64,000 bases of DNA, taken from NCBI GenBank assembly GCA_035702425.1, contig DASSQQ010000087.1, forward strand, positions 12,143-76,142. Direction: 5' to 3'. Below the pieces are notes generated by a model. That model saw nothing but the letters and a program-made list of their open reading frames with translations, was not told where the DNA came from and ran no database searches. The DNA is from Gemmatimonadales bacterium (GTDB lineage: Bacteria; Gemmatimonadota; Gemmatimonadetes; Gemmatimonadales; GWC2-71-9). The position numbers and the translations under genes are program-made. Shown piece after piece: positions 1 to 64,000 of the stretch. How positions within the stretch are numbered: position 1 is the stretch's first letter; each line of letters begins with the position of its first letter.

Positions 1-45
1 CTGGCGCTCTCGCCTTGACTGGAAGGCGGAGCGTCCGCCGACCCG

Positions 46-1059
46 CTAGCCCTCGTGCCCCTCCCGCCACATCTCGGCCAGCGCGCGCACCGTGCCCGGC
101 GCGTTTCCCTCGGCCCGGTTGTTCGCCAAAATGAACGCTTCGAGCCGCCGCCGCTGCGCTTCCGCGATCAGCCGCAACAAGTCTCCCCGCAACTCCGGGT
201 TCGGCTCCTGCACCCGGTCGTAGGGCCGGAAGCGCTCCACCGCGTCCGCGTAGCGCCGCCCCGGCCGTAACAGCACCCGCGCCACCGTGAACGGCGCCGG
301 AAACACGAACGAGAGCTGCAGCTGCTGGCCGATGGTCGGCATCTCGGTCCAGGAGTTGAACACGTGCGCCACCTGGTGGCGCTTCAGCACCTCCCCGTGG
401 AGGGGATGCAAGAGCTCCGCGTTCCGGAGCTCGACCCCGTACCGGAACTCGGCCGGCAGCTCGGTGAAGAAGCGATCCAGCTCCTCCGCCCACTCGCCGG
501 GGCCGGGGAGGTCGCGCCCCCGCATCGCCTGAAACTCGAACACGAAACAGCCGGCGTGATCGCGGAAGACGCGGGAGTACGGGAGCAGCACCGCGTCCTT
601 GAAGAGCTGCGCGTTCAGGAAATCGGGATTCCTCGTCCCCGCGTCCTTCCCCCACTTCGGATCCTTGTTGAAGCGCCGAGCGGTGATCCGGTCCCAGACC
701 TTGCTCACGCAGGGGAAGCCGGGCGGGAGCGCTTTCGCGTACGCGGCGAGCGTTTCTTCCGACGGCGGATCGTAGAAGGCGCTGTCGATCCCCACGGTGC
801 GGAAGAGCGGATAGCGCGCGTATTCCTCCAGCCGTTTCGCAGGTTGAGGACCGCGGTAGGGCCGGTGATAGACGTCCCCCGCCCAGCCGTCGTAGGTCCA
901 GGTGGAAGTGCCGAAACGGATCGCGGGCGGGAGCGAGCCGGCGAGCGCGACCAGGTCGGGGCGCGGAGGCGGGAGCGCCTCGGGGGCGTCGAAGAGAGAG
1001 GGTTGCTCGCGCCGCGGCATTCTGGCTTTGACTATGCCCATCAAGGCCCGATCCGTCAA
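46..1059 (-). CDS. DUF72 (UPF0759) family protein
   Basis: 337-aa track ORF. The FGTSTWTYDGWAGDVY-type N-terminal motif and the length are typical of DUF72. Codons are GC3-rich. The overlapping + strand ORFs are Arg/Pro-rich shadows. Confidence 0.8.
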   Translation of the reverse strand: MTDRALMGIVKARMPRREQPSLFDAPEALPPPRPDLVALAGSLPPAIRFGTSTWTYDGWAGDVYHRPYRGPQPAKRLEEYARYPLFRTVGIDSAFYDPPSEETLAAYAKALPPGFPCVSKVWDRITARRFNKDPKWGKDAGTRNPDFLNAQLFKDAVLLPYSRVFRDHAGCFVFEFQAMRGRDLPGPGEWAEELDRFFTELPAEFRYGVELRNAELLHPLHGEVLKRHQVAHVFNSWTEMPTIGQQLQLSFVFPAPFTVARVLLRPGRRYADAVERFRPYDRVQEPNPELRGDLLRLIAEAQRRRLEAFILANNRAEGNAPGTVRALAEMWREGHEG

Positions 1060-1138
1060 AAGGTTAGGCGGATGATCCAGGCATCTTGCGGCCTTTTGTG
1101 GCTTCGGGATATATTCGGGCCCCCGAGGAAATCTGTCA

Positions 1139-2431
1139 ATGCCTCAAGCGTCCCGGCGTCCCCCGACCAGCACCCTCGCCGCGTGCTGCTGGATTCCGCT
1201 CTTCGCCCTGCGCTGCGAAGAAGCGCGGCGGCCGGAGCTCGCGGGACTGCCGCTCGCGATCCTCTCCCCCGACGACGCGCGGCGGGTCTGGCAGGTCTCG
1301 CCCCTCGCCCGCCGCTCCGGGGTGCGCGCCGGTCTCACCGTGAGCCAGGCGATCGGTCTCTGCCCCGCGCTCACCCTGATCGAACCCGATCCGGTCCATT
1401 ACGACGAGCGCTTTTCCGCCCTCCTCGCGCGGCTCTCCAACGTCAGCCCCGTGGTCGAGCCTCAGGAGCTGGGGCGGGCGTTCGTGGGGAGCGACGGGAT
1501 GGAAGGGATTTACGGCGGGCCGGAGCGGTTCGTCGAAGCCGTCAAACGCGGAATGCGGAACGCGGAACGCGGAACAGAAACGGAAAGCCCGATCGCATGT
1601 TCCGCGTTCCCACTTCCCCGTTCCGCGTTTCGGATAGGTTGGGGCGCTGGCAAGTTCACCGCCTGGGTCGCCGCCACGCGCGCCAAACCCGGCGCGGCGG
1701 TGATCGTCCCGCCCGGTGACGAAGCGCGATTCCTCGCGGGCCAGCCGATCGCCGTCCTCCCGCTCGACCCCGACACTCACCGCCGGCTCCGCCGCCTGGG
1801 CGTGAACACCCTGGGCAAGCTCGCGGCGCTCCCCGAAGAAGCCGTGGTCTCGCAGTTCGGAAAACCGGGGCGCCGGATCTGGCGGCTCGCGGCGGGCCGG
1901 GCGGTCGAGCCCGTGGTGGGACGGGTGCTCCCGGAGCCGATCGTGGTGTCGCTCGCGTTCTTCACGCCGGTCGCGGGAGAAGAGCTCCTGCTCGCGTCCC
2001 TGCGCCAGCTCCTCGCCCGCGCCCTCGCCTCCCCGCGGCGCATCGGATGGCGGGTGCAAACGGCGCGGGCTCGGGCCGAGCTGGAACAGGGAACCTCCTG
2101 GCTCGCCGAGGTGACCCTCAAGGATCCCACCGCGGACCGGGAGCGGATTCTGGCGCCGCTCCGGGTACGGCTGTCGCAATCGCCGCCCGCGGGCGCGGTG
2201 GAGCGGCTCACGGTGGAGTTCACCGCCTTCGCGCCCGGGACCACCGAGCTGCAGCTCTTCGCGCGGGACGCCACCGCCGCCGCGCGCGCGGGCCGCCGCC
2301 GCGCCCTCCGCGCCGCCACCGAAGAGATCCGCCTGAAGCTGCGGCGCACTTTTCTCTATCACGTGATCGAAGTCCAGCCCTGGTCCCGCCTGCCGGAGCG
2401 GCGTTACGCGCTGATCGATTATGAGCCATAA
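1139..2431 (+). CDS. imuB: ImuB-like inactive Y-family DNA polymerase (mutasome subunit)
   Basis: 430-aa ORF with Y-family polymerase-like layout. The N-terminus reads ..AACCWIPLFALRCEE.. where DinB has its catalytic acidic residues, which is an ImuB hallmark. It lies directly upstream of dnaE2. A C-terminal ELQLF resembles a clamp-binding motif. It carries an in-frame heptamer hairpin at 1545-1629. Confidence 0.75.
   Translation: MPQASRRPPTSTLAACCWIPLFALRCEEARRPELAGLPLAILSPDDARRVWQVSPLARRSGVRAGLTVSQAIGLCPALTLIEPDPVHYDERFSALLARLSNVSPVVEPQELGRAFVGSDGMEGIYGGPERFVEAVKRGMRNAERGTETESPIACSAFPLPRSAFRIGWGAGKFTAWVAATRAKPGAAVIVPPGDEARFLAGQPIAVLPLDPDTHRRLRRLGVNTLGKLAALPEEAVVSQFGKPGRRIWRLAAGRAVEPVVGRVLPEPIVVSLAFFTPVAGEELLLASLRQLLARALASPRRIGWRVQTARARAELEQGTSWLAEVTLKDPTADRERILAPLRVRLSQSPPAGAVERLTVEFTAFAPGTTELQLFARDATAAARAGRRRALRAATEEIRLKLRRTFLYHVIEVQPWSRLPERRYALIDYEP
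1545..1629 (+). repeat. Heptamer-built palindromic element, copy in imuB (in frame)
   Basis: Sequence: aacgcggaa tgcggaa cgcggaa cgcggaa ca / gaaacggaaagcccgatcgcatg / ttccgcg ttcccac ttccccg ttccgcgtt. The outer 9 nt pair perfectly and the arms are about 32 nt. It is translated as ..NAERGTETESPIACSAFPLPRSAF.. Confidence 0.8.
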
Positions 2432-2438
2432 AACCAAA

Positions 2439-2467
2439 GGCGTGGTGCGTAATGCGTGGTGCGTTGG
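2439..2467 (+). repeat. Heptamer tract (half element) in the imuB/orf94 spacer
   Basis: Sequence ggcgtgg tgcgtaa tgcgtgg tgcgttgg covers the orf94 start codon at 2452. It uses the same unit as the left arm of the 2731-2816 element. Its first 9 nt (ggcgtggtg) are the exact reverse complement of 2800-2808. Confidence 0.6.
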
Positions 2468-2736
2468 CAATGTCTGACCGGCTCCGCGCGATCAACGTCC
2501 CGCAACGGGTGGAGGTCGAGGTGGACGCGGCCGGCAATCCGGTGACGGTGGCTCGGTCCGCCGGCCCGTCGGTCCGCCGGTCCGTCGAGGTGGTTCTTGA
2601 ATCCTGGCGGGTGGACGACGAGTGGTGGCGGCGTCCGCTCACGCGCACCTACTACGAGCTGCTGCTCGAAGGAGGACATCACGTCGTGCTGTATCGGGAT
2701 CTCAACACCCACGAGTGGTGGATGCAGAAACCATAA
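2452..2736 (+). CDS. Small conserved-looking hypothetical protein inside the imuB-dnaE2 cassette
   Basis: 94-aa GC3-rich ORF that exactly fills the gap between the imuB stop (2431) and the dnaE2 start (2811). The C-terminus is Trp-rich (ESWRVDDEWWRRPLTRTYYELLLEGGHHVVLYRDLNTHEWWMQ). An alternative ATG lies at 2470. Confidence 0.6.
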   Translation: MRGALAMSDRLRAINVPQRVEVEVDAAGNPVTVARSAGPSVRRSVEVVLESWRVDDEWWRRPLTRTYYELLLEGGHHVVLYRDLNTHEWWMQKP

Positions 2737-2816
2737 AAACACCATGCGTAGTGCGTGGTACGTGGTTGGTTCCGACATGACCGCGCGCTACGCACCACCC
2801 ACCACGCCTTATGGCC
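2731..2816 (+). repeat. Heptamer-built palindromic element filling the orf94/dnaE2 spacer
   Basis: The element runs from ccataa.. to ..ttatgg. The stem is gcgtggtacgtggt (2753-2766) paired with accacccaccacgc (2794-2807), giving 12 of 14 bp. The left end contains the orf94 TAA and the right end contains the dnaE2 ATG. Confidence 0.75.
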
Positions 2817-5800
2817 TACGCCGAGCTCCACTGTCACTCCGCCTTCTCGTTCCTGGATGGCGCGTCGCTCCCCGAGCAGCTGGTGCTCACGGCGCGGGAG
2901 CTGGGGTACGGCGCCCTCGCCCTCACCGACCGGAACGGGCTCTACGGCTCGATGGCCTTCGCGCACGCGGCGAAGCGGCTCGATCTCCAGCCCATCACCG
3001 GCACCGACGTCACGCTGACGGACGGCGCGCGCGTCACCCTGCTCGCCGAAACGCCGCCGGGCTACGCCAATCTCTGCCGGCTCCTCACCGAGACCCACCT
3101 GTCCCGCGCCGATCGCCGCGATCCCCGGCTCGACTTCGCCTCGCTCGAAGCGCGGCACGAGGGGCTGATCGTGCTCTCCGGCGGCCGGGACGGGCTCCTC
3201 CCCCGCGCCCTCGCGGCCAGCCGCTCCGGCGCCCGCCGGCTCGCCGAGCGCTGCCGCGCGGTGTTCGGGCGGCACGGATGTTACGTCGAGCTGCAGCGCA
3301 ACCGGGTCCGCGGCGACCTCACGCTCACCCGCGCGCTCGCGGATCTCGCCGATGCCGCGGGGCTCGACGTGGTGGCCACCGGCAACGTGCTCTACCACCG
3401 GCGGGAGCGGCACCGGCTGCACGACGTGCTGGTGGCGATCCGCCAGCGCACCACGCTCGACGGCTCCCACACCGTGCGCCAGCCCAACTCCGAGTTCGCC
3501 CTGCGCCCGCCGGAAGAAATGGCGGAGATCTTTTGCGACCGCCCCGATGCCGTCCGCCGCACCGACGAAATCGCGGCCCGCTGCCGCGCCTTCGACCTCA
3601 CCAAGGACCTGGGCTACGGATTCCCCGATTTCCACGGCGCGGCAAGCACGCCCGCCCCCCAGGCCCTGGCCGAGCTCTGCCGGGCGCGCTTCGAGGAGCG
3701 CTACCCGCCCGACTCGGTGCACCGCGTGGAAGCCGAGCGGCGCCTCGCCGAAGAGCTGCGGCTGATCGAGCATCACCGGCTCTCGGGATTTTTCCTGGTC
3801 TATCACGACCTCTTCGACCTCGCGCGCGAAGTGGCGGCCGACGTGCGGCGCGGCACCCGCCGCGCGATGGGAGGCCTCCTCCCCGGCCGGGGGCGCGGCT
3901 CCTCGGTCTCCTCCGTGGTGTGCTACCTGCTCGGCCTCTCCCACGTGGATCCCGTCGCCTGCCATCTCTTCATCGGCCGCTTCCTGAACGAAACCCTCGC
4001 GTCGGTCCCCGACATCGATCTCGATTTCCCCCGCGAGATCCGCGAGGAGCTGATCCGGCGGGTCTACAAACGTTACGGCGACGAGCACACCGGGCTGGTC
4101 TGCTCCTATCCCACTTACCGCCTGCGCTCCGCGGTGCGGGAGATCGGCAAGGCGCTCGACCTCCCGCCCGGAGAGCTGGAACAGGTCGCCCGGCTCGCGG
4201 ACCACCGCTCGGCGGGCGGCCTGCGCGAGGAATTGCAGGAGCTCCCGGGATTCCGGGACCGGGTGGACGCGCCGCTTTGGCGGGAGCTGGTGGAGCTGGC
4301 CGAGGAGATCGCGGGACTCCCGCGCCACATCTCCCAGCACGTGGGCGGGATGATCATCTCCAGCCGCCCCCTGGTGGAAATCGTGCCGCTCGAGCGCGCC
4401 GCGATGGAAGACCGGGTGCTCTGCCAGTGGGACAAGGATTCCTGCGACGACGCGCGCTTCATCAAGATCGATTTCCTGGCGCTGGGCATGCTCTCCCTGG
4501 TGGAGGAATGCGTGGAGCTCGTCGCCAGGAAAGAAGGCCAGCCGCCCGATCTCTCGCGCATCGACTTCGAGGACCCCGCGGTCTACGATCGCATTTGCGC
4601 CGGGGACACGGTGGGGCTCTTTCAGATCGAGAGCCGCGCCCAGATGCAGATGATCCGCCGCACCCGGCCGCGAAACCTCGAGGACCTCGCGGTGGAAGTG
4701 GCGATCGTGCGGCCGGGACCGATCGTGGGCGGCGCGGTGAATCCGTACGTGCGCCGGCGCGAAGCCCAGCGCGCGGCGCGCGCCAAGGGGCTCCCTTACG
4801 AACCGCCGCTCGATCATCCCCTGCTGAAAGAGGCGCTCACCGAGACCCTGGGCGTGATTCTCTATCAGGACCAGGTGCTGCAGGTCTGCCAGGCGCTCGC
4901 GGGATTCACGGCGGGCCAGGCGGAAGCCCTGCGGCGGGCGATGAGCCGCCGCCGCTCCCGGGAGCTGATGGGCGGATTCTGGGAGGAATTTCGCGCCGGC
5001 GCGATGGCGCGCGGGGTATCGGAGAAGACCGCCGAGCGGGTCTTCGCGCAGGTGATCGCGTTCTCGGAGTTCGGGTTTCCCAAGTCGCACGCGGCGGCGT
5101 TCGGGCTCCTCGCCTATCAGTCGGCGTGGCTCCGGCACTATCACCCGGTCGAGTACTACGTGGGACTCTTCAACAACCAGCCGATGGGATTTTACTCGCT
5201 CGATTTTCTGGGCCGGGACGCCAAGCGCAACCGGGTGGACATCCGGCTGCCCGACCTGAACGCGAGCGACGTGTGGTGCACGGTGGAGCAAGAGACGGGA
5301 GGCGAGAGACGAGAGGCGCACGCGTTGCGGATCGGGCTCGGGTTCATCAGGGACTGGAGCGAAGAAACCGCGACGGCGGCGGTGCTGGAGCGGGAGCGGA
5401 ACGGCCCCTACCGCAGCCTCGGCGACTTCGTGCGCAGAGCGCCGGCGGGATTGAATCGTACCGCGATCGAGAATCTGGCCTGGGTGGGCGGGTGCGACGG
5501 GTTCGGCCTCACCCGGCGGGAAGTCCTCTGGCAGATCGGGCTCTGGCTCCCGTCGGAAGCGGCGCGGAACGAGAAGAGAGTGCGGCGCCAGCTCGAGCTG
5601 CCGCTCGATCATCCGCACGAGCGACTCCGCTTCACCGGCGTGGGCGAGAGCGACCGTCTTCTCGCCGAGTACGCGATGCTCGGCTTCGCGGCGAGCGGGC
5701 ATCCGCTCTCACTGGTGCGGGAATCATTGCCCGGGCGCCTGGTGCTCTCCGACCGGCTCCCCGGTCTCGAGCACGGCGTCCGGGTGGAGGTGGCGGGCCT

Positions 5801-6152
5801 GGTGGTGGCGCGCCAGCGGCCGGAGACCGCCAAGGGAATCGTGTTCGTTCTGCTGGAAGACGAGCGGGGAATGGTGAACGTGATCGTCCGGCCCGACGTC
5901 TACGCCAAATGCCGCGTGGCGGTGCGCGGCGAGCCGTTCCTGCACGTGATCGGCAAGCTCGCGAAGGACGACGGGACGCTGAACGTGCTGGCGGAGGAAG
6001 TGCGGGGACTGCAGGTCAATTGTGGATTGCCGAATGCGGATTGTGGATTGGAAAGCCCGGCCGGCGAATCCGCGATCCGCAATCCGCAATCGCCAATGTC
6101 GTTGCTCCGCTCCCTGCGCCAGGTGGCGCCGGACAGCAAGGACTGGGGCTAG
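2811..6152 (+). CDS. dnaE2: Error-prone DNA polymerase DnaE2 (ImuC)
   Basis: 1113-aa ORF. N-terminal PHP domain ([17 protein letters not shown]), Pol III alpha core motifs, and a size and gene context typical of DnaE2. It carries an in-frame heptamer hairpin 18 codons before the stop. Confidence 0.95.
6019..6097 (+). repeat. Heptamer-built palindromic element, copy in dnaE2 (in frame)
   Basis: Sequence: attgtgg attgccg aatgcgg attgtgg attgg / aaagcccggccgg / cgaatcc gcgatcc gcaatcc gcaatcg ccaat. 26 of 33 arm positions are complementary. It shares the central GGAAAGCCCG with the imuB copy. Translated as [27 protein letters not shown]. Confidence 0.8.
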
Positions 6153-7048
6153 CCCCCCACCCGCTCCTCCCACTCCTCGAGCGAGCGGGGCCAGTCGTCC
6201 TTCAGCAAGCGCGACAGCGACCGGTCCGCCAGCACCTTCCCTCCGGTCTGGCAGGTGGCGCAGTAGTTCATCTCGTTCTCGGCGTAGCGCACCCGCTGTA
6301 CCGGCGAGCCGCAAACCGGGCAGGGCCGCTTGTACCTCCCGTGTACCGCCATCTCCTCCCGGAACGCGGTCACTTTGTCGGGGAACCCGTCCCCGGCTTC
6401 CGCCGAAAGCCGCGCGATCCAGCCGGTGAGCGTGGCCCGCGTCGCCGCGTGCAGGCGGTCGAGATCGGCATCGGACATCGTGCCGGTGAGCGCGAAGGGC
6501 GAGAGCTTCGCGGCGTGGAGAATCTCGTCCGAGTAGGCGTTGCCTACGCCGGAGAGAATGTGCGGATCGGTGAGCGCGCGCTTCAGGGTGTGGTTCTCGC
6601 GGCGCAGCGCGGCGCGGAATTCCGCGGCCGTCGCCTCCAGCACCTCGAGTCCGCCCGCCGAGAGCGCGCGCAGCGCCTCGTCCCCGCGCACCAGATGGAG
6701 AGATGCGCGCTTCTTGCCCGACGCTTCGGTGAAGAGCAGAGTTCCGGAGGCGAAATCGAACGCGGCGAGGCCGATTTTCCCGGGCACCTTGGTCTGGGGC
6801 GGCTTCCAGCGCAGCCGCCCCGCGATCATCAGATGAATGACGAGAAAGAGATCCGGCTCGAGCGCGATCACGATGCGCTTGCCGAGGCGGGAGACGCCGG
6901 TCACGGTGCGCCCCGGCGCCGCGTCGAGCGGCGGCTCCACGCTCCGCACCAGAAACGGACTCGTGACCCGGACCCGCTCCAGGGTTCGCCCCACGATTCG
7001 CGGGCGCAGCGCTTCGAGATAGACCACGATGTCGGGAAGCTCGGGCAC
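6149..7048 (-). CDS. Fpg/Nei family DNA glycosylase/AP lyase
   Basis: 299-aa ORF. N-terminal MPELPD (catalytic Pro2/Glu3), an H2TH-like segment ([13 protein letters not shown]) and a C-terminal zinc finger (CPVCG...CATCQ). It lies immediately downstream of lhr on the same strand. Confidence 0.9.
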
Positions 7049-7077
7049 GAAGGGTTACGGCCCGCCGGAGTGGACGG

Positions 7078-10000
7078 TCAGCGTCTTCCGAGGTAGGCGC
7101 GCACCATCGGCGCCGGGCGGCCGCGGACCAGAGCGGTGCGGAGCGCGGGAGCGTCGTCGGGAGAGACGTCCACCAGGAACGCTTCCCCTTTCCCGCCGCC
7201 CCCTTCCCCCAGTTTCACGGCGACCGGGATCCCGTCGCGATAGAGAATCCGGTTCGACGCGATCGCCGTCACCGGCTCCCCCGGCGTGATGATGCCGACC
7301 AGGTTGAGCGGGTCCGCCGCCGAGAGCACCACGATCTCGCCCAGTCCCCCATCCCCGATCCCGGCCTCTCGCCTCACCGACCGCAGCAGCCCCACCGCCT
7401 CGCTCAGCGCGTACTGCTCGCCCGAGAATCCGCCGACGAACCGCCCGCCCCGGATCTCGCCCCGCGCTTCGAGCCGGCGGAAGACGCGCAGCACGTCGCG
7501 CCACGGCGGCAGCACGCTCTCCCGCTCGACCAGGCGCCGGAACACCACGCCGTAGCGCCGGAGCAGCTGCCAGGCCACCGCCTCCGCCAGCTGATCCTCG
7601 GGGAGGAGCGACGACTTCCCGGCGAGCGACCAGCGCCCCGCGGTGTCCACGCCGAACGGCGCGACCTTCCCGCGCCGCCGCCGGAGATTCCCCACCGGGC
7701 GCCGGCGGTCGGAGGGCACGAGGAGCGCCCGGAGTCCGGAGAAGCTGTCCGAGGTGACCACGCCCCACGACACCAGCTCGCCCAGCCCTTTCTCCACTTC
7801 GGTGCGGAGGAGTCCGGTGGCGTTGACGAGGTCGCCGAAGAACGACGCGCCGCGTTCCCGGAGCGCCGCGAGCAGGGCGGCCGCTGAATGACTGAGAGAC
7901 AGCTGGTCGAGATCGGGTGGCGTGGCCAGTGCGCGCCATACGGCGCCTCGTTCCCGGCGGAACAGGGCGATCCGCGTCGACCTGATCGGTCCCGCCTTCC
8001 AGTTCCCCGTTCCTCGGTCGGCGGTCCGCGTTGTCTCCAGCTTCCCCCACGCGACTTCGCCGGAAAGACAGAGCCCATCGAGCCACAGCGGATCGTATTC
8101 CGCCATCCGCGCCGGGAGGACGTCGGTCTCCCACGCGGCGGCGGGAAGTTCGTAGCCGTCCAGCAGATCGAGCACCGCCGCGAGCCCCTCCGGCCCCTCG
8201 GCGCGGGTCGCGGGCGACACCCGCTGCCACCGGAACAGGAAGCGCATGAAGTCCGCCGCGGTGACGGGCTCGATTTCCTTGCGCAGGCGGTCCAGGGTGT
8301 AGCGGTGAATCCGGGCGAGCAGCCTCCGCTCGCACCACTCGACTCCCTCCCGCCCGGGCGTGAACCGGCCCCGCAGCACGAACCCCTCGTGCTCGAGCGC
8401 GCCCAGGCCGAAGGTCACGTCGCTCTCGGCAAGTCCGAGCGCGGCGGCGATCTCGGCCACCGTGGTGGGCCCGACGATCTCGAGCCGGCCCCGCACCAGC
8501 TCCCGGATCGCGTCCTCCCGGGTCCAGGTCTTGGCGCGTTCCCGCTCCGGCGCGAGGACGCCCGCCGGCTCCCAGGTCACGCCGGGATACGCCGCCTCCG
8601 CGAGCGGCAGCCGCTCCGCCGCGACCCAGAGCCCGGGCGCGACCTGCAACCGCGCGGCCCGTCCCGCGCCCACCAGTTCGGCGAACAGGGCGCCCCATTC
8701 CGCGCTCCGCGCCCCCCGTTCCGCGCTCCACGTTCCGCGTTCCGCGTTGGGTATCGCCCCCGCCACCATCAACGCGTCGTGCAGCTCGTCCGCGTTTTCG
8801 GGATCGGGCCACGCTTCCTCTTTCACCCGGAGGATCGCGTCCGTGTCGAGCTTCCCGAACTCCTCGGCGGTCTTCACGTCGAGCGAGCGCCGGGTCACCA
8901 CCGCCTGGGTCCGCCGCTCCTCGAGCGGCGCGTCGTCCAGGAAGGCGTAGGGCTTGGCGTTCAGCACTTCGTGCGCGAGCGGTGACGGCTCGGTCACGTC
9001 CCGCGCCGCGAGCCGCACTTCCCCCCGCTCCATCCGCTCCAGCACCTGCACCAGGCCCGCGAGATCCATCGCTTCGGTGAGGCAATCGTGGATGGTCTGC
9101 TGGACCAGCGGGTGATCGGGAATCTCGCGATCGCCCACCAGATTTTCGGGACAGGCGAGCTGGTCGGGGAAGACCGCCGCCGAGAGATCCTCGGCCTGCA
9201 TCCGCTGGAGCGGCGTGGGGACCTTTTTCCCGCCGAGGCTGCGCAGCACCGCGAGCGCGCGGGTCGCGTTCCAGCGCCAGCGGCTCTGGAACATCGGCGC
9301 GTCGAGCATCGCCTGCACCAGCAGATGCTCGGCGGTCTGCGGCTTCAGGTACTGGAACACGTCTTCCAGCGCGAACGAATGATGGGGCCCGAGCGAGATC
9401 ACGATCGCGTCGTCGGTCGCCGCGGCCTGCAGCTCGAAGTTGAAGGACCGGCAGAACCGCGTCCGCAGCGCCAGCCCCCACGCCTTGTTCACCCGGGCGC
9501 CGAAAGGCGCGTGCAGGACCAGTTGCATCCCGCCCGCCTCGTCGAAGAAGCGCTCGAGGACGATGGACTCCTGGGTGGGAATGAGGCCCAGCGTTTTCTT
9601 CGTCGCCCCGAGGTACTCGACCAGCTGCCGGCCCGCCGCTTCCTGCAGTCCGGTCTCGCTCTCCAGCCAGGCGATGGCGCCGCGCTGGTCGTCGAGCCGG
9701 GTGTCCAGATCGGCGCGGAGCCGGGAAACTTCTTCGGAGAGCTCGACGGTGCGCGCCGGCGCTTCGCCCAGCCAGAACGGGATGGTGGGCGGCTGGCCCT
9801 GCGCGTCCGCCACCCGCACCTGCCCCGATTCGACCTTGGTGATCAGGTACGACGCGTTGCCGAGCTGGAAGATGTCCCCGGCCGAGCTTTCGATGGCGAA
9901 ATCCTCGTTGAGGGTGCCGACGAAGGTCTCGGTGGGCTCGAGGATGACGCGGTAGTCGCCGATGTCGGGAATCGCGCCGCCGGAGGTGATCGCGGCGAGC

Positions 10001-11448
10001 CGGGCCCCGCGCCGGGCCCGGAGCCGGCGGTTCACGCCATCATAATGAAGGTGGGCGCCGCGGCGGCCCCGCTTGGTGGTGAATCCCTCGGCCAGCATCT
10101 GCACCACGCCGTCGAACGTCGGGCGCGCGAGGTCGCGGTAGGGATACGCGCCCCGCACCATCGCGTAGAGGTCGTCCTCGCTCCACTCCTCGCAGGCGAC
10201 CGCCGCCACGATCTGCTGCGCCAGGATATCGAGCGGCCGCTCCGGAATGATCAGCCGGTCGAGCCGCCCCGCCCGGACCCCGCGGAAGAGCGCCGCGCAC
10301 TCGAGCAGGTCGTCCCGCGACAGCGGGAAGAGCCGCCCCTTGGGAATGGCTTCGAGGTGATGGCCGGAACGCCCCACCCGCTGCAGCAGGGTCGCGATGG
10401 CGCGCGGAGTCGAGATCTGGCAGACCAGGTCCACCGTCCCGATGTCGATGCCCAGCTCCAGCGACGCCGTCGCCACCAGCGCCTTGAGCTGGCCGCCCTT
10501 CAAGCGCGTCTCCGCGTCGAGCCGCTTCTCCTTGGAGAGCGATCCGTGATGCGAGGTGACGAACTCGGCGCCGATCCGCTCCGAGAGATGCATCGTCAGC
10601 CGCTCCGCCATCCGGCGGGTGTTCACGAACACCAGCGTGGTGCGGTGCTCGCCGATCAGCTGGGCCAGCCGGTCGTAGATCTCCTCCCACACTTCGTGCG
10701 CCATCACCGCTTCCAGCGGCGACGACGGGATCTCGATCGCGAGATCGAGCTCGCGCGCGTGCCCCGCGTCCAGGATTTCGGGGAGCGGGCGCCCGGCGCC
10801 GACCAGGAACCGCGCGATCTCCTCGATCGGCTTCTGGGTCGCCGAGAGGCCGATGCGCTGCACCGGCCGGCTGGCGAGGGCCTGCAGGCGCTCGAGGGTG
10901 AGCGTGAGGTGGCTCCCCCGCTTGTCGCGCGCCACCGCGTGGATCTCGTCCACGATCAGGGTGCGCACCGAGCGCAGCATCTCCCGCGCCCGCTCGGAGG
11001 TGAGGATGAGGTAGAGCGACTCCGGCGTGGTGACGAGGATGTGCGGCGGGCGCTTCAGCATCTCCTGCCGCTCGGCCGCCGGCGTGTCCCCGGTGCGGAC
11101 CAGGGTCCGGATTTCGATTGCCGGAAGGCCGAGCTGCGCCGCGCTCTGCGCGATCTCGGCCAGCGGCTCGGTGAGGTTCTTCTGGACGTCGTTGGAGAGG
11201 GCCTTGAGCGGCGAGACGTAGACCACCTGGATCTCGTCGGTCAGCGTGCCGGCGAGCGCCTGGCGGAGCAGCGAATCGATGGCGGCGAGGAAGGCCGCGA
11301 AGGTCTTGCCCGCGCCGGTGGGCGCCGCGATCAGCGCGTCTTTCCCCGCCTGGATGGCGGGCCAGGCGCGGCGCTGCGGCTCGGTGGGCTCGCGGAAGCG
11401 CTCGCCGAACCACTGCGCGACGGCCGGATGAAACCCCGACAAGGCCAT
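7078..11448 (-). CDS. lhr: Lhr-type large ATP-dependent DNA helicase
   Basis: 1456-aa ORF. Walker A motif AAPTGAGKT, a DEIH box, a helicase C domain and the long C-terminal extension typical of Lhr. It contains two in-frame heptamer tracts. Confidence 0.9.
7949..8034 (-). repeat. Degenerate heptamer element, copy 1 in lhr (in frame)
   Basis: The coding strand reads aacgcgg accgccg accgagg aacgggg aactgga aggcggg accgatc ... ctgttccgccgggaacg. It shares the terminal GGCGRAACAGGGCG and ..CCGCGTTG ends with the 8676-8750 copy. Peptide: [30 protein letters not shown]. Confidence 0.6.
8676..8750 (-). repeat. Tandem heptamer element, copy 2 in lhr (in frame)
   Basis: The coding strand reads aacgcgg aacgcgg aacgtgg agcgcgg aacgggg ggcgcgg agcgcgg aatgggg cgccctgttcgcc. 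The first 31 nt match the imuB copy's left arm at 28 of 31 positions. The peptide [25 protein letters not shown] has a 7-aa period. Confidence 0.75.
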
Positions 11449-11534
11449 GCTCGAATATAAGCTGCGGCCCGCGACGCAACCCTTTCGCCGGCCGGCGCAT
11501 CAGACCGTAGGTAACCCCTGCAAACGAGGGCACT

Positions 11535-12848
11535 ATGACCCGCTACTCCCGGCGTCCCCTCGCGCTTGCAGCCGTCCTGGCGCTCACCACTTCACCTCTC
11601 ACCGCGCAGCTCGATACCGCGGCCGGCGCGCAAGCGCTGGCGGAATTCGCCGCGGCCTGCGCCAGGGACGGCGGTGCCCTCTGGGGCCGGCCGCTCTGCG
11701 GCCCGCTGTCCCTGGTCGATCCGGCCACCCGCGCGGTCATCGCGAATCAGCCCGACTCCAATCATCTCCTCACGGCCTCGGGGTCGGTGTACGTGGGCCC
11801 GCTGCCGGCGGGCATCGTTCCCTCGAACACCGCGGTGACCTGGGGCGGCGTGCATTGGGCGATGGTGATGCTGCCCCTTCCGGCCGACCGCTTCTCGCGC
11901 ATCGAGCTGCTCGCCCACGAATCGTTCCACCGCATTCAGGCGGAGCTCGGACTTTCCTCGCCCGACGCGTCGAGCCCGCACCTGGACGAGCGGGATGGGC
12001 GGGTGTGGCTGAGACTCGAGCTCCACGCGCTGGCCGCGGCGCTCTCGTCCGGCGGATCGAGCGCCCGTGACGCCGCGCGTGACGCGCTCCTCTTCCGCGC
12101 CTATCGGCTCTCCCGCTACCGCGGCGCCGATTCCCTCGAGGCCAGGCTCGAAACGCAGGAGGGGCTGGCCGAATACACCGGCGCGAAGCTCGCCCTCGCC
12201 GCGACCGGCCTCTCCGACCAGCGTCTCGCGACCGAGCTCGCGGACTACGAAGGGCGGCCGACCTACGTCCGCTCCTTCGCGTACGCCACCGGTCCCGCGA
12301 TCGGGCTCCTGCTCGACCGCTACGCGCCGGATTGGCGAACCCGGGTCCGGCTGCGCCACGATCCGGCGGGCCTGCTCGCGCAGGCGCTCGGCTTCCGCGC
12401 CGACGACGGCCTCGAGCGGGAAGCGAAGTCGGCCGCGCGCGCCTACGGCGCGCCGGCGGTGATGTCCGCGGAAGACTCCCGCGCCACCGAGCGCGCCACC
12501 AGGCTCGCTGCGTACCGCGCCCGGCTGGTGGACGGACCGGTGCTGGTGCTGAAGCAGCGCGACCTGGGCTTCACCATGGACCCCAACACCCTGGTCCCCC
12601 TGGGCGACGCGGGCACGGTCTATCCGACCGGGACCTTCAAGGCCTCGTGGGGAACGCTCCAAGTCTCCGAGGGCGGCGCGCTGGTGAGTCCGGACTTCAC
12701 GAGCGTCGCGGTGGCCGCGCCCGCGGATACGGCGGGACAGACCCTTGCCGGAAACGGCTGGAAGCTGGAGCTGGCGTCGGGGTGGGTGGTGCGCAGGAGC
12801 GCCGGACACGCCGGCAGCTACGAGGTGGTGGCGGCCCAGCAGCCGTAG
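11535..12848 (+). CDS. Secreted hypothetical protein with HExxH motif (putative metalloprotease-like)
   Basis: 437-aa ORF with an N-terminal signal peptide (LALAAVLALTTSPLTAQ) and an HESFH motif. I recognise no closer family. Confidence 0.6.
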   Translation: MTRYSRRPLALAAVLALTTSPLTAQLDTAAGAQALAEFAAACARDGGALWGRPLCGPLSLVDPATRAVIANQPDSNHLLTASGSVYVGPLPAGIVPSNTAVTWGGVHWAMVMLPLPADRFSRIELLAHESFHRIQAELGLSSPDASSPHLDERDGRVWLRLELHALAAALSSGGSSARDAARDALLFRAYRLSRYRGADSLEARLETQEGLAEYTGAKLALAATGLSDQRLATELADYEGRPTYVRSFAYATGPAIGLLLDRYAPDWRTRVRLRHDPAGLLAQALGFRADDGLEREAKSAARAYGAPAVMSAEDSRATERATRLAAYRARLVDGPVLVLKQRDLGFTMDPNTLVPLGDAGTVYPTGTFKASWGTLQVSEGGALVSPDFTSVAVAAPADTAGQTLAGNGWKLELASGWVVRRSAGHAGSYEVVAAQQP

Positions 12849-14063
12849 CTACGCCAGCGCGGCCTCGAGTGAGGCGCCGCGGCTCGCGGCGATCCGCTCG
12901 ATCGTTTCACCGATCTTGTTGTTGGGGGTGGAGGCGCCCGCGGTGATCCCCACGCGCAGGGGACCCGGGGCGAGCCACCCCTTTTCACGCCGCTCCTCCT
13001 TGGCGCCGGAGGGCTGGAAGCGGATCGTCCCCGCTTCGGGGTCGATGCAGGCCGCGTCCTCGATGTGATAGGTCGGCACCCGGCCCTCGCAGATCGCGGC
13101 GAGGTGGGTGGTGTTGCTCGAGTTGTACCCGCCGATCACCACCATCAGGTCGAGCGGCTCCTCGATCAGCTTCAGCACCGCGTCCTGGCGCTCCTGGGTG
13201 GCGGAGCAGATGGTGTCGAAGGTGCGGAAGTGCTGGGCCAGCGCCTCGCGGCCGAAGCGCGCCGCCATGCTCTTTTCGATCTCGCCCGCGATGGCGAGCG
13301 ACTCGTTGGAGAGCATCGTGGTCTGATTGGCGACGCCGACGCGGGAGAGATCGCGGTCCGGATCGAAACCCGGGGAAGCCGCGCGCGCGAACTTCTCGAG
13401 GAATGCGTCCCGCTGGCCCCGCCCCTCGATGTACTCGCACACGACTCGCGCTTCCGCCATGTCCCGCACCACCACGTAGCGGCCGCCGGGATACTTGGTC
13501 ACCTGGCTGGCGGTGGCCTTGGTCTCTTCGTGGTAGTACTTGCCGTGGATGATCGCGGTGTAGCCGTCCTTGGCGTAGGCCTCCACCCGCTTCCAGACGT
13601 TGAGTACCGAGCCGCAGGTGGTGTCCACCAGCACGCACCCCAGCCCCCGCAGGCGCTCGAAGGCCCGCACCGTCACGCCGAAGGCGGGGAGGAGTACCAC
13701 GTCGTCCGGGGTGACGCCCGAGAGGTCGAACTCGCCGCCGTCGGGCCGGTGCAGGAACCGCACGCCCATGGCCTCGAGCTTGGCGTTCACGTGCGGATTG
13801 TGGATGATCTCGCCCGCGAGGAAGATCCTCTTGTCGGGAAACTTGGTGCGGGTCTCGTACGCGTACTCGACCGCGCGATCCACGCCGTAGCAGAACCCGA
13901 ACTCGCGCGCGAGACGGAAGGTGAGATCGCCCACGGTGAGCGTGTGGTCCCGCGCCCGCACCGCGTCCACCACCCGGCTGTGGTAATCGGCGACGAGGGC
14001 GCCTTCGATGGCGCCCTTCAGGCCGAAGCCTTTCCGGAAGTAGGTCTGCTCCACGGGGATCAA
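12849..14063 (-). CDS. ispH: 4-hydroxy-3-methylbut-2-enyl diphosphate reductase (long, cyanobacterial/plant-type IspH)
   Basis: The three conserved Cys contexts are present: GFCYGVDRAV, VDTTCGSV and FDTICSATQERQ. The upstream 235 codons of the 639-aa track ORF overlap the real Gfo/Idh/MocA gene, so the likely start is TTG 14063 or GTG 14054, overlapping that gene's stop. Confidence 0.88.
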   Translation of the reverse strand: MIPVEQTYFRKGFGLKGAIEGALVADYHSRVVDAVRARDHTLTVGDLTFRLAREFGFCYGVDRAVEYAYETRTKFPDKRIFLAGEIIHNPHVNAKLEAMGVRFLHRPDGGEFDLSGVTPDDVVLLPAFGVTVRAFERLRGLGCVLVDTTCGSVLNVWKRVEAYAKDGYTAIIHGKYYHEETKATASQVTKYPGGRYVVVRDMAEARVVCEYIEGRGQRDAFLEKFARAASPGFDPDRDLSRVGVANQTTMLSNESLAIAGEIEKSMAARFGREALAQHFRTFDTICSATQERQDAVLKLIEEPLDLMVVIGGYNSSNTTHLAAICEGRVPTYHIEDAACIDPEAGTIRFQPSGAKEERREKGWLAPGPLRVGITAGASTPNNKIGETIERIAASRGASLEAALA

Positions 14064-15124
14064 TCTAGCGGCGTGCCGCGGCCGGCGCGCACCGCGTCGA
14101 GCACGCGCTGGATGGCGAGCCCGTCGGCGAAGCCGGCGGGCGTCCCTTCGGGAACGCCGCCGGCTATCACCCGCGCCAGGTCCCGCGCCACCCGCACGAA
14201 GGAGCGGCCCCACATGTTGTTGGGTTTGGTGCGCTCCCAGAGATCGTCCGCCACGCTGATGTCGGCGAGCGGTTCGCCAACCTGGCCGAGCTCGAGCTTC
14301 GTTTCGCCGGTCAAGACCATCGTCCCGGCGCTTCCCGTGATCTGCGCCGAGTGCCCGCCGCCGTGGTGCGCGGCGGAGGTGAGGATGATGGTCGCGACGG
14401 CGCCGCTTCCCATCCGCAGGGACAGGCTGGCGAAGTCGTCGGCGGTGACGGGATGGGTGGTGCCCGCTTCGTCCTTGCGTTCGCGCACGAAGGTGGCGAC
14501 CCGGCCGGTCACGTGCACCACCTCGCTCGCGGTCCAGAACCGGCAGAGATCGATGAGATGCGACCCGACCGCGCCCAGGATGCCGCCGCCTTCGGCCGCG
14601 TCGAACCACCAGTTCCAGGGCGCGTCCGCCGCCTGGGGCCGGCCGTCGCCGCGCAGGTAGGGGCGCAGCACCAGCTCGATGTGGCGCACTTCGCCGATGG
14701 CGCCGCCCGCGATCAGCTCCCGCACCCGCCGCCGGTTGGGCTCGTAGCGCAGCTCGTGATCGATCCACGCGACCTGGCGCGGCCGGGCCGCGGCGGCGTC
14801 GAGCATCTGCCGCGCCTCCAGGGCGTTCAAGGCGGTCGGCTTTTCACAGAGCACGTGTTTCCCGGCCTCGAGCGCCGCGATCGCCTGCCGGGCGTGCACC
14901 GCGGGCGTGGAAGAAACGAGCACCAGGTCCACCTCGCCCGAGCGGGCGAGACTCTCACCGTCGTCGTAGACGTGGGGAATGCCGAACTCCCGCGCCGCCG
15001 ACTCCGCGCTCGCCCGGCGCGCGCTCGCAATGGCGGTCACCGCCAGCTCGGGCACGAGACGGAGGCCCGGGATCTGGACCCGCCGCGCGAACCCCGCGCC
15101 GATCACTCCGACCCGGATGGTCAC
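14060..15124 (-). CDS. Gfo/Idh/MocA family oxidoreductase
   Basis: 354-aa ORF with an N-terminal Rossmann motif (VGVIGAGFARR) and the VLCEKP motif. Confidence 0.85.
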   Translation of the reverse strand: MTIRVGVIGAGFARRVQIPGLRLVPELAVTAIASARRASAESAAREFGIPHVYDDGESLARSGEVDLVLVSSTPAVHARQAIAALEAGKHVLCEKPTALNALEARQMLDAAAARPRQVAWIDHELRYEPNRRRVRELIAGGAIGEVRHIELVLRPYLRGDGRPQAADAPWNWWFDAAEGGGILGAVGSHLIDLCRFWTASEVVHVTGRVATFVRERKDEAGTTHPVTADDFASLSLRMGSGAVATIILTSAAHHGGGHSAQITGSAGTMVLTGETKLELGQVGEPLADISVADDLWERTKPNNMWGRSFVRVARDLARVIAGGVPEGTPAGFADGLAIQRVLDAVRAGRGTPLD

Positions 15125-15732
15125 GGCTTGGGGGGCGCGCAGGACACGGTGTCGGACGGGACCGGAAGCGCCGAGAACGTCGCGGTCACCTGCAGCCGCC
15201 GCACCGTGCCCATTTCCCGCCCGCTTCCCGCGACCCGCACGTCGAACGGCGCGGCCGTCCCGGTGACCATGACCACGCCGGAGTCCAGGGTCGCGCCGTA
15301 CACGGCGTCACCCTGCTGGTAGCGCACCGAGGCGACCGCGCCGGCGGGCGACGAGGTGTCTCGCGCCGCGAGGAGCGGATAGGTGCCGGCGGCGAGCCCC
15401 GGGCGCACCATCACCAGCGCGCCGTCGCCTTCATGCACGCCGGAGTAGACCACGCCGGCGAGCCCGGTGCAGCGGCGCCCGGTGACGGGCGCGCTGAACG
15501 TGATCGCGTCGTTGGGCGCGCGGACCACCCTCACCTGCACCTCCGCGGCGGAACCCGCGCGGTGGGCGCACGCGGTTCCGAGGACCAGGGCGGCGAGGCA
15601 CGGGGCGCGGGTCAGGAGGCCCGCACTCCGAGCGCCGCGCGCGCGGCTTCCGGAGAAAGGGTGTGCGGCGCGAGCGCGCCCAGGAGACCCGCCGGCAGGG
15701 CGCGCGGTTTCAACTGCTTGCGGTCCACGCAC
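15121..15732 (-). CDS. Hypothetical exported/lipoprotein (start uncertain)
   Basis: The signal-peptide-like segment TRAPCLAALVLGTACA begins only at about 15615. The ATG at 15732 would overlap the thioesterase gene by 121 nt. There is no ATG, GTG or TTG in between. A CTG at 15615 overlaps the thioesterase stop. Confidence 0.5.
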   Translation of the reverse strand: MRGPQAVETARPAGGSPGRARAAHPFSGSRARGARSAGLLTRAPCLAALVLGTACAHRAGSAAEVQVRVVRAPNDAITFSAPVTGRRCTGLAGVVYSGVHEGDGALVMVRPGLAAGTYPLLAARDTSSPAGAVASVRYQQGDAVYGATLDSGVVMVTGTAAPFDVRVAGSGREMGTVRRLQVTATFSALPVPSDTVSCAPPKP

Positions 15733-16073
15733 ACCAGCACCATCCAGCCCTCGGCCATGAGCACCGGGCTCTGGTCCCGCAACACGTCGAAATTGAGGGT
15801 CATGGACTTGGTCCCCACCCGCCCGACGTACGCGGCTACGCGCAGGCGCTCGTCGAGCCGGGCCGGCACGTGAAACTCGGAGTGCACGGCCTTGCGGGGA
15901 AGAAAGACGTCGTAGCGGTCGAAAACTTCCTTATACGCGAGCCCGCAGGCGCGGAACAACTCCGTCTCCGCGATCTCGAAGAACCGGACGTAGGAGCCGT
16001 AGAAGATGATGCCCGCGAAGTCCACGTCCGACCAGCGGACGTATTCCTCGATGACGAAGGGCCCGGGCTGCAT
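15612..16073 (-). CDS. Acyl-CoA thioesterase, 4HBT/YbgC hotdog family
   Basis: 153-aa ORF with the VRWSDVDFAGIIFYGSYVRFFE hotdog-fold signature. Confidence 0.85.
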   Translation of the reverse strand: MQPGPFVIEEYVRWSDVDFAGIIFYGSYVRFFEIAETELFRACGLAYKEVFDRYDVFLPRKAVHSEFHVPARLDERLRVAAYVGRVGTKSMTLNFDVLRDQSPVLMAEGWMVLVCVDRKQLKPRALPAGLLGALAPHTLSPEAARAALGVRAS

Positions 16074-16116
16074 GCCCGGGGAAGCTAGGACGCCCGCGGG
16101 ACCCGCGTAAGTGGAC

Positions 16117-16596
16117 TTACTGCCGGCGTCCGTTGCCGCGGTGTTCGCGGTCCAGGCCGTAGGCCTTCAGCCGGCGCCACAGCGTGGTGCGGCTGATGCC
16201 CAGGCGGCGCGCCGTCTCGGCAAGCTTGCCCGAAGTCGCGCGCAGCGTGTCCACGATGGCCTCGCGTTCCTGCTCGGCCAGGGTGCGCGGCCCGTCGGAG
16301 GTCGGCACGAAAACCGCTTCGCCCAGCTCGGCGGGGCCGGCCTTGAGCGGAACGGTGCGCGCGCCCAGCGCCGAGAGCCGCGGGCGCAGCTGCTCCGCGC
16401 GCGGCGCCGTCGCGTTCTGGTTCACGCCCAGCGCCTGGCGCGCCCTGGTGTTCAAGTAAAGCGCCTTGCCCGCGGCGTCGAACACCACGAGGCCTTCGCC
16501 CAGCGCGTCCATTACCGCACGGCCGATCTGGCTGGGGAACGGTTGAGCCGGGGTTGGCGTCACACCAGCATTGTTCGTCGTCATCGGCATACCCAT
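16117..16596 (-). CDS. Small Fis-type HTH transcriptional regulator with PAS-like N-terminal part
   Basis: 159-aa ORF with a C-terminal Fis-type HTH (ETARRLGISRTTLWRRLKAYGL). It has no AAA+ domain. Confidence 0.7.
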   Translation of the reverse strand: MGMPMTTNNAGVTPTPAQPFPSQIGRAVMDALGEGLVVFDAAGKALYLNTRARQALGVNQNATAPRAEQLRPRLSALGARTVPLKAGPAELGEAVFVPTSDGPRTLAEQEREAIVDTLRATSGKLAETARRLGISRTTLWRRLKAYGLDREHRGNGRRQ

Positions 16597-16690
16597 AGCA
16601 CCACTCCCTGACTAGAGGGGCGTCACAATTCCGAACCCTTCTAAGTGAAGACCCCTCACACGGCCCGAAGTCACAGCTCGGGACGCCGGA

Positions 16691-19246
16691 CTAGCGGCGC
16701 CGGGGCCGACGGCCACCCCGCGTGAGACGCCCTCGCTCTCCGCGGGTGAGACCCCCAAGCTGGCGCTTGAGTTCCTCGATGGATCCCGCGCGAATCGCTT
16801 CGTGGCGCCCGCGCAACACCGTGAGGCGGAGGGGACGGTCGAACGCCGGGAGGTCCTCCTCACGGAGACGCCGCGCCTGCCCCTCCCGCAGCACGAGGCG
16901 TACCACGCCACCCGCCGGCTCGACGTCATACTCGAGGGGCGCGCGATCGCCATAAAGGGGGAGTGACGCGGGCAGCGCGTCGAGCCGCGCCCGCTCGGAC
17001 TCGGGGATGGCGGCGAGGGGATCGAGCTCGAGCCGGGTGGCGATGAAGTCGTCCCACGATCCGACGCGCGCGAGCTGCGCGCCGAGGAAGGCGTGCGCCC
17101 GCTCCGGGTTCGCGGCGGCGAGGGTTCCGCCCGACCGCCGCCAGTAGAAGGCGAAGCGCGCCAGCGCGCGCGCGACGCGGGTCTGGTCGGGATGCGGCGT
17201 CTCCCCCGCCGCGAGCGCGGCCACCAGCGCCCCGCGCGCCGCGGCCTCGAGCTCCGGGGGGAAGCGTCCGGTGAGCGGCTCGGTGTCCCGCTCCAGCAGG
17301 AAGCCGAAGTACTCGAGGGTCCGCTCCACCAGCAAACCCTCGCGCTTCTTCCGCCGGCCGAAGGTGACGGTCGGCGCGCCGCGCCGGGCGTAGCGGCGGA
17401 TCACGCGTTCCGGAATCTGGGTGCCCTCGATCGCCGCCCGGGGCACCCCGAACCGGTCGGCGAAGTAGCGCAGCGATCCCGCGATCGCCCCCCAGCTCCC
17501 GCACACCGATCCGCGCGAGACCCGCGCCTCCTGGCCGTCGGCGGTGGACTCATCGATCACGAGATCGAAGGGCATGATCTTCCCCACCAGGTCCTGGAAC
17601 GCATGGCGCTCGGCGTCTCCGGCGCGGGGGAGCTTTTCGGGAAGCGGGAGCTCCAGCTGGCGGTAGACGGAGGCCGTGCCCAGCGCCACGTCCTCGATCG
17701 CTTTCACCAGCACGCCCCGGCGCTCGGCCCAGTCGTCTATCCCTTCATCGAAGAGGTGGCGCGGTAACCCGTAGACCGCGCCCAGGCGCCCGTGCCGGTT
17801 CACCGCCTCGGCGAACAGGTTGTACGCGGTGAGGTGGTCGCTCCCGGGAACGATCAAGCCCTTCAGGTCCCGCTCCTCGCGCGTCATCCGGTGCAGGGAC
17901 TCGATGTTCGCGGCCACCGCCACCAGCGGCACCAGCGCCGTCTCCGCCTGCACCAGGAGCTCGCCCCAGGGGCGCTCCACCGGCATCGCCTCGACGTCCT
18001 TGCCGTAGCGCGTCAACCGGCCGGCCTCGACCAGCCCCCGCTCGGTGAGCCGCTCGATCGCGCGGCGATAGGCGCGGCGGTCCAGGGGAACCGGGAGCTC
18101 GAGATCCTGCGCGTCCACGCCGATCGCCGCGCAGGTGATGGCGACGCGCTCCGCGTCGCCCGCCAGCTGGAATTCGGGCGGCGCCGGGCGCAACTGATCG
18201 AACGCCAGGTGGCGGTCGGACAGGATGTAGACCTCCCCGCCCTCCACCCGGCCGTGCACCCGGCCCGCCATCTGCAGGATCTCGTTGGCGCCCAGGTAGA
18301 GCCGGGTGAGCACGTTCTTGCCCCGCTCCACCACGTTGGCGTAGCGGGCGTCGTAGATCACCACCGTATCGAGCCCGCGGATGTTGAGCGCCGACTGCCC
18401 CGCGGCGGTCATGGCGAGGAGGAAGGGCCGCTGCACCGCGCCGTCCAAAAAGGGACGGATCACGCGGATCGGCTCCCCGCCGTGATAGAACGCGGTGGCG
18501 AGACGCTGCCAGCGGTCCCCCAGCTCCTTCGCGATGCCTTCCACTTCCGCGCGGGTGGGGACGAACACCCCGACGCCGCGCCGCTCGGCCAGCACCCGCC
18601 GGATGAAGCGCTCGTTCAGGAACTCGAGCGGCCGCTCCGCCAGCACCCGCACCTTCGCCGCGCGCGCGGGGTCGAAGGCCCGGGTCTCGAGCACTTCGGC
18701 GGACTCGAGATAGGTGGCGTAGAACGCGGGATCCACCGTGGCCGAGAGCCAGATGAAGCGGCACCGCGCGCGCTTGCCCAGCGCCAGGCAGAGCTCGAGC
18801 TCGGCCGAGGTCTGGTGGATCTCGTCCACCACCAGGGTGTCCCGCGCGGTGATCAGGCCGTCCTGGAACCAGCGCCGCGCGATGCCCGTGGTCACGATCA
18901 CGACGTTCCAGGTCGGCGTTTCCGGCGTGGCTTCGCGCTCCCGATTCACGACACCCACCCGCAGCGTCCTGGTGCCGAGGATGGTTTCCGCCATGGGGCG
19001 GATGGCGAGGGTCTTGCCGGTGCCCGTGCCCGCGACGATGCCGAAGCCCCGCTTGGATTCCGCCAGGCGGCGGATGTCGTCGCCGTGCTCGCGGGTGAGC
19101 AGGGTTTCGAGATCGAGAGAAAACGAGAGCTCGATGGTTTCGCAGGCGGCGCGCGTCGGCGCGATGACGATCACCCGCCCGGTGGGCTCGGCGGCGAGAA
19201 AGGCGGCTCTGTCGGGGGGAAGAAAGTGATCGCGGACGGGGGGCAC
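16691..19246 (-). CDS. DEAH-box ATP-dependent helicase, compact HrpA/HrpB-like
   Basis: 851-aa ORF with Walker A GTGTGKT, the VVDEIHQ DEIH box, an SAT motif, a helicase C domain, and HA2/OB-like and HrpA-C-terminal-like regions. Confidence 0.8.
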   Translation of the reverse strand: MPPVRDHFLPPDRAAFLAAEPTGRVIVIAPTRAACETIELSFSLDLETLLTREHGDDIRRLAESKRGFGIVAGTGTGKTLAIRPMAETILGTRTLRVGVVNREREATPETPTWNVVIVTTGIARRWFQDGLITARDTLVVDEIHQTSAELELCLALGKRARCRFIWLSATVDPAFYATYLESAEVLETRAFDPARAAKVRVLAERPLEFLNERFIRRVLAERRGVGVFVPTRAEVEGIAKELGDRWQRLATAFYHGGEPIRVIRPFLDGAVQRPFLLAMTAAGQSALNIRGLDTVVIYDARYANVVERGKNVLTRLYLGANEILQMAGRVHGRVEGGEVYILSDRHLAFDQLRPAPPEFQLAGDAERVAITCAAIGVDAQDLELPVPLDRRAYRRAIERLTERGLVEAGRLTRYGKDVEAMPVERPWGELLVQAETALVPLVAVAANIESLHRMTREERDLKGLIVPGSDHLTAYNLFAEAVNRHGRLGAVYGLPRHLFDEGIDDWAERRGVLVKAIEDVALGTASVYRQLELPLPEKLPRAGDAERHAFQDLVGKIMPFDLVIDESTADGQEARVSRGSVCGSWGAIAGSLRYFADRFGVPRAAIEGTQIPERVIRRYARRGAPTVTFGRRKKREGLLVERTLEYFGFLLERDTEPLTGRFPPELEAAARGALVAALAAGETPHPDQTRVARALARFAFYWRRSGGTLAAANPERAHAFLGAQLARVGSWDDFIATRLELDPLAAIPESERARLDALPASLPLYGDRAPLEYDVEPAGGVVRLVLREGQARRLREEDLPAFDRPLRLTVLRGRHEAIRAGSIEELKRQLGGLTRGERGRLTRGGRRPRRR

Positions 19247-19265
19247 GGCTCAATATACCGAAGTC

Positions 19266-20333
19266 TCAGTCTCCGAAGCTGACCCCCAGCTCCCGCGCGG
19301 TGGCCATGGCATCGGAGTCGAGGGGCACCGACCGCGCCTCGGAGAGCGCGGTGGCGAGCGGGACGGAGGTGAGCGCGCCCGCGCGCAGCGCGACCATCTC
19401 ATCGAACCGTCCCGCGGCGACCAGTCGCACCGCGCCCGCTCCGAAGCGGAGTGCCAGGCCCCGGTCGAAGGTGGTGGGGCTCCCGCCGCGCTGCAGATGG
19501 CCGAGCACCAGACTGCGGGTCTCCTTGCCGGTGCCGGTGGCGATCGCCCGCGCCACTTTCTCCGCCACGCCGCCCAGGCGCCGCCGGTCCTGGTCCAGGA
19601 AGCTCTCTTCGCCCCCCCGCGGCACGGCGCCCTCGGCCACCACCACGATGCTGAACCGCCGGCCCTCGGCGTCGCGGCGCCGGATCTTGTCGCACACCCT
19701 CGCCAGGGTGAACGGAATTTCGGGGATCAGGATGACGTCGGCCGATCCCGCGAGTCCCGCCGCCAGCGCGATGAAGCCCGCGCGCCGCCCCATGACCTCG
19801 ACCACCATCACCCGCTCGTGACTCTCGGCCGTCGAATGCAGCTTGTCGATCGCGTCGGTGGCGGTGGCGACGGCGGTGTCGAACCCGAAGCAGGTTTCGG
19901 TGCCGCCCACGTCGTTGTCGATGGTCTTGGGTACGCCGACGACCGGGACTCCCTTGGCGTGCAGGCGGTGCGCGATCGACAGCGAGCCGTCCCCGCCGAT
20001 GGCGATCAGCGCGTCGAACTGGCGGGTCCGGAACGCCTGCACCAGCTCGTCGGAGCGGTCGCGCTCGGTGGTGGTGCCGTCGGGGTGCGTGGTGGGCCAG
20101 CGAAACGGATCGCCGCGATTGGTGGTGCCCAGGATGGTGCCGCCCAGGTGGGTGATGCCGCGGACGTCGCCGGGGCCGAGCCTGACGCAGCCGTCGTCCG
20201 CCAGCAGTCCGCCGTAGCTCTTCCGGATTCCCCAGCACTCCCAGCCGCGGTGGTGGGCCGCGAGCACGGCGCCGCGAATCACCGCGTTCAGGCCGGGCGC
20301 GTCACCCCCGCCCGTGGTGACCGCGACTTTCAA
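19266..20333 (-). CDS. pfkA: 6-phosphofructokinase
   Basis: 355-aa ORF with the GGDAPGLNAVIRG, IGGDGS and PKTIDND motifs. The start codon is TTG and overlaps the stop of the upstream selenoprotein gene (TTGA). Confidence 0.9.
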   Translation of the reverse strand: MKVAVTTGGGDAPGLNAVIRGAVLAAHHRGWECWGIRKSYGGLLADDGCVRLGPGDVRGITHLGGTILGTTNRGDPFRWPTTHPDGTTTERDRSDELVQAFRTRQFDALIAIGGDGSLSIAHRLHAKGVPVVGVPKTIDNDVGGTETCFGFDTAVATATDAIDKLHSTAESHERVMVVEVMGRRAGFIALAAGLAGSADVILIPEIPFTLARVCDKIRRRDAEGRRFSIVVVAEGAVPRGGEESFLDQDRRRLGGVAEKVARAIATGTGKETRSLVLGHLQRGGSPTTFDRGLALRFGAGAVRLVAAGRFDEMVALRAGALTSVPLATALSEARSVPLDSDAMATARELGVSFGD

Positions 20334-20560
20334 GACCCGAGGTCGGCGAGAAGTCGGACCACTTCCCCGGGCTGGGCGTGGCGCCCCAGGGCCCGCTTGG
20401 AGAACACGAGGTGCCCGTCCGCCTCCACCTCGAAGAGTCCGCCGGAGGACTGAATGAGTTTGACCTCAGCGCGGGGGAAGGTCTTCCGGATTTCGGCCGC
20501 CAAACTGGTGGCCCGGGGTTCGTAGTTTCAGACGACGCAGTACGTGATCTGGACGTGCAT
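20330..20560 (-). CDS. SelW/Rdx-family selenoprotein (in-frame UGA read as Sec at 20530..20528)
   Basis: Not in the ORF track. The minus-strand translation is MHVQITYCVV-U-NYEPRATSLAAEIRKTFPRAEVKLIQSSGGLFEVEADGHLVFSKRALGRHAQPGEVVRLLADLGS, 76 aa. It has a CxxU redox motif and the GGxFEV..DG.LVFSK core typical of the Rdx fold. GC3-rich coding continues past the TGA. Confidence 0.8.
20495..20513 (-). promoter_or_regulatory. Putative bacterial SECIS hairpin
   Basis: The RNA GGCCACC-AGUUU-GGCGGCC forms 6 bp plus one A.C mismatch and starts 15 nt after the UGA. The G/U-containing apical loop lies 23 nt downstream of the UGA. Confidence 0.45.
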
Positions 20561-20580
20561 GACCTCTACGATAGTCGTGC

Positions 20581-22761
20581 TTGACACGCCGCGCCACACG
20601 GCGGAGCTTGCGCGACACCGTGACCGCCGTCCCCGTCTCTCCCGCTGGCTCCGGCCGGACGCGCATCGGCCCGCTGGGGCTCCGCGTCCTCATCACCGTC
20701 GGCGCCGCCGTCGCCTACGGGTGGGTGTTGTCGAACGCGTTCCGCGGCACTCTTCCCCTCGGCTCGAGCCCGGCGCTGCTCGGCGCCGGGATCGTCGCGG
20801 CCGGCGCCCTCTCCCGCCGCTTCGGGCTCCCGCTCCCCGGCAACGGCTTTTCCTCCTATATCCTGGGCGTCGTGGCGTTCGCGGTGCTGGACCGCGGTCC
20901 CGCCCTCGCGGTGCTGGTGGCGCCCATCGCCATGACGATCGGCGACATCGCCCTGCGGCGGATCCCCATCCGCGCCGCCCTCTTCAACGCCGCGCATCTC
21001 ACCCTCGGCACCTCGGTGGTCGGCTGGGTATACGCCCGGACCGGGGGGCTCTCCGGTCCCGCCGCGCTCACCGGGGCGAACGCGCTCCCGCTGGCCCTCT
21101 TCCTTATTCTCCTGCCCGCGGTCGTCAACGGCACCTTCTACCTCGAGCTCGCGTTCGGGCGCACCATCGCCTGGGTGGACGCCTGGCTCACCCTCCGGTG
21201 GGAGACCATCGTCTACATCGCGTCGGTGTGCCTGGCGCTCGCCTGGCTCGGGCTCTTCCAGAGCGATCTCCCCGCCGGCGGCGACGTGCTCGCGGGCGCC
21301 GCGCTCGCCCTGCTGACGGTGGGCAGCCTCTACGTCATCGGCATGGGGGTGCGGGCCGACGAGCTGCGCCTGGTCCAGCACCTGGCGCAGGCGATCGCCG
21401 GGGACGTCAGTCTCTCCCGCAACTTCTCGCGCATCCAGGACCTCACCCGGCGCCTCGTCTCCTGGGAGCACATGGGGTTCGCGCGCTATCAGCCGAAGAC
21501 GAGGGAGATGAGCCTGGTGGCCGACACCGCCGTCGCCGAGGACCGCCCCGCCTTCCGCTTCGACGCCGACGCCGGCCTCACCGGTGAAGCGATCCGCGCC
21601 CATCACGCCATCGTGGCCCACGACCTCCAGCGCCTGCAGGTCGTTTCCCCCGGAGGCGAGACACCCGGCTCCGAAGTTCTGGTGCCGCTGTATCACGCGA
21701 GCCAGCTGGTCGGCCTCTGGAGCATCCGGCACTCCGATCCCCTGATGTACCGCGACTCGGACGGAGAGCTGCTCTCTCTGCTCGCGCCCCAGATCGCCTT
21801 GATGCTGGCGCTCGAGGGATCGGTCCAGCCCGTCGTCGGCGCCACCGAGCAGCTCACGCACTACGTGCAGACCCTGACCGCGACCACGGAAGAGATTCAC
21901 GCGTCCAGCGAGGAGGTCGCGGCCTCGGCCCAGCGGGCGAGCCACGGGACCGGCGAAGCCGCGAAGATCGTGGACGCGATCACGGCGGAGGCGGACGGGA
22001 TGAAGCAGGCGGCGGCCGATCTCACCGCCGCGGGCGACGCCACCCGCGACGCCGGCGCGGAAATGGAGCGCACCGCGGAGAAGGTCCGCGGCGCGATGCA
22101 GGACGCCGCCCGCCACCTCGCGGACCTGGGCGCCACCACCGACGAGGGCGTGGTCGAGGTCCGCCGCCTGCGCGACGTCGCGGCGCAGGTGGAGAAGTTC
22201 TCCGAGACCATCGGCTTCGTCGCCAACCAGACCAACCTGCTGGCGCTGAACGCGACCATCGAAGCCGCGCGGGCCGGCGTCCACGGTCACGGCTTCGCGG
22301 TGGTCGCGGACGAAGTGCACAAGCTGGCCGAAGAGAGCAGCCGGGAGGCGCGAAACGTCGGCAAGTCGGTGGGCGACACCCGGCGCGCGCTGGACCGCGC
22401 GGCCCAGCTCCTGGAGCGGATCCGCGCCGATCTGGCCGGCGTGGTACAAACCTCGGGCGAATGGGTAGAAGACCTGAACCGCATCGCGCTCGCCGCGGCC
22501 TCCACCGCGAAATCCGGCAAGCGGGTCGCCGAGGTCGCCCGCGCGAACGCGGAGCAGGCGGGCCGGATGACCGAGTCGCTCCATCAGGCCAAGACCATCG
22601 CCCAGACCTCCACTCAGGAAGCCGAGGCGGTCGCCGCCGCGGCGTCGGAGCAGCTGAAAGCGATTGAGGAACTCGCGCAGGGCGCCACCGAGCTGGCGCA
22701 GCTCGCCGACCAGTTGGCCCTCGCGGTGCGTTTCGTGCGAGGCGAGAACGGTCACTCGTAA
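20581..22761 (+). CDS. Methyl-accepting chemotaxis protein with multi-TM and GAF-like input region
   Basis: 726-aa ORF carrying the conserved MCP signalling hairpin [35 protein letters not shown]. The N-terminus has about 7-8 hydrophobic helices followed by a GAF-like segment. The start is uncertain (TTG 20581 or a later GTG). Confidence 0.85.
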
Positions 22762-24196
22762 CCTCGCCCTGGCCGCCGTCGCCGCCGGGGCGCTCGCCTG
22801 CGCCGGCGACATCTCGGCTCCTCCGCCCCCCGTCCCCCGCATCGATTACGTCGCCGGCGCGATCGAGCCGATCCTGGTCCGGGGCGAGTCGGTCGTCATC
22901 GAGGGCTTCGGCTTCGGCGCCACGCCGGGGGCCGTGACCTTCGCGGGACGCGCCGCCCCGGTGGACTCCGCGTCCTGGACCGATCTCTCCGTCGAAGTGA
23001 CCGTCCCCGACAGCGCGACGAGCGGGGCCGTCACCGTGATCACCTCCGCCGGCCGCCAGCTCACCGCCGTCGCCCACGTCCTGCCGCACGTCGTATTCGA
23101 TCCCGCGACCCTCGCCTGGCAGGCCGCGCCCGCGACGTTCCCCCGCGCGCCGGTCGGCGTCGCCCTCGCCGCGGCCCAGCGGCCCGTCGGCCCGGACATC
23201 GCGGTTACCTTTTACGCGGCCGGAGGCGCCGAGCCCTTCGGGGACTCGCTGCAGATGATTCCGGACTCCGGGGTGTACGTGGCCCACGCCGACCCCGGAA
23301 CCCCGATCTCCGCCTGGGTGCGCCAGCGCGACACCACCTCCGCCTTCGCGAGCCACGTGCTCCCCCAGCCCCGCGCGTTCGCCGCGGCGGCGGCCGCCAC
23401 CCGGTACAATTCCCACGCCGTGGTGGGCGCCCTCTACGTCATCGGCGGGATCGACACCGCCGGCCACGCCCAGTCTTCGGTCTTCGCCGCGCCCATCGAC
23501 GCCGACAGCGTTCTCGGCCCCTTCGTTTCGCTCACCAGTCTCCCCGTCCCCGTCGCCGGCGCGATCGCCGTGGTGCGGCGCGGCCGCATTTACGTCTTCG
23601 GCGGCGCCGACTCCACCGGACACCCGCAGACCACCGTCCTCGTGGGACGGGTGAACTCGGACGGCAGCATCGACGGCTGGTACCAGGAGCCGGGGCTCTC
23701 CGCCGCGCGCGCTTATGGCGGCGGCGTGGTGCGGGACCACCGGGCCCTCGTCTTCGGCGGCCGAGGCGACAGCGTCCCCCCCGGCGGCGGGCTCGACACC
23801 GCCGCCCTGCCCCTGGGCTCGAGCGACACCGCGTCGGTCAGTCCGGCCTCGGGATTCTTCACCGCGGGCTGGGCCACCGGGCGCACCCTGCTGCCCGCGG
23901 GGCGCTCCCAGTTCGCGACCCTCGACCTGTCGGACGTGATTCTGGTGGTGGGCGGACTCTACCCGGGGGCCGCCGGGAACGCCGCCGAAACCCTCGCCGC
24001 CGCCGCCGCCGGCGATTCGGTCGGCGACTTCAGCGGTCCCGTCGGCACCGCGACGATCTTCGGCCAGGGCGGCGGTACGCTGGTCGGACCCGCCGGCGTC
24101 TCATGGCGAGACGGGGCCGGAAAGGCCCACGGGCTGGTGCTCGGCGGGATGGATCTGGCCACCCGCCTGCGCAAGGCGGGCGTCTGGTCTTTCTGA
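22664..24196 (+). CDS. Lipoprotein with IPT/TIG-like and Kelch-repeat beta-propeller domains (start uncertain)
   Basis: Kelch-like repeats are present (..ALYVIGG.., ..RIYVFGG.., ..ALVFGG.., ..ILVVGG..). The lipoprotein signal [17 protein letters not shown] begins at about 22748. The only canonical in-frame start is TTG 22664, which lies 98 nt inside the MCP gene. Confidence 0.7.
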
Positions 24197-24224
24197 GCGC
24201 GCCCTCCCTCGTTACCATGTCGGG

Positions 24225-25793
24225 GTGCTCCGACTAGGCCGCCGCCCCTGCCGGGCGCTCGCGATCGTCGCCGGGGGACTCGCCGCCGGCGTGAGTCCCC
24301 TCCTCGCGCAACGCGCGCATCAGCTCGAGGTCGGCGCCTTCGGCTCCTACAACAGCTTCGACGGCGCCTACCATCTCAAGGATCACATCGGCGAGGGCGC
24401 GCGGGTCGGATTTTTCCTGCTGGGCCACACCCTCGGCCTCGAGCTCGACGGCGGCTACGTGCACCCGGTCGCCGATTCCGGCACCGGCAGCGCCCAGGTC
24501 TACACCGGCAGCGCGAGCCTCGTCTTCAATTTCGTCGCCGGACATTCCAGCGTGTACGTCCTCGGCGGCTACACCCGGCTCAATTTCCGCGGCAACAGTC
24601 AATTCACCGACGCCGCGTTCCACGTCGGCTACGGCGACCGCATCCTTCTGGGCGACCGCCTCGCCCTGCGGCTCGAAGCCCGCAACATCTTCACGCCGAC
24701 CAGCAAGCTCCCGGTCTCGTCGCCCCCCAAGTGGGCGATGCACATCCAGGGCACCGCCGGCGTGTCGGTGCTGCTGTTCGGACACTTCGGGCCTCCCCCC
24801 GACGCCGACTCGGACGGCGTCGCGGACAAGCACGACGCCTGCCCCGCGACCCCGCGCGGCGCCACAGTCGATGAGCGCGGGTGCCCGCACGACGCGGACG
24901 GCGACGGCGTCTACGACGGAATCGACAAGTGCCCCAGCACGCCCGCGGGTGCCAAGGTGGACGTCGCCGGGTGTCCCACCGACGCCGACAAGGACGGCGT
25001 CTTCGACGGACTCGACCGCTGCCCCAACACGCCCCTCGGCGTGAAGGTGGACGTCGCCGGGTGCCCGGTGGACTCGGACAAGGACGGCGTGACCGACGAC
25101 CTCGACAAGTGTCCCAATACGCCGGTCGGCGCCAAGGTGGACGCCACCGGTTGCCCCATCGACACCGACAAGGACGGCGTGCCGGACGGGATCGATCAGT
25201 GCGTGGCGACGCCGTTCGGCGCCACCGTGGACGCGACCGGGTGCCCCCTCGATTCCGACAAGGACGGGGTCTACGACGGGCTCGACCAGTGTCCCAACAC
25301 GCCCGCGGGCACCCAGGTGGACCCGCGCGGCTGTCCCGCCAATCTCGACACCGACAAGGACGGGGTCCTGGACTCCGTCGACAAGTGCCCCAACACCCCG
25401 CCCGGCACCAGCGTGGACGCCACCGGCTGTCCGATTCTCTTCACCACCAAGCGCACCGCGCTGGTGCTGCGGGGAGTGAACTTCGAGGTGGGACGCTCCG
25501 CCCTGACCGCCGACTCGTACGGCGTGCTCGACGGCGTGGCCGCGTCGCTGGTCGCCAATCCGGAGATCCGGATCGAGATCGCGGGTTACACCGACAACAC
25601 CGGCTCGGCGGCGGTGAACACCCGGCTCTCCCAGGCGCGCGCGGCCGCGGTGCGGGCCTACCTCGCGGCCAAGGGCGTGAGCCCGGACCGCATGGTGGCG
25701 CGCGGTTACGGACCGACCCATCCGCTCGCGCCCAACACCACGGCGGCGGGGCGCGCCCGGAACCGCCGGGTCGAACTGCACCAGCTCCCGTAG
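24225..25793 (+). CDS. OmpA-family outer membrane protein with thrombospondin type-3 (Ca-binding) repeats
   Basis: 522-aa ORF with a signal peptide and an N-terminal beta-barrel-like part. It has about 8 repeats of DxDxDGVxDxxDxCPxTPxGxxVDxxGCP. The C-terminal OmpA domain reads IAGYTDNTGSAAVNTRLSQARA...NRRVEL. Confidence 0.85.
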   Translation: MLRLGRRPCRALAIVAGGLAAGVSPLLAQRAHQLEVGAFGSYNSFDGAYHLKDHIGEGARVGFFLLGHTLGLELDGGYVHPVADSGTGSAQVYTGSASLVFNFVAGHSSVYVLGGYTRLNFRGNSQFTDAAFHVGYGDRILLGDRLALRLEARNIFTPTSKLPVSSPPKWAMHIQGTAGVSVLLFGHFGPPPDADSDGVADKHDACPATPRGATVDERGCPHDADGDGVYDGIDKCPSTPAGAKVDVAGCPTDADKDGVFDGLDRCPNTPLGVKVDVAGCPVDSDKDGVTDDLDKCPNTPVGAKVDATGCPIDTDKDGVPDGIDQCVATPFGATVDATGCPLDSDKDGVYDGLDQCPNTPAGTQVDPRGCPANLDTDKDGVLDSVDKCPNTPPGTSVDATGCPILFTTKRTALVLRGVNFEVGRSALTADSYGVLDGVAASLVANPEIRIEIAGYTDNTGSAAVNTRLSQARAAAVRAYLAAKGVSPDRMVARGYGPTHPLAPNTTAAGRARNRRVELHQLP

Positions 25794-25839
25794 CCCCCGG
25801 TCGCGCGGGAACGCGCGGCCCGGTATTTTACCGGCCCCG

Positions 25840-28194
25840 ATGAATCGCTTTCGCCTCGCGCTGGTCCCCCTCGCGCTCGCCACCGGAACGCTCGCCGCTC
25901 CGCTCGCCGCCCAGCACGGCCGCCGGGCGGCGCCCGCGCCCCGGCGCCCGGCCCCCATACCCACGCCCCGCTCCGTCCTGGGATTCGATCCGGGAGACGA
26001 CCGCAAGCTCGCCGACTGGCCCGCGCTCACCCGCTATTTCCGGGCCCTCGCCGCCGCCAGCGACCGCGTGGACCTGCGCGAATTCGGAAAGACCACGCTG
26101 GGCGCGCCCTTCCTCGCCCTCGTGATCTCGTCGCCCCAGAACCTGCGCCGCCTCGACCACTACCGGCAGATCAACGCCGCCCTCGCGGACCCGCGCCGCC
26201 TCCGCACCGACCGCGAGGCCCGGGACGATCTGCGCGACGGCCGCGCCATCGTCTTGATCACCTCCGGCGTCCATTCCGACGAGGTGGGCGGCAACCTCAC
26301 GCCCGCCGCGCTCGCCTACCGCCTCGCCACCGACACCAGCGCGGCCACGCGGGAGATCCTCGACAAGGTGATTCTGTGGCTGGTCCCGTCCCTCAACCCC
26401 GACGGCGCCACCATCGTCGCGCACTGGTACGAGCACACCCTGGGGACCCCCGCCGAGGGGAGCCATCCCCCCGAGCTCTATCATCATTACGTCGGGCACG
26501 ACGACAACCGGGACTGGTACGCCTTCACCCAGGTCGAGACCCAGCTCACGGTGGACTCGATCTACGACGTGTGGCATCCCCAGATCGTGCAGGACCTGCA
26601 TCAGCAGGGCTCCACCGGCTCGCGGCTCTTTCTGCCGCCCTACCTCGATCCCGTCGAGCCCAACGTGGACCCGCTGCTCATCGACGGCGACAACGCGCTG
26701 GGCACGGACATCGCGTGGCAGCTCGGCGGCCAGGGAAAGACCGGCATCTCGATCAACGCGATCTACGACGCCTGGACGCCGGCGCGCGCGTTCCAGCATT
26801 ATCACGCGGCCGCGCGGATTCTCACCGAGGCGGCGAGCGCCAACCTCGCGAGCCCGGTCGAGGTCCCCTTCGACCAGTTGGCCGTGATCGCGCGCGGCTT
26901 CAACCCCCGCCGCGCTTCGTGGAATTTCACCGCGCCCTGGCCCGGCGGGCGCTGGACGGTGCGGGACATCGTCGCTTACCAGGGCGACGCGGCCTACGCG
27001 CTGCTCCAGAACGCCGCCCGCTACCGCGACCGCTGGCTCTCGAACTTCCTCGCCGTCGGCTGGCGCGCGGTGCGGGGATGGAAGGGATGGCCCTACGCCT
27101 ACGCGATCCCGGCGCATCAGGACTCGGTCGCCCTGGCCGATCTCCTCGGCATCCTGGCGCGGGGCCAGGTGGAAGTGCGGACCGCGCAGCAGGCGTTCAG
27201 CTCGGGCGGCGCCCACTTCGCGGCCGGAACGTACGTGGTGGTCCTGAAGCAGCCTTACGCCGCGTTCGCCAAGACCCTGCTCGAGCCGCAGCAGTATCCG
27301 GACCTCCGTCTCTATCCCGGCGGGCCGCCCACGCCGCCCTACGACGTCACCGCCCATACCCTCCCGCTGCTGCTGGGCCTGACCGCCCTGCCCGTCGCGG
27401 ATTCGATCCGGGTGCCGCTCTCCGCGCCGGTGACCGCCCCCAGGGCCGCCCCGCGGGCGGCGGGATTCGACGAGGGAACCGCGCCGCGGGTCGGCCTCTA
27501 CCGCTCCTACGCCGCGCCTATCGACGAAGGGTGGACGCGCTGGGTATTCGACAACTGGAAGGTGCCCTACGTCTCGCTGGTGGACTCGGTGGTGCGGGCG
27601 GGGCACCTGAAGGAGAAGTTCGACGTCATCGTGCTGCCCGATCAGGCGCCCCACGCGATCGTGGACGGACTCTCCTCGCCTCGCTATCCCGCGCCGTACG
27701 CGGGAGGCCTCGGCGCCACCGGCGTGGACGCGCTGCGGCAGTTCGTCGCCGACGGCGGAACGCTGGTCGCGTTGAACGACGCCAGCCGGTTCGCGATTCA
27801 GTCCCTGCTGCTCCCGGTGCGCAATGTGCTGGAGGCGGTCCCCGACGTGGACTTCTACGCGCCGGGATCGATCTTCCGGCTCGAGCTCGATCCCACGAGC
27901 CCGCTCGCGCGCGGGATGCCCGCGCAGACCATCGCGTGGTTCGAGGGGAGCCCGGCCTTCGATGTCCTCGACTCGAACGCGGTCCGCGTCATCGGCCGCT
28001 ACCCGGCCGACCCGGACAAGGTGCTCCTTTCGGGGTGGGTGTTGCATCCTGAACGCGTCGCGGGCCGGGCCGCCCTGGTGGAAGTCCGCCAGGGCCAGGG
28101 ACGCGTGATTCTCTTCGGATTCCGGCCCCAATACCGGGGCCAGAGCCTCGCCACTTTCCCCCTGCTCTTCAACAGCCTCGCGCCCGACCGGTAG
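25840..28194 (+). CDS. M14-family zinc carboxypeptidase-like protein
   Basis: 784-aa ORF with a signal peptide, a GVHSDEVGG motif (HxxE zinc ligands), SLNPDG and a later His. Confidence 0.8.
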   Translation: MNRFRLALVPLALATGTLAAPLAAQHGRRAAPAPRRPAPIPTPRSVLGFDPGDDRKLADWPALTRYFRALAAASDRVDLREFGKTTLGAPFLALVISSPQNLRRLDHYRQINAALADPRRLRTDREARDDLRDGRAIVLITSGVHSDEVGGNLTPAALAYRLATDTSAATREILDKVILWLVPSLNPDGATIVAHWYEHTLGTPAEGSHPPELYHHYVGHDDNRDWYAFTQVETQLTVDSIYDVWHPQIVQDLHQQGSTGSRLFLPPYLDPVEPNVDPLLIDGDNALGTDIAWQLGGQGKTGISINAIYDAWTPARAFQHYHAAARILTEAASANLASPVEVPFDQLAVIARGFNPRRASWNFTAPWPGGRWTVRDIVAYQGDAAYALLQNAARYRDRWLSNFLAVGWRAVRGWKGWPYAYAIPAHQDSVALADLLGILARGQVEVRTAQQAFSSGGAHFAAGTYVVVLKQPYAAFAKTLLEPQQYPDLRLYPGGPPTPPYDVTAHTLPLLLGLTALPVADSIRVPLSAPVTAPRAAPRAAGFDEGTAPRVGLYRSYAAPIDEGWTRWVFDNWKVPYVSLVDSVVRAGHLKEKFDVIVLPDQAPHAIVDGLSSPRYPAPYAGGLGATGVDALRQFVADGGTLVALNDASRFAIQSLLLPVRNVLEAVPDVDFYAPGSIFRLELDPTSPLARGMPAQTIAWFEGSPAFDVLDSNAVRVIGRYPADPDKVLLSGWVLHPERVAGRAALVEVRQGQGRVILFGFRPQYRGQSLATFPLLFNSLAPDR

Positions 28195-28240
28195 TTGGCT
28201 CTTGTTTCCCGGGGTCCCGTTCCCTATCGTGAGGGCCCCT

Positions 28241-29461
28241 ATGCGGTTGCGTCGGCTGGCTCTGCTGGTGTTCGGGGCCGCGCTCATCCTGAGCCGCGGC
28301 CTTTTTGCGCAGGATGAAGTTCCCGACACCCTCGGGGTGCCGGCGGTCTTCCCCGTCGCCGCGGCCGACGCGGTGTTGCGCTTGCGCGCCCTCGACCGCC
28401 GCTACGTCCAGCCCGACACCCCGGTGCCCGCGACGCCGCGCGCCATTCGCGCGCTTTACGTCAACGCCTGGGCCTTCTCCTCGCGCCGGCTCTGGCAGCT
28501 GGTCTCGCTCGCCGACTCGACCGAAATCAACGCGCTGGTGGTGGACGTGAAGGACGACACCGGCTGTCTCCTGTATCCGTCGGCGGTCGCGACCGCGCGC
28601 GAGATCGGCGCCGACGACTGCGTCCACCTGCACTCCATCGCCGCGCGCATGGACACCCTCCGCGCGCACGGGATCTATCCCATCGCGCGCATCGTCGTCG
28701 CCAAGGATCCGCTGCTCGCCCGCGGCAAGACCGAATGGTCCATCCGCGACCGCCGGGGGGGCCTCTGGCGCGACCGCCAGGGCACCGCGTGGGTGGACGC
28801 CTACAACGACTCGGTGTGGGTCTACGCGGCCCAGCTGGCGCGCGAGGCGGTGGGGATGGGCTTCCGCGAAGTCCAGTTCGACTACGTCCGCTTCCCCGAC
28901 GAACCGCCGTCGCGGCTCGCCGAGGCGGTCTACCCGGCGCGGCGGGACGGCGAGCGCCCGCACGACTCCATTCGCCGCCACGTGGAACTCCTGAAGCAGC
29001 AGGTGGGCGTGCTCGGCGTCCCCGTCACCACGGATATCTTCGGACTCACCGCCTCGGCGACGGGAGATCTCGGCATCGGGCAGGTGTGGGAGGACTTCGT
29101 CGCCGTCGCGGACGTGGTGCTCCCGATGGTGTATCCGAGTCACTACCGCCACGGCGCCTTCGGCTTCGCCCGCCCCAACAGCGAGCCCTACCTCATCGTG
29201 CACCGGGCCCTCTCCGAAGCGGTGGCGCGGACTCGCGGCCTCGCCGGCGCGGCGCAGATCCGTCCCTACCTGCAGGCCTTCACCCTGGGCCGCCCGCGCT
29301 ACAGTCCGTTCGAAATCCGGGAGCAGATCCGCGCCGCCGAGGAGCTGGGATGCACGTCGTGGGTGCTCTGGAACCCCCGCAGCGTCTACCCCCGCGACGC
29401 CCTCCGGCCGTATCCTTCCGAGGTGCGCGCCCGTAGTGCCTCCGCCGGAGGCGGAGACTGA
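28241..29461 (+). CDS. Putative glycoside-hydrolase-like TIM-barrel protein (DUF4015/COG1306-like)
   Basis: Signal peptide MRLRRLALLVFGAALILSRGLFAQ. ATG 28241 is preceded by GAGGG six nt upstream, whereas the track ORF starts at TTG 28202. It carries INALVVDVKDD and EVQFDYVRFP motifs. Confidence 0.7.
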   Translation: MRLRRLALLVFGAALILSRGLFAQDEVPDTLGVPAVFPVAAADAVLRLRALDRRYVQPDTPVPATPRAIRALYVNAWAFSSRRLWQLVSLADSTEINALVVDVKDDTGCLLYPSAVATAREIGADDCVHLHSIAARMDTLRAHGIYPIARIVVAKDPLLARGKTEWSIRDRRGGLWRDRQGTAWVDAYNDSVWVYAAQLAREAVGMGFREVQFDYVRFPDEPPSRLAEAVYPARRDGERPHDSIRRHVELLKQQVGVLGVPVTTDIFGLTASATGDLGIGQVWEDFVAVADVVLPMVYPSHYRHGAFGFARPNSEPYLIVHRALSEAVARTRGLAGAAQIRPYLQAFTLGRPRYSPFEIREQIRAAEELGCTSWVLWNPRSVYPRDALRPYPSEVRARSASAGGGD

Positions 29462-29487
29462 ACCGAACGCTCGTCCAGGGGAATCGC

Positions 29488-30249
29488 ATGAATCGTTTCG
29501 CCGTGTGCCTCGCGCTCGCCGTGGCGGCCTGTGCCGACTCGGGCGGGTCCGTCAGCCCCGATACGCTGAGCCAGGAGGAGAACGCCGCGGTGCACCGGGC
29601 CCTCTCCGCCGCGCTCGCCACCGATACCTTGTATCCGACTCTCGCGATCGTGGTGTTCCCCTTCGTCGATCGCGCGACCATCATCAAGAATCCGAGCGGC
29701 GACACCACCCGAATGGTCGGCGTTCAGCTCGACATCGACGTCGCCGACAGCGTGAGCCCGGACACGGTGGATACCCTGGTCATCCAGTTCTCCGGGCTCC
29801 TCGCCTGGCGCGGGTACAACGCGACGCTCCACACCGTGGACACCACGGTCTTCATCCTGGGCGCGGGGTTCACGCCGCCCTTCAGCGACTCGCTCCGGCC
29901 CACCCTGGCCCTGGACACGGCCGGCCATGGAACCGCGTACGTGGTCCACGAGGCCGCCGATTCCCAGTTCACCACGTTCCTTTCGCAGGCGGGCGCCTTC
30001 CACGTCACCGGCGCCTCTTATGGCGGGCCGCAAACCGCGACCGAGGGGACCCTCAAGCTCGCGGTGTCACGGGGAACGATGCGGGGGGATTACCACGTCA
30101 CCGCCACGGATTCGACGGCTGACACCGTGATCACGGCGGGTGATGCGGCGGGAGGTATCGAGGCGATCAAGATCCGGATTACCGGAACCACCAGCGGATT
30201 CGCCGCTACGCGGTTGGCGCGAGCACCGCGCCGGGCTGCCACTCCGTGA
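29488..30249 (+). CDS. Hypothetical lipoprotein
   Basis: 253-aa ORF with lipobox LALAVAAC. I recognise no family. Confidence 0.6.
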   Translation: MNRFAVCLALAVAACADSGGSVSPDTLSQEENAAVHRALSAALATDTLYPTLAIVVFPFVDRATIIKNPSGDTTRMVGVQLDIDVADSVSPDTVDTLVIQFSGLLAWRGYNATLHTVDTTVFILGAGFTPPFSDSLRPTLALDTAGHGTAYVVHEAADSQFTTFLSQAGAFHVTGASYGGPQTATEGTLKLAVSRGTMRGDYHVTATDSTADTVITAGDAAGGIEAIKIRITGTTSGFAATRLARAPRRAATP

Positions 30250-32230
30250 TGTACCCGGCGATCGCCGACGCGGCCACCGTGTAGGGGTTGGCGAGATAGA
30301 GCTGGCCGGGCCCGGAGCGGCCCGGGAAGTTGCGGTTGATGGCGCTGATCGTCACCTGCTCCGCGGTCCGGGAGACGCCGGGTCCCGCGTTGATGCAGGC
30401 GCCGCACGAGGGCTCGAGGAAGGTCGCCCCCACCCGCCGGAACACGTCCAGGTACCCCCGGTCCTCGCAGTAGCGCTTCACGTCCTGGGAGCCGCACTGG
30501 ATGTAGAACTTCACCCACGGCGCCACCCGCTCGCCGCGGTCCACCGCCCCCTGCAGGACCCGCGCGTACATGTCCATGTCGTCCTTCTTGCCCGCGGTGC
30601 AGGAGCCGGCGTAGGCGATCTCCACCTTCACCCGATCCGGCAGCTCGTCGATGGTGAGCCCGTTGCCCGGGTCTCCCGGGAGCGCCACCATCGGGCGCAG
30701 GGTTCCCGCGTCGATCTCGATCACCTCGCAGTACTCCGCGCCGGCGTCGCTCCCCAGCCCCGCGCAGAGCGCCTCGGCGCGGGCCCGGGTCATGCCGCGG
30801 TAATCCATGAGGTAAGCGACGGTCTTCTGGTCCGGCGCGACGTACCCGGTGAAGCCGCCCACTTCCGCCGTCATGTTCGTCATGGTGGCGCGCTCGTCCA
30901 CCGAGAGCGCCTCTACCGCGTCTCCGCAGTACTCCACCAGCTTGCCGATCGCCTGGCCGCTCTTGATGTAGGGGTGGCGCAGGATCTCGAGCATGTAGTC
31001 CTTGGCGGTGACGTTCTCGGGCTTCGCCCCCCGCACCACGACTTTCACCGTCGCCGGCACGGTGAGCCGCACGTCGCGGGTGATCCAGGAATTGAAGATC
31101 GCCGTGGTGCCGACGCCGAAGGCGACGCAACCCACCGCGCCGGCGTGGGGCGTGTGGGAGTCGCTCCCGATGATCACCTGGCCCGGCTCGGCGTGCGCCT
31201 CCAGGATCTTCGAGTGGCAGATCGCTTCGGAGCCGTGATGGCCGAGCCGCAGCTCGCCGTAGAGCTTGATGCCCTGCTTTTCGGCGAAGGCCCGCTGTTT
31301 TTTCTCGAGCTCCAGCGCGACATCGAGCAGCCCTTCCTTGATGCGCTCCGGCGTCATGGCTTCGGGCAGGAAGGTGAGGTGATCCCGGAAGAGGAGCACC
31401 GAGGCGGGGTCGAGCACCTTCTCGTCCGCGCCCACCAGCTGCTCGAAGAAGATCGCGGCCATGGGCGTGACGTACTCGTGGCTGAAGCGGATGTCGGTCA
31501 CCACGAACCCCTCGTCGCCGGGCTTCACCGCGGGCACGCCGACCTGGCCCCGGGCCGGGTCCACCACCCAGTGCCGGGCCAGGATCTTCTCGCCCAGGGT
31601 CATCGGGCGCGGGCCGGTGGCGGGCGGCGACACTTTGATCTGCCCCTGGAGCCGGGCCACGTTGTAATTGAAGAGCCCGCCGTATTCGATGATCCCGCGG
31701 GTGATCTCGCCCTCGCCACCCGTGAAGGCGGACAGCGGAATTTCCTCGCCGCGGCGCACCCTTTCGAGCACCGAGAAGTCGGTGGTCGTGAAAACGCCCA
31801 GGTTCTGGCAGTTCTCCCGGTAGATGCGTTCGATGTTCTCGGCGATCACCAGCTTGATGCCGGCGCACATTTCCGCGTAGGGAGACTGCTCCCTGGAAGA
31901 GCCCTTGCCCCGGCGCTTGCCGCTCACCGACGCGACGAATCCCCCGTTCCTGACCGACCCGCGGGAGATGGGGAATTCCGTCCCGCACTTGAGTCCCAGG
32001 TACGGAAAGTCTCCCAGGGTTTCGTCGTAGTAGTAACAGATGTAGGCGGGCGTGATCTCGTCGGTCGAAATGTTGTCGCGGAGCTTCATCGCCGGTCGCC
32101 AGGCGAGGTCCTCGCCCCCGAGCTGCCGGCGCACGAGGGCCGGATCTTCGGTCAGGAAGAGGATCCGGCCGCTGAAGCGCACGTGATCGGGGAGCTTCTT
32201 GACGCGGCGGGCGCGGAGAGCGTCGAGCAT
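30206..32230 (-). CDS. Aconitase-family Fe-S hydro-lyase with the LeuD-like swivel domain fused N-terminal to the LeuC-like catalytic domains
   Basis: 674 aa counted from ATG 32230. The N-terminal part has DNISTDEITPA and GKGSSREQSP (LeuD-like). The rest has GSDSHTPHAG, YAGSCTAGK and EPSCGACI (cluster Cys ligands). The remainder of the 1371-aa track ORF upstream is a shadow over real + strand genes. Confidence 0.85.
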   Translation of the reverse strand: MLDALRARRVKKLPDHVRFSGRILFLTEDPALVRRQLGGEDLAWRPAMKLRDNISTDEITPAYICYYYDETLGDFPYLGLKCGTEFPISRGSVRNGGFVASVSGKRRGKGSSREQSPYAEMCAGIKLVIAENIERIYRENCQNLGVFTTTDFSVLERVRRGEEIPLSAFTGGEGEITRGIIEYGGLFNYNVARLQGQIKVSPPATGPRPMTLGEKILARHWVVDPARGQVGVPAVKPGDEGFVVTDIRFSHEYVTPMAAIFFEQLVGADEKVLDPASVLLFRDHLTFLPEAMTPERIKEGLLDVALELEKKQRAFAEKQGIKLYGELRLGHHGSEAICHSKILEAHAEPGQVIIGSDSHTPHAGAVGCVAFGVGTTAIFNSWITRDVRLTVPATVKVVVRGAKPENVTAKDYMLEILRHPYIKSGQAIGKLVEYCGDAVEALSVDERATMTNMTAEVGGFTGYVAPDQKTVAYLMDYRGMTRARAEALCAGLGSDAGAEYCEVIEIDAGTLRPMVALPGDPGNGLTIDELPDRVKVEIAYAGSCTAGKKDDMDMYARVLQGAVDRGERVAPWVKFYIQCGSQDVKRYCEDRGYLDVFRRVGATFLEPSCGACINAGPGVSRTAEQVTISAINRNFPGRSGPGQLYLANPYTVAASAIAGYITEWQPGAVLAPTA

Positions 32231-32353
32231 CCGATCAAGATCACCCGGCTTCCAGGCGGGCGGAATCCCTGTGGCTGGGGTGCATCTTTTTGCAGTCAGG
32301 ACTCGGCGTGACTCAACAATGCAAGGTCTTGCTGCGTAACTATTTGGACGCCG

Positions 32354-33577
32354 ATGGATTCGGCCCCGCGGATGTTCGGCCGCGGGGCTGGCTTCTCGGA
32401 CCGGTCGGGCATAACTTTGCGCCCGTTTTTGTCGGTCGTTTCGCCAACCCGTGCAACCCGGAGTGCTCTCCTGGAAATCCCTACATCCCACCGCCTTCCG
32501 CTTACCTGGCTGCTCGAAGCCGCAAGTCCGCCGCTCCAATACCGCGCTCTCGCCGAGGTCGTCCCCGACACGGCGCGGGACCCCGACCAGCTCGCCGCTC
32601 TGCGCGCCGCCGCGCAGGACTACAAAGTGGCCCAGGCGATCGCGCGCAAGCAGCGGGACAACGGCCTGTGGGGCGGGAATCTGCTCGCACCCTCGGCCTC
32701 GAAAGCGCTGGGTACGAAGGACGTAGGGACGATCTTTCAGTACCTGCGCCTCCTCGAACTGGGGTGGAGCCCCGAGCTGTCGTACTTCCGGCTGACGGAC
32801 CGGTTCCTCTTCCGCCTGCTCTCCCGAGACGAGGATCCTTCGCTCCTGGTCGAGTTCCAGCGGCCGGCGAAGTCCGACCCCGGGCTCGCGTTGTGGGCCC
32901 GGAACATGATCCGCGAAGCCGCCGCGGCGGCGCTCGCCCGCGCCGGCCGGGGTGACGACCCGCGGTTGCGGGGGGCGGCGCATCGCATCGCGAGCGACAT
33001 CTCGCAGTATCTGCGCTCCGAGCTCGCGGAGAAGCCGTTCCGCAAGATGCAGGGCAAGACCGTGCTCGACCCCCAGGCCTATCCGCCGACGCTCTTCTCG
33101 GTCGAGATGCTGGCGTACCTCCCGGCGGTGCAGCGGGAGCGGGCGGGCTTTCTCGAACGGCTGGCCAATTACTTCTCGGTGGCCGCGCCCCGGCGCGCCT
33201 TCCTGATTCAGGCCGGCAGGAAGCAGCTCAAGCCGATGTTCGAGGTTCTGGGCGATCCGCTGCGCGGGGATGCGACCGGGCACATTACCGACGTCGCCTT
33301 CGCGACCTACTGGCTCGAGCTCCTCGCCCGGCTGGGGATCGTCCGGATGGTGCCGAGCGCCAGCAAAGTCCTGGCGCGGCTCTTCAGCGAGTGCGACGAC
33401 AACGGGATCTGGAGCCCCCGGAACCTGCGGGCGCTGCCCAAGTCTTCGAATGCGGCGGTGGGGCATTACTTCCCGCTCGAGGGGGCCGGCAAGAGCCCCG
33501 CCCAGCGCCAGACCGACGTCACGTTCCGGCTGGCCCTGATCGCGCGAATCCTCGGGCTGCCGATAGAAGTTGTCTAA
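32354..33577 (+). CDS. Hypothetical protein (possible alpha/alpha-toroid-like; start uncertain)
   Basis: 407-aa track ORF. GC3-rich coding begins only near 32470. It carries an NGLWGGN motif reminiscent of prenyltransferase/terpene-cyclase repeats, which is weak evidence. Confidence 0.55.
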   Translation: MDSAPRMFGRGAGFSDRSGITLRPFLSVVSPTRATRSALLEIPTSHRLPLTWLLEAASPPLQYRALAEVVPDTARDPDQLAALRAAAQDYKVAQAIARKQRDNGLWGGNLLAPSASKALGTKDVGTIFQYLRLLELGWSPELSYFRLTDRFLFRLLSRDEDPSLLVEFQRPAKSDPGLALWARNMIREAAAAALARAGRGDDPRLRGAAHRIASDISQYLRSELAEKPFRKMQGKTVLDPQAYPPTLFSVEMLAYLPAVQRERAGFLERLANYFSVAAPRRAFLIQAGRKQLKPMFEVLGDPLRGDATGHITDVAFATYWLELLARLGIVRMVPSASKVLARLFSECDDNGIWSPRNLRALPKSSNAAVGHYFPLEGAGKSPAQRQTDVTFRLALIARILGLPIEVV

Positions 33578-33586
33578 GGCAGAAAA

Positions 33587-33608
33587 CGTAGTAGTATTGA
33601 CTACTACG
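33587..33608. promoter_or_regulatory. Perfect 9-bp inverted repeat abutting the trmB-like start
   Basis: The sequence cgtagtagt-attg-actactacg is AT-rich in a roughly 70% GC context. It lies 10 nt after the upstream stop and 2 nt before ATG 33611, and contains TTGACT. Confidence 0.5.
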
Positions 33609-33610
33609 GT

Positions 33611-34270
33611 ATGGGCATCGATCTCACGCCATTCGGCTTTACGCCGACCGAGTCGCTGGTGTACGGAGCCCTCCTCCGCTCCGGGCCGGGGACGGGGTAC
33701 TCGGTGGCCCGGGCGGCGCACCTGGCCCGCGCCAACGCGTACGGTGCGCTGGAGGGGCTGGTGGCGCGGGGAGCCGCGTCCCGCGCGGCCGGCCGCCCCG
33801 CCCGCTACCGCCCCGCCGATCCCGCCACCCTCATCGCTCAGCTCGCCCAGTCTCAGGCCGTGGCGCTCGACCGGCTGCGCCGCTCCCTCGCCGACGCTCC
33901 CCAAAGCGGAGAGCCCGAAGCTCGCGCCGTGACGGGGGCGCGGGCCGTGGTGAATCTCATTCAGCAGCTCGTGGCTCGCGCCGAGACGACGGTCGAAGGG
34001 ATACTCGCCGCCGAGTTGTGGCGGCCCACGCTCCCCGCCTGGCGCCGGGCGGCGACCCGCGCCCGGCTCTCGCTCCGGATGGCCGGCCCGGTGGACGATG
34101 CCGCCGGGATCGCGATCGCCGAAGCGCCGGCCGACGCGCCGACCCTTCTGGTGGTGGATGGGGCGCACATGGTCACCGCGGGCGGCGGGGGCGAGACCGT
34201 CAGCGGGCTGTGGAGCTCGCATCCCCTGATGGTGACGCTGGCGGGCGCCGCGCTGAGGGGCGTGCCGTGA
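33611..34270 (+). CDS. TrmB-family transcriptional regulator
   Basis: 219-aa ORF with an N-terminal winged HTH (GFTPTESLVYGALLRSGPGTGYSVARAAHLARANAYGALEGLVARG). Confidence 0.7.
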   Translation: MGIDLTPFGFTPTESLVYGALLRSGPGTGYSVARAAHLARANAYGALEGLVARGAASRAAGRPARYRPADPATLIAQLAQSQAVALDRLRRSLADAPQSGEPEARAVTGARAVVNLIQQLVARAETTVEGILAAELWRPTLPAWRRAATRARLSLRMAGPVDDAAGIAIAEAPADAPTLLVVDGAHMVTAGGGGETVSGLWSSHPLMVTLAGAALRGVP

Positions 34271-35202
34271 GGGGGCGATGGATTCTTTTGATGTTGCTCG
34301 GCGCGAGCGGGTGCCGGGCACGTCCGCTTCCGGAAAGCGCGGTCTACCCCGCGGGGACGCCGCTCGCCACCCATTACGTGATGGTGAACGGGACCCGTCT
34401 CCGCTACGTGGCGACGGGCAAGGGGCCGGCGGTGGTGTTCATCCACGGCTTCGGCGCGTCGCTCTACGGGTGGCGGAAGAACCTGGAGCCGATCGCGAAC
34501 GCGGGTTACCGCGTGGTGGCGTTCGACAACCGGGGGTTCGGCTGGTCGGACAAGCCGGCGAAGGGCTACACGGCCGAGGATTACGCCGCGCTGGTCCTGG
34601 GTCTGCTCGACTCGCTCGATCTGCCGGATGTGGTGCTGGTGGGGCACTCGATGGGGGGCGCGGTCGCGCTGGAGACCGCGCTCCTCGCGCCGCACCGGGT
34701 GAGAGGCCTGGTGCTCCTCGACCCGGCGGGGTTCGGCACCCGGTGGCCGTTCCTCCTGAAGGTCGCGCGGTGGCCGCTGGTCGGGCCCCTGGTCACCGGG
34801 ATGCGCAACCGGTGGGTGGTGGGACGAATCCTTCGCTCGACCTACGCGGATCCGTCGAAGGTCACCGACCTGGATGTGGATCAGTATTACGCGCCGGTTC
34901 CCGATCCTTCCTACGGCCGTTCCCTCCGCGGCGTGCTCCGGGAGTTCCGGTTCGACGGCCTGCGCGGCCGCCTGGGCGCCATCGAGCAGCCGACCTTGCT
35001 GCTGTGGGGCGAGAAGGACCGCTGGATCCCGCTCTCGGTCGGACGGGCGATGGCCTCGGAGCTGCCGCGGGTCGCCTTCGTCCCGATCCAGGGCGCGGGC
35101 CACGCGACGCCGGAGGAGGCCCCCCTCGAGGTGAACAACCTCATCATCGCCTTCCTCAAGGAAGGGGTATCGAAGGCCCCGGAGAACCTGGCCTGGCGCT
35201 AG
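34267..35202 (+). CDS. Alpha/beta-hydrolase lipoprotein
   Basis: The GTG start overlaps the trmB-like stop (GTGA). Lipoprotein signal MRGRWILLMLLGASGC, oxyanion motif HGFG, nucleophile elbow GHSMGG and a C-terminal GAGH. Confidence 0.85.
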   Translation: MRGRWILLMLLGASGCRARPLPESAVYPAGTPLATHYVMVNGTRLRYVATGKGPAVVFIHGFGASLYGWRKNLEPIANAGYRVVAFDNRGFGWSDKPAKGYTAEDYAALVLGLLDSLDLPDVVLVGHSMGGAVALETALLAPHRVRGLVLLDPAGFGTRWPFLLKVARWPLVGPLVTGMRNRWVVGRILRSTYADPSKVTDLDVDQYYAPVPDPSYGRSLRGVLREFRFDGLRGRLGAIEQPTLLLWGEKDRWIPLSVGRAMASELPRVAFVPIQGAGHATPEEAPLEVNNLIIAFLKEGVSKAPENLAWR

Positions 35203-35219
35203 CGAGGCCACCACCCCAT

Positions 35220-35247
35220 ATTTCATCAACCAAACGGTTGATGAAAT
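35220..35247. promoter_or_regulatory. Putative TetR operator (perfect 12-bp inverted repeat)
   Basis: The sequence ATTTCATCAACC-aaac-GGTTGATGAAAT ends 6 nt before the tetR ATG at 35254. Confidence 0.6.
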
Positions 35248-35253
35248 CGCAAT

Positions 35254-35853
35254 ATGGCTCGTAAACTCGCTAATGACAGGGCTTTACGCATCATGGCCGC
35301 GGCCAGCGAAGAGTTCGCTCGGCGGGGCCCGGACGGGGCCCGGGTGGAGCGAATCGCGCGGCGGGCCGGCGTTAATAAGCAGCTCCTCTTTTACTACTAC
35401 CACTCGAAGCGCGGACTCTTTCAGGCCGCGATCCACCGCGCCGCCTCGGAGCTGGAACGCGCGCTCGACTCGCTGGCCCGCGGGTCGACCCGCCCCCTGG
35501 TTCGTTTGCGCGAGACCCTCGCGGCGCTCTTCGACTACCTCTCCGCCCACCCCGACCTGGTCACGCTGGTCACCCACGCGGGGCGGACCGAGGCCGCGCC
35601 CTTCGCTCCCGCGATCAAGCGCCTGGTGGTCCTGCTGGCCGAGGGACAGGGACGGGGGCAGGTCCGCGACGACGTCGATCCCCACCTCGCGGCGGCGCAG
35701 GCCCTGGTGCTGATGATCGCCTACTTGCGACTGGAGTCGCTGATCGCGGCGAGCGCCGCGCCCCTCGGCGCCGATGAACCGGCCCTGCGGGAACGCTGGA
35801 AGGCCGCGGCGGTGGAGCTGGTGCTGCAGGGGGTGCAGGTGCCCGGCGCCTAA
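35254..35853 (+). CDS. TetR/AcrR family transcriptional regulator
   Basis: 199-aa ORF with an N-terminal TetR HTH (ILAAASEEFARRGPDGARVERIARRAGVNKQLLFYYYHSK). Confidence 0.9.
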   Translation: MARKLANDRALRIMAAASEEFARRGPDGARVERIARRAGVNKQLLFYYYHSKRGLFQAAIHRAASELERALDSLARGSTRPLVRLRETLAALFDYLSAHPDLVTLVTHAGRTEAAPFAPAIKRLVVLLAEGQGRGQVRDDVDPHLAAAQALVLMIAYLRLESLIAASAAPLGADEPALRERWKAAAVELVLQGVQVPGA

Positions 35854-35870
35854 AAGGCGAATCGATTGCG

Positions 35871-38324
35871 TCAGTTCTTCTTCGAGATCATCCTGGGCGC
35901 GACCGGCGTGTCGCCCTCGAACACCAGGTGCCCCGCCTCGATCCGCGCCCCGCGGAGCGCCAGGCTCAGCACTTCGCCCAGATCTTCCACCAAATGCACC
36001 TCGAGGGTCTTCCGCACTTCCTCGGGAAGATCGATCAGGTCCGGCTCGTTCTCCTTGGGCAGGATCACGGTGCGGATGCCGGCGCGCACCGCCCCCAGTA
36101 CCTTCTCCTTCACGCCGCCGATGGGAAGCACCCGGCCGCGCAGAGTGACCTCTCCGGTCATCGCGATGTCGTGGCGCGCGGGACGCCGCGAGAAGGCGGA
36201 GACCAGCGCCGTGGCCATGGTGACGCCGGCCGACGGCCCGTCCTTGGGGATCGCTCCCGCGGGGACGTGCACGTGGAGATCGGCGTTGTCGAACGCCTCC
36301 TTCGCGATGCCCAGCTGGTCGGCGTGGGACTTGGCGTACGTCAGCGCCGCGCGCGCCGATTCCTTCATCACGTCGCCCAGCTGGCCGGTGAGCACCAGGT
36401 CACCTTTGCCGCGCATCACGCTCGCTTCCACGAACATGATGTCGCCGCCCGCCGGCGTGTAGTACATCCCGGTGGCGACGCCGATCTGATCGGTTCCGGC
36501 CTTCCGCTCGGGATGGACCTTGGGCCGGCCCAGCAGCTCGCGGACGTCCACGCCTTTCACGGTGAACTTCTCGGCGGCGCCGTCGGCGAACTTGCGCGCG
36601 ATCTTGCGGCCGAGCTTGCCGACTTCGCGCTCCAGCTGGCGGACTCCCGCTTCGCGGGTGTAGCCGGTGATGACCTCGCTCAGCGCGTCATCGGTGACGG
36701 TCACCACGTCCTTGGACAGCCCGTTCTCCTCGAGCTGGCGCGGCACCAGATAGCGCCGGGCGATCTCGAGCTTCTCCTTTTCGGTGTAGCCCGCGAAATC
36801 CACCGTCTCCATCCGGTCGAGCAGCGGCGCCGGAATGTGCTGGGGGAAGTTCGCGGTCGCGATGAAGAGCACCTCCGACAGATCGAACGGCACGCCCAGA
36901 TAGTGGTCGGTGAACGAGTCGTTCTGCGCCGGATCGAGGACCTCGAGGAGCGCGGACGCCGGGTCACCCTGGAAAGAGACGCCGAGCTTGTCCACCTCGT
37001 CGAGCAGGAAGACCGGGTTCTTGGCGCCCGCCTGCTTCATGCCCTGGACGATGCGGCCGGGCATCGCGCCCACGTAGGTGCGCCGGTGGCCGCGGATGTC
37101 CGCCTCGTCCCGCGCGCCGCCCAAGGAAATGCGGACGTAGGGCCGGCCCATCGCCCGGGCGATGGACTTGGCAATCGACGTCTTGCCGACGCCGGGCGGG
37201 CCCACGAACAGCAGAATCGGACCCTTGGCCTGCTTGTCGTCTTCGTTGCCCGGCGCGTCCTTGGCGGGCGCGCGCAGCCGCAGCTGCCGCACCGCGAGGA
37301 ACTCGAGGACCTGGTCCTTCACGTCCTGCAGGCCGTAGTGATCCTCCTCGAGGATCTCGGTGGCGCGCTTCAGGTCGAGCGACTCCTCCGCCCGCTTGCT
37401 CCACGGCAACTCGGCCATGGTCTCGAGGTACGTCCGGATGACCTGGCCCTCCATGGAGTCGCGGCTCGCGCGCTCCAGGCGCGACAGCTCCCGCTCCACT
37501 TCCTTCTTCGCGGCTTCGGGAAGCTCGAGGCCCTCGAAGCGCTTCCGCAGCTCCTCGACCTCGGTGGCCTCGTTCTCCTCGCCCAGCTCCTTGCGGATGG
37601 CCTTCATCTGCTCCCGCAGGAACATTTCCCGCTGGCGCTCGCCCAGCTCCTCCTGGACCTGGGACTTGATCTCCTCCTGCGCGTCCAGCATTCCGATGGC
37701 GCGCTGGACGTGCACCAGCACCCGGCGCACCCGGTCCTCCACCGACAGGGTTTCGAGAAGCACCTGCCGCTCGGCCGGCTTCAAGTCCACGTTGGCGGCG
37801 ACCAGATCGGCGAACTTGCCGGGGTCGGTCGTGCCTTCGAGGACCTCGTTGATGACCTCGGTGGGCAGGCCGGATTTCTGGCCCAGCTCGGCCGCGCGCT
37901 CCCGCGCTTCACGGTAGAGCGCGACAAACGCCGGGTCTGAAGGGTTGAGGGGCGGCAGCTCCGGCGTCTCGCGGACCACCGCCTCCAGGTGCCCGCCGGC
38001 GTCGGTGTAATGAATGGCGGTGCCGCGGGCCTCGCCGTGGAGCACCAGCTGGACACCGGCGATGCCGCGCTGGATCTGGCCGATGCGCGCGATGGTTCCG
38101 GTGGTGTACAGGATGTTGGGCGTCACCCGATCGACGTTCTCCCGCTGGGAGACGGCGAAGATCAGGCGCTTTTCGGCCTTGAGGGCGGTTTCAATGGCGC
38201 GGAGGGTAGCGGGGCGGCCGGCGCCGATAGGCGTCGTCACGCCGGGAAACAGCACCACCTCGCGCAGCGGGAGCACCGGCAGCGTGAGGCGTTCGGTCGC
38301 AGTCGAGTTGAGTTCGTTGGACAT
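35871..38324 (-). CDS. lon: ATP-dependent Lon protease
   Basis: 817-aa ORF with a LON N-terminal domain, Walker [10 protein letters not shown] and the protease motif PKDGPSAG. Confidence 0.95.
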
Positions 38325-38341
38325 GGTAGACCCCGGTCAAG

Positions 38342-38357
38342 GCATCGAACGTGCCAA
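38342..38357 (-). promoter_or_regulatory. Sigma-54-type -24/-12 element upstream of lon
   Basis: The minus strand reads TTGGCACGTTCGATGC, with GG and GC at the consensus spacing (TGGCACG-N4-TTGC; one mismatch, T to A). It ends 17 nt before the lon ATG, so the leader would be very short. Confidence 0.3.
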
Positions 38358-38384
38358 CTCACTCAACCCCGAAACGAGCACGGT

Positions 38385-38466
38385 CGTTCCGCGCGTCCCG
38401 CGTCATTCCGGCAGGGGCTGCCCCCGGGACGCTTCGGGACCGCCAGACGGACACGAAACGAGGACG
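38385..38466. repeat. Heptamer-built palindromic element in the lon/kinase intergenic region
   Basis: Sequence: cgttccgc gcgtccc gcgtcat tccggcaggggctgcccccgg gacgctt cgggacc gccagac ggacacg aaacgag gacg. The left units (GCGTCCC/GTTCCGC) face the right units (GGGACGC). The central stem is ttccgg-ca-ggg / ccc-ccggga. Confidence 0.6.
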
Positions 38467-38539
38467 CCCCACGTAAGTCACGCCGCCGTTCTCGGTTGCA
38501 CCGGGACGGCGCGGCGGCTAAATCTATGCCCCACGGACG

Positions 38540-40402
38540 ATGGCGGACACCGATAACTCGTTGGTAAAGCGCCTCAAAGAGGCCCTGGGCACCTCCTATT
38601 CCGTCGAAGGCGAAATCGGCCGCGGCGGCATGGGGGTGGTGTACCACGCCCGGGACGAGCGTTTGAAGCGCCAGGTGGCGATCAAGGTGCTCCCGCCCGA
38701 GCTCGCGTTCCGCGAAGACATCCGCACCCGCTTCCTCCGGGAAGCGGAGACCGCGGCGCGACTCTCCCACCCGCACATCGTGCCGATCCACTCCGTGGGC
38801 GAAGGGCCGGACGGACTGGTGTACTTCGTGATGGCGTACGTGGACGGCGAGCCGCTGGGCGCGAAGCTCAAGCGGCGGGGGCAGCTCCCCACCGAAGAAG
38901 CCCGGCGCATCATGCAGGAGACCTCGGACGCGCTCGCTGCCGCGCACGCGCTCGGGATCGTGCACCGCGACGTGAAGCCCGACAACATCCTCCTCGAGGG
39001 GAGCCGGGGACGCGTGGTGGTGACGGATTTCGGGATCGCCAAGGCACTCTCCTCCACCACCGGCGGGGCGACCCTCACCGGGACCGGGGTGGCGATCGGC
39101 ACGCCGCACTACATGAGCCCGGAGCAGGCCGCCGGCGACCGCGAGATCGACGGCCGGTCCGACCTCTACAGTCTCGGCGTGGTGACCTATCAAATGCTCA
39201 CCGCCGAACTGCCCTTCTCGGCGCCGACGGTGCCCGGGATTCTGATGAAGCAGATCACGGAAGCGGCGCCGATGGTCACGGATCGCCGGCCGGACTGCCC
39301 CGAGGATCTGGCGGCGTGCGTGATGCGCTGTCTCGAGAAGGAGCCGGAGGCGCGATGGCCGACGGCGGAGGCCCTGCGGCGCGCGCTGGAGTCGCGCTCC
39401 GCGCCCGCGTACCGCCCCAGCCGCCCGGTGGGCGGGCGGACCAGCGCGCGCGCGTTCGGATCGCCTCCGCCCGCGAGTCCGCGCTCGCCGCAGATCCCGG
39501 CGCCCTACAGCCCGCCGCTCGGCCGGGGACGCCCGCGGCGCGGGCGTCGCGACCGGGAACCCCTGCCCCAGGTCTCCGGCGGCGAGCCCGACATCGTGCG
39601 CAGCACGCGGTCCAAGTTCGTCACCTGGGCCTCGGTGTTCACGGGCGTCCTCTTCGTGGACATCGTGAGCGGCGCGCACCTCTCGCCGGCGCTCTTCGGC
39701 GTGGGCGTGTGGGGCGCGTTCTCCGTGGTGCCGCGGTTCTGGAAGCTCTGGGAGGCGGGCTACTCCTGGCGCGACGTGATCTACCGCCCGGCGGCCCCGG
39801 ACGCGGCGCGGGCCGGAAGCGCGGTGGGCGGCGTGCGACGCGCGGCGCTGCCGGCGCCGACGCCGGACGAGTTCGGCCGGCACATCGACACCGTGCGCCA
39901 GGCGCGCAGCGACCGGGCCGCGATCCTCGGCATCGTGGAACGGCTCCCCGAGTCGGAGCGCAAGATGCTCCCCGACGTGGGCGAGACGGTGGATGGCCTG
40001 CTGCGCCGCGCCGAGGACCTGGCCCGGACCCTCAACTCGATGAGCGGCGGCGTGGACGACCGCGCCCTGGCCCGCATCAAGGACAAGCTGGAGCTGACCC
40101 GGCGGCAGCCCGAAGGCGTGGAGCGCGACCGGCAGCTCCGGCTCCTGGAGCGGCAGGAGGGCGCGTTGAACGACCTCTTGTCCCGGCGCCGCGACGTGGA
40201 GGGACAACTCGAGTCCTGCATTCTGGCGATGCAGAACGTGCGGTTCGACCTGCTGCGACTCAAGTCCGCGGGCGTGGCGGCGGTGCTCGGCGATCTCACC
40301 CAGGCCACCCAGGCCGCGCGGGCGCTGTCACGGGACGTCGACAACGCGATCGACGCCGCGAGCGAAATCCGCGAAGCGCTGGGAGAAGCTCCGCCCGCCT
40401 AG
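38540..40402 (+). CDS. Ser/Thr protein kinase with TM segments and C-terminal coiled-coil region
   Basis: 620-aa ORF with the GRGGMGVV, VAIK, HRDVKPDN and DFG motifs. Confidence 0.9.
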   Translation: MADTDNSLVKRLKEALGTSYSVEGEIGRGGMGVVYHARDERLKRQVAIKVLPPELAFREDIRTRFLREAETAARLSHPHIVPIHSVGEGPDGLVYFVMAYVDGEPLGAKLKRRGQLPTEEARRIMQETSDALAAAHALGIVHRDVKPDNILLEGSRGRVVVTDFGIAKALSSTTGGATLTGTGVAIGTPHYMSPEQAAGDREIDGRSDLYSLGVVTYQMLTAELPFSAPTVPGILMKQITEAAPMVTDRRPDCPEDLAACVMRCLEKEPEARWPTAEALRRALESRSAPAYRPSRPVGGRTSARAFGSPPPASPRSPQIPAPYSPPLGRGRPRRGRRDREPLPQVSGGEPDIVRSTRSKFVTWASVFTGVLFVDIVSGAHLSPALFGVGVWGAFSVVPRFWKLWEAGYSWRDVIYRPAAPDAARAGSAVGGVRRAALPAPTPDEFGRHIDTVRQARSDRAAILGIVERLPESERKMLPDVGETVDGLLRRAEDLARTLNSMSGGVDDRALARIKDKLELTRRQPEGVERDRQLRLLERQEGALNDLLSRRRDVEGQLESCILAMQNVRFDLLRLKSAGVAAVLGDLTQATQAARALSRDVDNAIDAASEIREALGEAPPA

Positions 40403-43400
40403 CGCTCGGCGGCCTGACGGCAGCGCTGCACCAGCGCCGGTCCGTCGTCTCTTTCGATTCCGAAATCGAGCAGGGTGAGGAACTGATCCACCGCCGCGTC
40501 ACAGCGGCCGGCGCGCAGCTCCGCCACCGCCCGCAGCTCGTAGAGGCTCGCCCACCCGGGACGCTGTCCCTGCACTTCCGCGACCAGCGAATCCGCGGCC
40601 CGGGGCGGGCCGTCTTCGACGATTCGGGTCAAGGCGTCGAGCACGAGGTCCCGCGGGTCGGGGCGGCGGAAGGTGTTCCGCGCGGCCGCCATCGCGGCGC
40701 GCACCGCGGCTGATGCTCCGCGCCAGTCCGAGTCCCGCGCCGCCGCCACGGCCAGGCCGGCGCGCGCGAAGGCCGTGTCTCCGCCCGCCGCGATCACTCC
40801 CTGGAAGAGGGCCCGCGCGCGCGGCGATGCCCGCCGCGCCAGGGCGATCCGCGCGACCAGGAGCGCGGCGTCGGGGTCACGCGGCACCAGGCGAGCGAGC
40901 GAGGTGTCGGCCCACCCCGTGTCCCCCTCGGCCAGCTTCATCGCCGCCACCGCCACCGTCCAGCGCGCTTCGGCGGGGCGCGCCCGGCGCGCCGCTTCGA
41001 CGTAGGGGTAGCCGCTCGCGTCCCCGGGGCGCACCGACAGCGCGCGCGCCAGAAGGAAGGGATTGATGCTGTCGGCCGGGGTCTTTCCCGCGATGGCGGC
41101 CAGCGAATCGAAGACGCCCCCGGGATCGTCGCCCAGAAACCGCCGGGCGGCGACGAACTCGAGCCGGGGATGGTCGTCGGTGTGCACCAGTCCGGGCGCC
41201 GCGAGCAGGCGGGCGACGCCGGAATCGCCCAGCAGATAGTGCCCGAAGTAGTCGGGCACGGCGTCCACGGCGAGATAGTCACGGGCCAGCGCGTCGAAGG
41301 CTCCCCGGGGGCCCACGAGACGCGCCAGCCATGCGGAATCGTACCGGAGGGGACGCGCCGACCCGAGGATCATCAGGTCCCAGGGCGAAGAGAACCAGAT
41401 CTGCACGTGCGGAAACACCGACCGCACGTTGGCGACGATGCCGCGCACGATGGGGAGCGGGAGCTGGTAGAGCTGCACCCACTGGCCGAAGACGCCGTCG
41501 TCCGCGAGGCGAGCCCGCACGATCCGGAAGAACTCCGGCGTGTAGAGGGTGGCGACGCCGGCGACCCAGGGGTTGCTGGGCTCGGACGCGATCACGTCGT
41601 ACCGGTTGCGGTCGAGCTGGAGCGCGCTGCGCGCGTCGTCCAGCGTGACGGAGACGTTGGGCTTCGCCTGCACCGTGTCGTTGACGGCCGTGAAGAACCG
41701 GCTCGCGGCGAGCACCGCGGGCTCGATTTCGACCACCCGGACCCGCGTCATCCCCGGCGTTTCCGCCAGCACCCGCGCGGTGACGCCGCTGCCGAAGCCG
41801 ATCGCCAGCGCCGAATGCGCGTCGGGACGCGCGGCGACCGGGGCGAGACCGAGGAGCACCTGGGTGTCCATGTCTCCGTGGTCGGACGCGTCGGCCTTGC
41901 CGTTCACCTTGAGGGTGCGGCCCGGCGGCGACTCCCAGACGCTGACGGTCGCGTTCCACCCTTCCTCGAAGGAGAGCTGGCGGCCGCCCGCGTGGCGGAG
42001 AAAGGCCCGGCGGGTGGCGGCGTTCATCGGGGTGCGGGCGTAGATGGTGGGCGCGAGATCGAAGAGCCGCGCGCTCCAGCTCGGCGCGCCCACGGCGGTC
42101 ACGAGTCCCGCGGCGGCGAGGATGCCGCCGCCCAGAACGCGGGCGCGGAGCCGCCGGTGCTCGGGCGATCCCTCGGCGACGCCGCGGGCCGCGAGGTAGC
42201 AGAGCAGGAGTCCGGCCGCCGCGTTGACGCCGAGGCCGACCCGCAGGGTGCGCTCGGTACCGAGGGCGCGCACCAGAACGAAGCCGGTGAGCGCGGCGCC
42301 GAGGATGCTGCCGATGGTATTGAGCGCGTAGGCGCGGCCCACCTGGGCGCCGGAACCGCCGGCGGGGGGCGCCGCGACGTCGGTGAGCACGGGGAAGGTC
42401 ATCCCCATTCCCACCGCCGGAATCAGCACCACCATCCCCACCGCGACGCCGAGGAGCGCGAGCCGCCCGGTGGCGCCGAGGTGCGGGATCTGAAACACGC
42501 TCACGATGTAGGACGGCAGCCAGCTGAAGAAGATGAAGAGCAGCGCGGCGCCGGCCGCGGTCACGCCCTGCGCCAGGGCGCCGGTGGCGGCGCCATCGTT
42601 CGCGTCGGCGGCCCGCCGGGCCACGAGCGCGCTCCCGATGCCGATGCCGAGGAGGAAGACCAGCAGCACCAGGCTGAAGGCGTAGGTGGACCCGCCCACG
42701 ATCATCACCAGCACCCGGGTCCACGCGATCTCGTCCAGCAGCGCGGCGAAGGCGGTGACCGCGAGAAGGAGCAGCGCGACACGGCGCAGGGTGGCGGGAA
42801 CGGTGCGACTGACTCCGGGAACCCCGGGCTGGCCCCCGGGGTCAGCCGCCGTCGCCTGGCGGATGGCGACGATGCCGATGAGCACATTCGCGAGCGCCGT
42901 CGCCCAGAGGCTGGCGCGGATCCCGACGTGCTCGATGAGGAAGAATCCCGCGAGCGCCACGCCCACCATGGCGCCCAGGGTGTTGAGGCCGTAGAGCCAG
43001 CCCAGAGCGCCGCGCAAATCGTCCCGGCGCCCGCCGGCGAAGGCGCGGGTCAGGACCGGAAGGGTGCCCCCCATGAGCGTGGTGGGCACGAGCAGCACCA
43101 GGAAGGCGAGCCCGAATCGCAGGGCGATGCTCGATCCGCCCGAGGAGCCCAATCCGCCGGCGAGGGCGATGTAGGCCTCCCGCGCCAGCTCCAGAACGAA
43201 GGGCGACAGCGCGCCGAAGACGCCGACCGCGATCTCCAGCCGTCCGTAGAGCGCGGCCGGTCTTCCCTCGCGGTCGGCGCGGCGGCCGAGGAGCCAGGCG
43301 CCGAGACCCAATCCGCCCATGTAGGCGGCGACGACGGTGGTGACGGACTGGATGGTCGAGCCGAAGGACTCATACAGCAACCGCACCCACAGGAGCTCGT

Positions 43401-43467
43401 AGACGAGTCCCGTGGCTCCCGAGAGAAAGAAGAGGAGGCTGTAGGTGCGGGTGCGGTTAGAAAGCAT
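40399..43467 (-). CDS. Fused MFS-like membrane domain / spermidine synthase-like methyltransferase fold / TPR protein
   Basis: 1022-aa ORF. The N-terminus ([19 protein letters not shown]) is typical of the fused MFS/spermidine synthase family. It has about 12 TM helices, then a class I methyltransferase/spermidine-synthase fold, then a TPR-like tail. Confidence 0.8.
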
Positions 43468-45583
43468 GGAGCTCGCGCATGGCCTGCGCGAGATCCTCGA
43501 CTTGGGGCAGGATGTAGTCCTCGAGATCGGGAGCGTACGCGACGAAGGTGTCCGTGGAGGCGACGCGTTTCACCGGCGCGTCGAGCCAGGGGAAGCATTC
43601 ATCGGCGACGCGGGCGGCGATTTCGGCGCCGTAACCCCAGGAGAGCGAGTCCTCATACGCGACGATCACCTTGTTGGTCTTCCTGATCGACGCGCCGATG
43701 GTGTCCCAGTCCACGGGCGAGAGGCTCCGCAGGTCCACCACTTCCACGCTGGGCCCGCCGCTCTCCTCCATCTGCTTCGCCGCGACCAGGGCGCGCTGCA
43801 CCACGGCGCCGTAGGTCACGAGCGTGAGATCGGTCCCCTCACGGACGACCTTCGCCTTGCCGAGCGGGATCATGAAATTCGGACCCGGGTTCGGCGCCTT
43901 GTTGTACGTCTGGCGATAGAGATGCTTGTGCTCGAGGAAGAGCACCGGGTCGTCGCAGCGGATGGCGGTGCGGAGCAGGCCGTTGGCGTCGAGCGCGGTG
44001 GCGGGGCAGACCACGCGGAGGCCCGGCACCGAGGTGAAGACCACGGCGCCGGTCTGCGAGTGGTAGACCGATCCGCCCTTCAGGTAGCCGCCGTAGGTCA
44101 CGCGTACCACGGCCGGACAGCTGAAGGCGTTCCCCGAGCGCCAGCGCATGGTCGCCAGCTCGTTGCGGAGCTGGTGATAGGCGGGCCAGATGTAATCGAA
44201 GAACTGGATCTCGACCACCGGCTTCAGGCCGCGGGTGGCGAGGCCGATGGCGCGGCCCACGATGTTGGCCTCGGCGAGCGGCGAGTTGTAGACCCGGTCG
44301 CTCCCGAACTGGCGCTGGAGTCCCCAGGTGACCTTGAAGACCCCGCCCTTGCCCTTCACGTCGCCCAGGTACTTCTCGCGGCTCACGTCGGCCACGTCCT
44401 CGCCGAAGACCAGGATTCGCGGATCGCGCGCCATCTCGTCCTTCATGCACGCGTTCAGGAGATCGACCATCGTGGTCGGATCGCCGGAGAAGTGCGGATC
44501 GTCTTCGGTATCGAACTGCTCGGAGGTGGGATCCACCTCGGGCGAGTAGACGTAGAGCAGCGCGGTTTCCGGCTTGGGCTGCGGCGAGGCGAGCGCCATG
44601 TCGGCCGCCACCTGAATCTCCTCGTCCACCTGCTTCCGGATCGCTTCCAGCTCGGCCTCGCTCGCCACCCCTTCGCGCACCAGGCGCTTGGGGAAGGTGG
44701 AGAGGCAGTCGCGCTTCGCTTCCTGCTCGCGCTCTTCCGGCGTCTTGTAAAAGACCTCGTCGTCCGAAAGCGAGTGCGAGTAGGGCCGGGTGACGTGGGC
44801 GTGGACCAGCGCCGGACCCTTCCGCTGGCGGCAGTACTCGGCCGCGCGGGTGATGGCCTCGTAGGACGCGACCGGATCGCAGCCGTCCACTTCCTCGATC
44901 AGGAGCCCGGGGAAGCTCGAGACCAGCTTCGACACCGAGCCGCCCGCGGTCTGCACCTCGATCGGCACCGAAATGGCGTAGCCGTTGTCCTCGATGAGGA
45001 AAAGCACCGGCAGCTTCAGGTTGCTGGCGGTGTTCAAGGCCTCCCAGAACTCGCCTTCGCTGGTGGTGCCGTCGCCGGCGGAGCAGTAGACCAGCTCGTC
45101 GCCCTTGACGGGCCGCTCCTTGATGCCGCGGATGCTCTGATAGCGGAGCCAGGCCTCGGCGCAGCCGGTGGCCTGCAGGAACTGGGTGCCGGTGGGGCTC
45201 GACTGGCTGACGATGTTCAGCGCCTTGTGTCCCCAGTGCGACGGCATCTGGCGGCCCGCGGAGTTGGGATCGTCGGCGGCGGCGACCGCGGAGAGGAGCA
45301 TTTCGGTCGGCGTCATGCCCAGGCCGAGGCAGAGCGCCCGGTCGCGATAATAAGGATAGAACCAGTCGTAGGCGGGCCGGAGGGCCCTGCCGGCCGCGGC
45401 GAGGACCGCTTCGTGTCCGGCGCCCGAGATCTGGAAGAAGATCTTGTTCTGGCGCTTGAGCTGGATTTCCTTGTCGTCGAGCCGTCGGGAGAGGTACATC
45501 ACCCGGTAGAGGTCGAGCAGGTCGGTCTTGCCGAGGGTGGTGCGCCGCGCGGCGCGGGGCTGGGGTTTGGTGCGGGTCGCCAT
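43457..45583 (-). CDS. 2-oxoacid dehydrogenase E1 component, fused alpha and beta subunits
   Basis: 708 aa counted from ATG 45583. The alpha part carries the TPP motif ([15 protein letters not shown]), followed by a transketolase-like beta part. The upstream part of the 1127-aa track ORF is a shadow over the S41 gene. Confidence 0.85.
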
Positions 45584-45597
45584 GTCTGGAAAATAGC

Positions 45598-47157
45598 CTA
45601 CTTGCCCGGTCCCGACAAAAGCTGGGCGAGCCGGGGGAAGGCCCCGAGGGCGGTCCGCACGTCGGCGCTGTTCTTCAACAGGAACTCGTCCGCCGCGTCG
45701 TCGCCCCAGCGCACGCCGGCGGTTTCGCGGGCGAGGGTCGCCGCGAGCTGGAACGCCAGAGCGGAATCGGTTTGCGCCGGGATCTTGAAGCGGGATCGCA
45801 CCCGCGCGAGGAAGGGCGGGAGCAGCTTCGGCTCCCACTGATCCCGCCCCGAAATCCAGGCCGCCCGGCCCGCGGGCGTGGCGGGCAGGGTGAGCGCGAC
45901 CGAGTCCACCACGGCGGTGTTGAGTCCCGAATCCACCGCCGCGCTCCACCACACCGGGAAATCGGTGTTCCGGCCCACCTCGAGGTCCGGGGCGATGCCG
46001 CCGCCCCCGCGCACCGGCCGGCCGTCGTCGGTGTGATACACGGTGTTGGTGTCCTCCTCGGTGCCGGACTTCCCCGCGAAGGATCGGTATTGCTCCACCC
46101 CGATGCCGTGGTACCGGCGCTGGATGTAGCGGCCGGACGGGGAGAGGATGTAGCCGACGGTGAGGTGCAGGATGTCGTCGCCGGGGAGGACGACGAAGTC
46201 GACCTGCATCAGCGCCTTCCCGAAGCTGCGCCGCCCCACGATGAGCGCGCGGTCGTGATCCTGGAGTGAGCCGGAGAGGGCTTCGGCCGCGCTGGCGGTG
46301 AGTCCGTCGATCAGCACCACCAGGGGGAACTTGGTGAAATCGCCGTCCTTCTTCGTGGTGAAGGTGGTATCGAGCTCGCGTTTGCGGCCGCGGCTCTGGA
46401 AGACCACCGTGTTCTTGGGGAAGAACTCGGCCGCGACGTCCACCGCCTGGTAGACGAGCCCGCCCGGATTCCCGCGCAGATCCAGGATCACCTGCCGGGC
46501 GCCCTGCCCCTTCAGTTTCTTCAGCGCGTCGTGGAGCTCGGGAGCCGCGGTCTCGCCGAACTCCTCCAGCCGGACGTAGCCGGTGATGGAATCGGCCATG
46601 CGGGTGATGGACACCAGGTGACGGGTGAAGAAGTCCCGCTTGACGTCGACGGTGAAGGTGTCGGGTTCGAGCCGGGGGCCGCGCTCCAGGGTCAGCCGGA
46701 CTTTGGAACCCTGGTCGCCGCCCAGACGAAGGTTCACGTCCCGCTCGGAGAGGCCGGCGACGGTGGTGTCGTTCACCCTGGTGACGCGATCGCCGGGGAG
46801 AATTCCGGCCTTGGCCGCGGGGCTCTTCGGGACCACCCACACCACCGTGACGGCCGAGTCCACCGTCTCCACCTGGAGCCCGGGCCCGGCCAGCTCCCCC
46901 TTGTCGAGCTTGGAGAGCTTTTCCCAGTCGGCGCTCGAGAAGAAGCTCGAGTGCGGATCCAGGGCGCGGAGCACGCCGCGGATGGCGGCCTGGACCAGCT
47001 CGTGGTAGGTGGTCGAGTCCACGTAGTTCAGGCGGATGTGATTGAGCACGCCGCTGAAGGTCTGCAGCTCCTCGTAGGACGCCTGTCCCGCGAGCGGCGC
47101 GGCGACCAGCAGGCCCGCGGCGGCCGCCAGCGCGAGACCACGAGTGGTGCGACGCAT
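45598..47157 (-). CDS. S41 family C-terminal processing peptidase (PDZ-containing)
   Basis: 519-aa ORF with a signal peptide, a PDZ domain ([18 protein letters not shown]) and the S41 core ([15 protein letters not shown]). Confidence 0.85.
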
Positions 47158-47167
47158 GGGATCCTCC

Positions 47168-48349
47168 CTAAGGAAGCTTCGCGAGCTGGGCCTTCGCGTC
47201 CGCGACGGACCGGTCCCAGGAGCTGGGCGCGAGCGCGAGGAACCGCGCGAATGCGGCTTTGGCGTCCGCGGGACGCTGCAGGGTCAGGTCGGCGTACGCC
47301 AGTCGGTAAGGAATTTCCGGATCGCGCGGATTCACCACCATCGCGGCACGGAGGACGGAATCTCCGGCCTGGGCCTGCCCCGCCTCGACCAGGATGACCC
47401 CGAGCTGGCGCTGGAGGCTGGCATCGTCGGGCTCGACCTGGAGGGCGCGCTGGGCCTCCTCGATGGCCTGAGTCCAGACCTTGTTCTGCTCGTAAATCCG
47501 GGCCAGCTGGACGTGGGCCATGTAGAGCCCGAGGTCGTTGGAGAGGGCCTCCTGATAATCGCGGATCGCGTTCACGTAGCGGTGCGCGCGCTGCTCCACC
47601 AGCGCGATCAGGTAACGGTAGTCGTTGGTTTGCAGGGGAATGAAGACCAGGGAGTCGCCTTTCTCGTGCGCGACGGACCGGTCCAGGAGGGTCTTGAAGT
47701 CCGAAAGCGCCGTGTCGGCCTGCTGGAGCTGGGCGGCGGAAAGGCCGCGCAGCATCAGGATCGAATTGGGCACCGAGTCCCGCGGCTGATTCCGGTAGCG
47801 GCGCTCGATGTAGTGATTGAGGGCCGAGTAGGCGGTCTCGTAGTGTCCGTAGCTGTAGGAGTTGATGCCGATCACGAGCAGGACGAAGGTCGTGAACGCG
47901 CCGTAATCCCCGATCGTGATCTGCTGGTCGGTGGGAGGTTCGGAGCCGGGGATCCGGTAGTCCGCCATGGGATTGATGAGAAAGGCGCGGCGGATGGTGC
48001 GTTGCGCCGAGTCGAAGGCCGGCCGGAGCTCGGTCGAGATGCGCCCCTTTTCGGCCTGCTCCTCCAGCTTGGGGTGGGTCGCGAAGCTCAGGCCGCCGAG
48101 GGCGAGGTAGGCCGGCGCGTATTGGGGATCGATGGCGACGGCGGCTTGGAGCTCGCGTTGAGCGTCGGGATACCGCTTCTTGTCCCAGTACGCCAGGCCG
48201 AGGCGGTAGTGAAGATCCGCGTCCTCGGAGTCGGTCTGGGTGCGGGCTTCGAGGGCGGCGAGGGACTCGGCGGTGAACTTCTGGGCGAGGGCCGGGCGCG
48301 GGCTGAAAAGCGCGGCGGCGGACAGGGCGACGGCGACGGCGCGGCGCAT
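47168..48349 (-). CDS. TPR-repeat protein, exported
   Basis: 393-aa ORF with a signal peptide and repeated 34-aa TPR-like units (YRLGLAYWDKKRYPDAQRELQAAVAIDP..). Confidence 0.75.
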   Translation of the reverse strand: MRRAVAVALSAAALFSPRPALAQKFTAESLAALEARTQTDSEDADLHYRLGLAYWDKKRYPDAQRELQAAVAIDPQYAPAYLALGGLSFATHPKLEEQAEKGRISTELRPAFDSAQRTIRRAFLINPMADYRIPGSEPPTDQQITIGDYGAFTTFVLLVIGINSYSYGHYETAYSALNHYIERRYRNQPRDSVPNSILMLRGLSAAQLQQADTALSDFKTLLDRSVAHEKGDSLVFIPLQTNDYRYLIALVEQRAHRYVNAIRDYQEALSNDLGLYMAHVQLARIYEQNKVWTQAIEEAQRALQVEPDDASLQRQLGVILVEAGQAQAGDSVLRAAMVVNPRDPEIPYRLAYADLTLQRPADAKAAFARFLALAPSSWDRSVADAKAQLAKLP

Positions 48350-48492
48350 CCTCTCCTCCTTGGTTTGAAGCGCGCTCCGCTGGGAGGCGCGCGGGCAAAA
48401 GTAGCCCTACCCGCCCGAGCCGCAATGGCGCGGGTTCCGGGGAGCGCCGATATTCCCGGCTCCGGCAGCTCACCTCCTCGCTCGAGGCCGCC

Positions 48493-48972
48493 ATGGACGA
48501 CGCCGCGAAGAAAACCGTGCTCCGCCAATTCCCCTACGGCCTCTACGCGGTCACCGTGAAGGCGGGCGCGGACGAACACGCCATGACCGCCAACTGGATC
48601 ACGCAATCCTCGTTCGAGCCGCCGATGGTCACGGTGGCGGTCGAGAACACGTCCCGCACCATCGGGCTGATCCGGGATGCCCACCACTTCGCGATCAACC
48701 TGCTGCAGAAGGGCCAACGGGACCTCGCCGGAAAGCTGGGACGCTCCTCGGAGCAGACGCCGCAGAAGTTGAAGGGGATCAAAACGAAACCGGCGCCCGT
48801 GTCGGGGGCGCCGGTGCTGGGCGAGGCGGTGGGGTGGATCGAGTGCCGCCTCGTCGCCACCATGCCGTCCGGCGATCACACCCTGGTGCTGGGGGAAATC
48901 GTCGGCGCCGGCGTCGAGGAGGGGGGCGACCCCCTCACCCTCCAGGAGGCGGGCTTCAAGTACTCGGGCTAA
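48493..48972 (+). CDS. Flavin reductase-like FMN-binding split-barrel protein
   Basis: 159-aa ORF with the GLYAVTVKAGADEHAMTANWITQSSFEPPMV signature. Confidence 0.85.
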   Translation: MDDAAKKTVLRQFPYGLYAVTVKAGADEHAMTANWITQSSFEPPMVTVAVENTSRTIGLIRDAHHFAINLLQKGQRDLAGKLGRSSEQTPQKLKGIKTKPAPVSGAPVLGEAVGWIECRLVATMPSGDHTLVLGEIVGAGVEEGGDPLTLQEAGFKYSG

Positions 48973-50636
48973 CGCGCCCGGTAAACCACGTTCCCGCCCG
49001 ACACGGTGTAGCGCACGCTGGCGCGATCCAGCGAGTCCGCCGGCGTGGTGAAGAGATTCCGGTCCAGCACCACCACGTCTCCGTAATAACCCGGCGCGAG
49101 CGTCCCCCACTTCTTCTCCATGAACATTCCCCACGCGGTGCCGCTGGTGTAGGCCCGCAGCGTCTCGGCAAGCGAGATCTTCTGCTCCGGCACCCAGCCG
49201 TTGGGGTTCTTCCCGTCCAGAGTGCGGCGGGTGACGGCCGCGTAAACGCCGAGCAGGGGATTGAGCGGCGCGACGGTCCAGTCGGTCCCGAAGGCGAGCG
49301 GCGCGCCGGTGTCGAGCAGGGTGCGGAACGCGTACGTGGTCTTGATGCGCACCGGTCCGATGCGCGCCTCCACCCAGCGCCCGTCGTCGATGGCGTGATA
49401 GGGCTGCATCGAGGCGAGAATGTGATCCCGCCCGAAGATCGGAATGTCCTGCGGCCGCAGGTGCTGGGCGTGCTCCACCCGGAAGCGGCGGTCCCGGGGC
49501 CCGTGCACTTTGGTGAGGGAGTCGTAGATCGCGAGGATGATGGCGTTGGCGCGATCCCCGATGGCGTGCACCGCCACCTGGAGGCCGGCGGAATCGGCGG
49601 CCCCGACCCAGGTGCGCATGTCCTGCTCGGTGTTCTGGGTGAGCCCGTAGTAGCCCGCCGAATCCGAGTAGGGTTCGAAGAAAAACGCGGTGCGCGACCC
49701 CGCCGACCCGTCCATGTACCCCTTGAGCCCGCCGATGCGCACCCAATCGTCCCCCTGCCCGCCGGCCTTGATCGAGTCCGCCACGCGGCGCCACTGATCG
49801 AGCGGCAGGTAGACGGCGACCCGCAGCGTCATCCGTCCGGCGCGCTCCATCCGGCGGTAACTCGCGAGGTCGGCCCAGGAGGCCGACATGTGGGCGGTGG
49901 CGGTGACGCCGAGCGACGCCGCGTAGGCGAGCGCGCGCGCGGTGGCCGAGTCTTCCTGCTCCGGGGTGGGATCGGGGACGGCGCGGTCGATCAACCCCAG
50001 CGCCTGGTCCTTGAAGATCCCGGTGGGCTCACCGGCGGCGTCGTGCAGGATCTGGCCGCCGTAGGGGGTCGGTGTGTCCCGGGTGACGCCCGCGGCCTTG
50101 AGCGCGGCGCTGTTGGCGAGCGCCTCGTGGCCGTCCAGCCGGTTGATGAACACGGGATTGTTGGGCGTGACGGAGTCGATCCACTCCCTGGTGGGGAGGG
50201 GTGCGCCGGGCCAGAGAGTATGGTCCCAGTCGCCCCCCAGAATCCACTGGCCGGGCGGGACGTGCTTCGCGTACTCGGCGACGCGGCGGATGAACTCCTG
50301 CGGGGTCGCCGCGCTGCGCAGGTCGATCGAGGCGAGCTGGAATCCGCCGTCCACGAAGTGGGTGTGGCTGTCGGCGAACCCGGGCATGATCAGGCCGCCG
50401 TGCGCTGAGAGGATCTGGGTCTTCGGCCCCACGTACCGGGCCACGCGGGCGCTGTCGCCCACGGCGAGGATCCTGTCGCCCGCGATGGCCACCGCACCCG
50501 GCTTCGCCGCGTCGAGGGAGGCGCCGGTCCAGAGCATGCCGCCGGTGATCACGAGATCCGCCACGGCGGGCGGCCGGGTGCCGAGCGCGGCGAGCGTGGC
50601 GAGGCTGACCCCGGCGAGGATCGAGACACGGCGCAT
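48969..50636 (-). CDS. Amidohydrolase-family metallo-hydrolase (YtcJ-like)
   Basis: 555-aa ORF with a signal peptide, the metal-binding motif GFADSHTHF and a later HAIGD. Confidence 0.85.
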   Translation of the reverse strand: MRRVSILAGVSLATLAALGTRPPAVADLVITGGMLWTGASLDAAKPGAVAIAGDRILAVGDSARVARYVGPKTQILSAHGGLIMPGFADSHTHFVDGGFQLASIDLRSAATPQEFIRRVAEYAKHVPPGQWILGGDWDHTLWPGAPLPTREWIDSVTPNNPVFINRLDGHEALANSAALKAAGVTRDTPTPYGGQILHDAAGEPTGIFKDQALGLIDRAVPDPTPEQEDSATARALAYAASLGVTATAHMSASWADLASYRRMERAGRMTLRVAVYLPLDQWRRVADSIKAGGQGDDWVRIGGLKGYMDGSAGSRTAFFFEPYSDSAGYYGLTQNTEQDMRTWVGAADSAGLQVAVHAIGDRANAIILAIYDSLTKVHGPRDRRFRVEHAQHLRPQDIPIFGRDHILASMQPYHAIDDGRWVEARIGPVRIKTTYAFRTLLDTGAPLAFGTDWTVAPLNPLLGVYAAVTRRTLDGKNPNGWVPEQKISLAETLRAYTSGTAWGMFMEKKWGTLAPGYYGDVVVLDRNLFTTPADSLDRASVRYTVSGGNVVYRAR

Positions 50637-50651
50637 GAGGCGAATCCTTTC

Positions 50652-50894
50652 CTAGAGTTTCGAAATGCGGCGGATGGTCTGGAGCGTGGCGATGGGATCA
50701 GGCCCGGGAGACGACTCCCGCTGACCCAGGGCGTCGCGGATGTCGAGAAGCACTTCGAGCAGGAGCTGCTCCCGCTGATAGGCGGCGTCCACGTCGGCCA
50801 TTCGCCGCTCGTCGCCCGTGGCCTTGGCGCGATCGTAGGCCTCGCGGTAGACGGCTTCGAGGTTGGCGAGGATGCGGTCGCGGGGGCGGGGCAT
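50652..50894 (-). CDS. Small hypothetical protein
   Basis: 80-aa ORF with strongly GC3-biased codons. I recognise no family. Confidence 0.5.
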   Translation of the reverse strand: MPRPRDRILANLEAVYREAYDRAKATGDERRMADVDAAYQREQLLLEVLLDIRDALGQRESSPGPDPIATLQTIRRISKL

Positions 50895-50970
50895 GGGGGG
50901 AAACTACAACGGCAAAGCGACGGACGGGAGCGACGGACCCGCCGGCGAGCCCCGGGGGCCGCGCGTCGCG

Positions 50971-52218
50971 TTATGCCGCGCCCTCCGCCCTCACCACCAC
51001 CCCGCTCGGCACCTTGGGAATGAAATAGGTGGACTTCGGCGGCATCACATCGCCGGCATCCGCCACCGCGATCACCTGCTCCACCCGCGTCGGGTTCAGG
51101 AGCACCGCGGCCGTCGCCTTGCGCTGGCGCACCCGCTCCACCGCGTTCTCGGCGTCCGGCGTGTAGCCCAGCGTGACGGTGGCGCTCCCCGCGCGGACGA
51201 TGGGGCCGATCACCAGGGCCTCGGCGATGGAGACGTCGAGAGAGCGGACTGAGGGCGTGCGCCCCAGCTCGGGCACCTGGTCGAGCGACGCGTCCCGGCG
51301 CAGGGTGAGCACCAGCTCGTCACCACCGGAGAGCGCGAGCCAGAAGGCGGTGTGGTCCTTCCCCCTCTCGGCGAGCCGCGCCGCGCGGTCGCCCATCGTG
51401 CCCGCGGGCTCGACGTCGAACCAGCGGCGCCATTCCTGGGTGAGTTTTCCCACGTCCCGGCCGGGCGCCAGAAGCACGCGATGGGTGGGAAGCACCGCGA
51501 GCCCCGGATCCCGCGCCGAGACGATGAGGCCGAGGACCCGCCCGTCGCCGCCGTCGGCGGCGTGGGTCGCCGCGGTCTCGTAGCGGTGATGCCCGTCGGC
51601 GATGTACAGCGGGGCTTGGGGAATGGGGATCCGGGACAGCGCGTTTCCGCTCACCACCCAGAGTGCGATGCGGACTCCGTCCAGTTCCGCCGTCGCGTCG
51701 GGCGCGGCACGGGTCGCCGCCGCCAGCGCCGCGTCGAGCGTGCCGTCGGCGTCCGGCGCGATGAGGAAGATGGATTCGAGGTTGGTCTTCGTGGCCTGGA
51801 GCAGGGCGAGGCGGTCGGCCTTGGGACCGGCGTGGGTGCGCTCGTGGGGCCGTACCCGCCGGGTGTCGTAGGACTCCGCCGCCACCGCCCCGAAGAAACC
51901 GCGGCGGGTGCGCCGCTCGCCGGAGGGCAGGGAGAACTCCTGCGCCACCACGTACACCGAGGGCCGGGCGTCGCGGGCCAGGACGCCCTCGGCGCGCCAG
52001 CGCGCGAGCTCGGCCGCGGCCCAGGCGTAGCGGTCGCCACCCGAGGGCGCTTCCGGCAGCATCACGTGCACGATATTGTGAGCCTCAGCCGCGTAGCGCG
52101 CCCGCTCGTTCGCCGCGATGACGTCGTAGGGCGGCGCGATCAGACGCCCCAGGCGGGCGGTGTCACGATAGCGTTCGCCGCGAAACGGGATCACCAGCTC
52201 CGGCAGGGGCGAGGACAT
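50971..52218 (-). CDS. DUF1015 family protein
   Basis: Carries the PFRGERY and IAPPYDVI motifs. ATG 52218 is preceded by GGAGG 10 nt upstream. The track start at TTG 52227 sits too close to that SD. Confidence 0.8.
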   Translation of the reverse strand: MSSPLPELVIPFRGERYRDTARLGRLIAPPYDVIAANERARYAAEAHNIVHVMLPEAPSGGDRYAWAAAELARWRAEGVLARDARPSVYVVAQEFSLPSGERRTRRGFFGAVAAESYDTRRVRPHERTHAGPKADRLALLQATKTNLESIFLIAPDADGTLDAALAAATRAAPDATAELDGVRIALWVVSGNALSRIPIPQAPLYIADGHHRYETAATHAADGGDGRVLGLIVSARDPGLAVLPTHRVLLAPGRDVGKLTQEWRRWFDVEPAGTMGDRAARLAERGKDHTAFWLALSGGDELVLTLRRDASLDQVPELGRTPSVRSLDVSIAEALVIGPIVRAGSATVTLGYTPDAENAVERVRQRKATAAVLLNPTRVEQVIAVADAGDVMPPKSTYFIPKVPSGVVVRAEGAA

Positions 52219-52244
52219 CCAGATCAAACCTCCGAGAGGACCAC

Positions 52245-52565
52245 GTGAGCTTCCGCGACGCGCAGGATACGGTGGACCGGTGGATCGGGCAATTCGAAGA
52301 GGGCTACTTCCCGCCGCTCGCCAACGTGGCCCGGCTCGCGGAAGAAGTGGGCGAGGTGGCGCGCGAAGTCAATCACCGCTTCGGACCGAAAGTGAAGAAG
52401 GCGGATGAGCCGCCCGCCGACTTGGGGCGGGAGCTCGCCGACGTGCTCTTCGTCGTGATCTGCCTCGCCAACTCGCAGCAGATCGACCTCGACCGCTCCT
52501 TCGACGCGATGATGGGGGAGATCACCGCTCGCGACGCTTCGCGGTGGACCAGGAAGGCACGCTGA
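52245..52565 (+). CDS. MazG-like nucleotide pyrophosphohydrolase (small type)
   Basis: 106-aa ORF with the EEVGEVAREV ... ELADVLFVVICLAN motif pair. Confidence 0.85.
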   Translation: MSFRDAQDTVDRWIGQFEEGYFPPLANVARLAEEVGEVAREVNHRFGPKVKKADEPPADLGRELADVLFVVICLANSQQIDLDRSFDAMMGEITARDASRWTRKAR

Positions 52566-53439
52566 CCTCCTCGTAGATCCGCGCGTAGGAAACGAGGCGG
52601 TCGGCGTCGAAGGCCCCCCGCTCCGCCGCGCCCCGCACGGCGCATTCGGGCTCCGCGAGATGGCGGCAGTTGTCGAACCGGCAGCGATCGAGATATTCGC
52701 GGAACTCCGGGAAGCACGCGCCCAGGCCGTCGGCGTCGAGCTTCCAGGTCCCCACTTCCCGCAGACCCGGCGTGTCCACCACGTAACCGCCCTGCGCGAG
52801 CGGCACCAGCTCGGCCGCGGTGGTGGTGTGCCGCCCGGTCCGCCATTTCCTGCTGATCTCTCCGGTGCGGAGGCCGAGCCCCGGCTCGAGCGCGTTCAAG
52901 AGGCTCGACTTCCCGACGCCCGAGGGGCCGGTGAACACCGACTCCCGCCCCCGCAGGAGATCGCGCAGCGCGGCGAGCCCCTCGGCCCCTTTCACCGAGG
53001 TGTGCAGGACCTGATACCCCGCGGGCGCAAAGCGCCGGGCGAGCGCGTCCGCGCGCTCGCGGTCCAGCTCGACCTTGTTCACCACCACCACCGGCGGGAG
53101 GTGGTTCGCCTCCGCGATCACCAGGAAGCGGTCCATCATCCGTGGATTGGGATCGGGATCCTTCGCCGCCACCACCACCACCACCTGGTCCACGTTCGCG
53201 GCCACGGGCTGGGCCCGCCGGCCACCCGCCGCCCGGCGCGCGAGCACCGTGCGCCGGGGCCGGATCCCGGAGATGGTGGCGCCGTCCGGGTGCGGCTCGA
53301 GCTCCACTACGTCCCCGGGAACCACGCGATCGTCGTCCGCGTGCTTCAGCTTTCCGCGGAGCGTGGCCGTGATCTCCCGCCCCTCGGCGTGAACCCGCAG
53401 GACACCGCCCCGCCGCCCCAGGACCACCCCCGTGGTCAC
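52522..53439 (-). CDS. rsgA: Ribosome small-subunit-dependent GTPase A
   Basis: 305-aa ORF with an OB-fold N-terminus, circularly permuted GTPase motifs (NKVEL, GPSGVGKSSLLN, DTPG) and a C-terminal zinc knuckle (CRFDNCRHLAEPEC). Confidence 0.9.
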   Translation of the reverse strand: MTTGVVLGRRGGVLRVHAEGREITATLRGKLKHADDDRVVPGDVVELEPHPDGATISGIRPRRTVLARRAAGGRRAQPVAANVDQVVVVVAAKDPDPNPRMMDRFLVIAEANHLPPVVVVNKVELDRERADALARRFAPAGYQVLHTSVKGAEGLAALRDLLRGRESVFTGPSGVGKSSLLNALEPGLGLRTGEISRKWRTGRHTTTAAELVPLAQGGYVVDTPGLREVGTWKLDADGLGACFPEFREYLDRCRFDNCRHLAEPECAVRGAAERGAFDADRLVSYARIYEEVSVPSWSTAKRRER

Positions 53440-53669
53440 GTGCCGCCTCCTTCACCGGCCCCTTTGCCTCGCGCGATGCACCGCTCGAGATGCGCTTTCA
53501 CCTCGTGGAGACTCAGTGCGAGCACCGGAGCGAGCGCCTGGTCCGCGGTCTCGGCGAAGGCGAGGTAGTCGGTCTCCAGGTGTCCCGCCGGTTTCGCGGC
53601 GCCTTCGGTCCAGCGCAGAAAGAGGAGCGCCGCGCCGAACCGTCCGCTCGCGTCCGGCTCGTCGTCCAC
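53436..53669 (-). CDS. Hypothetical protein (minimal ORF; probably extends upstream to about 53777)
   Basis: 77 aa from GTG 53669. The GC3-rich in-frame coding signal continues 36 codons upstream to an ACG that is preceded by GAAGGAG. The stop overlaps the rsgA start. Confidence 0.45.
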   Translation of the reverse strand: MDDEPDASGRFGAALLFLRWTEGAAKPAGHLETDYLAFAETADQALAPVLALSLHEVKAHLERCIARGKGAGEGGGT

Positions 53670-53911
53670 GAAGGTGGCGACGGAATACGAGAGACCGTCC
53701 GAGCCGCCGAAGGCGGGCGCGCGTTCGTGGGTGGAGAGATAACCGCCCAGGGTGGCGTCGCGGCTCAGCTCCGCCGTAACGACTCCTTCACTTCGCGCGC
53801 CGCCCGCGCCGCGCGAGACCGCTGGAGCGCACGAAACCAGGAACCCGCGGTTGCTCGGAGACCCAGAGGAGGCCGGCGCGGAGCGTCAGAGGGGAATCTC
53901 CTGGCGGCAGA

Positions 53912-56044
53912 TCAGGAGTAGAACTTGGCGTGCCGCCGCGACTGGTCCTCGAGGACTTCGCAGGGTTTGAAGCGCGGACCGTGCCGGTCGGCGAGCCGCT
54001 CCAGGTCGGCGACCACGCGCGCCGCGCCGAGATCGTCGGCGTAGCGGAGCGGCCCGCCGCGGAAGGGCGGGAAGCCGATGCCGAAGATCGCCGCGAGATC
54101 GCCGTCCCGCGGATTGTGGACCACGCCCTCGCCCACGGCGCGCGCGGCCTCGTTCACCATGGCGAGCGTCAGCCGCTGGATCACTTCAGCGGGCCGCAGG
54201 CCGCCGTTGGGATGCACCCCGGCGATGCCGTAGGCCTCGGGATCCACGCCCGCCTTCTTTCCCTTCCTGTAGCGGTAGAACCCTTTGCCCGCCTTGCGGC
54301 CGAGTCGTCCCGCCTTGACGAGCGGGAGGAAGAGCGGGGCCGGCGCGAGGCGCTCGCCGAAGGCGTCGTGCAGGACCTCGCCCGCGTGCTGGGCGACGTC
54401 CAGCCCCACTTCGTCGAGCAGGGTGATGGGACCGACCGGAAAGCCGAACTGCACCATCAGCCGGTCGATCTCTTCCACCGCCACGCCGGCGAGGAGCAGG
54501 TGCCCGGCTTCGGTCATGTAGGGACCGAGGATCCGGTTCACCCAGAACCCGGGCGCGTCCTTCACCACGATGGCGGTCTTGCCCATCTTCCGGCCGAACC
54601 CGACGGCGGTGCTGACGGTCGCGGGCGAGGTCCGCGCCGACGGAATGACTTCGAGCAGGGGCATCCGCGCCACCGGCGAAAAGAAGTGCATCCCGATCAC
54701 CTGCTCCGGGCGCCGCGAGGCCTCCGCGATCCGCGCGATGGGGATGGTGGAGGTGTTGGACGCGAAGATGGTCCGCTCGGCGGCCGCCGCTTCCACCTCG
54801 CGCAGCACCTGCTGCTTCACGGTCAGCTCCTCGAACACCGCCTCGATCACGAGATCGGCGCGCTTGAAGCCGGTGAACGCGGCGTCGCCCGAGACCAGCG
54901 CGGTGAGCCGCGCGTGCTCGAAGCGGGTGATCCGGCGGCGCGCGAGCCGTTCGTCCAGTATCTGGCGGGCGGCGGCGATGCCCTTGCCCACGCGCGGCAG
55001 GTCGGCGTCCTTCATCCGGACGTCCACGCCCGCTTGCGCCACCGCGGTGCCGGCGATCCCCGCGCCCATGAACCCCGCGCCGACCACGCCCAGCCGCTTC
55101 ACTTCCGCCGCGGGCGGCGGGTTCGCGATCCCGAAGTCCTTCTTGATGGCGGTAGTCGCGAAGAAGAGCTGGACCAGCTTGCGCGAGACGTCGGTGACGG
55201 CGAGGCGGCCGAACTCGCGGGCCTCGAAACGGAGTCCTTCCTGCATCCCGCGGGAGAGTCCGTGCGCGATGACCTCGAGAGCGGCGAGGGGCGCGGGGTA
55301 ATTGCCGCCGGTCTTCGCGAGCGTCTGTTTCCGCGCCATCCGGAAGACGAGGGCGCGCCCCAGCGGATTCCCGTCGAGGAGCCAGCCGGCGAAGCCGCCG
55401 GGGCGGCGGCGCCGGGGCCGCCACCCGCCGGCGAGACGCCGCGCGGCGGCGAGCGTCACGTCCTTCAGAATCGCCCGCGGAACGAGCTCATCCACGATCC
55501 CCAGACGGAACGCCTTCTGCGCGCGCTCGGCCTTGCCGGCGAGAATCATGTCCAGCGCCGCGCGCGCGCCGATGAGCCGCGGCAGGCGCTGGCACCCGCC
55601 GGCGCCGGGCAGGATGCCGAGCTGGATTTCGGGGAGGCCGATCTGGGTCTTCGGGTGATCGCTCGCCACCCGGTAACTCGCGGCGAGGGCGAACTCGAGC
55701 CCGCCGCCCAGACAGGCGCCGTGAATCCCGACCGCGAGCGGCTTGGGGAAGCGCGCCACCCTCTCGAGCAGGGCCTGGCCATCGGCCGAGAGCCGCTCCG
55801 CCTCGGCCGCGGTGGTGAGCTGGACGAACTCCTGAATGTCGGCGCCGGCGATGAAGTTGTCGGACTTCCCCGAAAACACCGCGACCGCCTTCACCCCGTC
55901 GGCGCCGGCGAGGGCCTCGAGGGTGGCGATCATGTCCTTCTTGACCGCGCTCGAGATCTTGTTGACGGGCTCGCCCTGAAGGTCGAGCGTCACCACCGCG
56001 ATGCCGTCCGCGATCTCCCAGGAAAACGCGCCGCGCGAGGGCAT
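53912..56044 (-). CDS. Fatty-acid oxidation multifunctional protein (enoyl-CoA hydratase / 3-hydroxyacyl-CoA dehydrogenase), FadJ/FadB-like
   Basis: 710-aa ORF with an N-terminal crotonase fold followed by an NAD-binding 3HCDH domain (VVGAGFMGAGIA). Confidence 0.9.
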   Translation of the reverse strand: MPSRGAFSWEIADGIAVVTLDLQGEPVNKISSAVKKDMIATLEALAGADGVKAVAVFSGKSDNFIAGADIQEFVQLTTAAEAERLSADGQALLERVARFPKPLAVGIHGACLGGGLEFALAASYRVASDHPKTQIGLPEIQLGILPGAGGCQRLPRLIGARAALDMILAGKAERAQKAFRLGIVDELVPRAILKDVTLAAARRLAGGWRPRRRRPGGFAGWLLDGNPLGRALVFRMARKQTLAKTGGNYPAPLAALEVIAHGLSRGMQEGLRFEAREFGRLAVTDVSRKLVQLFFATTAIKKDFGIANPPPAAEVKRLGVVGAGFMGAGIAGTAVAQAGVDVRMKDADLPRVGKGIAAARQILDERLARRRITRFEHARLTALVSGDAAFTGFKRADLVIEAVFEELTVKQQVLREVEAAAAERTIFASNTSTIPIARIAEASRRPEQVIGMHFFSPVARMPLLEVIPSARTSPATVSTAVGFGRKMGKTAIVVKDAPGFWVNRILGPYMTEAGHLLLAGVAVEEIDRLMVQFGFPVGPITLLDEVGLDVAQHAGEVLHDAFGERLAPAPLFLPLVKAGRLGRKAGKGFYRYRKGKKAGVDPEAYGIAGVHPNGGLRPAEVIQRLTLAMVNEAARAVGEGVVHNPRDGDLAAIFGIGFPPFRGGPLRYADDLGAARVVADLERLADRHGPRFKPCEVLEDQSRRHAKFYS

Positions 56045-57303
56045 CAGCGACGCTCCAGAACCATGGCCAGCGCCATCCCGCCCTGCGCGCAGATCGAGAT
56101 CAGGCCCAGCTCCACGTTGCGCCGCTTCATTTCATTGGCGAGGGTCGTGACCAGGCGGCCCCCGGTGGCGCCGAAGGGGTGCCCGATCGCGATCGAGCCG
56201 CCCATCACGTTGATGATGTCCTCGTTGATCTCCCAGCCCTTGGCCTTGAAGCCCTGCAGGTTGGACAGCACCTGAGCCGCGAAAGCCTCGTGGATTTCGA
56301 TCAAGCCGAGGTCCTTCCAGGCGGCGCCGGCGCGCTCCAGGGCCTTGGGCACCGCCCAGACCGGGCCCTGCAGGAGCTGCCAGCCGGGGTCCACCGCGGC
56401 GACCGCGTAGCTGCGGACGAAGGCGAGCGGCTCGTAGCCAAGAGCGCGGGCCGCGTCCTCGCTCATGAGGAGCACGGCGGACGCCCCGTCCGTGAGGGGC
56501 GACGAGTTGGCGGCGGTGATCGTGCCGTAGCGCCGGTCGAACACCGGCTTGAGCTTCGCCATCTGCTCGAGCGACGCGTCGGCACGGACGCCGTTGTCCT
56601 GGGTCACCGCCGGCTGGTCGGCGCGGGTGGGGAACCAGGGGACGATCTCGGCGGTGAGGCGGCCGTCCTTGGTGCCCGCCGCCGCGCGCTGGTGCGAGAT
56701 CAGGGCCCAGCGATCCTGCGCCTCCCGGCCGATCCCGTTCTCCTTCGCCATTTTCTCGGCCGACTGTCCCATGGACTCGCCGGTGGAGGGCTCGGCGATC
56801 GCCGGCGCCACCGGAGCGAGATCCCGGGGGCGGATCCGGGAGAAGCTCTTGAGGCGCGCGCCCAGGGTCTTGGCCTTGCTCGCTTCGACGAGAATGTCCG
56901 CGAGGCGGCGCGAGGCGAGAATGGGGATGTCGGAGAGCGACTCCACGCCCCCCGCGAGAATCACGTCGGCGTGGCCCAGCGCGATCTGGTCGGCGGCGTT
57001 GCTGACGGCTTGTCCCGCGGAGGCGCAGGCCCGGTTCAACGAGTAGGCGGGGACTTCTTTCGGGAGCTGGGGGAGGAGACTCACCTCGCGCGCGACGTTG
57101 GGCACGAGCGGCGAGGCCACCACCTGCCCGAAGATCACCTCGTTGACGACGGTGGGATCGAGATTGGTGCGCTCGATCAGCTCGCGCGCGGCGTGGCGCG
57201 CGAGGTCCACCGCCCGCACGTCCTTGAGCACGGTTCCCGATTTGCAGAACGGCGTGCGGCAACCGGCCACGATGGCCACGCGCCGCCCGTTCGAGTTCGG
57301 CAT
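56044..57303 (-). CDS. Acetyl-CoA C-acyltransferase (thiolase), FadA/FadI-like
   Basis: 419-aa ORF with the active-site Cys context NRACASAGQA and the C-terminal motifs GGSIAIGHPFGATG and CAQGGMA. Confidence 0.9.
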   Translation of the reverse strand: MPNSNGRRVAIVAGCRTPFCKSGTVLKDVRAVDLARHAARELIERTNLDPTVVNEVIFGQVVASPLVPNVAREVSLLPQLPKEVPAYSLNRACASAGQAVSNAADQIALGHADVILAGGVESLSDIPILASRRLADILVEASKAKTLGARLKSFSRIRPRDLAPVAPAIAEPSTGESMGQSAEKMAKENGIGREAQDRWALISHQRAAAGTKDGRLTAEIVPWFPTRADQPAVTQDNGVRADASLEQMAKLKPVFDRRYGTITAANSSPLTDGASAVLLMSEDAARALGYEPLAFVRSYAVAAVDPGWQLLQGPVWAVPKALERAGAAWKDLGLIEIHEAFAAQVLSNLQGFKAKGWEINEDIINVMGGSIAIGHPFGATGGRLVTTLANEMKRRNVELGLISICAQGGMALAMVLERR

Positions 57304-57355
57304 TACATTCTCCTTCGCGCGCGGGCTGGAGCCCGCGCAGCCCGAAACCTACCAC

Positions 57356-59074
57356 GTGGCCCGCCCGCGAGCCAAGACGGAGGCGCCGCACACGGACGGT
57401 CAACTCTCGCAGGCGACGCGCACTGCCGCGCTCGATTCGCTGGCGCGCGATCCGGTGGATCTCCTGGTGATCGGCGGCGGCATCACCGGGGCCGCCGTCG
57501 CGCGCGACGCCGCGCTCCGCGGGATCCGGACCGCGCTCGTGGACAAGGGAGACTTCGCCGGCGCCACCAGCTCGCATTCCTCCCGCCTGATTCACGGAGG
57601 ACTGCGCTACCTCGAGCACGCCGACTTCGGCCTGGTGTTCGAGGCGAGCCGCGAGCGGCGCACCCTGCTCCGCATCGCGCCGCATCTGGTCCGCCCGCTC
57701 CCGTTCCTCTTCCCCGCCTATCGCGGCGCCCGGGTGCCCGCGTGGCAGATTCACGCCGCGCTCTGGCTCTACGACGCGCTCTCGGTGTTCCGGAACGTGC
57801 ACGCGCACCGCTGGTTCGGGCGGCGGCACACGCTGCGCGAAGAACCGAACCTGCGGGAGCGCGGGCTGCGCGGGGCCGGGCTCTACTACGACGCCCAGAC
57901 CGACGACGCCCGGCTCGCCATCGCCACCATTCGGAGCGCCGCGCAGGCGGGCGCGCTGGTGGCGAACTACGCCACGGCGACCGCGCTGCTGAAGCCCGAC
58001 GGCCGGGTGCGCGGCGCCACCGTACGGGACGAGCTTTCCGGCCGCACCTTGCACGCGCAGGCGCTCACCGTGGTGAACGCCGCCGGGCCTTGGGTGGACG
58101 ACATCCGGGGACGGGACGAGAAGGGCGCGGCGCCGCTGCTCAAGCTGTCGAAGGGCGTGCACGTGATCGTGCCCCGGGCGCGCATCGGAAACGCGCACGC
58201 CGTCACCCTGCTGTCGCCGCTCGACGGCCGGGTGATGTTCGTGCTGCCCTGGGGCGATCTCAGCTACATCGGCACCACCGAGACCGAGGACCCGGTTTCC
58301 CCCGACGCCGTGCGCGCCACGGGCGACGACGTGGTCTACCTCCTGCGCTCGGCCAACTGGTTCTTCCCCCAGGCCCACCTCGCCCCCAAGGACGTGATCG
58401 CGACCTGGGCCGGCCTCCGGCCCCTGCTCGCGCCGCCCCGCGACGTCGCCGCCACCGCCGTGTCGCGCGAGCATCGCGTCGTCGAGAGCGCCAACGGGCT
58501 GATCACCATCGCCGGCGGCAAGCTCACCACCCATCGGGTGATGGGCCGCGACGTGGCGGACCGGGTCGCGGCGCGGCTCGCCGATCTCGACGGCCGGCCG
58601 CGGGCCCCGCGCCCCGCCACCGATCGCCTCCCCCTCCCCGGCGGAGAGACCGCGGACCTCGAGGTGCTGGTGGACGCCGCCCGCGCCCGCGGCGTCTCCG
58701 AGGCCACCGCCCGGCACCTGGTCGGCGCGTATGGCAGCGAGTCCGCCGCGGTGTTGAACCTGGTGGACCGGGATCGCGCGCTGGCCGCGCCGATCGTGGG
58801 GGGGCGGCCCGAGATCTGGGCCGAGGTGACTCAGGCGGTGGAGCGCGAGCTGGCGGTGCGGCTCACCGACGTGCTGATCCGGCGGACCCATCTCTTCTAC
58901 GACGATCCGGGCCGCGCCACGTCCATCGCCGCGGCGGTGGCGCGGCGGATGCGCGAGCTCCTGGGCTGGGACGCGGCGCGCGAGGAGGTGGAGGTGGGCG
59001 GCTATCTCTCCGAGGTGAAACGGTCGCGCGCCTTCCTCAAGGAAGTCCCGCGCGCGAGCCGCGTCATCGAGTGA
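57356..59074 (+). CDS. glpD: FAD-dependent glycerol-3-phosphate dehydrogenase
   Basis: FAD-binding motif DLLVIGGGITGAAVARDAALRG plus HSSRLIHGGLRYLE. GTG 57356 is the first in-frame start beyond the divergent thiolase gene. The track ORF start at 57098 lies antisense inside the thiolase gene. Confidence 0.85.
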   Translation: MARPRAKTEAPHTDGQLSQATRTAALDSLARDPVDLLVIGGGITGAAVARDAALRGIRTALVDKGDFAGATSSHSSRLIHGGLRYLEHADFGLVFEASRERRTLLRIAPHLVRPLPFLFPAYRGARVPAWQIHAALWLYDALSVFRNVHAHRWFGRRHTLREEPNLRERGLRGAGLYYDAQTDDARLAIATIRSAAQAGALVANYATATALLKPDGRVRGATVRDELSGRTLHAQALTVVNAAGPWVDDIRGRDEKGAAPLLKLSKGVHVIVPRARIGNAHAVTLLSPLDGRVMFVLPWGDLSYIGTTETEDPVSPDAVRATGDDVVYLLRSANWFFPQAHLAPKDVIATWAGLRPLLAPPRDVAATAVSREHRVVESANGLITIAGGKLTTHRVMGRDVADRVAARLADLDGRPRAPRPATDRLPLPGGETADLEVLVDAARARGVSEATARHLVGAYGSESAAVLNLVDRDRALAAPIVGGRPEIWAEVTQAVERELAVRLTDVLIRRTHLFYDDPGRATSIAAAVARRMRELLGWDAAREEVEVGGYLSEVKRSRAFLKEVPRASRVIE

Positions 59075-59075
59075 G

Positions 59076-60575
59076 CTAGGGCCGGGTCGGCGGTCGAGGC
59101 GCGCGCAGGTGCACCCGCGCCGCGCGGCGCGGCCCTCCGCCGTCTTCCTGGGGCGCGTTCAGCACCGCGTCTTCCGCCCGCAGGTCGTCGATCTGCGACA
59201 GCGCCCACACCGCGGCGCGGCGCACCTCGCCTGACGGGTCGCCCATCGCGTCCTTCAGCGCGTCGATGGCCTTCACGCTCTGGATCTCTCCCAGCGCCCA
59301 CGCCGCCGCCACCTGCACGTCCCGGGCCGTGTCCTTGAGCGCCGGCGTGATCCACGGCACCGAGTTCACGTCCTGGATCTCGCCCAGCGACCAGGCCGCC
59401 GTCTCGCGCACCCCGGGGTCGGGATCCTTGAGCGCGGCGCCCAGCGCGGGCACCGCCGTGGCGCTCTGGATTTCACCGAGCGCCCAGGCGGCGCTGCGAC
59501 GCACGTCCGCCGCCGGGTCCTTCAGCGCCGCGCCGAGGGAAGTCACCGCGCCGGCCGCCTGGATCTCGCCCAGCGCGTGCGCCGCGAGCGACCGGGTCTC
59601 CGCGTCCGCATCCTTCAGCGCCGGCGTGAGCGCCGACACGCTGGACTGGAGCTGCAGCTGGCCCAGCGCCCATACCGCGTTGGCGCGCACCTCGGGAGCG
59701 GGATCGGAGACGGCCCGCTGGAGCGCTCCCGCGGCCCGCCCGTCGCCCAGCTGTCCCGCGCCCCAGGCGGCCATGGCGCGAACGTCGCTGTCGGCGTCCG
59801 CCAGCGCGGTCCCGATGGCGGGCTCGGCGGTCGAGTCCGACAGTTCGGCGAGCGCCCACACCGCCACCCGCCGCACTCCGGCCGACTGATCCTTTGCCAC
59901 CACTTTCAACGGATCGAGCGCGGCGGGATCCGCGAGATCTCCCAGTCCCAGCGCCGCCTCGCGCCGCACCGCGGCATCCTGGTCCTTCAGCGCGCCGATG
60001 AGCAGGGTGAGCGCGTGCGGGTCCCCCTGCTCGGCGAGACCGAGCGCTCCCGTCGCGCGGATCCCGGCGTCCGGGTCCCGCAGCATTCCCGCGAACAGGT
60101 TGAACGTCGCCTTCGAGCCGTCCTCGGCGAGCGCCCGCGCGGCGATGCGCCGCACGCAGGCGCTCGGCGCGCGCACGAAGCCCGCGTAGGCCGCGAGAAG
60201 CGACGGATCGTTGCGGTCGCTCCGGTCCCAGCGCCACCGGATCCGCGGCATCCGCATCCGCTCGAAGGACGCGCGCATCATCGGCATCGGCATCGGGGTC
60301 GGCATCGGGACCGGCCGCGGCGTCGGCAGGTGGTCGGGGCTGATGCGATAGTTGCCCCAGTTGTTCAGCGCCGCGCCGGCGAGCTCGCAGACCTCGGAGT
60401 CCACGGCGCCGAGCTGGGTGAGGAGCCGCGCCACCGCGGCCGAGTCGAGCCGCGCGTCGCCATCGCGGCGGATCCCGGAGGACTGGGACGCGAGACCCTG
60501 GGCCGCGGGCGAGCAGACGATGACGGCGGCGAGCGTGGCGGCGGCGCTGAGCGCGAAGCGGGGTGCGAGCGGCAT
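59076..60575 (-). CDS. Exported HEAT-repeat (PBS-lyase-type) protein
   Basis: 499-aa ORF with a signal peptide and about 10 tandem ~31-aa units of the form DxxVRxxAAWALGEIQ...AVxxLxxALKD. Confidence 0.75.
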   Translation of the reverse strand: MPLAPRFALSAAATLAAVIVCSPAAQGLASQSSGIRRDGDARLDSAAVARLLTQLGAVDSEVCELAGAALNNWGNYRISPDHLPTPRPVPMPTPMPMPMMRASFERMRMPRIRWRWDRSDRNDPSLLAAYAGFVRAPSACVRRIAARALAEDGSKATFNLFAGMLRDPDAGIRATGALGLAEQGDPHALTLLIGALKDQDAAVRREAALGLGDLADPAALDPLKVVAKDQSAGVRRVAVWALAELSDSTAEPAIGTALADADSDVRAMAAWGAGQLGDGRAAGALQRAVSDPAPEVRANAVWALGQLQLQSSVSALTPALKDADAETRSLAAHALGEIQAAGAVTSLGAALKDPAADVRRSAAWALGEIQSATAVPALGAALKDPDPGVRETAAWSLGEIQDVNSVPWITPALKDTARDVQVAAAWALGEIQSVKAIDALKDAMGDPSGEVRRAAVWALSQIDDLRAEDAVLNAPQEDGGGPRRAARVHLRAPRPPTRP

Positions 60576-60661
60576 GGCGACCTCGGGATGCGGGTGACCG
60601 AAGCGGGCGTACGGAGTTGGATGCCCGGGCCCCGCGAAGGGTTGCGGCGAGAACGCGCCGC

Positions 60662-61438
60662 CTAGAAGACGATCTGCACCCCGGTGGTGAAGACCCGGTC
60701 GGTGCGCTTGAACCCCGGCTCCGGCTGGTGATCGAAGCGCACCGCGTAGGAGGACTTGATCGCCACCTTCTTGGACAGCGGGGCCACGAGGTCGGTCTGG
60801 GAGTTGACCCGCAGGTTGGCCCCGTCGGCGAGGTCCGGCAGGATCTCGAGGGCCTGGCGCGCGAACGCCGACTGGGTGACGAGGTGCTTGTACGCCGCCG
60901 CCGCCCGTCCCGCGGCGAAGTCGCTCCGCTCCCCGCCGGTGCCGCGCTGCTGGTTGAAGGAGATCCCGGTCTCGAACACCAGCGTGTCGGCCGGCTCGGC
61001 GGCCACGAGATAGCCCAGGCCCGACGCCTCTTCGAAGTTCTGCGCGATGCCGGCGAAGCGGTTGCGTTCGAACGATCCCAGCCCGTACGCCGCCATCCGG
61101 GCCGAGAAGTGATAGTCGGCGCGGAGCCCCGCCTTGTACTGATCCGCCGAGGTGACGCCCGCGGTGCTTCCGTAGATCGTGCCCGCCGTCTGCCCGAACA
61201 TCCAGTGCCCGGTCTTCAGGCCCAGGTTCTCCGCGAAGTTGAGCGTGGTGACGTCGGAGTTGCCGCCGGTCGAGAGGAAGCCCAGGTCGAACCCCAGCGA
61301 GACCGTGGTCGGCTGGGCGAACGCGAACGGCAGGGGCGGCGGCGGCGGTGGGGGCGGCTGATCCTGGGCCCGGAGCGGCGCCGCCGCCAGGAGCGTCGCG
61401 AGCGCGGCCGGCGCCCGCCAGGAGCGGCTCAACGCCAC
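60662..61438 (-). CDS. DUF481 family outer-membrane beta-barrel protein
   Basis: 258 aa from GTG 61438 (TTG 61432 is an alternative). Signal peptide ALSRSWRAPAALATLLAAAPLRAQ, a poly-Pro linker, alternating beta-strand pattern and a C-terminal ..TGVQIVF. The start overlaps the upstream stop. Confidence 0.75.
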   Translation of the reverse strand: MALSRSWRAPAALATLLAAAPLRAQDQPPPPPPPPLPFAFAQPTTVSLGFDLGFLSTGGNSDVTTLNFAENLGLKTGHWMFGQTAGTIYGSTAGVTSADQYKAGLRADYHFSARMAAYGLGSFERNRFAGIAQNFEEASGLGYLVAAEPADTLVFETGISFNQQRGTGGERSDFAAGRAAAAYKHLVTQSAFARQALEILPDLADGANLRVNSQTDLVAPLSKKVAIKSSYAVRFDHQPEPGFKRTDRVFTTGVQIVF

Positions 61439-62430
61439 CCCCGGAGCGAGCGCACGAAGTCGTGCAGGACCAGGAATTTCTCGAACACCACCACGCCCTT
61501 TCTCTTGCGTCCGAATTCGGAGAACAACTCCCGCAGCCGTCCCCGGCGCATCACGTAGAACCGGAAGGTCTCCGCGAAATCCTCCTGCGGATGGGTCGCG
61601 GCGTAGGCGCTCACGTAATCCACCAGGGTGGTGGCGACGCGCCGCCGCTCGAAATCCACCCAGTGCTCGTCCGCCACCCGGTACGCCTTGCGCACCTCGC
61701 CGAACGCGCGGCGGAAACGCCCGCTCGTGGTCCAGCTCCAGTGGTGATACAGGAACGAGTGACCCAGCTCGTGCAGGATCAGCCCGGTCAGCATGTTCCA
61801 CGAAATTTCGTCTCGCCGCCGCTTCCCGGTCACGTAGCGCCGGTCGATCTCGATCACCTTCGGCCCGTCGGGGTCGACGCCGGAGACGCCCGGGCGCAGC
61901 AGCACCCGGTAATCCCAGTCCCGGATCTGCGAGACGATGAGCAGGCGCCGCGCGCGCCGCAGCGCCCGGGGAATCAGATCCCGCCCGGTGGCGTCCTCGC
62001 CGCACCAGGGACAGGTGTCCATCCAGTCGTCCACCCCCTTGTCGCAGTGGGGACAGACGTTCTGCAGGTGCTCGTAGCGCCACCCCTGGGGCCGCCCGCA
62101 CCAGGGACAGTAGGCCATCGGATACATCACGCCGCCGCCGCACCCCCAGTCGCAGCGCGCGTGATACTTGAATCCCTTCGGCGCCTTGAGCGGTTCGGGA
62201 CTCGAGTCCTGATCCGCGATGTCCCGGCCGCACCAGGGGCAGAACGAGAAACTGTCGGAGACGATCCACCCGCAGTACCGGCACTCGGCGCCGGTCTCGC
62301 GCTCCCGGTCCCGCCACTCCAGCCGGCGCGCGCAGTTGGCGCAGTACGCCCAGAAGCGCTCCACCTCGGCCTTGCAGGAGGGACAGCGCAGCTCGGGTTT
62401 GGGAAACTCGCGGTGGCGCCGCCGCGTCAT
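61429..62430 (-). CDS. Four-zinc-ribbon protein with C-terminal HExxH putative metallopeptidase-like domain
   Basis: 333-aa ORF with four Cys4 ribbons in the first ~150 aa: CPSC..CANC, CRYC..CPWC, CDWGC..CPWC and CPHC..CPWC. These are followed by LILHELGHSFLYHHW. Confidence 0.7.
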   Translation of the reverse strand: MTRRRHREFPKPELRCPSCKAEVERFWAYCANCARRLEWRDRERETGAECRYCGWIVSDSFSFCPWCGRDIADQDSSPEPLKAPKGFKYHARCDWGCGGGVMYPMAYCPWCGRPQGWRYEHLQNVCPHCDKGVDDWMDTCPWCGEDATGRDLIPRALRRARRLLIVSQIRDWDYRVLLRPGVSGVDPDGPKVIEIDRRYVTGKRRRDEISWNMLTGLILHELGHSFLYHHWSWTTSGRFRRAFGEVRKAYRVADEHWVDFERRRVATTLVDYVSAYAATHPQEDFAETFRFYVMRRGRLRELFSEFGRKRKGVVVFEKFLVLHDFVRSLRGWR

Positions 62431-62437
62431 CCGCGCC

Positions 62438-64000
62438 TCACTTGCCCGCTCTCTTCATGTCCCGTGCCACCGTTCGGAGCGCCACCAGGAGGACCAAACC
62501 GCCCACCAGACCCACCGCGGGCAGGAGCAGCACGGCGGCGCCGATGCCGGCTCGGTCGGAAAGATAGCCGACCAGGGGAGGGGCGATGGCGTCCCCGGCG
62601 AGATGGGAGAACAGCACGAAGGCGCCCAGCACCGAGGCCCGCACCGCCGAGGGCACCACGTCCAGGATCAGCGCCGGCAGAGGGCCGTTGTACCACATAT
62701 AGAAGAAGAAGGTGCCGAAGAGCAGCGGGGCGAAGGTGTGGATGGATCGCACCAGGAGCAGCGCCACGCACACCGGCGCCCCCAGCACGAACCCGCTCCC
62801 CGCGGCGATCACCCGGCCCCCCTTCCAGCGCGCGCTCAGCAGGTCCCCCAGCAGTCCGCCGGCGAGGACGCCGAGCACGCCGCCCGCGAGCGCGAGGATC
62901 GCGAACTGGCGCCCCACCTCCGCGACCGACATGCCGTGCACCCGCTCCATGAACGACGGCGCCCAGACCACGAGGCCGTTCACGGCGAAGGTCACCATCG
63001 CCCCGCCCACGAACACCCACACCAGGGTCGGCGTGGCGAGCACGGTGGCGGCGGCTTCCTGAAAATCCCCCAGCGCCGTCGCGGCGACCTCGGTGGCCTG
63101 GGTGGTGCGCCTCACCGCGAGCGGGATCAGGCGCAGCACCACCCATCCGATGCCGATCACCGCGAAGGTCGCGAAGATCGCGGTCGCGCTCTCGGACACG
63201 CTGCCTTCCGCCAGGATGAGCGCGCCGCTCACCAGCGCGCCGAGCAGGGTGACCGCGACTCCGGGCGCGGCGTAGTGCAGGGCGCTCCTCGCGCCATGCG
63301 AGACCGATCGCAGGAGGGACCCGAGGAGGGGCGCCGGGGCGCGGTGGTGCGGCTCCCGGAGCCGCGACGCGAGCAGGGCGAGGAGAAAGGCGGGGAGCCC
63401 GATGACCACGAACGCCGTGCGCCACCCGTAGCGCAGCGCCAGCTCGCCGCCGGCCCAGATCCCCAGCACTCCGCCGCACGCCATCCCCACCGAGTACACG
63501 CCGATGGCGAGCGCGCGCCGCGGGCCCGGGAAATACTCCGCGATGAGGGCTTGCGCCGCCGGACTGTAGCCCGCCTCGCCCACGCCCACCATCGAGCGGC
63601 AGAGAAAGAGCTGCCAGTAGCGCCGCACCACGCCGCCCAGCGTCGTGAAAGTCCCCCACACCGCCACCGCGAAGCCGATCACGCTGCGGCGCGACTTGAG
63701 GTCGCCCACCACGCCCAGCGGCAGGGCGGCGAACGAGAGCACGATCACATAGGCGGAGCCGAGCCAGCCCAGCTGCTGGTCGGAGAGGGACATCTCGCGC
63801 TTGATGGGCTCGAACAGCGCGTAGACGACGTTGCGGTCGGTCCAGTTGAGCAGATTGATCAGCGTGAGCAGGCCGAGGGCGTAGAGCGCGTATCCGCCCG
63901 GCGCCGCCGGCCGCGACTTCCGGTGGCTCCCCCGCTCAGCTCCGGCGGGCGGCAGTGGCGGCCTCGGCGCGCGCGTCCCGTTCCTTCCGCGCGTCGGTGT
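62438..64000 (-). CDS. MFS transporter (5' end unresolved; frame open to the window edge)
   Basis: About 12 TM helices with the MFS motif GVVGDLKSRR. The homology-like N-terminus (YALYALGLLTLINLLNWTDRN) lies upstream of the first Met at 63793. There is no canonical start and no stop between 63794 and 64000. Confidence 0.8.
   Translation of the reverse strand, partial: TPTRGRNGTRAPRPPLPPAGAERGSHRKSRPAAPGGYALYALGLLTLINLLNWTDRNVVYALFEPIKREMSLSDQQLGWLGSAYVIVLSFAALPLGVVGDLKSRRSVIGFAVAVWGTFTTLGGVVRRYWQLFLCRSMVGVGEAGYSPAAQALIAEYFPGPRRALAIGVYSVGMACGGVLGIWAGGELALRYGWRTAFVVIGLPAFLLALLASRLREPHHRAPAPLLGSLLRSVSHGARSALHYAAPGVAVTLLGALVSGALILAEGSVSESATAIFATFAVIGIGWVVLRLIPLAVRRTTQATEVAATALGDFQEAAATVLATPTLVWVFVGGAMVTFAVNGLVVWAPSFMERVHGMSVAEVGRQFAILALAGGVLGVLAGGLLGDLLSARWKGGRVIAAGSGFVLGAPVCVALLLVRSIHTFAPLLFGTFFFYMWYNGPLPALILDVVPSAVRASVLGAFVLFSHLAGDAIAPPLVGYLSDRAGIGAAVLLLPAVGLVGGLVLLVALRTVARDMKRAGK

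Follow-up and report, generated by a model that had tools for sequence, protein, structure and literature searches.

Results

Heptamer tracts in the imuB–orf94–dnaE2 operon and lhr

The stretch of DNA analysed here (the window, 64,000 nt) derives from a Gemmatimonadales MAG with a GC content of 71%. It carries imuB, orf94 and dnaE2 on one strand, and lhr followed by a gene for an fpg/nei-family glycosylase on the other (Table 1). ImuB was 100% identical to an NCBI Gemmatimonadales MAG protein. Lhr matched 7LHL, the structure of a 1508-aa chain whose entry is titled 'ATP-dependent DNA helicase' (E 7e-195), which we take to be the mycobacterial Lhr. The product of orf94 matched no family in Pfam or NCBIfam.

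Tracts were defined as at least four heptamer units with at least 70% self-match. Seventeen period-7 arrays were found in the window, whereas first-order Markov simulations preserving its dinucleotide content gave 3.65±2.1; for periods 5 and 8 there was no comparable excess. The heptamer periodicity beyond chance is therefore real, and shuffled sequence does not reproduce it. Ten of the 17 tracts fall within 1539–8756; the remaining seven resemble GC-rich noise. As an independent check, TRF reported 1545–1575, 1599–1629, 2440–2464, 6019–6050, 6067–6097, and 8698–8748, and nhmmer searches of the window with ten unit types matched arms only within 1545–8748. No period-7 tract was present in the glycosylase gene.

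Table 1. Genes, arrays, and hairpin arms of the imuB–lhr region in window coordinates
Feature	Position	Strand	Evidence
imuB, catalytically inactive Y-family polymerase homologue, host gene	1139..2431	+	Pfam IMS domain, E 9e-16
imuB hairpin, G-rich arm, (AACGCGG) x4.4, encodes RNAERGT	1544..1576	+	TRF; inverted repeat I1; fold z -5.8
imuB hairpin, C-rich arm, (TTCCGCG)-type with irregular TTCCCAC unit, encodes SAFPLPRSAF	1598..1630	+	TRF; inverted repeat; fold
G-rich array (GCGTGGT), left arm of long-range pair, overlaps orf94 start	2437..2467	+	inverted repeat I13
orf94, conserved small ORF with WRIDDEWWR motif, between arms of long-range pair	2452..2736	+	in 79/80 loci
orf94 internal repeat, period 8/16, CGGTCCGC, at recurrent Orf94 aa 30-40 site	2553..2587	+	TRF
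Second G-rich array, directly past orf94 stop, alternative local partner of 2784-2810	2743..2772	+	period-7 tract; local hairpin
C-rich array, right arm of long-range pair, ends one base before dnaE2 ATG (2811)	2784..2810	+	I13
dnaE2, error-prone DNA polymerase, host gene	2811..6152	+	NCBIfam NF004225, 942.9 bits (cut-off 939)
Single-arm purine-rich array (AGAGACG/GGAGGCG), DnaE2 aa about 826	5288..5320	+	TRF 5291-5318; period-7 tract
DnaE2 C-terminal tail hairpin, G-rich arm (ATTGYGG)	6019..6052	+	TRF; fold
DnaE2 C-terminal tail hairpin, C-rich arm (ATCCGCA)	6063..6097	+	TRF; period-7 tract; fold; nhmmer E 5.7e-4
fpg/nei-family glycosylase, downstream of lhr, context	6149..7048	-	Pfam Fapy_DNA_glyco, H2TH, zf-FPG
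lhr (large helicase-related), host gene	7078..11448	-	NCBIfam PRK09751 and PRK13767
Weak G-rich sense-strand tract GGGGGAAGGGGGCGGCGGGAAAGGGG, canonical G4 motif, Lhr aa about 1413	7182..7210	-	TRF score 30
Degenerate single-arm array, Lhr aa about 1140, within fifth copy of first-pass annotation	7997..8032	-	period-7 tract
Single-arm array, (AACGCGG) about x7 on lhr sense strand, Lhr aa about 900-917	8698..8756	-	TRF 7.3 copies; nhmmer E 0.004

The first-pass annotation, which our analysis partly confirmed, described seven copies of one ~80-nt hairpin element. Folding in comparison with shuffled sequences upheld three hairpins: 1545–1629 in imuB (−51.4 kcal/mol, z −5.8), a local one at 2737–2816 (−37.5 kcal/mol, z −4.1), and 6019–6097 in the dnaE2 tail (−41.6 kcal/mol, z −3.3). 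Of the two lhr copies, one has a single arm and the other is degenerate; neither folded better than shuffles (8676–8750, which lacks a partner arm, z +0.2; 7949–8034, z −0.9), and 2439–2467 is a single arm. The segment 38385–38466 was excluded as a member, showing no periodicity, no nhmmer match, and a fold z of −0.5. Three tracts had escaped that annotation: 5288–5320 in dnaE2, 2553–2587 in orf94 (8-nt period), and 7182–7210 in lhr.

The arms of the imuB hairpin form a 33-nt inverted repeat with 85% complementarity (I1). Inspection by eye bore out both the centre GGAAAGCCCG said to be shared by the imuB and dnaE2 hairpins and the agreement of the imuB left arm with reverse-complemented 8720–8750 at 28 of 31 positions. 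The two hairpins also have, at matching positions of their right arms, an irregular TTCCCAC/TTCCGAC unit, and because the copies have such idiosyncrasies in common, a related family does exist. Several unit types occur inside the window (AACGCGG, GCGTGGT, ATTGYGG, and AGAGACG). Units of this family contain no stop codon in any of the six frames and are translated, and all intragenic tracts in the window keep their ORFs open, as had been noted. The accompanying argument from a common frame and related peptides is not supported, being an arithmetic necessity: since 7 and 3 have no common factor, every frame of (AACGCGG)n encodes the same cyclic heptapeptide, NAERGTR, and the complement encodes SAFRVPR.

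Arrays at the cistron junctions

One array pair encloses orf94 precisely, reaching from the imuB stop on one side to the dnaE2 start on the other. The left array begins 6 nt past the imuB stop codon, and in inverted repeat I13 its 2439–2467 portion pairs with 2784–2810 (27 nt, 81% complementary, 320 nt apart). Among the orthologous loci, the left junction array has its start between −10 and +2 nt relative to the imuB stop (18 species) and the right one ends about −9 to +3 nt from the dnaE2 start (21 species). The imuB and orf94 cistrons overlap in 48 of the 56 species without junction arrays, and the orf94 and dnaE2 cistrons likewise overlap in array-less species. The junction arrays occupy exactly the two points where the cistrons originally overlapped, which is a new finding; the proximity of the arms to stop and start codons is a trivial consequence of insertion into a zero-length spacer. 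For the repeat inside orf94, TRF gave a period of 16 with 94% matches and a period of 8 with 3.9 copies, and orthologues carry heptamer arrays at this site.

Recurrence across related species

The arrays are carried by a whole order of soil bacteria. Arrays recurred at about ten orthologous sites in imuB, orf94, dnaE2, and lhr among 80 related species; these sites lie in loops of the proteins, in the tail of DnaE2, and at both junctions between cistrons. The concentration in imuB, dnaE2, and lhr noticed in the window was strong in this set (tracts per kb: ImuB, 0.77; Orf94, 0.82; DnaE2, 0.38; Lhr, 0.35; junctions, 8.5), whereas the 667 kb of flanking DNA had a background density of 0.046 per kb, in a sample in which the same 20–30 neighbouring gene families, rather than whole genomes, are counted repeatedly. 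The genes that separate dnaE2 from lhr, namely nei in the window and, in the L005 locus, msrA, a TonB-like gene, and a hydrolase, were at the background level, as were the flanks, and the effect is therefore gene-specific and not regional.

At the imuB hairpin site (ImuB aa 130–170), 73 tracts were found in the 80 loci. The segment between conserved anchors ranged from 108 to 234 nt; the shortest segments had no array, and some had 8-nt units. The segment is a lineage-specific insertion, absent from homologues of 30–48% identity, and in other phyla the same ImuB loop holds unrelated low-complexity inserts. In the DnaE2 tail, 49 of 57 orthologous arrays had a reverse-complement partner, and none of the 25 tracts at DnaE2 aa 826 (GGGAAAC, GGGAGCA, or GGGATGC) did. 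Orthologous arrays were present in 18 species at Lhr aa 900–917, in 16 at aa 1140 (GGAACGC), and in 6 at aa 1413 (GGGGAGC).

The tracts thus fall into a paired and an unpaired class. Unpaired tracts are purine-rich or G-rich on the sense strand, with GGA or GGG every 7 nt, in two oppositely transcribed units. In paired tracts, the arms are always complementary, with folding energies of −40 to −80 kcal/mol; in about 45 of 50 pairs the purine-rich arm comes first (5′), and the arms may lie 130–350 nt apart around functional coding sequence (orf94 and hflX). The stems are ~90% complementary (median 19/21) despite a divergence of up to 0.45 at 4-fold sites between species, and some process must therefore maintain them.

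Tracts grow, shrink, and switch unit in place. The imuB and junction arrays are missing in many species, whole basal clades included, so any function must be dispensable. Four frameshifts were found among 202 gene copies; three of them, also a new finding, coincide with arrays, two in dnaE2 (L012 and L061) and one in lhr (L050), and imuB was frameshifted in none of the 80 loci. One assembly (L008) breaks inside an array, and the arrays were the same in three independent assemblies of the window's own strain. GGAAYGC arrays also occur in many other contexts, including the Gemmatimonadales hflX; they are further present in a selB-like gene and, for mnmA and trpB, in the 5′ regions, and these contexts lack any DNA-damage theme.

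Matching and replacement of unit types

The two arms do change together between copies, as described: native pairs folded at −59 and −49 kcal/mol, compared to −47 and −34 kcal/mol for chimeric ones. As proof of selection on the hairpin, this covariation fails. The sense-strand stems had no excess of G.U over A.C (27 vs 33), which is unlike what a selected RNA helix usually shows, and much of the unit matching is genome-wide rather than specific to an arm pair. Site pairs had a unit type in common in 14/26, 14/21, and 8/13 cases, where 5.4, 6.1, and 2.2 were expected, and arms of different sites in one genome paired better (−47.1 kcal/mol) than orthologous arms of other genomes (−41.3 kcal/mol). 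The type differs between sister species and is matched among the sites of one genome; one genome may nevertheless hold three or four types, and the Lhr aa-1140 site retains GGAACGC regardless of the type elsewhere.

Two loci, L013 and L032, are 94% identical over 15 kb and differ only at the four array sites. There, together with about 90 nt of flanking coding DNA, L013 is similar to distant ATT-type lineages. This comparison shows that the unit type is switched by local allelic replacement, a new finding. The concentration in mutasome and lhr genes and the coordinated evolution of the arrays are likewise new.

Discussion

Relation to known repeats

The repeat type itself is already known and is not a new architecture. 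The first-pass annotation knew of no described family of this kind in high-GC bacteria; convergent heptamer pairs are, however, known in Xanthomonas (65% GC), with 70–75 GGGAATC array pairs per genome, and Nostoc has the G-rich heptameric repeat GGGGAYT (Rehm et al. 2015, PMC4692102). The present tracts are the Gemmatimonadales counterpart of these repeats. They have in common tandem 7-nt units with a G-rich strand and about four units per array, frequent convergent pairs capable of forming stem-loops, shared positions in related species with varying length and sequence, and high-GC hosts. The Xanthomonas and Nostoc repeats are genome-wide, enriched in non-coding DNA, depleted in ORFs, and random with respect to gene class (PMC4692102), whereas the arrays described here lie in frame within genes, are concentrated in one operon and lhr, and vary in unit between sites and genomes while matching within a genome.

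As quoted in PMC4679880 and PMC4692102, Mrazek et al. (2007) found heptanucleotide simple-sequence repeats to be generally over-represented in prokaryotes. Like these and the TAACTGA repeats of Beggiatoaceae, our tracts are tandem heptamers with a proposed slippage origin that adjoin start codons, for which a translation role has been suggested (PMC4679880). TAACTGA, in contrast, has stops in all three forward frames, is nearly always intergenic, and was found once as an inverted repeat (PMC4679880), whereas the present units are stop-free in six frames and translated.

Origin and possible function

Our leading, still tentative, reading is that these are heptanucleotide (in one case octanucleotide) simple-sequence-repeat tracts at about ten orthologously fixed, tolerant places, and not mobile 80-nt copies. 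Most likely, slippage drives the repeats at such sites, and their stem-loops may act in cis on mutasome expression. Slipped-strand mispairing would create and resize the arrays, arm-to-arm templated correction together with homologous recombination would keep them complementary, and a filter at the protein level would pass only versions that are stop-free, encode hydrophilic peptides, and are a multiple of 3 nt long. When single-stranded, most plausibly as part of the operon mRNA, the stems could serve as a cis brake and coupler on mutasome synthesis, a role that we regard as conceivable but doubtful. The pair bracketing orf94 would bury the initiation regions of orf94 and dnaE2, which may ancestrally have been coupled via overlapping stop and start codons. 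The stem-loop model leaves the partnerless lhr tracts and the DnaE2 aa-826 tract unaccounted for, and slippage plus tolerance alone is insufficient for the strong enrichment in these particular genes.

The tracts might instead be a functionless by-product of slippage and fold-back or template-switch copying, kept where tolerated under a locus-specific mutational process such as recombination hot spots at hairpin-induced breaks, or the error-prone mutasome acting near its own genes. We consider this somewhat unlikely. The lack of a G.U preference, the patchy presence across the tree, the array frameshift alleles, the position of arrays at the centre of recombination tracts, and the unrelated inserts in the ImuB loop of other phyla are all consistent with it; the bias toward a purine-rich 5′ arm suggests a polar generating process, and a 7-nt polymerase slippage footprint has been proposed in the literature. 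It is, however, at odds with the background level of the intervening genes and flanks; fold-back copying would hardly yield complementary arms 130–350 nt apart, and a type match over four separately replaced tracts requires selection or one dominant donor. Such matching within a genome, with its better cross-site pairing and its change between sister species, could also reflect a sequence-specific trans-acting factor that reads the heptads and co-evolves with them, marking a mutasome-plus-Lhr regulon. A protein recognizing 7-bp heptads in duplex DNA, an RNA-binding protein (GGA every 7 nt), or a small RNA might be envisaged, and the sense-strand GGA/GGG of all unpaired tracts in two opposite transcription units and the convergent-orientation bias of pairs would fit. 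Such a factor is nevertheless improbable, given the several unit types per genome, the constant GGAACGC at Lhr aa 1140, and the same arrays in genes such as hflX; no candidate was found, Orf94 residues did not track unit type, and imuB and lhr have no common upstream operator.

Small mobile palindromic elements, recently inserted in frame and RPE- or REPIN/MITE-like, were the original reading, which now seems very improbable. Ogata et al. are said to have described in 2000 the Rickettsia palindromic elements (RPEs), palindromic in-frame insertions within ORFs. RPEs are 100–150 bp long, keep a conserved full-length consensus, and occur in many different genes. Our tracts resemble them in being palindromic, in frame, and translated, in permissive protein regions, and present in some orthologues but missing from distant ones, and dispersed copies with common idiosyncratic units appear in unrelated contexts in Gemmatimonadales and on other contigs. 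Unlike RPEs, they have only heptamer arms in common, which also occur singly; each loop has a sequence of its own, with lengths between 4 and 350 nt, and the same ten sites are filled across 80 species. Aligned filled and short sites showed neither target-site duplications nor, apart from the arms themselves, terminal inverted repeats, type switches are homologous replacements that include flanking coding DNA and site-specific loops, and a Pfam scan of 24 window proteins matched no transposase family. REP/REPIN elements with RAYT transposases (Bertels and Rainey 2011, PMC3116915) are likewise short hairpin-forming repeats of a genome-specific type that evolve in concert and persist long at fixed positions; they are extragenic, however, with a conserved spacer and a tie to a RAYT gene, whereas our tracts are intragenic, with arms of tandem units and no RAYT gene seen here.

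G-quadruplexes or R-loops, by which G-rich arrays in the non-template strand or mRNA would stall the transcription or translation of damage-inducible genes and C-rich partners would mask them, have little probability in our view. Arrays of GGGAAAC, GGGAGCA, GGGATGC, and GGGGATC with 4–5 G-tracts are canonical sense-strand G4 motifs, situated at DnaE2 aa 826, at Lhr aa 1410, and inside orf94, and G4 formation in vitro is known for the related repeats GGGAATC and GGGGAYT, with four units preferred. The commonest units (GGAACGC, GGAATGC, and GGATTGC), however, have GG doublets only, the tract at DnaE2 aa 826 in the window itself makes a poor G4 motif, and the coding of hydrophilic loop peptides explains the sense-strand purine richness equally well. 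Scarcely probable, too, is a contingency switch in which gain or loss of one 7-nt unit reversibly turns off dnaE2 or lhr, producing mutagenic heterogeneity in the population. Off-alleles are rare (3 of 202 gene copies) and spare imuB, the arrays are imperfect (63–94% matches) with merely 4–7 units, those of the window's own strain are identical in all three assemblies, and MAG assembly errors at repeats could give the same signal. In its favour, three of the four frameshifts and the L008 assembly break fall on arrays, and a precedent exists in the GCTGGC repeat switch of Salmonella mutL, where tandem repeats within a mutability-controlling repair gene alter its function by slippage (PMC2955026). 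The mutL switch is a 6-bp in-frame change in three perfect units with demonstrated conversion (PMC2955026), whereas the present switch would be a putative one, in imperfect arrays of 7-nt units with rare off-alleles.

Heptamer periodicity and hairpins in the window

The first 11.5 kb of the window contains the DUF72 gene, imuB, orf94, dnaE2, a glycosylase gene, and lhr, and the other 52 kb encodes ordinary housekeeping proteins, including Lon, PFK, a Ser/Thr kinase, an MCP, and an OmpA-family protein. The GC content is 70.9%, and ImuB is identical to a protein from an NCBI "Gemmatimonadales bacterium" MAG. Seventeen tracts of at least four heptamer units were found in the window, compared with 3.65 ± 2.1 in first-order Markov simulations keeping its dinucleotide content; periods 5 and 8 showed no such excess in these simulations. 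The head-to-tail iteration of 7-nt units, first noticed from the sequence, is therefore beyond chance. Ten of the 17 tracts fall within 1539–8756, and the arrays hold about 4–5 units. TRF and an nhmmer search with ten unit types agree with the tracts, and nhmmer gave no match elsewhere in the window.

The first-pass annotation described seven hairpin copies of about 80 nt. The description holds for the imuB hairpin (−51.4 kcal/mol, z = −5.8), the orf94–dnaE2 spacer (z = −4.1), and the DnaE2 tail (z = −3.3), but not for the two lhr copies, which fold no better than shuffled sequences (z = −0.9 and +0.2); of these two, one consists of a single arm of about seven units and the other is degenerate. 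The copy at 38385 fails all tests (no periodicity, z = −0.5, no nhmmer match) and is not a member. The array at 2439–2467 has its partner arm (2784–2810) 320 nt away, in the inverted repeat I13, and is no truncated copy. Convergent arrays on opposite strands, close together and with stem-loop potential, are thus present in the window as the inverted repeats I1 and I13. Three tracts, one each in dnaE2, orf94, and lhr, had been overlooked. The shared frame and related peptides of the intragenic copies turned out to be uninformative: because 7 and 3 have no common factor, every frame of (AACGCGG)n gives the same cyclic peptide NAERGTR, and the complement gives SAFRVPR. A search of 1–12000 against Rfam 15 with permissive thresholds found nothing at the gathering score; the one sub-threshold hit, to a microRNA model from plants, scored 25 bits where the gathering score is 73, and was discarded as spurious.

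Genes, arrays, and recurrent array sites of the locus (positions in the window; tract densities and recurrent sites from 80 Gemmatimonadales loci, with sites in window protein coordinates)
Feature	Position	Strand	Tracts per kb	Recurrent sites (aa)	Remark
DUF72 gene	46–1059	minus	0.045		Density equals shuffle background
imuB	1139–2431	plus	0.77	130–170	Family assigned by profile search
imuB hairpin arms	1544–1576, 1598–1630
imuB–dnaE2 intercistronic DNA			8.5
Junction array, G-rich	2437–2467
orf94	2452–2736	plus	0.82	30–40	Conserved 94-codon ORF; no Pfam or NCBIfam match
orf94 tract	2553–2587				8-nt period; overlooked earlier
Junction array, C-rich	2784–2810
dnaE2	2811–6152	plus	0.38	820–845, 1070–1099
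dnaE2 tract	5288–5320				Overlooked earlier
DnaE2-tail hairpin arms	6019–6052, 6063–6097
fpg/nei-family glycosylase gene	6149–7048	minus			After lhr
lhr	7078–11448	minus	0.35	about 220, 900–920, about 1140, about 1360, about 1410	Convergent with imuB-orf94-dnaE2
lhr tract	7182–7210				Overlooked earlier
Other flanking DNA, 667 kb			0.046		Density equals shuffle background

Recurrent array sites across the order

All period-7 tracts in 80 Gemmatimonadales species loci (1.24 Mb in total) were mapped to genes. The proposed concentration in imuB, dnaE2, and lhr was supported, with 0.35–0.77 tracts per kb in these genes versus 0.046 in the 667 kb of flanking DNA, a control that consists of a few dozen neighbouring gene families sampled over and over and not of whole genomes. 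No tracts were found in the genes between dnaE2 and lhr, and 235 of the 275 tracts of the locus are within coding sequence. The lineage-specific status of the lhr tracts was judged from presence or absence among 44 species only.

The tracts are divided into two classes. In the paired class, a reverse-complement array accompanies 62 of the 73 ImuB tracts, 4–97 nt away, and 49 of the 57 tracts in the DnaE2 tail have a partner; the class also includes a long-range form, in which arrays 250–350 nt apart enclose orf94. The unpaired class comprises DnaE2 aa 826, all lhr sites, and most tracts within orf94, with units such as GGGAAAC, GGGAGCA, GGGATGC, CGGAACG, CGGAATG, and CGGATTG. With the single exception of Lhr aa 220, the unpaired tracts are purine-rich on the sense strand, carrying GGA or GGG every 7 nt.

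A C-rich heptamer tract (CTGACAC or ACACCYG) recurs at one orthologous spot 7–9 kb upstream of imuB, at position 964 of locus L016, 1715 of L026, 1597 of L027, 122 of L028, 2500 of L046, and 853 of L036. The same unit occurs at Lhr aa about 220. It represents a second family of units, in which the strand bias is reversed.

The junction arrays and orf94

The orf94 gene is present between imuB and dnaE2 in 79 of the 80 loci, the place usual for imuA beside these two genes, and encodes a conserved small protein (DRLRALNVPQRV...WRIDDEWWR...LFEDLxTGEWFxQ). In 48 of the 56 species without junction arrays it overlaps the imuB 3' end, its DRL motif lying at a constant −19 offset in species with the overlap, and in about 15 of the array-less species its stop codon overlaps the dnaE2 ATG by 1–4 nt. 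Overlapping stop and start codons of adjacent cistrons are a classic arrangement for translational coupling. In the array-bearing clade, the start of the G-rich array lies −10 to +2 nt from the imuB stop, and the complementary array ends within a few nucleotides of the dnaE2 start (in the window at 2810, one base before the ATG at 2811). Both initiation regions can therefore be buried in the pair, which can also place the imuB stop beside the dnaE2 start. That the arrays abut the codons so exactly is a trivial outcome of insertion where the spacer had no length; the abutment would be consistent with a coupling device, but it is not evidence for one. Two further ideas about orf94 were rejected: no residue of Orf94 tracks the unit type, which speaks against Orf94 as a unit-specific reader, and an inverted orf94 segment (an intragenic inverton) was seen in 0 of 79 loci, the gene being on the operon strand in 79 of 79, in consensus assemblies only.

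Evolution of the ImuB segment

In the alignment, every ImuB orthologue at 70–76% identity has the segment in the same position, and in some of them both arms are changed (LRIVDCGL... in place of MRNAERGT...SAFPLPRSAF). ImuB-family proteins at 30–48% identity do not have this segment of about 28 residues, as expected for the insertion that had been proposed. Among species, two conserved ImuB anchors are separated by 108 to 234 nt of DNA; arrays are missing from the shortest forms, some forms retain only one arm or a remnant, and one clade uses 8-nt units. Strict 21-nt steps (three units) in segment length were not observed. The ORFs hosting in-frame tracts are open. In other phyla, the same ImuB loop holds inserts of low complexity that are not related to these; in two ImuB-like proteins of other taxa (P0145 and P0204) the unrelated inserts are low-complexity or palindrome-like (for example PPAPFPMWEGG..., or duplicated GGASEN.DEVAP motifs). 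Across distant lineages, this loop thus appears to be a hot spot for insertions in general.

Matching and replacement of unit types

The arms change together, as had been claimed: native arms pair better than chimeric ones in ImuB (−59 versus −47 kcal/mol) and in the DnaE2 tail (−49 versus −34 kcal/mol). Arms from different sites of one genome gave −47.1 and orthologous arms of other genomes −41.3, native pairs being the best (−53.7). Five unit types were scored (GGAACGC, GGAATGC, GGATTGC, GGAGTGC, and GGCGTGC). The type present in ImuB recurs in the DnaE2 tail in 14 of 26 genomes (5.4 expected), at the junction in 14 of 21 (6.1 expected), and at Lhr aa 900 in 8 of 13 (2.2 expected), and the types are scattered over the ImuB tree.

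Two sister loci, L013 and L032, clarify how types switch. They are 93.6–94.2% identical across 15 kb, with a 4-fold divergence of 0.10–0.16, and identity drops (to 0.63–0.77) nowhere except at the two hairpins, of ImuB and of the DnaE2 tail, and at both junction arrays. At these four sites L013 is of the GGATTGC type and is 0.82–0.93 identical to distant lineages of that type, a likeness that takes in the site-specific loops and about 90 nt of neighbouring coding DNA. Types are therefore switched not by point mutation but by homologous recombination that replaces the local allele. The arrays are the same in three other assemblies of the window's own strain and are thus not hypervariable over short periods. 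Another pair, L005 and L006, was dropped as a natural strain pair, L006 being a different strain past 13343.

Occurrence elsewhere and relation to described repeats

A metagenome scan with GGAAYGCGGAAYGCGGAAYGCGG found at least 80 loci, with GC contents of 36–72% among the matches listed. No ImuB, DnaE2, or Lhr was detected by tblastn in the at least 80 (GGAAYGC)3 loci, among the matches listed, and in nature the arrays are thus not restricted to these genes. Many of the listed loci have a complementary array 20–60 nt downstream, the copies listed are mostly in non-coding DNA near gene ends, and the purine-rich arm comes first (5') in about 45 of 50 pairs. Some of the listed loci are from Gemmatimonadales, among them an hflX gene whose G-rich (EMRNAERGTRN) and C-rich (SAFRVPTS) arms are 45 codons apart; both are kept, with unit variants, in homologues at 83–99% identity (P0271–P0390). 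These arms (L139, 1–1263) flank the NKxD region of the HflX GTPase domain. On single contigs, including L093, L094, and L153, several heptamer hairpins occur together, and the unit differs from one hairpin to the next (GACAAGC, CAGACAT, AGCACAC, GCTGCAA, and GGTGTCA among these contigs); evidently, some genomes are rich in repeats of this type.

The architecture had been thought to match no described family, but convergent heptameric repeat pairs have already been reported by Rehm 2015 (PMC4692102): GGGAATC and GGGGAYT repeats in Xanthomonas and Nostoc, preferably of four units, with 70–75 convergent pairs per Xanthomonas genome, conserved in position, variable in length and sequence, under-represented in ORFs, and with a function given as unknown. 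That study also cites the general excess of heptanucleotide repeats and a slippage hypothesis. The arrays described here share the head-to-tail iteration and the convergent pairs of this class. They differ in being located mostly in coding sequence, whereas the Rehm class is biased to non-coding DNA, and in occupying defined sites inside particular genes, whereas the Xanthomonas repeats are scattered genome-wide. Repeat-based switches in mutL (PMC2955026) are a precedent for repeats in mutability-controlling genes.

Origin and possible role of the arrays

It is well supported that the arrays are SSR-type heptamer tracts at fixed tolerant sites and are translated. In our proposal, slippage would resize the tracts, templated processes and recombination would keep them complementary and matched in type, and paired tracts would fold in single-stranded form; we infer that the most plausible effect of the folded tracts is to damp or couple mutasome-operon translation. 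The main rival explanation is that the repeats are functionless and structure-prone, their local abundance resulting from a locus-specific mutational or recombinational process. The stems are about 90% complementary despite a divergence of up to 0.45 at neutral sites, and some process must therefore maintain them. Single mismatches in the stems are G.T in 27 cases and A.C in 33, an even balance that thus gives no signature of selection on the sense-strand RNA, and the covariation presented earlier as a mark of conserved hairpin structure does not prove hairpin selection. In either reading, arm covariation should not be taken as proof of a selected RNA structure.

Four lesser explanations bear on particular features. 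G4 or R-loop elements would suit the unpaired tracts, whose sense-strand purine richness is seen in two oppositely transcribed units and whose GGGA-type arrays (DnaE2 aa 826, Lhr aa 1410, and orf94) have a G-tract of at least three per unit; GGAACGC, GGAATGC, and GGATTGC have only GG, and a filter for hydrophilic loop peptides would equally give purine-rich sense strands. A frameshift switch would fit the position of three of the four frameshifts in 202 gene copies exactly on unpaired arrays, in dnaE2 of L012 (14132–14184) and L061 (about 13970–14000) and in lhr of L050 (about 13299–13326), and the arrays are therefore hot spots of either indels or assembly errors; ImuB frameshifts were found in 0 of 80 loci. 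(The independent assembly L008 ends within the array of the L012 dnaE2 frameshift.) The mobile in-frame palindromic element of the first-pass annotation fits worst, and the comparisons between species speak for tracts that evolve in place and not by transposition. The ImuB segment shares with Rickettsia palindromic elements (RPE) an in-frame insertion absent from distant orthologues, but RPE conserve a full-length consensus between genes, whereas only the arms are common here and the loops are unique in sequence and length, so that no full-length consensus exists across copies in different genes. MITEs have terminal inverted repeats and a target-site duplication, whereas inspection of aligned filled, short, and replaced sites revealed no target-site duplication or flanking direct repeat. 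REP/REPIN-RAYT elements are extragenic, with a conserved spacer and an associated RAYT gene (an IS200-like Y1 transposase); the tracts here are intragenic with spacers of 4 to 350 nt, and none of the 24 window proteins scanned with Pfam matched a transposase family. The remaining explanation, a heptad-reading trans factor, belongs to a broader idea that we consider improbable, namely a trans-acting reader or writer of the heptamer behind the matching and switching of types, proposed because types match between arms, between sites several kb apart, and between two oppositely transcribed units, and switch as a set between sister species. It may be a co-evolving heptad-reading factor, exerting a previously unknown post-transcriptional or DNA-level control of the mutasome and Lhr, or the arrays may be the footprint of a slippage-prone ImuB–DnaE2 polymerase that prefers its own genes or nearby DNA.

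Among the long simple repeats of bacteria, those with a heptanucleotide unit are the most over-represented, and the polymerase form, if true, would tie this long-noted excess to a specific enzyme. Should the arrays throttle or couple mutasome synthesis, induced mutagenesis in an abundant soil phylum would have a new layer of control; should they be scars left by a local mutational process, they would offer a testable link of an error-prone polymerase or hairpin-induced recombination to repeat birth. The system is defined and evolutionarily replicated (ten sites, 80 species, and five unit types, in genes whose products copy or unwind damaged DNA), with clean handles in the junction arrays between formerly overlapping cistrons, the sister species differing only at arrays, and the frameshift alleles on arrays. 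The interest of the case lies in two facts: about ten sites in just these genes are order-wide hot spots, and types are matched across sites.

Other features of the window

The motif TATATTCG, probably a −10 box, occurs upstream of both imuB (about 1105–1115, ~30 nt before the ATG) and lhr (about 11455–11465). At lhr it adjoins the ATG (~6 nt upstream), which suggests a leaderless mRNA. No common palindromic operator was found at these positions, nor a perfect inverted-repeat operator common to the DNA upstream of imuB (77 loci) and of lhr (only 9 loci). The order of lhr and the glycosylase gene (6149–11448) resembles that of the mycobacterial lhr-nei2 operon, and the 3' ends of dnaE2 (6152) and nei (6149) overlap by 4 nt on opposite strands. 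An 851-aa ORF (16691–19246, minus strand) has only a weak DEAD-box helicase match and is without heptamer arrays. The OmpA-family protein has 90/180-nt tandem repeats (5.8 copies, 24878–25426), which are thrombospondin type 3 repeats. The ORF at 59076–60575 (minus strand) contains 93-nt tandem repeats at 59272–59576 (about 2 copies, 73–79% matches) and a run of CATCGG hexamers (8.3 copies) at 60279–60328.

Follow-up and report, generated by a model that had tools for sequence, protein, structure and literature searches.

Long-range pairing within an mRNA couples the translation of cistrons in the MS2 coat-replicase pair (the 'Min Jou' interaction) and in E. coli rpmI-rplT, part of the IF3-L35-L20 operon. 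In these systems, upstream translation is required to open the downstream start region, which cannot initiate independently. Recurring hairpin modules, some of them inserted in frame in genes, are known as REP/BIME/REPIN, Correia, and Rickettsia palindromic elements. In H. influenzae, a heptamer simple-sequence repeat (SSR) in the hmw1A 5'-UTR forms a hairpin that is processed by RNase III and affects expression (PMC12721329). TAACTGA heptamer direct repeats precede start codons in Beggiatoaceae and cyanobacteria, alongside the cyanobacterial STRR (PMC4679880). Finally, operons that encode a PolY, a standalone ImuB-C, and DnaE2, and that lack ImuA, have been described (Timinskas and Venclovas 2019, PMC6511836).

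The window analyzed here, a 64-kb stretch of DNA from a soil-dwelling member of the Gemmatimonadales, carries an operon that resembles the last kind:

1085 to 1119, plus strand: putative promoter/operator of the imuB-orf94-dnaE2 operon, with a TTGCGG-like -35 element and CTTCGGGATATATTCGGG
1139 to 2431, plus strand: imuB-like Y-family polymerase gene, 430 aa (Pfam IMS, E 9e-16)
2452 to 2736, plus strand: orf94, whose small all-beta product has a WRVDDEWW motif
2811 to 6152, plus strand: dnaE2, 1113 aa (Pfam PHP, DNA_pol3_alpha, finger, HHH_6, and OB domains)

Gene order and content match those of the published operons, which likewise have a small gene for an all-beta protein in the middle; the published study treats the proteins and not the spacers (PMC6511836). 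An imuB ortholog was located 5' of the orf94 homolog in every locus examined, and the gene between imuB and dnaE2 was an orf94 homolog in over 90 loci. NCBIfam Pol IV-type matches to the imuB product were all under the curated cut-offs. The orf94 family had 1446 representatives, and the best 150 of these 1446 were all standalone. Weak matches to PF20114 (DUF6504), which we take to be ImuB-C, were obtained for 9 of 63 family members. The AF2 model of the orf94 product has six strands (pLDDT 88.7); a Foldseek search of the PDB with this model returned no significant match, and a sequence search of the PDB returned none. The weak DUF6504 matches and the genomic context suggest that orf94 is probably a standalone ImuB-C module.

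Upstream of the operon, CTTCGGGATATATTCGGG (1102-1119) is an invariant direct repeat; this 18-mer was unchanged 5' of imuB across 16 lineages, although the identity among their ImuB proteins is only 33 to 68%. We infer that positions 1085 to 1119 are the probable promoter/operator of the operon. A scan for promoters and terminators returned no sites in either spacer.

The spacers between imuB and orf94 (spacer 1) and between orf94 and dnaE2 (spacer 2) contain three heptamer arrays:

2437 to 2467, plus strand: A1, the spacer-1 heptamer array GCGTGGT GCGTAAT GCGTGGT GCGTTGG (TRF, period 7)
2745 to 2769, plus strand: A2, a heptamer array of the same sense, the 5' arm of a local hairpin (inverted-repeat search and folding)
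2780 to 2810, plus strand: A3, a complementary ACCACGC-type array of four units (inverted-repeat search and folding)

A1 lies just 3' of the imuB stop codon. The start of orf94 is ambiguous: one ATG (2452) is within A1, and another (2471) is 4 nt past it. The latter is the likely start, giving a protein of 88 aa that fits the M-x-x-D-R-L-R N terminus of the homologs. A1 and A3 are four-unit arrays of GCGTGGT and ACCACGC, respectively. The 3' end of A3 is the base preceding the dnaE2 ATG, and the array spans the expected position of a Shine-Dalgarno (SD) sequence. As the first-pass annotation of this DNA had stated, no SD-like motif is present 5' of dnaE2; there is none at orf94 either, whereas other genes, including imuB (GAGGAA), have one. 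The sequence likewise confirmed the annotated orf94 stop (TAA 2734-2736, within CCATAA 2731-2736), the dnaE2 start (ATG 2811-2813, within TTATGG 2809-2814), the 74-nt spacer that separates them, and the exact reverse complementarity of ggcgtggtg (2439-2447) and caccacgcc (2800-2808). The suggestion that CCATAA and TTATGG are the boundaries of the element had to be abandoned. CCATAA is found at the ends of both imuB (YEP-stop, 2426-2431) and orf94 (QKP-stop), where it is the Pro codon and stop of two conserved C termini.

In common with the TAACTGA repeats, the STRR, and long SSRs, these tandem heptamers stop a few nucleotides before SD-less start codons. The TAACTGA repeats, however, consist of a single heptamer that occurs genome-wide, as direct repeats only, and for which protein binding was proposed. 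Here, many heptamer types are found, always as complementary pairs, and they are concentrated in one operon.

The complementary 9-mers proved to be the core of a longer helix of 27 to 31 nt, in which 2437-2467 pair with 2781-2810. This helix was present in the minimum-free-energy fold of the window sequence, with a probability of ~0.97 for A3 pairing with A1 and ~0.03 for A3 pairing with A2. The A1:A3 pairing was robust to varied 3' boundaries (P 0.89) and was predicted with P of 0.80 to 0.94 in eight of nine lineages when the 3' boundary was set at the start codon; in L044, L047, and L051, the predicted helix was outcompeted by another fold when the dnaE2 coding flank was added. The free energy of the A1:A3 duplex was -48.8 kcal/mol (z -5.3), and none of 300 shuffles equaled it. 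The imuB stop codon is 6 nt from the base of the helix and the dnaE2 start codon is at the base, with an extra short pairing that involves the dnaE2 AUG predicted at a probability of only ~55%. The original observation is therefore real, and it is half of a larger feature, an A1:A3 helix that loops out orf94. A long-range pairing of this kind, mentioned in the first-pass annotation as an alternative, is the predicted dominant fold of the window and shows covarying conservation in seven of the eight spacer-bearing lineages.

The local A2:A3 hairpin, which the annotation had placed in the foreground, fared less well. The proposed stem, 2753-2766 with 2794-2807, has the 12 of 14 pairs claimed for it, but the minimum-energy register is 2745-2766 with 2780-2801, and several registers are possible because of the heptamer periodicity. 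It is a real hairpin that exceeds shuffled sequences (-37.5 kcal/mol, z -2.96; 2 of 200 shuffles equaled it), and self-contained spacer-2 hairpins occur in L064, L072, and L081. However, A2 is a poorer partner for A3 than A1 is (-35 versus -53 kcal/mol); L028 and L043 have no local arm, and in L012, L044, and L051 this arm is degenerate. Together with the low predicted occupancy in the window, this makes it very unlikely that the local hairpin is the functional unit, melted by a ribosome that ends at the orf94 stop and re-initiates at dnaE2. Such melting would be limited since A2 starts 9 nt past the orf94 stop: by standard ribosome footprints, a ribosome terminating at 2734-2736 would barely reach position 2745, which lies at the edge of its footprint. 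An intrinsic terminator or attenuator was also considered and rejected, as no terminator-like site (a GC-rich stem with a U-run) is present in 2400-2830, where A3 is followed by CTTATGGCC.

The same spacer architecture was found in eight related Gemmatimonadota lineages, which use five heptamers (GCGTGGT, ATTGCGG, AACGCGG, GGAGTGY, and AATGCGG). The C-rich array ends 0 to 12 nt from the dnaE2 start in all eight, and the arrays are about four units long in every spacer-bearing lineage. Duplexes between a lineage's own spacers 1 and 2 had free energies of -47 to -64 kcal/mol (z -5 to -12) in seven of the eight; the matching was lost in L072. Duplexes formed across lineages averaged -30 kcal/mol, and none of 20,000 permutations matched the own pairings. 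Since the pairing is kept while the heptamer changes between lineages, the pairing is real.

When the spacers were aligned with MAFFT by sequence alone, 83.7% of the cells were paired, compared to 73.6% after shuffling (0 of 500 shuffles were as high), and both sides had changed at 12 of 30 pairs (1 of 500 shuffles). Slid registers of this alignment were 27 to 46% paired. L060 and L061 are 99.6% identical and differ by 8 SNPs, two of which convert a C:G pair to U:A across ~370 nt. An A-U to G.U change is found in the spacer helix of L047. The distal partner, A1, was better preserved than the local A2 in seven of eight comparisons, and only distal pairing is possible in L028 and L043 because their spacer 2 is without the local 5' arm. 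The comparison of G.U pairs between sense and antisense strands was suggestive for the hairpins within coding sequences and mixed for the spacer helix, so strand asymmetry is not taken as proof. The check proposed with the annotation, structure prediction combined with covariation in relatives, thus came out in favor of pairing (A1:A3 P ~0.9 to 0.97, with covariation found among the spacer-bearing lineages). The A1:A3 pairing is conserved by covariation, and copying of the arms at the DNA level would yield an identical signal.

Most relatives are without the spacers. In these, the start of the orf overlaps the end of imuB, and the gap between the orf and dnaE2 is usually 4 to 45 nt, with a minimum of 4 nt. 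Overlap or abutment of imuB, orf, and dnaE2 is the ancestral arrangement.

The reading that we prefer, with a probability of about 0.45, is that an mRNA helix masks the SD-less starts and ties the translation of orf94 and dnaE2 to upstream translation. Each spacer would then supply one strand of a single structured element in the imuB-orf94-dnaE2 mRNA. The A1:A3 helix of ~30 bp would loop out the orf94 cistron and bury both SD-less start regions, with A2 giving A3 a weaker local alternative. Ribosomes that come from imuB, or that pass through A1 while translating orf94, would have to open A1:A3 before initiation at orf94 or dnaE2, so that orf94 and DnaE2 output would be tied to imuB translation. 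The helix may in this way substitute for the gene overlap or abutment that would couple these cistrons in most relatives, and ImuB, DnaE2, and the C-terminal module that was split off from ImuB would be held at a fixed ratio and low. Translational coupling and control of stoichiometry, both raised in the first-pass annotation, are plausible because the genes overlap or abut in most relatives and because orf94 and dnaE2 have no SD. We infer that the helix forms in RNA in vivo and controls translation. Counting against masking, the same heptamer hairpins are found inside imuB and dnaE2 themselves, at positions for which masking of a start is irrelevant, and close relatives such as L007 and L048 manage without spacer arrays, as does L072 without the matching.

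As in MS2 and L35-L20, upstream sequence pairs with a downstream start region, although here in prediction only: 2781-2810, at the dnaE2 start, is sequestered by 2437-2467. The locus differs from these systems in that both strands are tandem heptamer arrays, in that the helix encloses a whole intervening gene and is predicted to mask the start of that gene too, and in that whole arrays are replaced by others of different sequence from one lineage to the next.

Heptamer tracts are also found within coding sequences of the window:

1544 to 1630, plus strand: heptamer hairpin within imuB, with arms (AAYGCGG)x4 at 1544-1576 and (CCGCGTT)x4 at 1598-1630
2553 to 2587, plus strand: 8/16-nt tandem repeat in a variable loop of orf94 (TRF)
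6017 to 6097, plus strand: heptamer hairpin within dnaE2, in the C-terminal linker, with arms (ATTGYGG)x4 and (CCGCAAT)x4
8664 to 8748, minus strand: single-sense AACGCGG-type tract of 7.3 copies in the lhr helicase gene (TRF)

The imuB hairpin is the longest inverted repeat of the window (33 nt at 85%) and sits in the hypervariable linker of ImuB. It is kept as a hairpin, with compensatory changes at 7 of 22 pairs. A scan of positions 1-10000 found no Rfam family at gathering score; the sole match was a sub-threshold plant miRNA model on this hairpin, which scored 25 bits where the gathering score is 73. Its loop contains GGAAAGCCCG, which occurs at two sites (1583 and 6051). The loop of the dnaE2 hairpin is GGAAAGCCCGGCC, which is also found in the spacer-2 hairpin of L012, and GAAAGCYCGGCC is common to the same two loops. 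The loop motif GRAAGCYCG has 10 matches in the window versus 5.4 expected, of which only the two in hairpin loops are meaningful. At the same place in dnaE2 of L028, a hairpin is formed by another heptamer type. The lhr tract belongs to the same repeat family as the operon arrays and has no partner arm. Relatives carry (GAAACGG)n at the variable loop of orf94, ~187 nt 5' of the orf stop. Strong heptamer tracts are confined to 1.5-8.8 kb of the window; the remaining 55 kb contains none of them and none of the longest hairpins. A search with the peptide (NAERGTR)x6 for further proteins with in-frame arrays matched nothing but spurious small ORFs on long heptamer SSRs of unrelated low-GC organisms and is uninformative on the Gemmatimonadales. 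One of the matching loci is near Y1 transposase genes; it is not linked to the Gemmatimonadales arrays because the organism is unrelated.

Whole hairpin modules are replaced between strains that are 97 to 98% identical. Since modules are swapped whole and loop motifs are shared, DNA copying could match the arms without selection on RNA. The complementarity of A1 and A3 might accordingly be a by-product, without a regulatory role, of self-propagating palindromic SSR modules that occupy tolerant sites and are homogenized by gene conversion or template switching. We consider this, the main rival to masking, possible, if on balance unlikely. It would explain why one module type is found in the ImuB linker, spacer 2, the DnaE2 linker, and lhr, why different sites have loops in common (GGAAAGCCCG and GAAAGCYCGGCC), and why unrelated palindromes or repeats occupy the same spacer in L023, L059/62, L064, and L081. 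The G-rich arm was 5' in 21 of 21 helices examined, as direct copies predict, and this uniform polarity is not counted in favor of function because direct copying explains it. A single templated event would also produce paired SNPs at 0.4% divergence more easily than two mutations under selection would, and heptamer SSRs are described as frequent in some bacteria (Mrazek 2007, as relayed in PMC4679880). However, conversion driven by proximity predicts that A2 matches A3 best, and the reverse was found in seven of eight comparisons. Spacer 1, a half-module, follows spacer 2 through five heptamer types, the arrays are constant at four units with no copy-number polymorphism, and the 55 kb of the window beyond the operon and lhr has no strong heptamer tracts.

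REP, Correia, and Rickettsia elements are similar in being multisite hairpin modules, some of them in frame in variable protein regions, with exchange between copies; here, too, loops and arms are common to the ImuB, spacer-2, and DnaE2 sites, and modules are swapped. They differ in that the arms at this locus are tandem heptamers, with one copy split around a gene, and in that the other 55 kb of the window has no high-copy family and no RAYT or transposase is nearby. Dispersal of the REP/REPIN or MITE type was not seen on the scale of the 64-kb window, where strong tracts are restricted to one part and no neighboring transposase is present.

The helix and the coding-region hairpins could instead be RNase III substrates. 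Cleavage of A1:A3 would cut out orf94 and leave imuB and dnaE2 on separate mRNAs, and cuts in the coding sequences would keep mutasome mRNA low. Similar RNase III cases are the rRNA processing stalks and Correia elements. The duplexes are near-perfect and 28 to 35 bp long, a size typical of RNase III sites, and cleavage would also account for the hairpins within genes, whose sense strand folded better than the antisense strand in eight of nine cases (36 versus 17 G.U pairs). A precedent is the cleaved heptamer SSR hairpin of the H. influenzae hmw1 leader (PMC12721329). There, as here, a transcribed heptamer array is one arm of a long mRNA hairpin near a start site. In hmw1A, however, the array pairs with a G-rich arm that is not itself a repeat, and its copy number is variable (phase variation), whereas here both arms are arrays of about four units with no polymorphism seen in seven contigs. 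Cleavage is compatible with masking rather than exclusive of it and explains the position at the start codon less well; as the primary role it is unlikely.

A role at the DNA level is the least probable of the readings considered. The inverted arrays, 27 to 31 nt long, bracket a 320-nt segment that might be invertible, and heptamer slippage might toggle imuB or dnaE2, as the gain or loss of 7-nt units within a gene would put its codons out of frame. Although inverted repeats are present, all clade contigs have one orientation, and no recombinase gene is found among the neighbors in the assembled contigs. The arrays had no gaps across the window and six contigs (99.6 to 99.9% identity), where consensus assemblies could mask minor variants. 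A phase-variable SSR contingency locus was rejected on this count and on the presence of four units in every lineage.

A further reading, quite unlikely in our estimate, is that the helix is a ribosome-routing device that brings the imuB stop codon close to the start codon of dnaE2. Ribosomes terminating at imuB would either melt into orf94 or pass straight to dnaE2, and register sliding of the arrays and cassette replacement would tune the ratio of ImuB, ImuB-C, and DnaE2. Together with the coding-region hairpins, the helix would then form a mutasome-specific posttranscriptional brake made of self-renewing repeat modules.

Error-prone DnaE2 mutasomes drive damage-induced mutagenesis, and, to our knowledge, most of what has been established about their control concerns transcription (LexA). 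Under either a regulatory or a selfish reading, the locus advises caution, since the covariation of a helix built from repeats may stem from DNA-level copying or from selection on RNA. If the modules are selfish, they would represent a class of palindromic modules with heptamer arms that had not been described before, which settle in coding linkers, are exchanged as cassettes among nearly identical strains, and can separate genes that overlap. If the helix is regulatory, it would be a rare instance of simple-sequence repeats building a covarying long-range RNA helix, and it would add a posttranscriptional layer of control that holds the subunits at set ratios following the split between ImuB and its C-terminal module.

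The window opens with an operon that encodes an ImuB-like polymerase, a small protein and DnaE2:

1085-1119, probable promoter and operator of the operon, with the 18-mer CTTCGGGATATATTCGGG, a TTCGGG-N5-TTCGGG direct repeat that overlaps a -10-like TATATT box
1139-2431, + strand, ImuB-like Y-family polymerase gene (imuB; Pfam IMS, E 9e-16)
2452-2736, + strand, orf94, 94 codons, the middle gene
2811-6152, + strand, dnaE2, with PHP, DNA_pol3_alpha, finger, HHH and OB domains

A TTGCGG-like -35 element sits 17-18 nt 5' of the TATATT box, and the 18-mer is unchanged upstream of imuB in 16 lineages. Judged by its motifs, 1085-1119 is probably the operon promoter plus an SOS-type operator. Shine-Dalgarno (SD) motifs are used at other genes of the organism, including GAGGAA before imuB; the orf94 and dnaE2 starts are SD-less, as the first-pass annotation had noted for dnaE2. 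In a 150-kb contig from the same organism (L001; L numbers denote the other loci and contigs compared), dnaE2 at 6360-9701 was called as two genes of 223 and 877 aa in one metagenome sample. Since this contig aligns gap-free to the window, the break is probably a point substitution (nonsense) in that population.

No Pfam or NCBIfam match was found for orf94 itself. A word search returned few close relatives; a profile search returned 1446 cluster representatives, of which the best 150 are without exception standalone and 66-197 aa long. When genome and metagenome collections were scanned, 15 and 77 orf94-family loci were recovered. Nearly all named genomes belonged to Gemmatimonadota (Gemmatimonadales, Longimicrobiales) and one to Dehalococcoidia, and at every locus with flanks present the homologue sits between an imuB-like gene and dnaE2. 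PF20114 (DUF6504) was weakly matched by 9 of 63 family members. The AlphaFold model of orf94 (pLDDT 88.7) is all-beta with six strands, with no significant match among PDB folds. Operons with a PolY gene, a standalone ImuB-C gene and dnaE2 are described in the literature (PMC6511836), and a putative standalone ImuB C-terminal module is the best available identity for orf94. A variable loop of orf94 contains an 8/16-nt tandem repeat at 2553-2587 (TCGGTCCGCCGGYCCG, 2.2 copies), where relatives have (GAAACGG)3-4.

Both spacers flanking orf94 consist of heptamers. Spacer 1, between imuB and orf94, reads GCGTGGT GCGTAAT GCGTGGT GCGTTGG (period 7 by TRF; array A1, 2437-2467). Spacer 2 spans 74 nt (2737-2810), the length first reported, and contains a same-sense array (A2, 2745-2769), a short loop and a complementary array (A3, 2780-2810). 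It is bounded by CCATAA (2731-2736), which contains the orf94 stop, and TTATGG (2809-2814), which contains the dnaE2 ATG. CCATAA was rejected as a special element: its copies at 2426-2431 and 2731-2736 are both the proline and stop codons of conserved C-termini (YEP-stop, QKP-stop). Folded alone, spacer 2 forms a predicted hairpin of -37.5 kcal/mol (z -2.96; equaled by 2 of 200 shuffles). The first-pass annotation had placed its stem at 2753-2766 and 2794-2807, where 12 of 14 positions do pair; the hairpin stands, with a minimum-energy register of 2745-2766 with 2780-2801 instead, because the heptamer period permits slippage.

The predicted partner of A3 in the longer RNA is A1. The 9-mer ggcgtggtg (2439-2447) is, as described, the exact reverse complement of caccacgcc (2800-2808), and it forms the core of a 27-nt inverted repeat, 2437-2463 with 2784-2810 (81%). 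Folding 2400-2830, a check proposed in the first-pass annotation, placed A1 on A3 with orf94 looped out. The partition function gave A3 a pairing probability of ~0.97 with A1 and ~0.03 with A2; for three choices of the 3' boundary, pairing with A1 was 0.89. Bimolecular duplex energies were -53.5 kcal/mol for A1:A3 versus -35.3 kcal/mol for A2:A3, and A1:A3 had a z of -5.3 against shuffled partners. In L044, L047 and L051, adding the coding flank of dnaE2 abolishes the predicted helix; the ORF 5' codons are then predicted to pair with dnaE2 codons 3-10, a competing complement that would form a pseudoknot with A1:A3. The window has a similar complementarity between orf94 5' codons at 2506-2526 (GGTGGAGGTCGAG) and dnaE2 codons 4-10 at 2820-2842 (GAGCTCCACTGTCACTCC). 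In L044 and L047 this complementarity is far stronger and competes with A1:A3. Conservation of the encoded protein motifs may account for it.

The spacer architecture was found in eight lineages, comprising ~27 contigs (window, L001-6 and L037; L028; L012-15; L041-43; L044/46/47/49; L051/53/54; L060/61; L072). In each, spacer 1 has about four heptamer units and its complement abuts the dnaE2 start. The heptamers differ:

GCGTGGT, window and L028
ATTGCGG, L012, L044 and L047
AACGCGG, L043
GGAGTGY/GGAATGY, L051
AATGCGG/AGTGCGG, L060/61

Pairing potential is nevertheless kept in seven of the eight lineages, whose own spacer 1:spacer 2 duplexes reach -47 to -64 kcal/mol (z -5 to -12). Duplexes across lineages average -30, setting aside those with a common heptamer, and none of 20000 permutations matched own pairs as well. 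The exception, L072, has a strong self-contained spacer-2 hairpin. For covariation, the spacers were aligned with MAFFT on sequence alone, a 30-bp helix was named and its pairs were then counted. In this alignment, 83.7% of cells were paired versus 73.6% after shuffling (0 of 500 as high), 12 pairs had changed on both sides (1 of 500) and the covariation score was 0.327 versus 0.170 (0 of 500); slid registers paired only 27-46%. The window and L028 are two columns out of register in the alignment, and the result holds regardless. An A-to-G change between L044 and L047 converts A-U to G.U. The complementarity of A1 and A3 is real, and some process keeps it matched through repeat turnover; this much is solid.

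A helix restricted to A2:A3 has a low probability as the functional element: the local hairpin is predicted, the local 5' arm is missing from L028 and L043, which have the long-range partner only, and in 7 of 8 comparisons the distal partner is kept better than the local. DNA inversion or phase variation through the inverted repeat is likewise given a low probability; the window and six population contigs (99.6-99.9% identity) show zero gaps, and their arrays have no length polymorphism.

Related hairpins, and one single-sense tract, lie within neighboring genes:

1544-1630, in-frame hairpin in imuB, arms AAYGCGG and CCGCGTT of about four units each, ~29 extra residues
6017-6097, in-frame hairpin near the dnaE2 3' end, in the C-terminal linker, arms ATTGYGG and CCGCAAT of about four units each
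8664-8748, - strand, single-sense AACGCGG-type tract of 7.3 copies inside the Lhr helicase gene (lhr), lacking a complementary arm

The imuB hairpin is the longest inverted repeat of the entire window. Protein alignments place both coding hairpins in hypervariable linkers, and relatives have hairpins of other heptamers at both positions; L028 has the window's two types exchanged between the sites. L007 has the linker hairpins and no spacer arrays. Compensatory changes occur at 7 of 22 pairs of the ImuB hairpin. Strong period-7 tracts are confined to 1.5-8.8 kb (the operon and the lhr tract), with none in the other 55 kb of the window; weaker heptamer tracts occur at 7182-7210 and 7340-7362. 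Two further coding tandem repeats have longer units: 90/180 nt at 24878-25426 (with many Asp, Gly, Cys and Pro codons; by eye, thrombospondin-type-3-like) and 93 nt at 59272-59576 (gene on the other strand). Very long intergenic heptamer arrays, in which stretches of several different heptamers adjoin, were seen in unrelated low-GC metagenome organisms (L115 2980-3400, L114 4070-4230, L118 4085-4160), in L118 adjoining Y1-transposase-like genes.

The loop GGAAAGCCCG is common to both window coding hairpins, and GAAAGCYCGGCC to the window dnaE2 hairpin and the L012 spacer-2 hairpin; the dnaE2-hairpin loop, GAAAGCCCGGCC, matches the loop of this L012 hairpin. Between strains 97-98% identical, the whole ImuB hairpin, arms and loop, is swapped for another type (L051 ATTGCGG, L053 AGTGCGG; L041 AACGCGG, L042 ATTGCGG), and the G-rich arm is 5' on the sense strand in 21 of 21 helices examined. 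Shared loops, whole-hairpin swaps and uniform polarity point to copying among the modules. Over 2038 nt, L060 and L061 share 99.6% identity; three of their eight SNPs lie in the spacers, and two are base-paired partners ~370 nt apart (C:G to U:A). Non-regulatory palindromic modules kept matched by DNA-level copying would account for the coding-region copies, the common loops, the cassette-like swaps and this improbably quick "compensatory" pair. We rank that explanation second, after a translation-masking mRNA helix. A G.U strand test favored sense RNA for the coding hairpins (sense strand more stable in 8 of 9; 36 versus 17 G.U pairs) and was mixed for the spacer helix.

Most lineages have no heptamer spacers. 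Their ORF begins in a different frame, ~50 nt before imuB ends, the overlap encoding both ImuB ...RRYALIDFEP-stop and ORF MVAPPRTPLRADRLRALN, and its stop lies mostly 4-45 nt from the dnaE2 ATG (4 nt in L007); a few have longer, unrelated insertions there. Overlapping or closely spaced cistrons are the classic geometry of translational coupling. By eye, the window's group has the dual-coding segment twice, at the imuB end (...LIDYEP-stop) and the ORF start (M-x-x-DRLRAIN). The window copies, 2410-2431 and 2471-2497, serve one reading frame's product each, with the heptamer array between them, which suggests that the overlap was resolved by a short duplication.

An A1:A3 helix in the mRNA would mask the start sites and couple translation, a reading from sequence and modeling to which we assign a probability of about 0.45. 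Selection on such a helix would explain why the distal arm is kept better than the local one, why spacer 1 retains a half-module, why array length is fixed, why the arrays cover two SD-less starts in an SD-using organism, and why they lie exactly where the ancestral coupling overlap was lost. Long-range start-site masking is known for MS2 replicase and E. coli rplT. These are mechanistically closest to the masking proposed here, where the pairing is predicted from sequence. Among repeat-built RNA elements, the hmw1 leader is closest (PMC12721329); its heptamer hairpin is also the precedent for an RNase III processing stalk, which we consider improbable here. As sequence objects, the arrays resemble the TAACTGA heptamer repeats near start codons (PMC4679880), and they also resemble REP, Correia and Rickettsia elements, small palindromes of which some insert in frame. 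None of these systems is a full match: the present helix has heptamer arrays on both strands and encloses an entire gene, its pairing persists through changes of heptamer type, and the copies cluster in a single operon. No account of such arrays in Gemmatimonadota or imuB-dnaE2 operons turned up in literature searches. From the literature (PMC6511836), ImuB and its separated C-terminal module would be expected to be needed in matched quantities.
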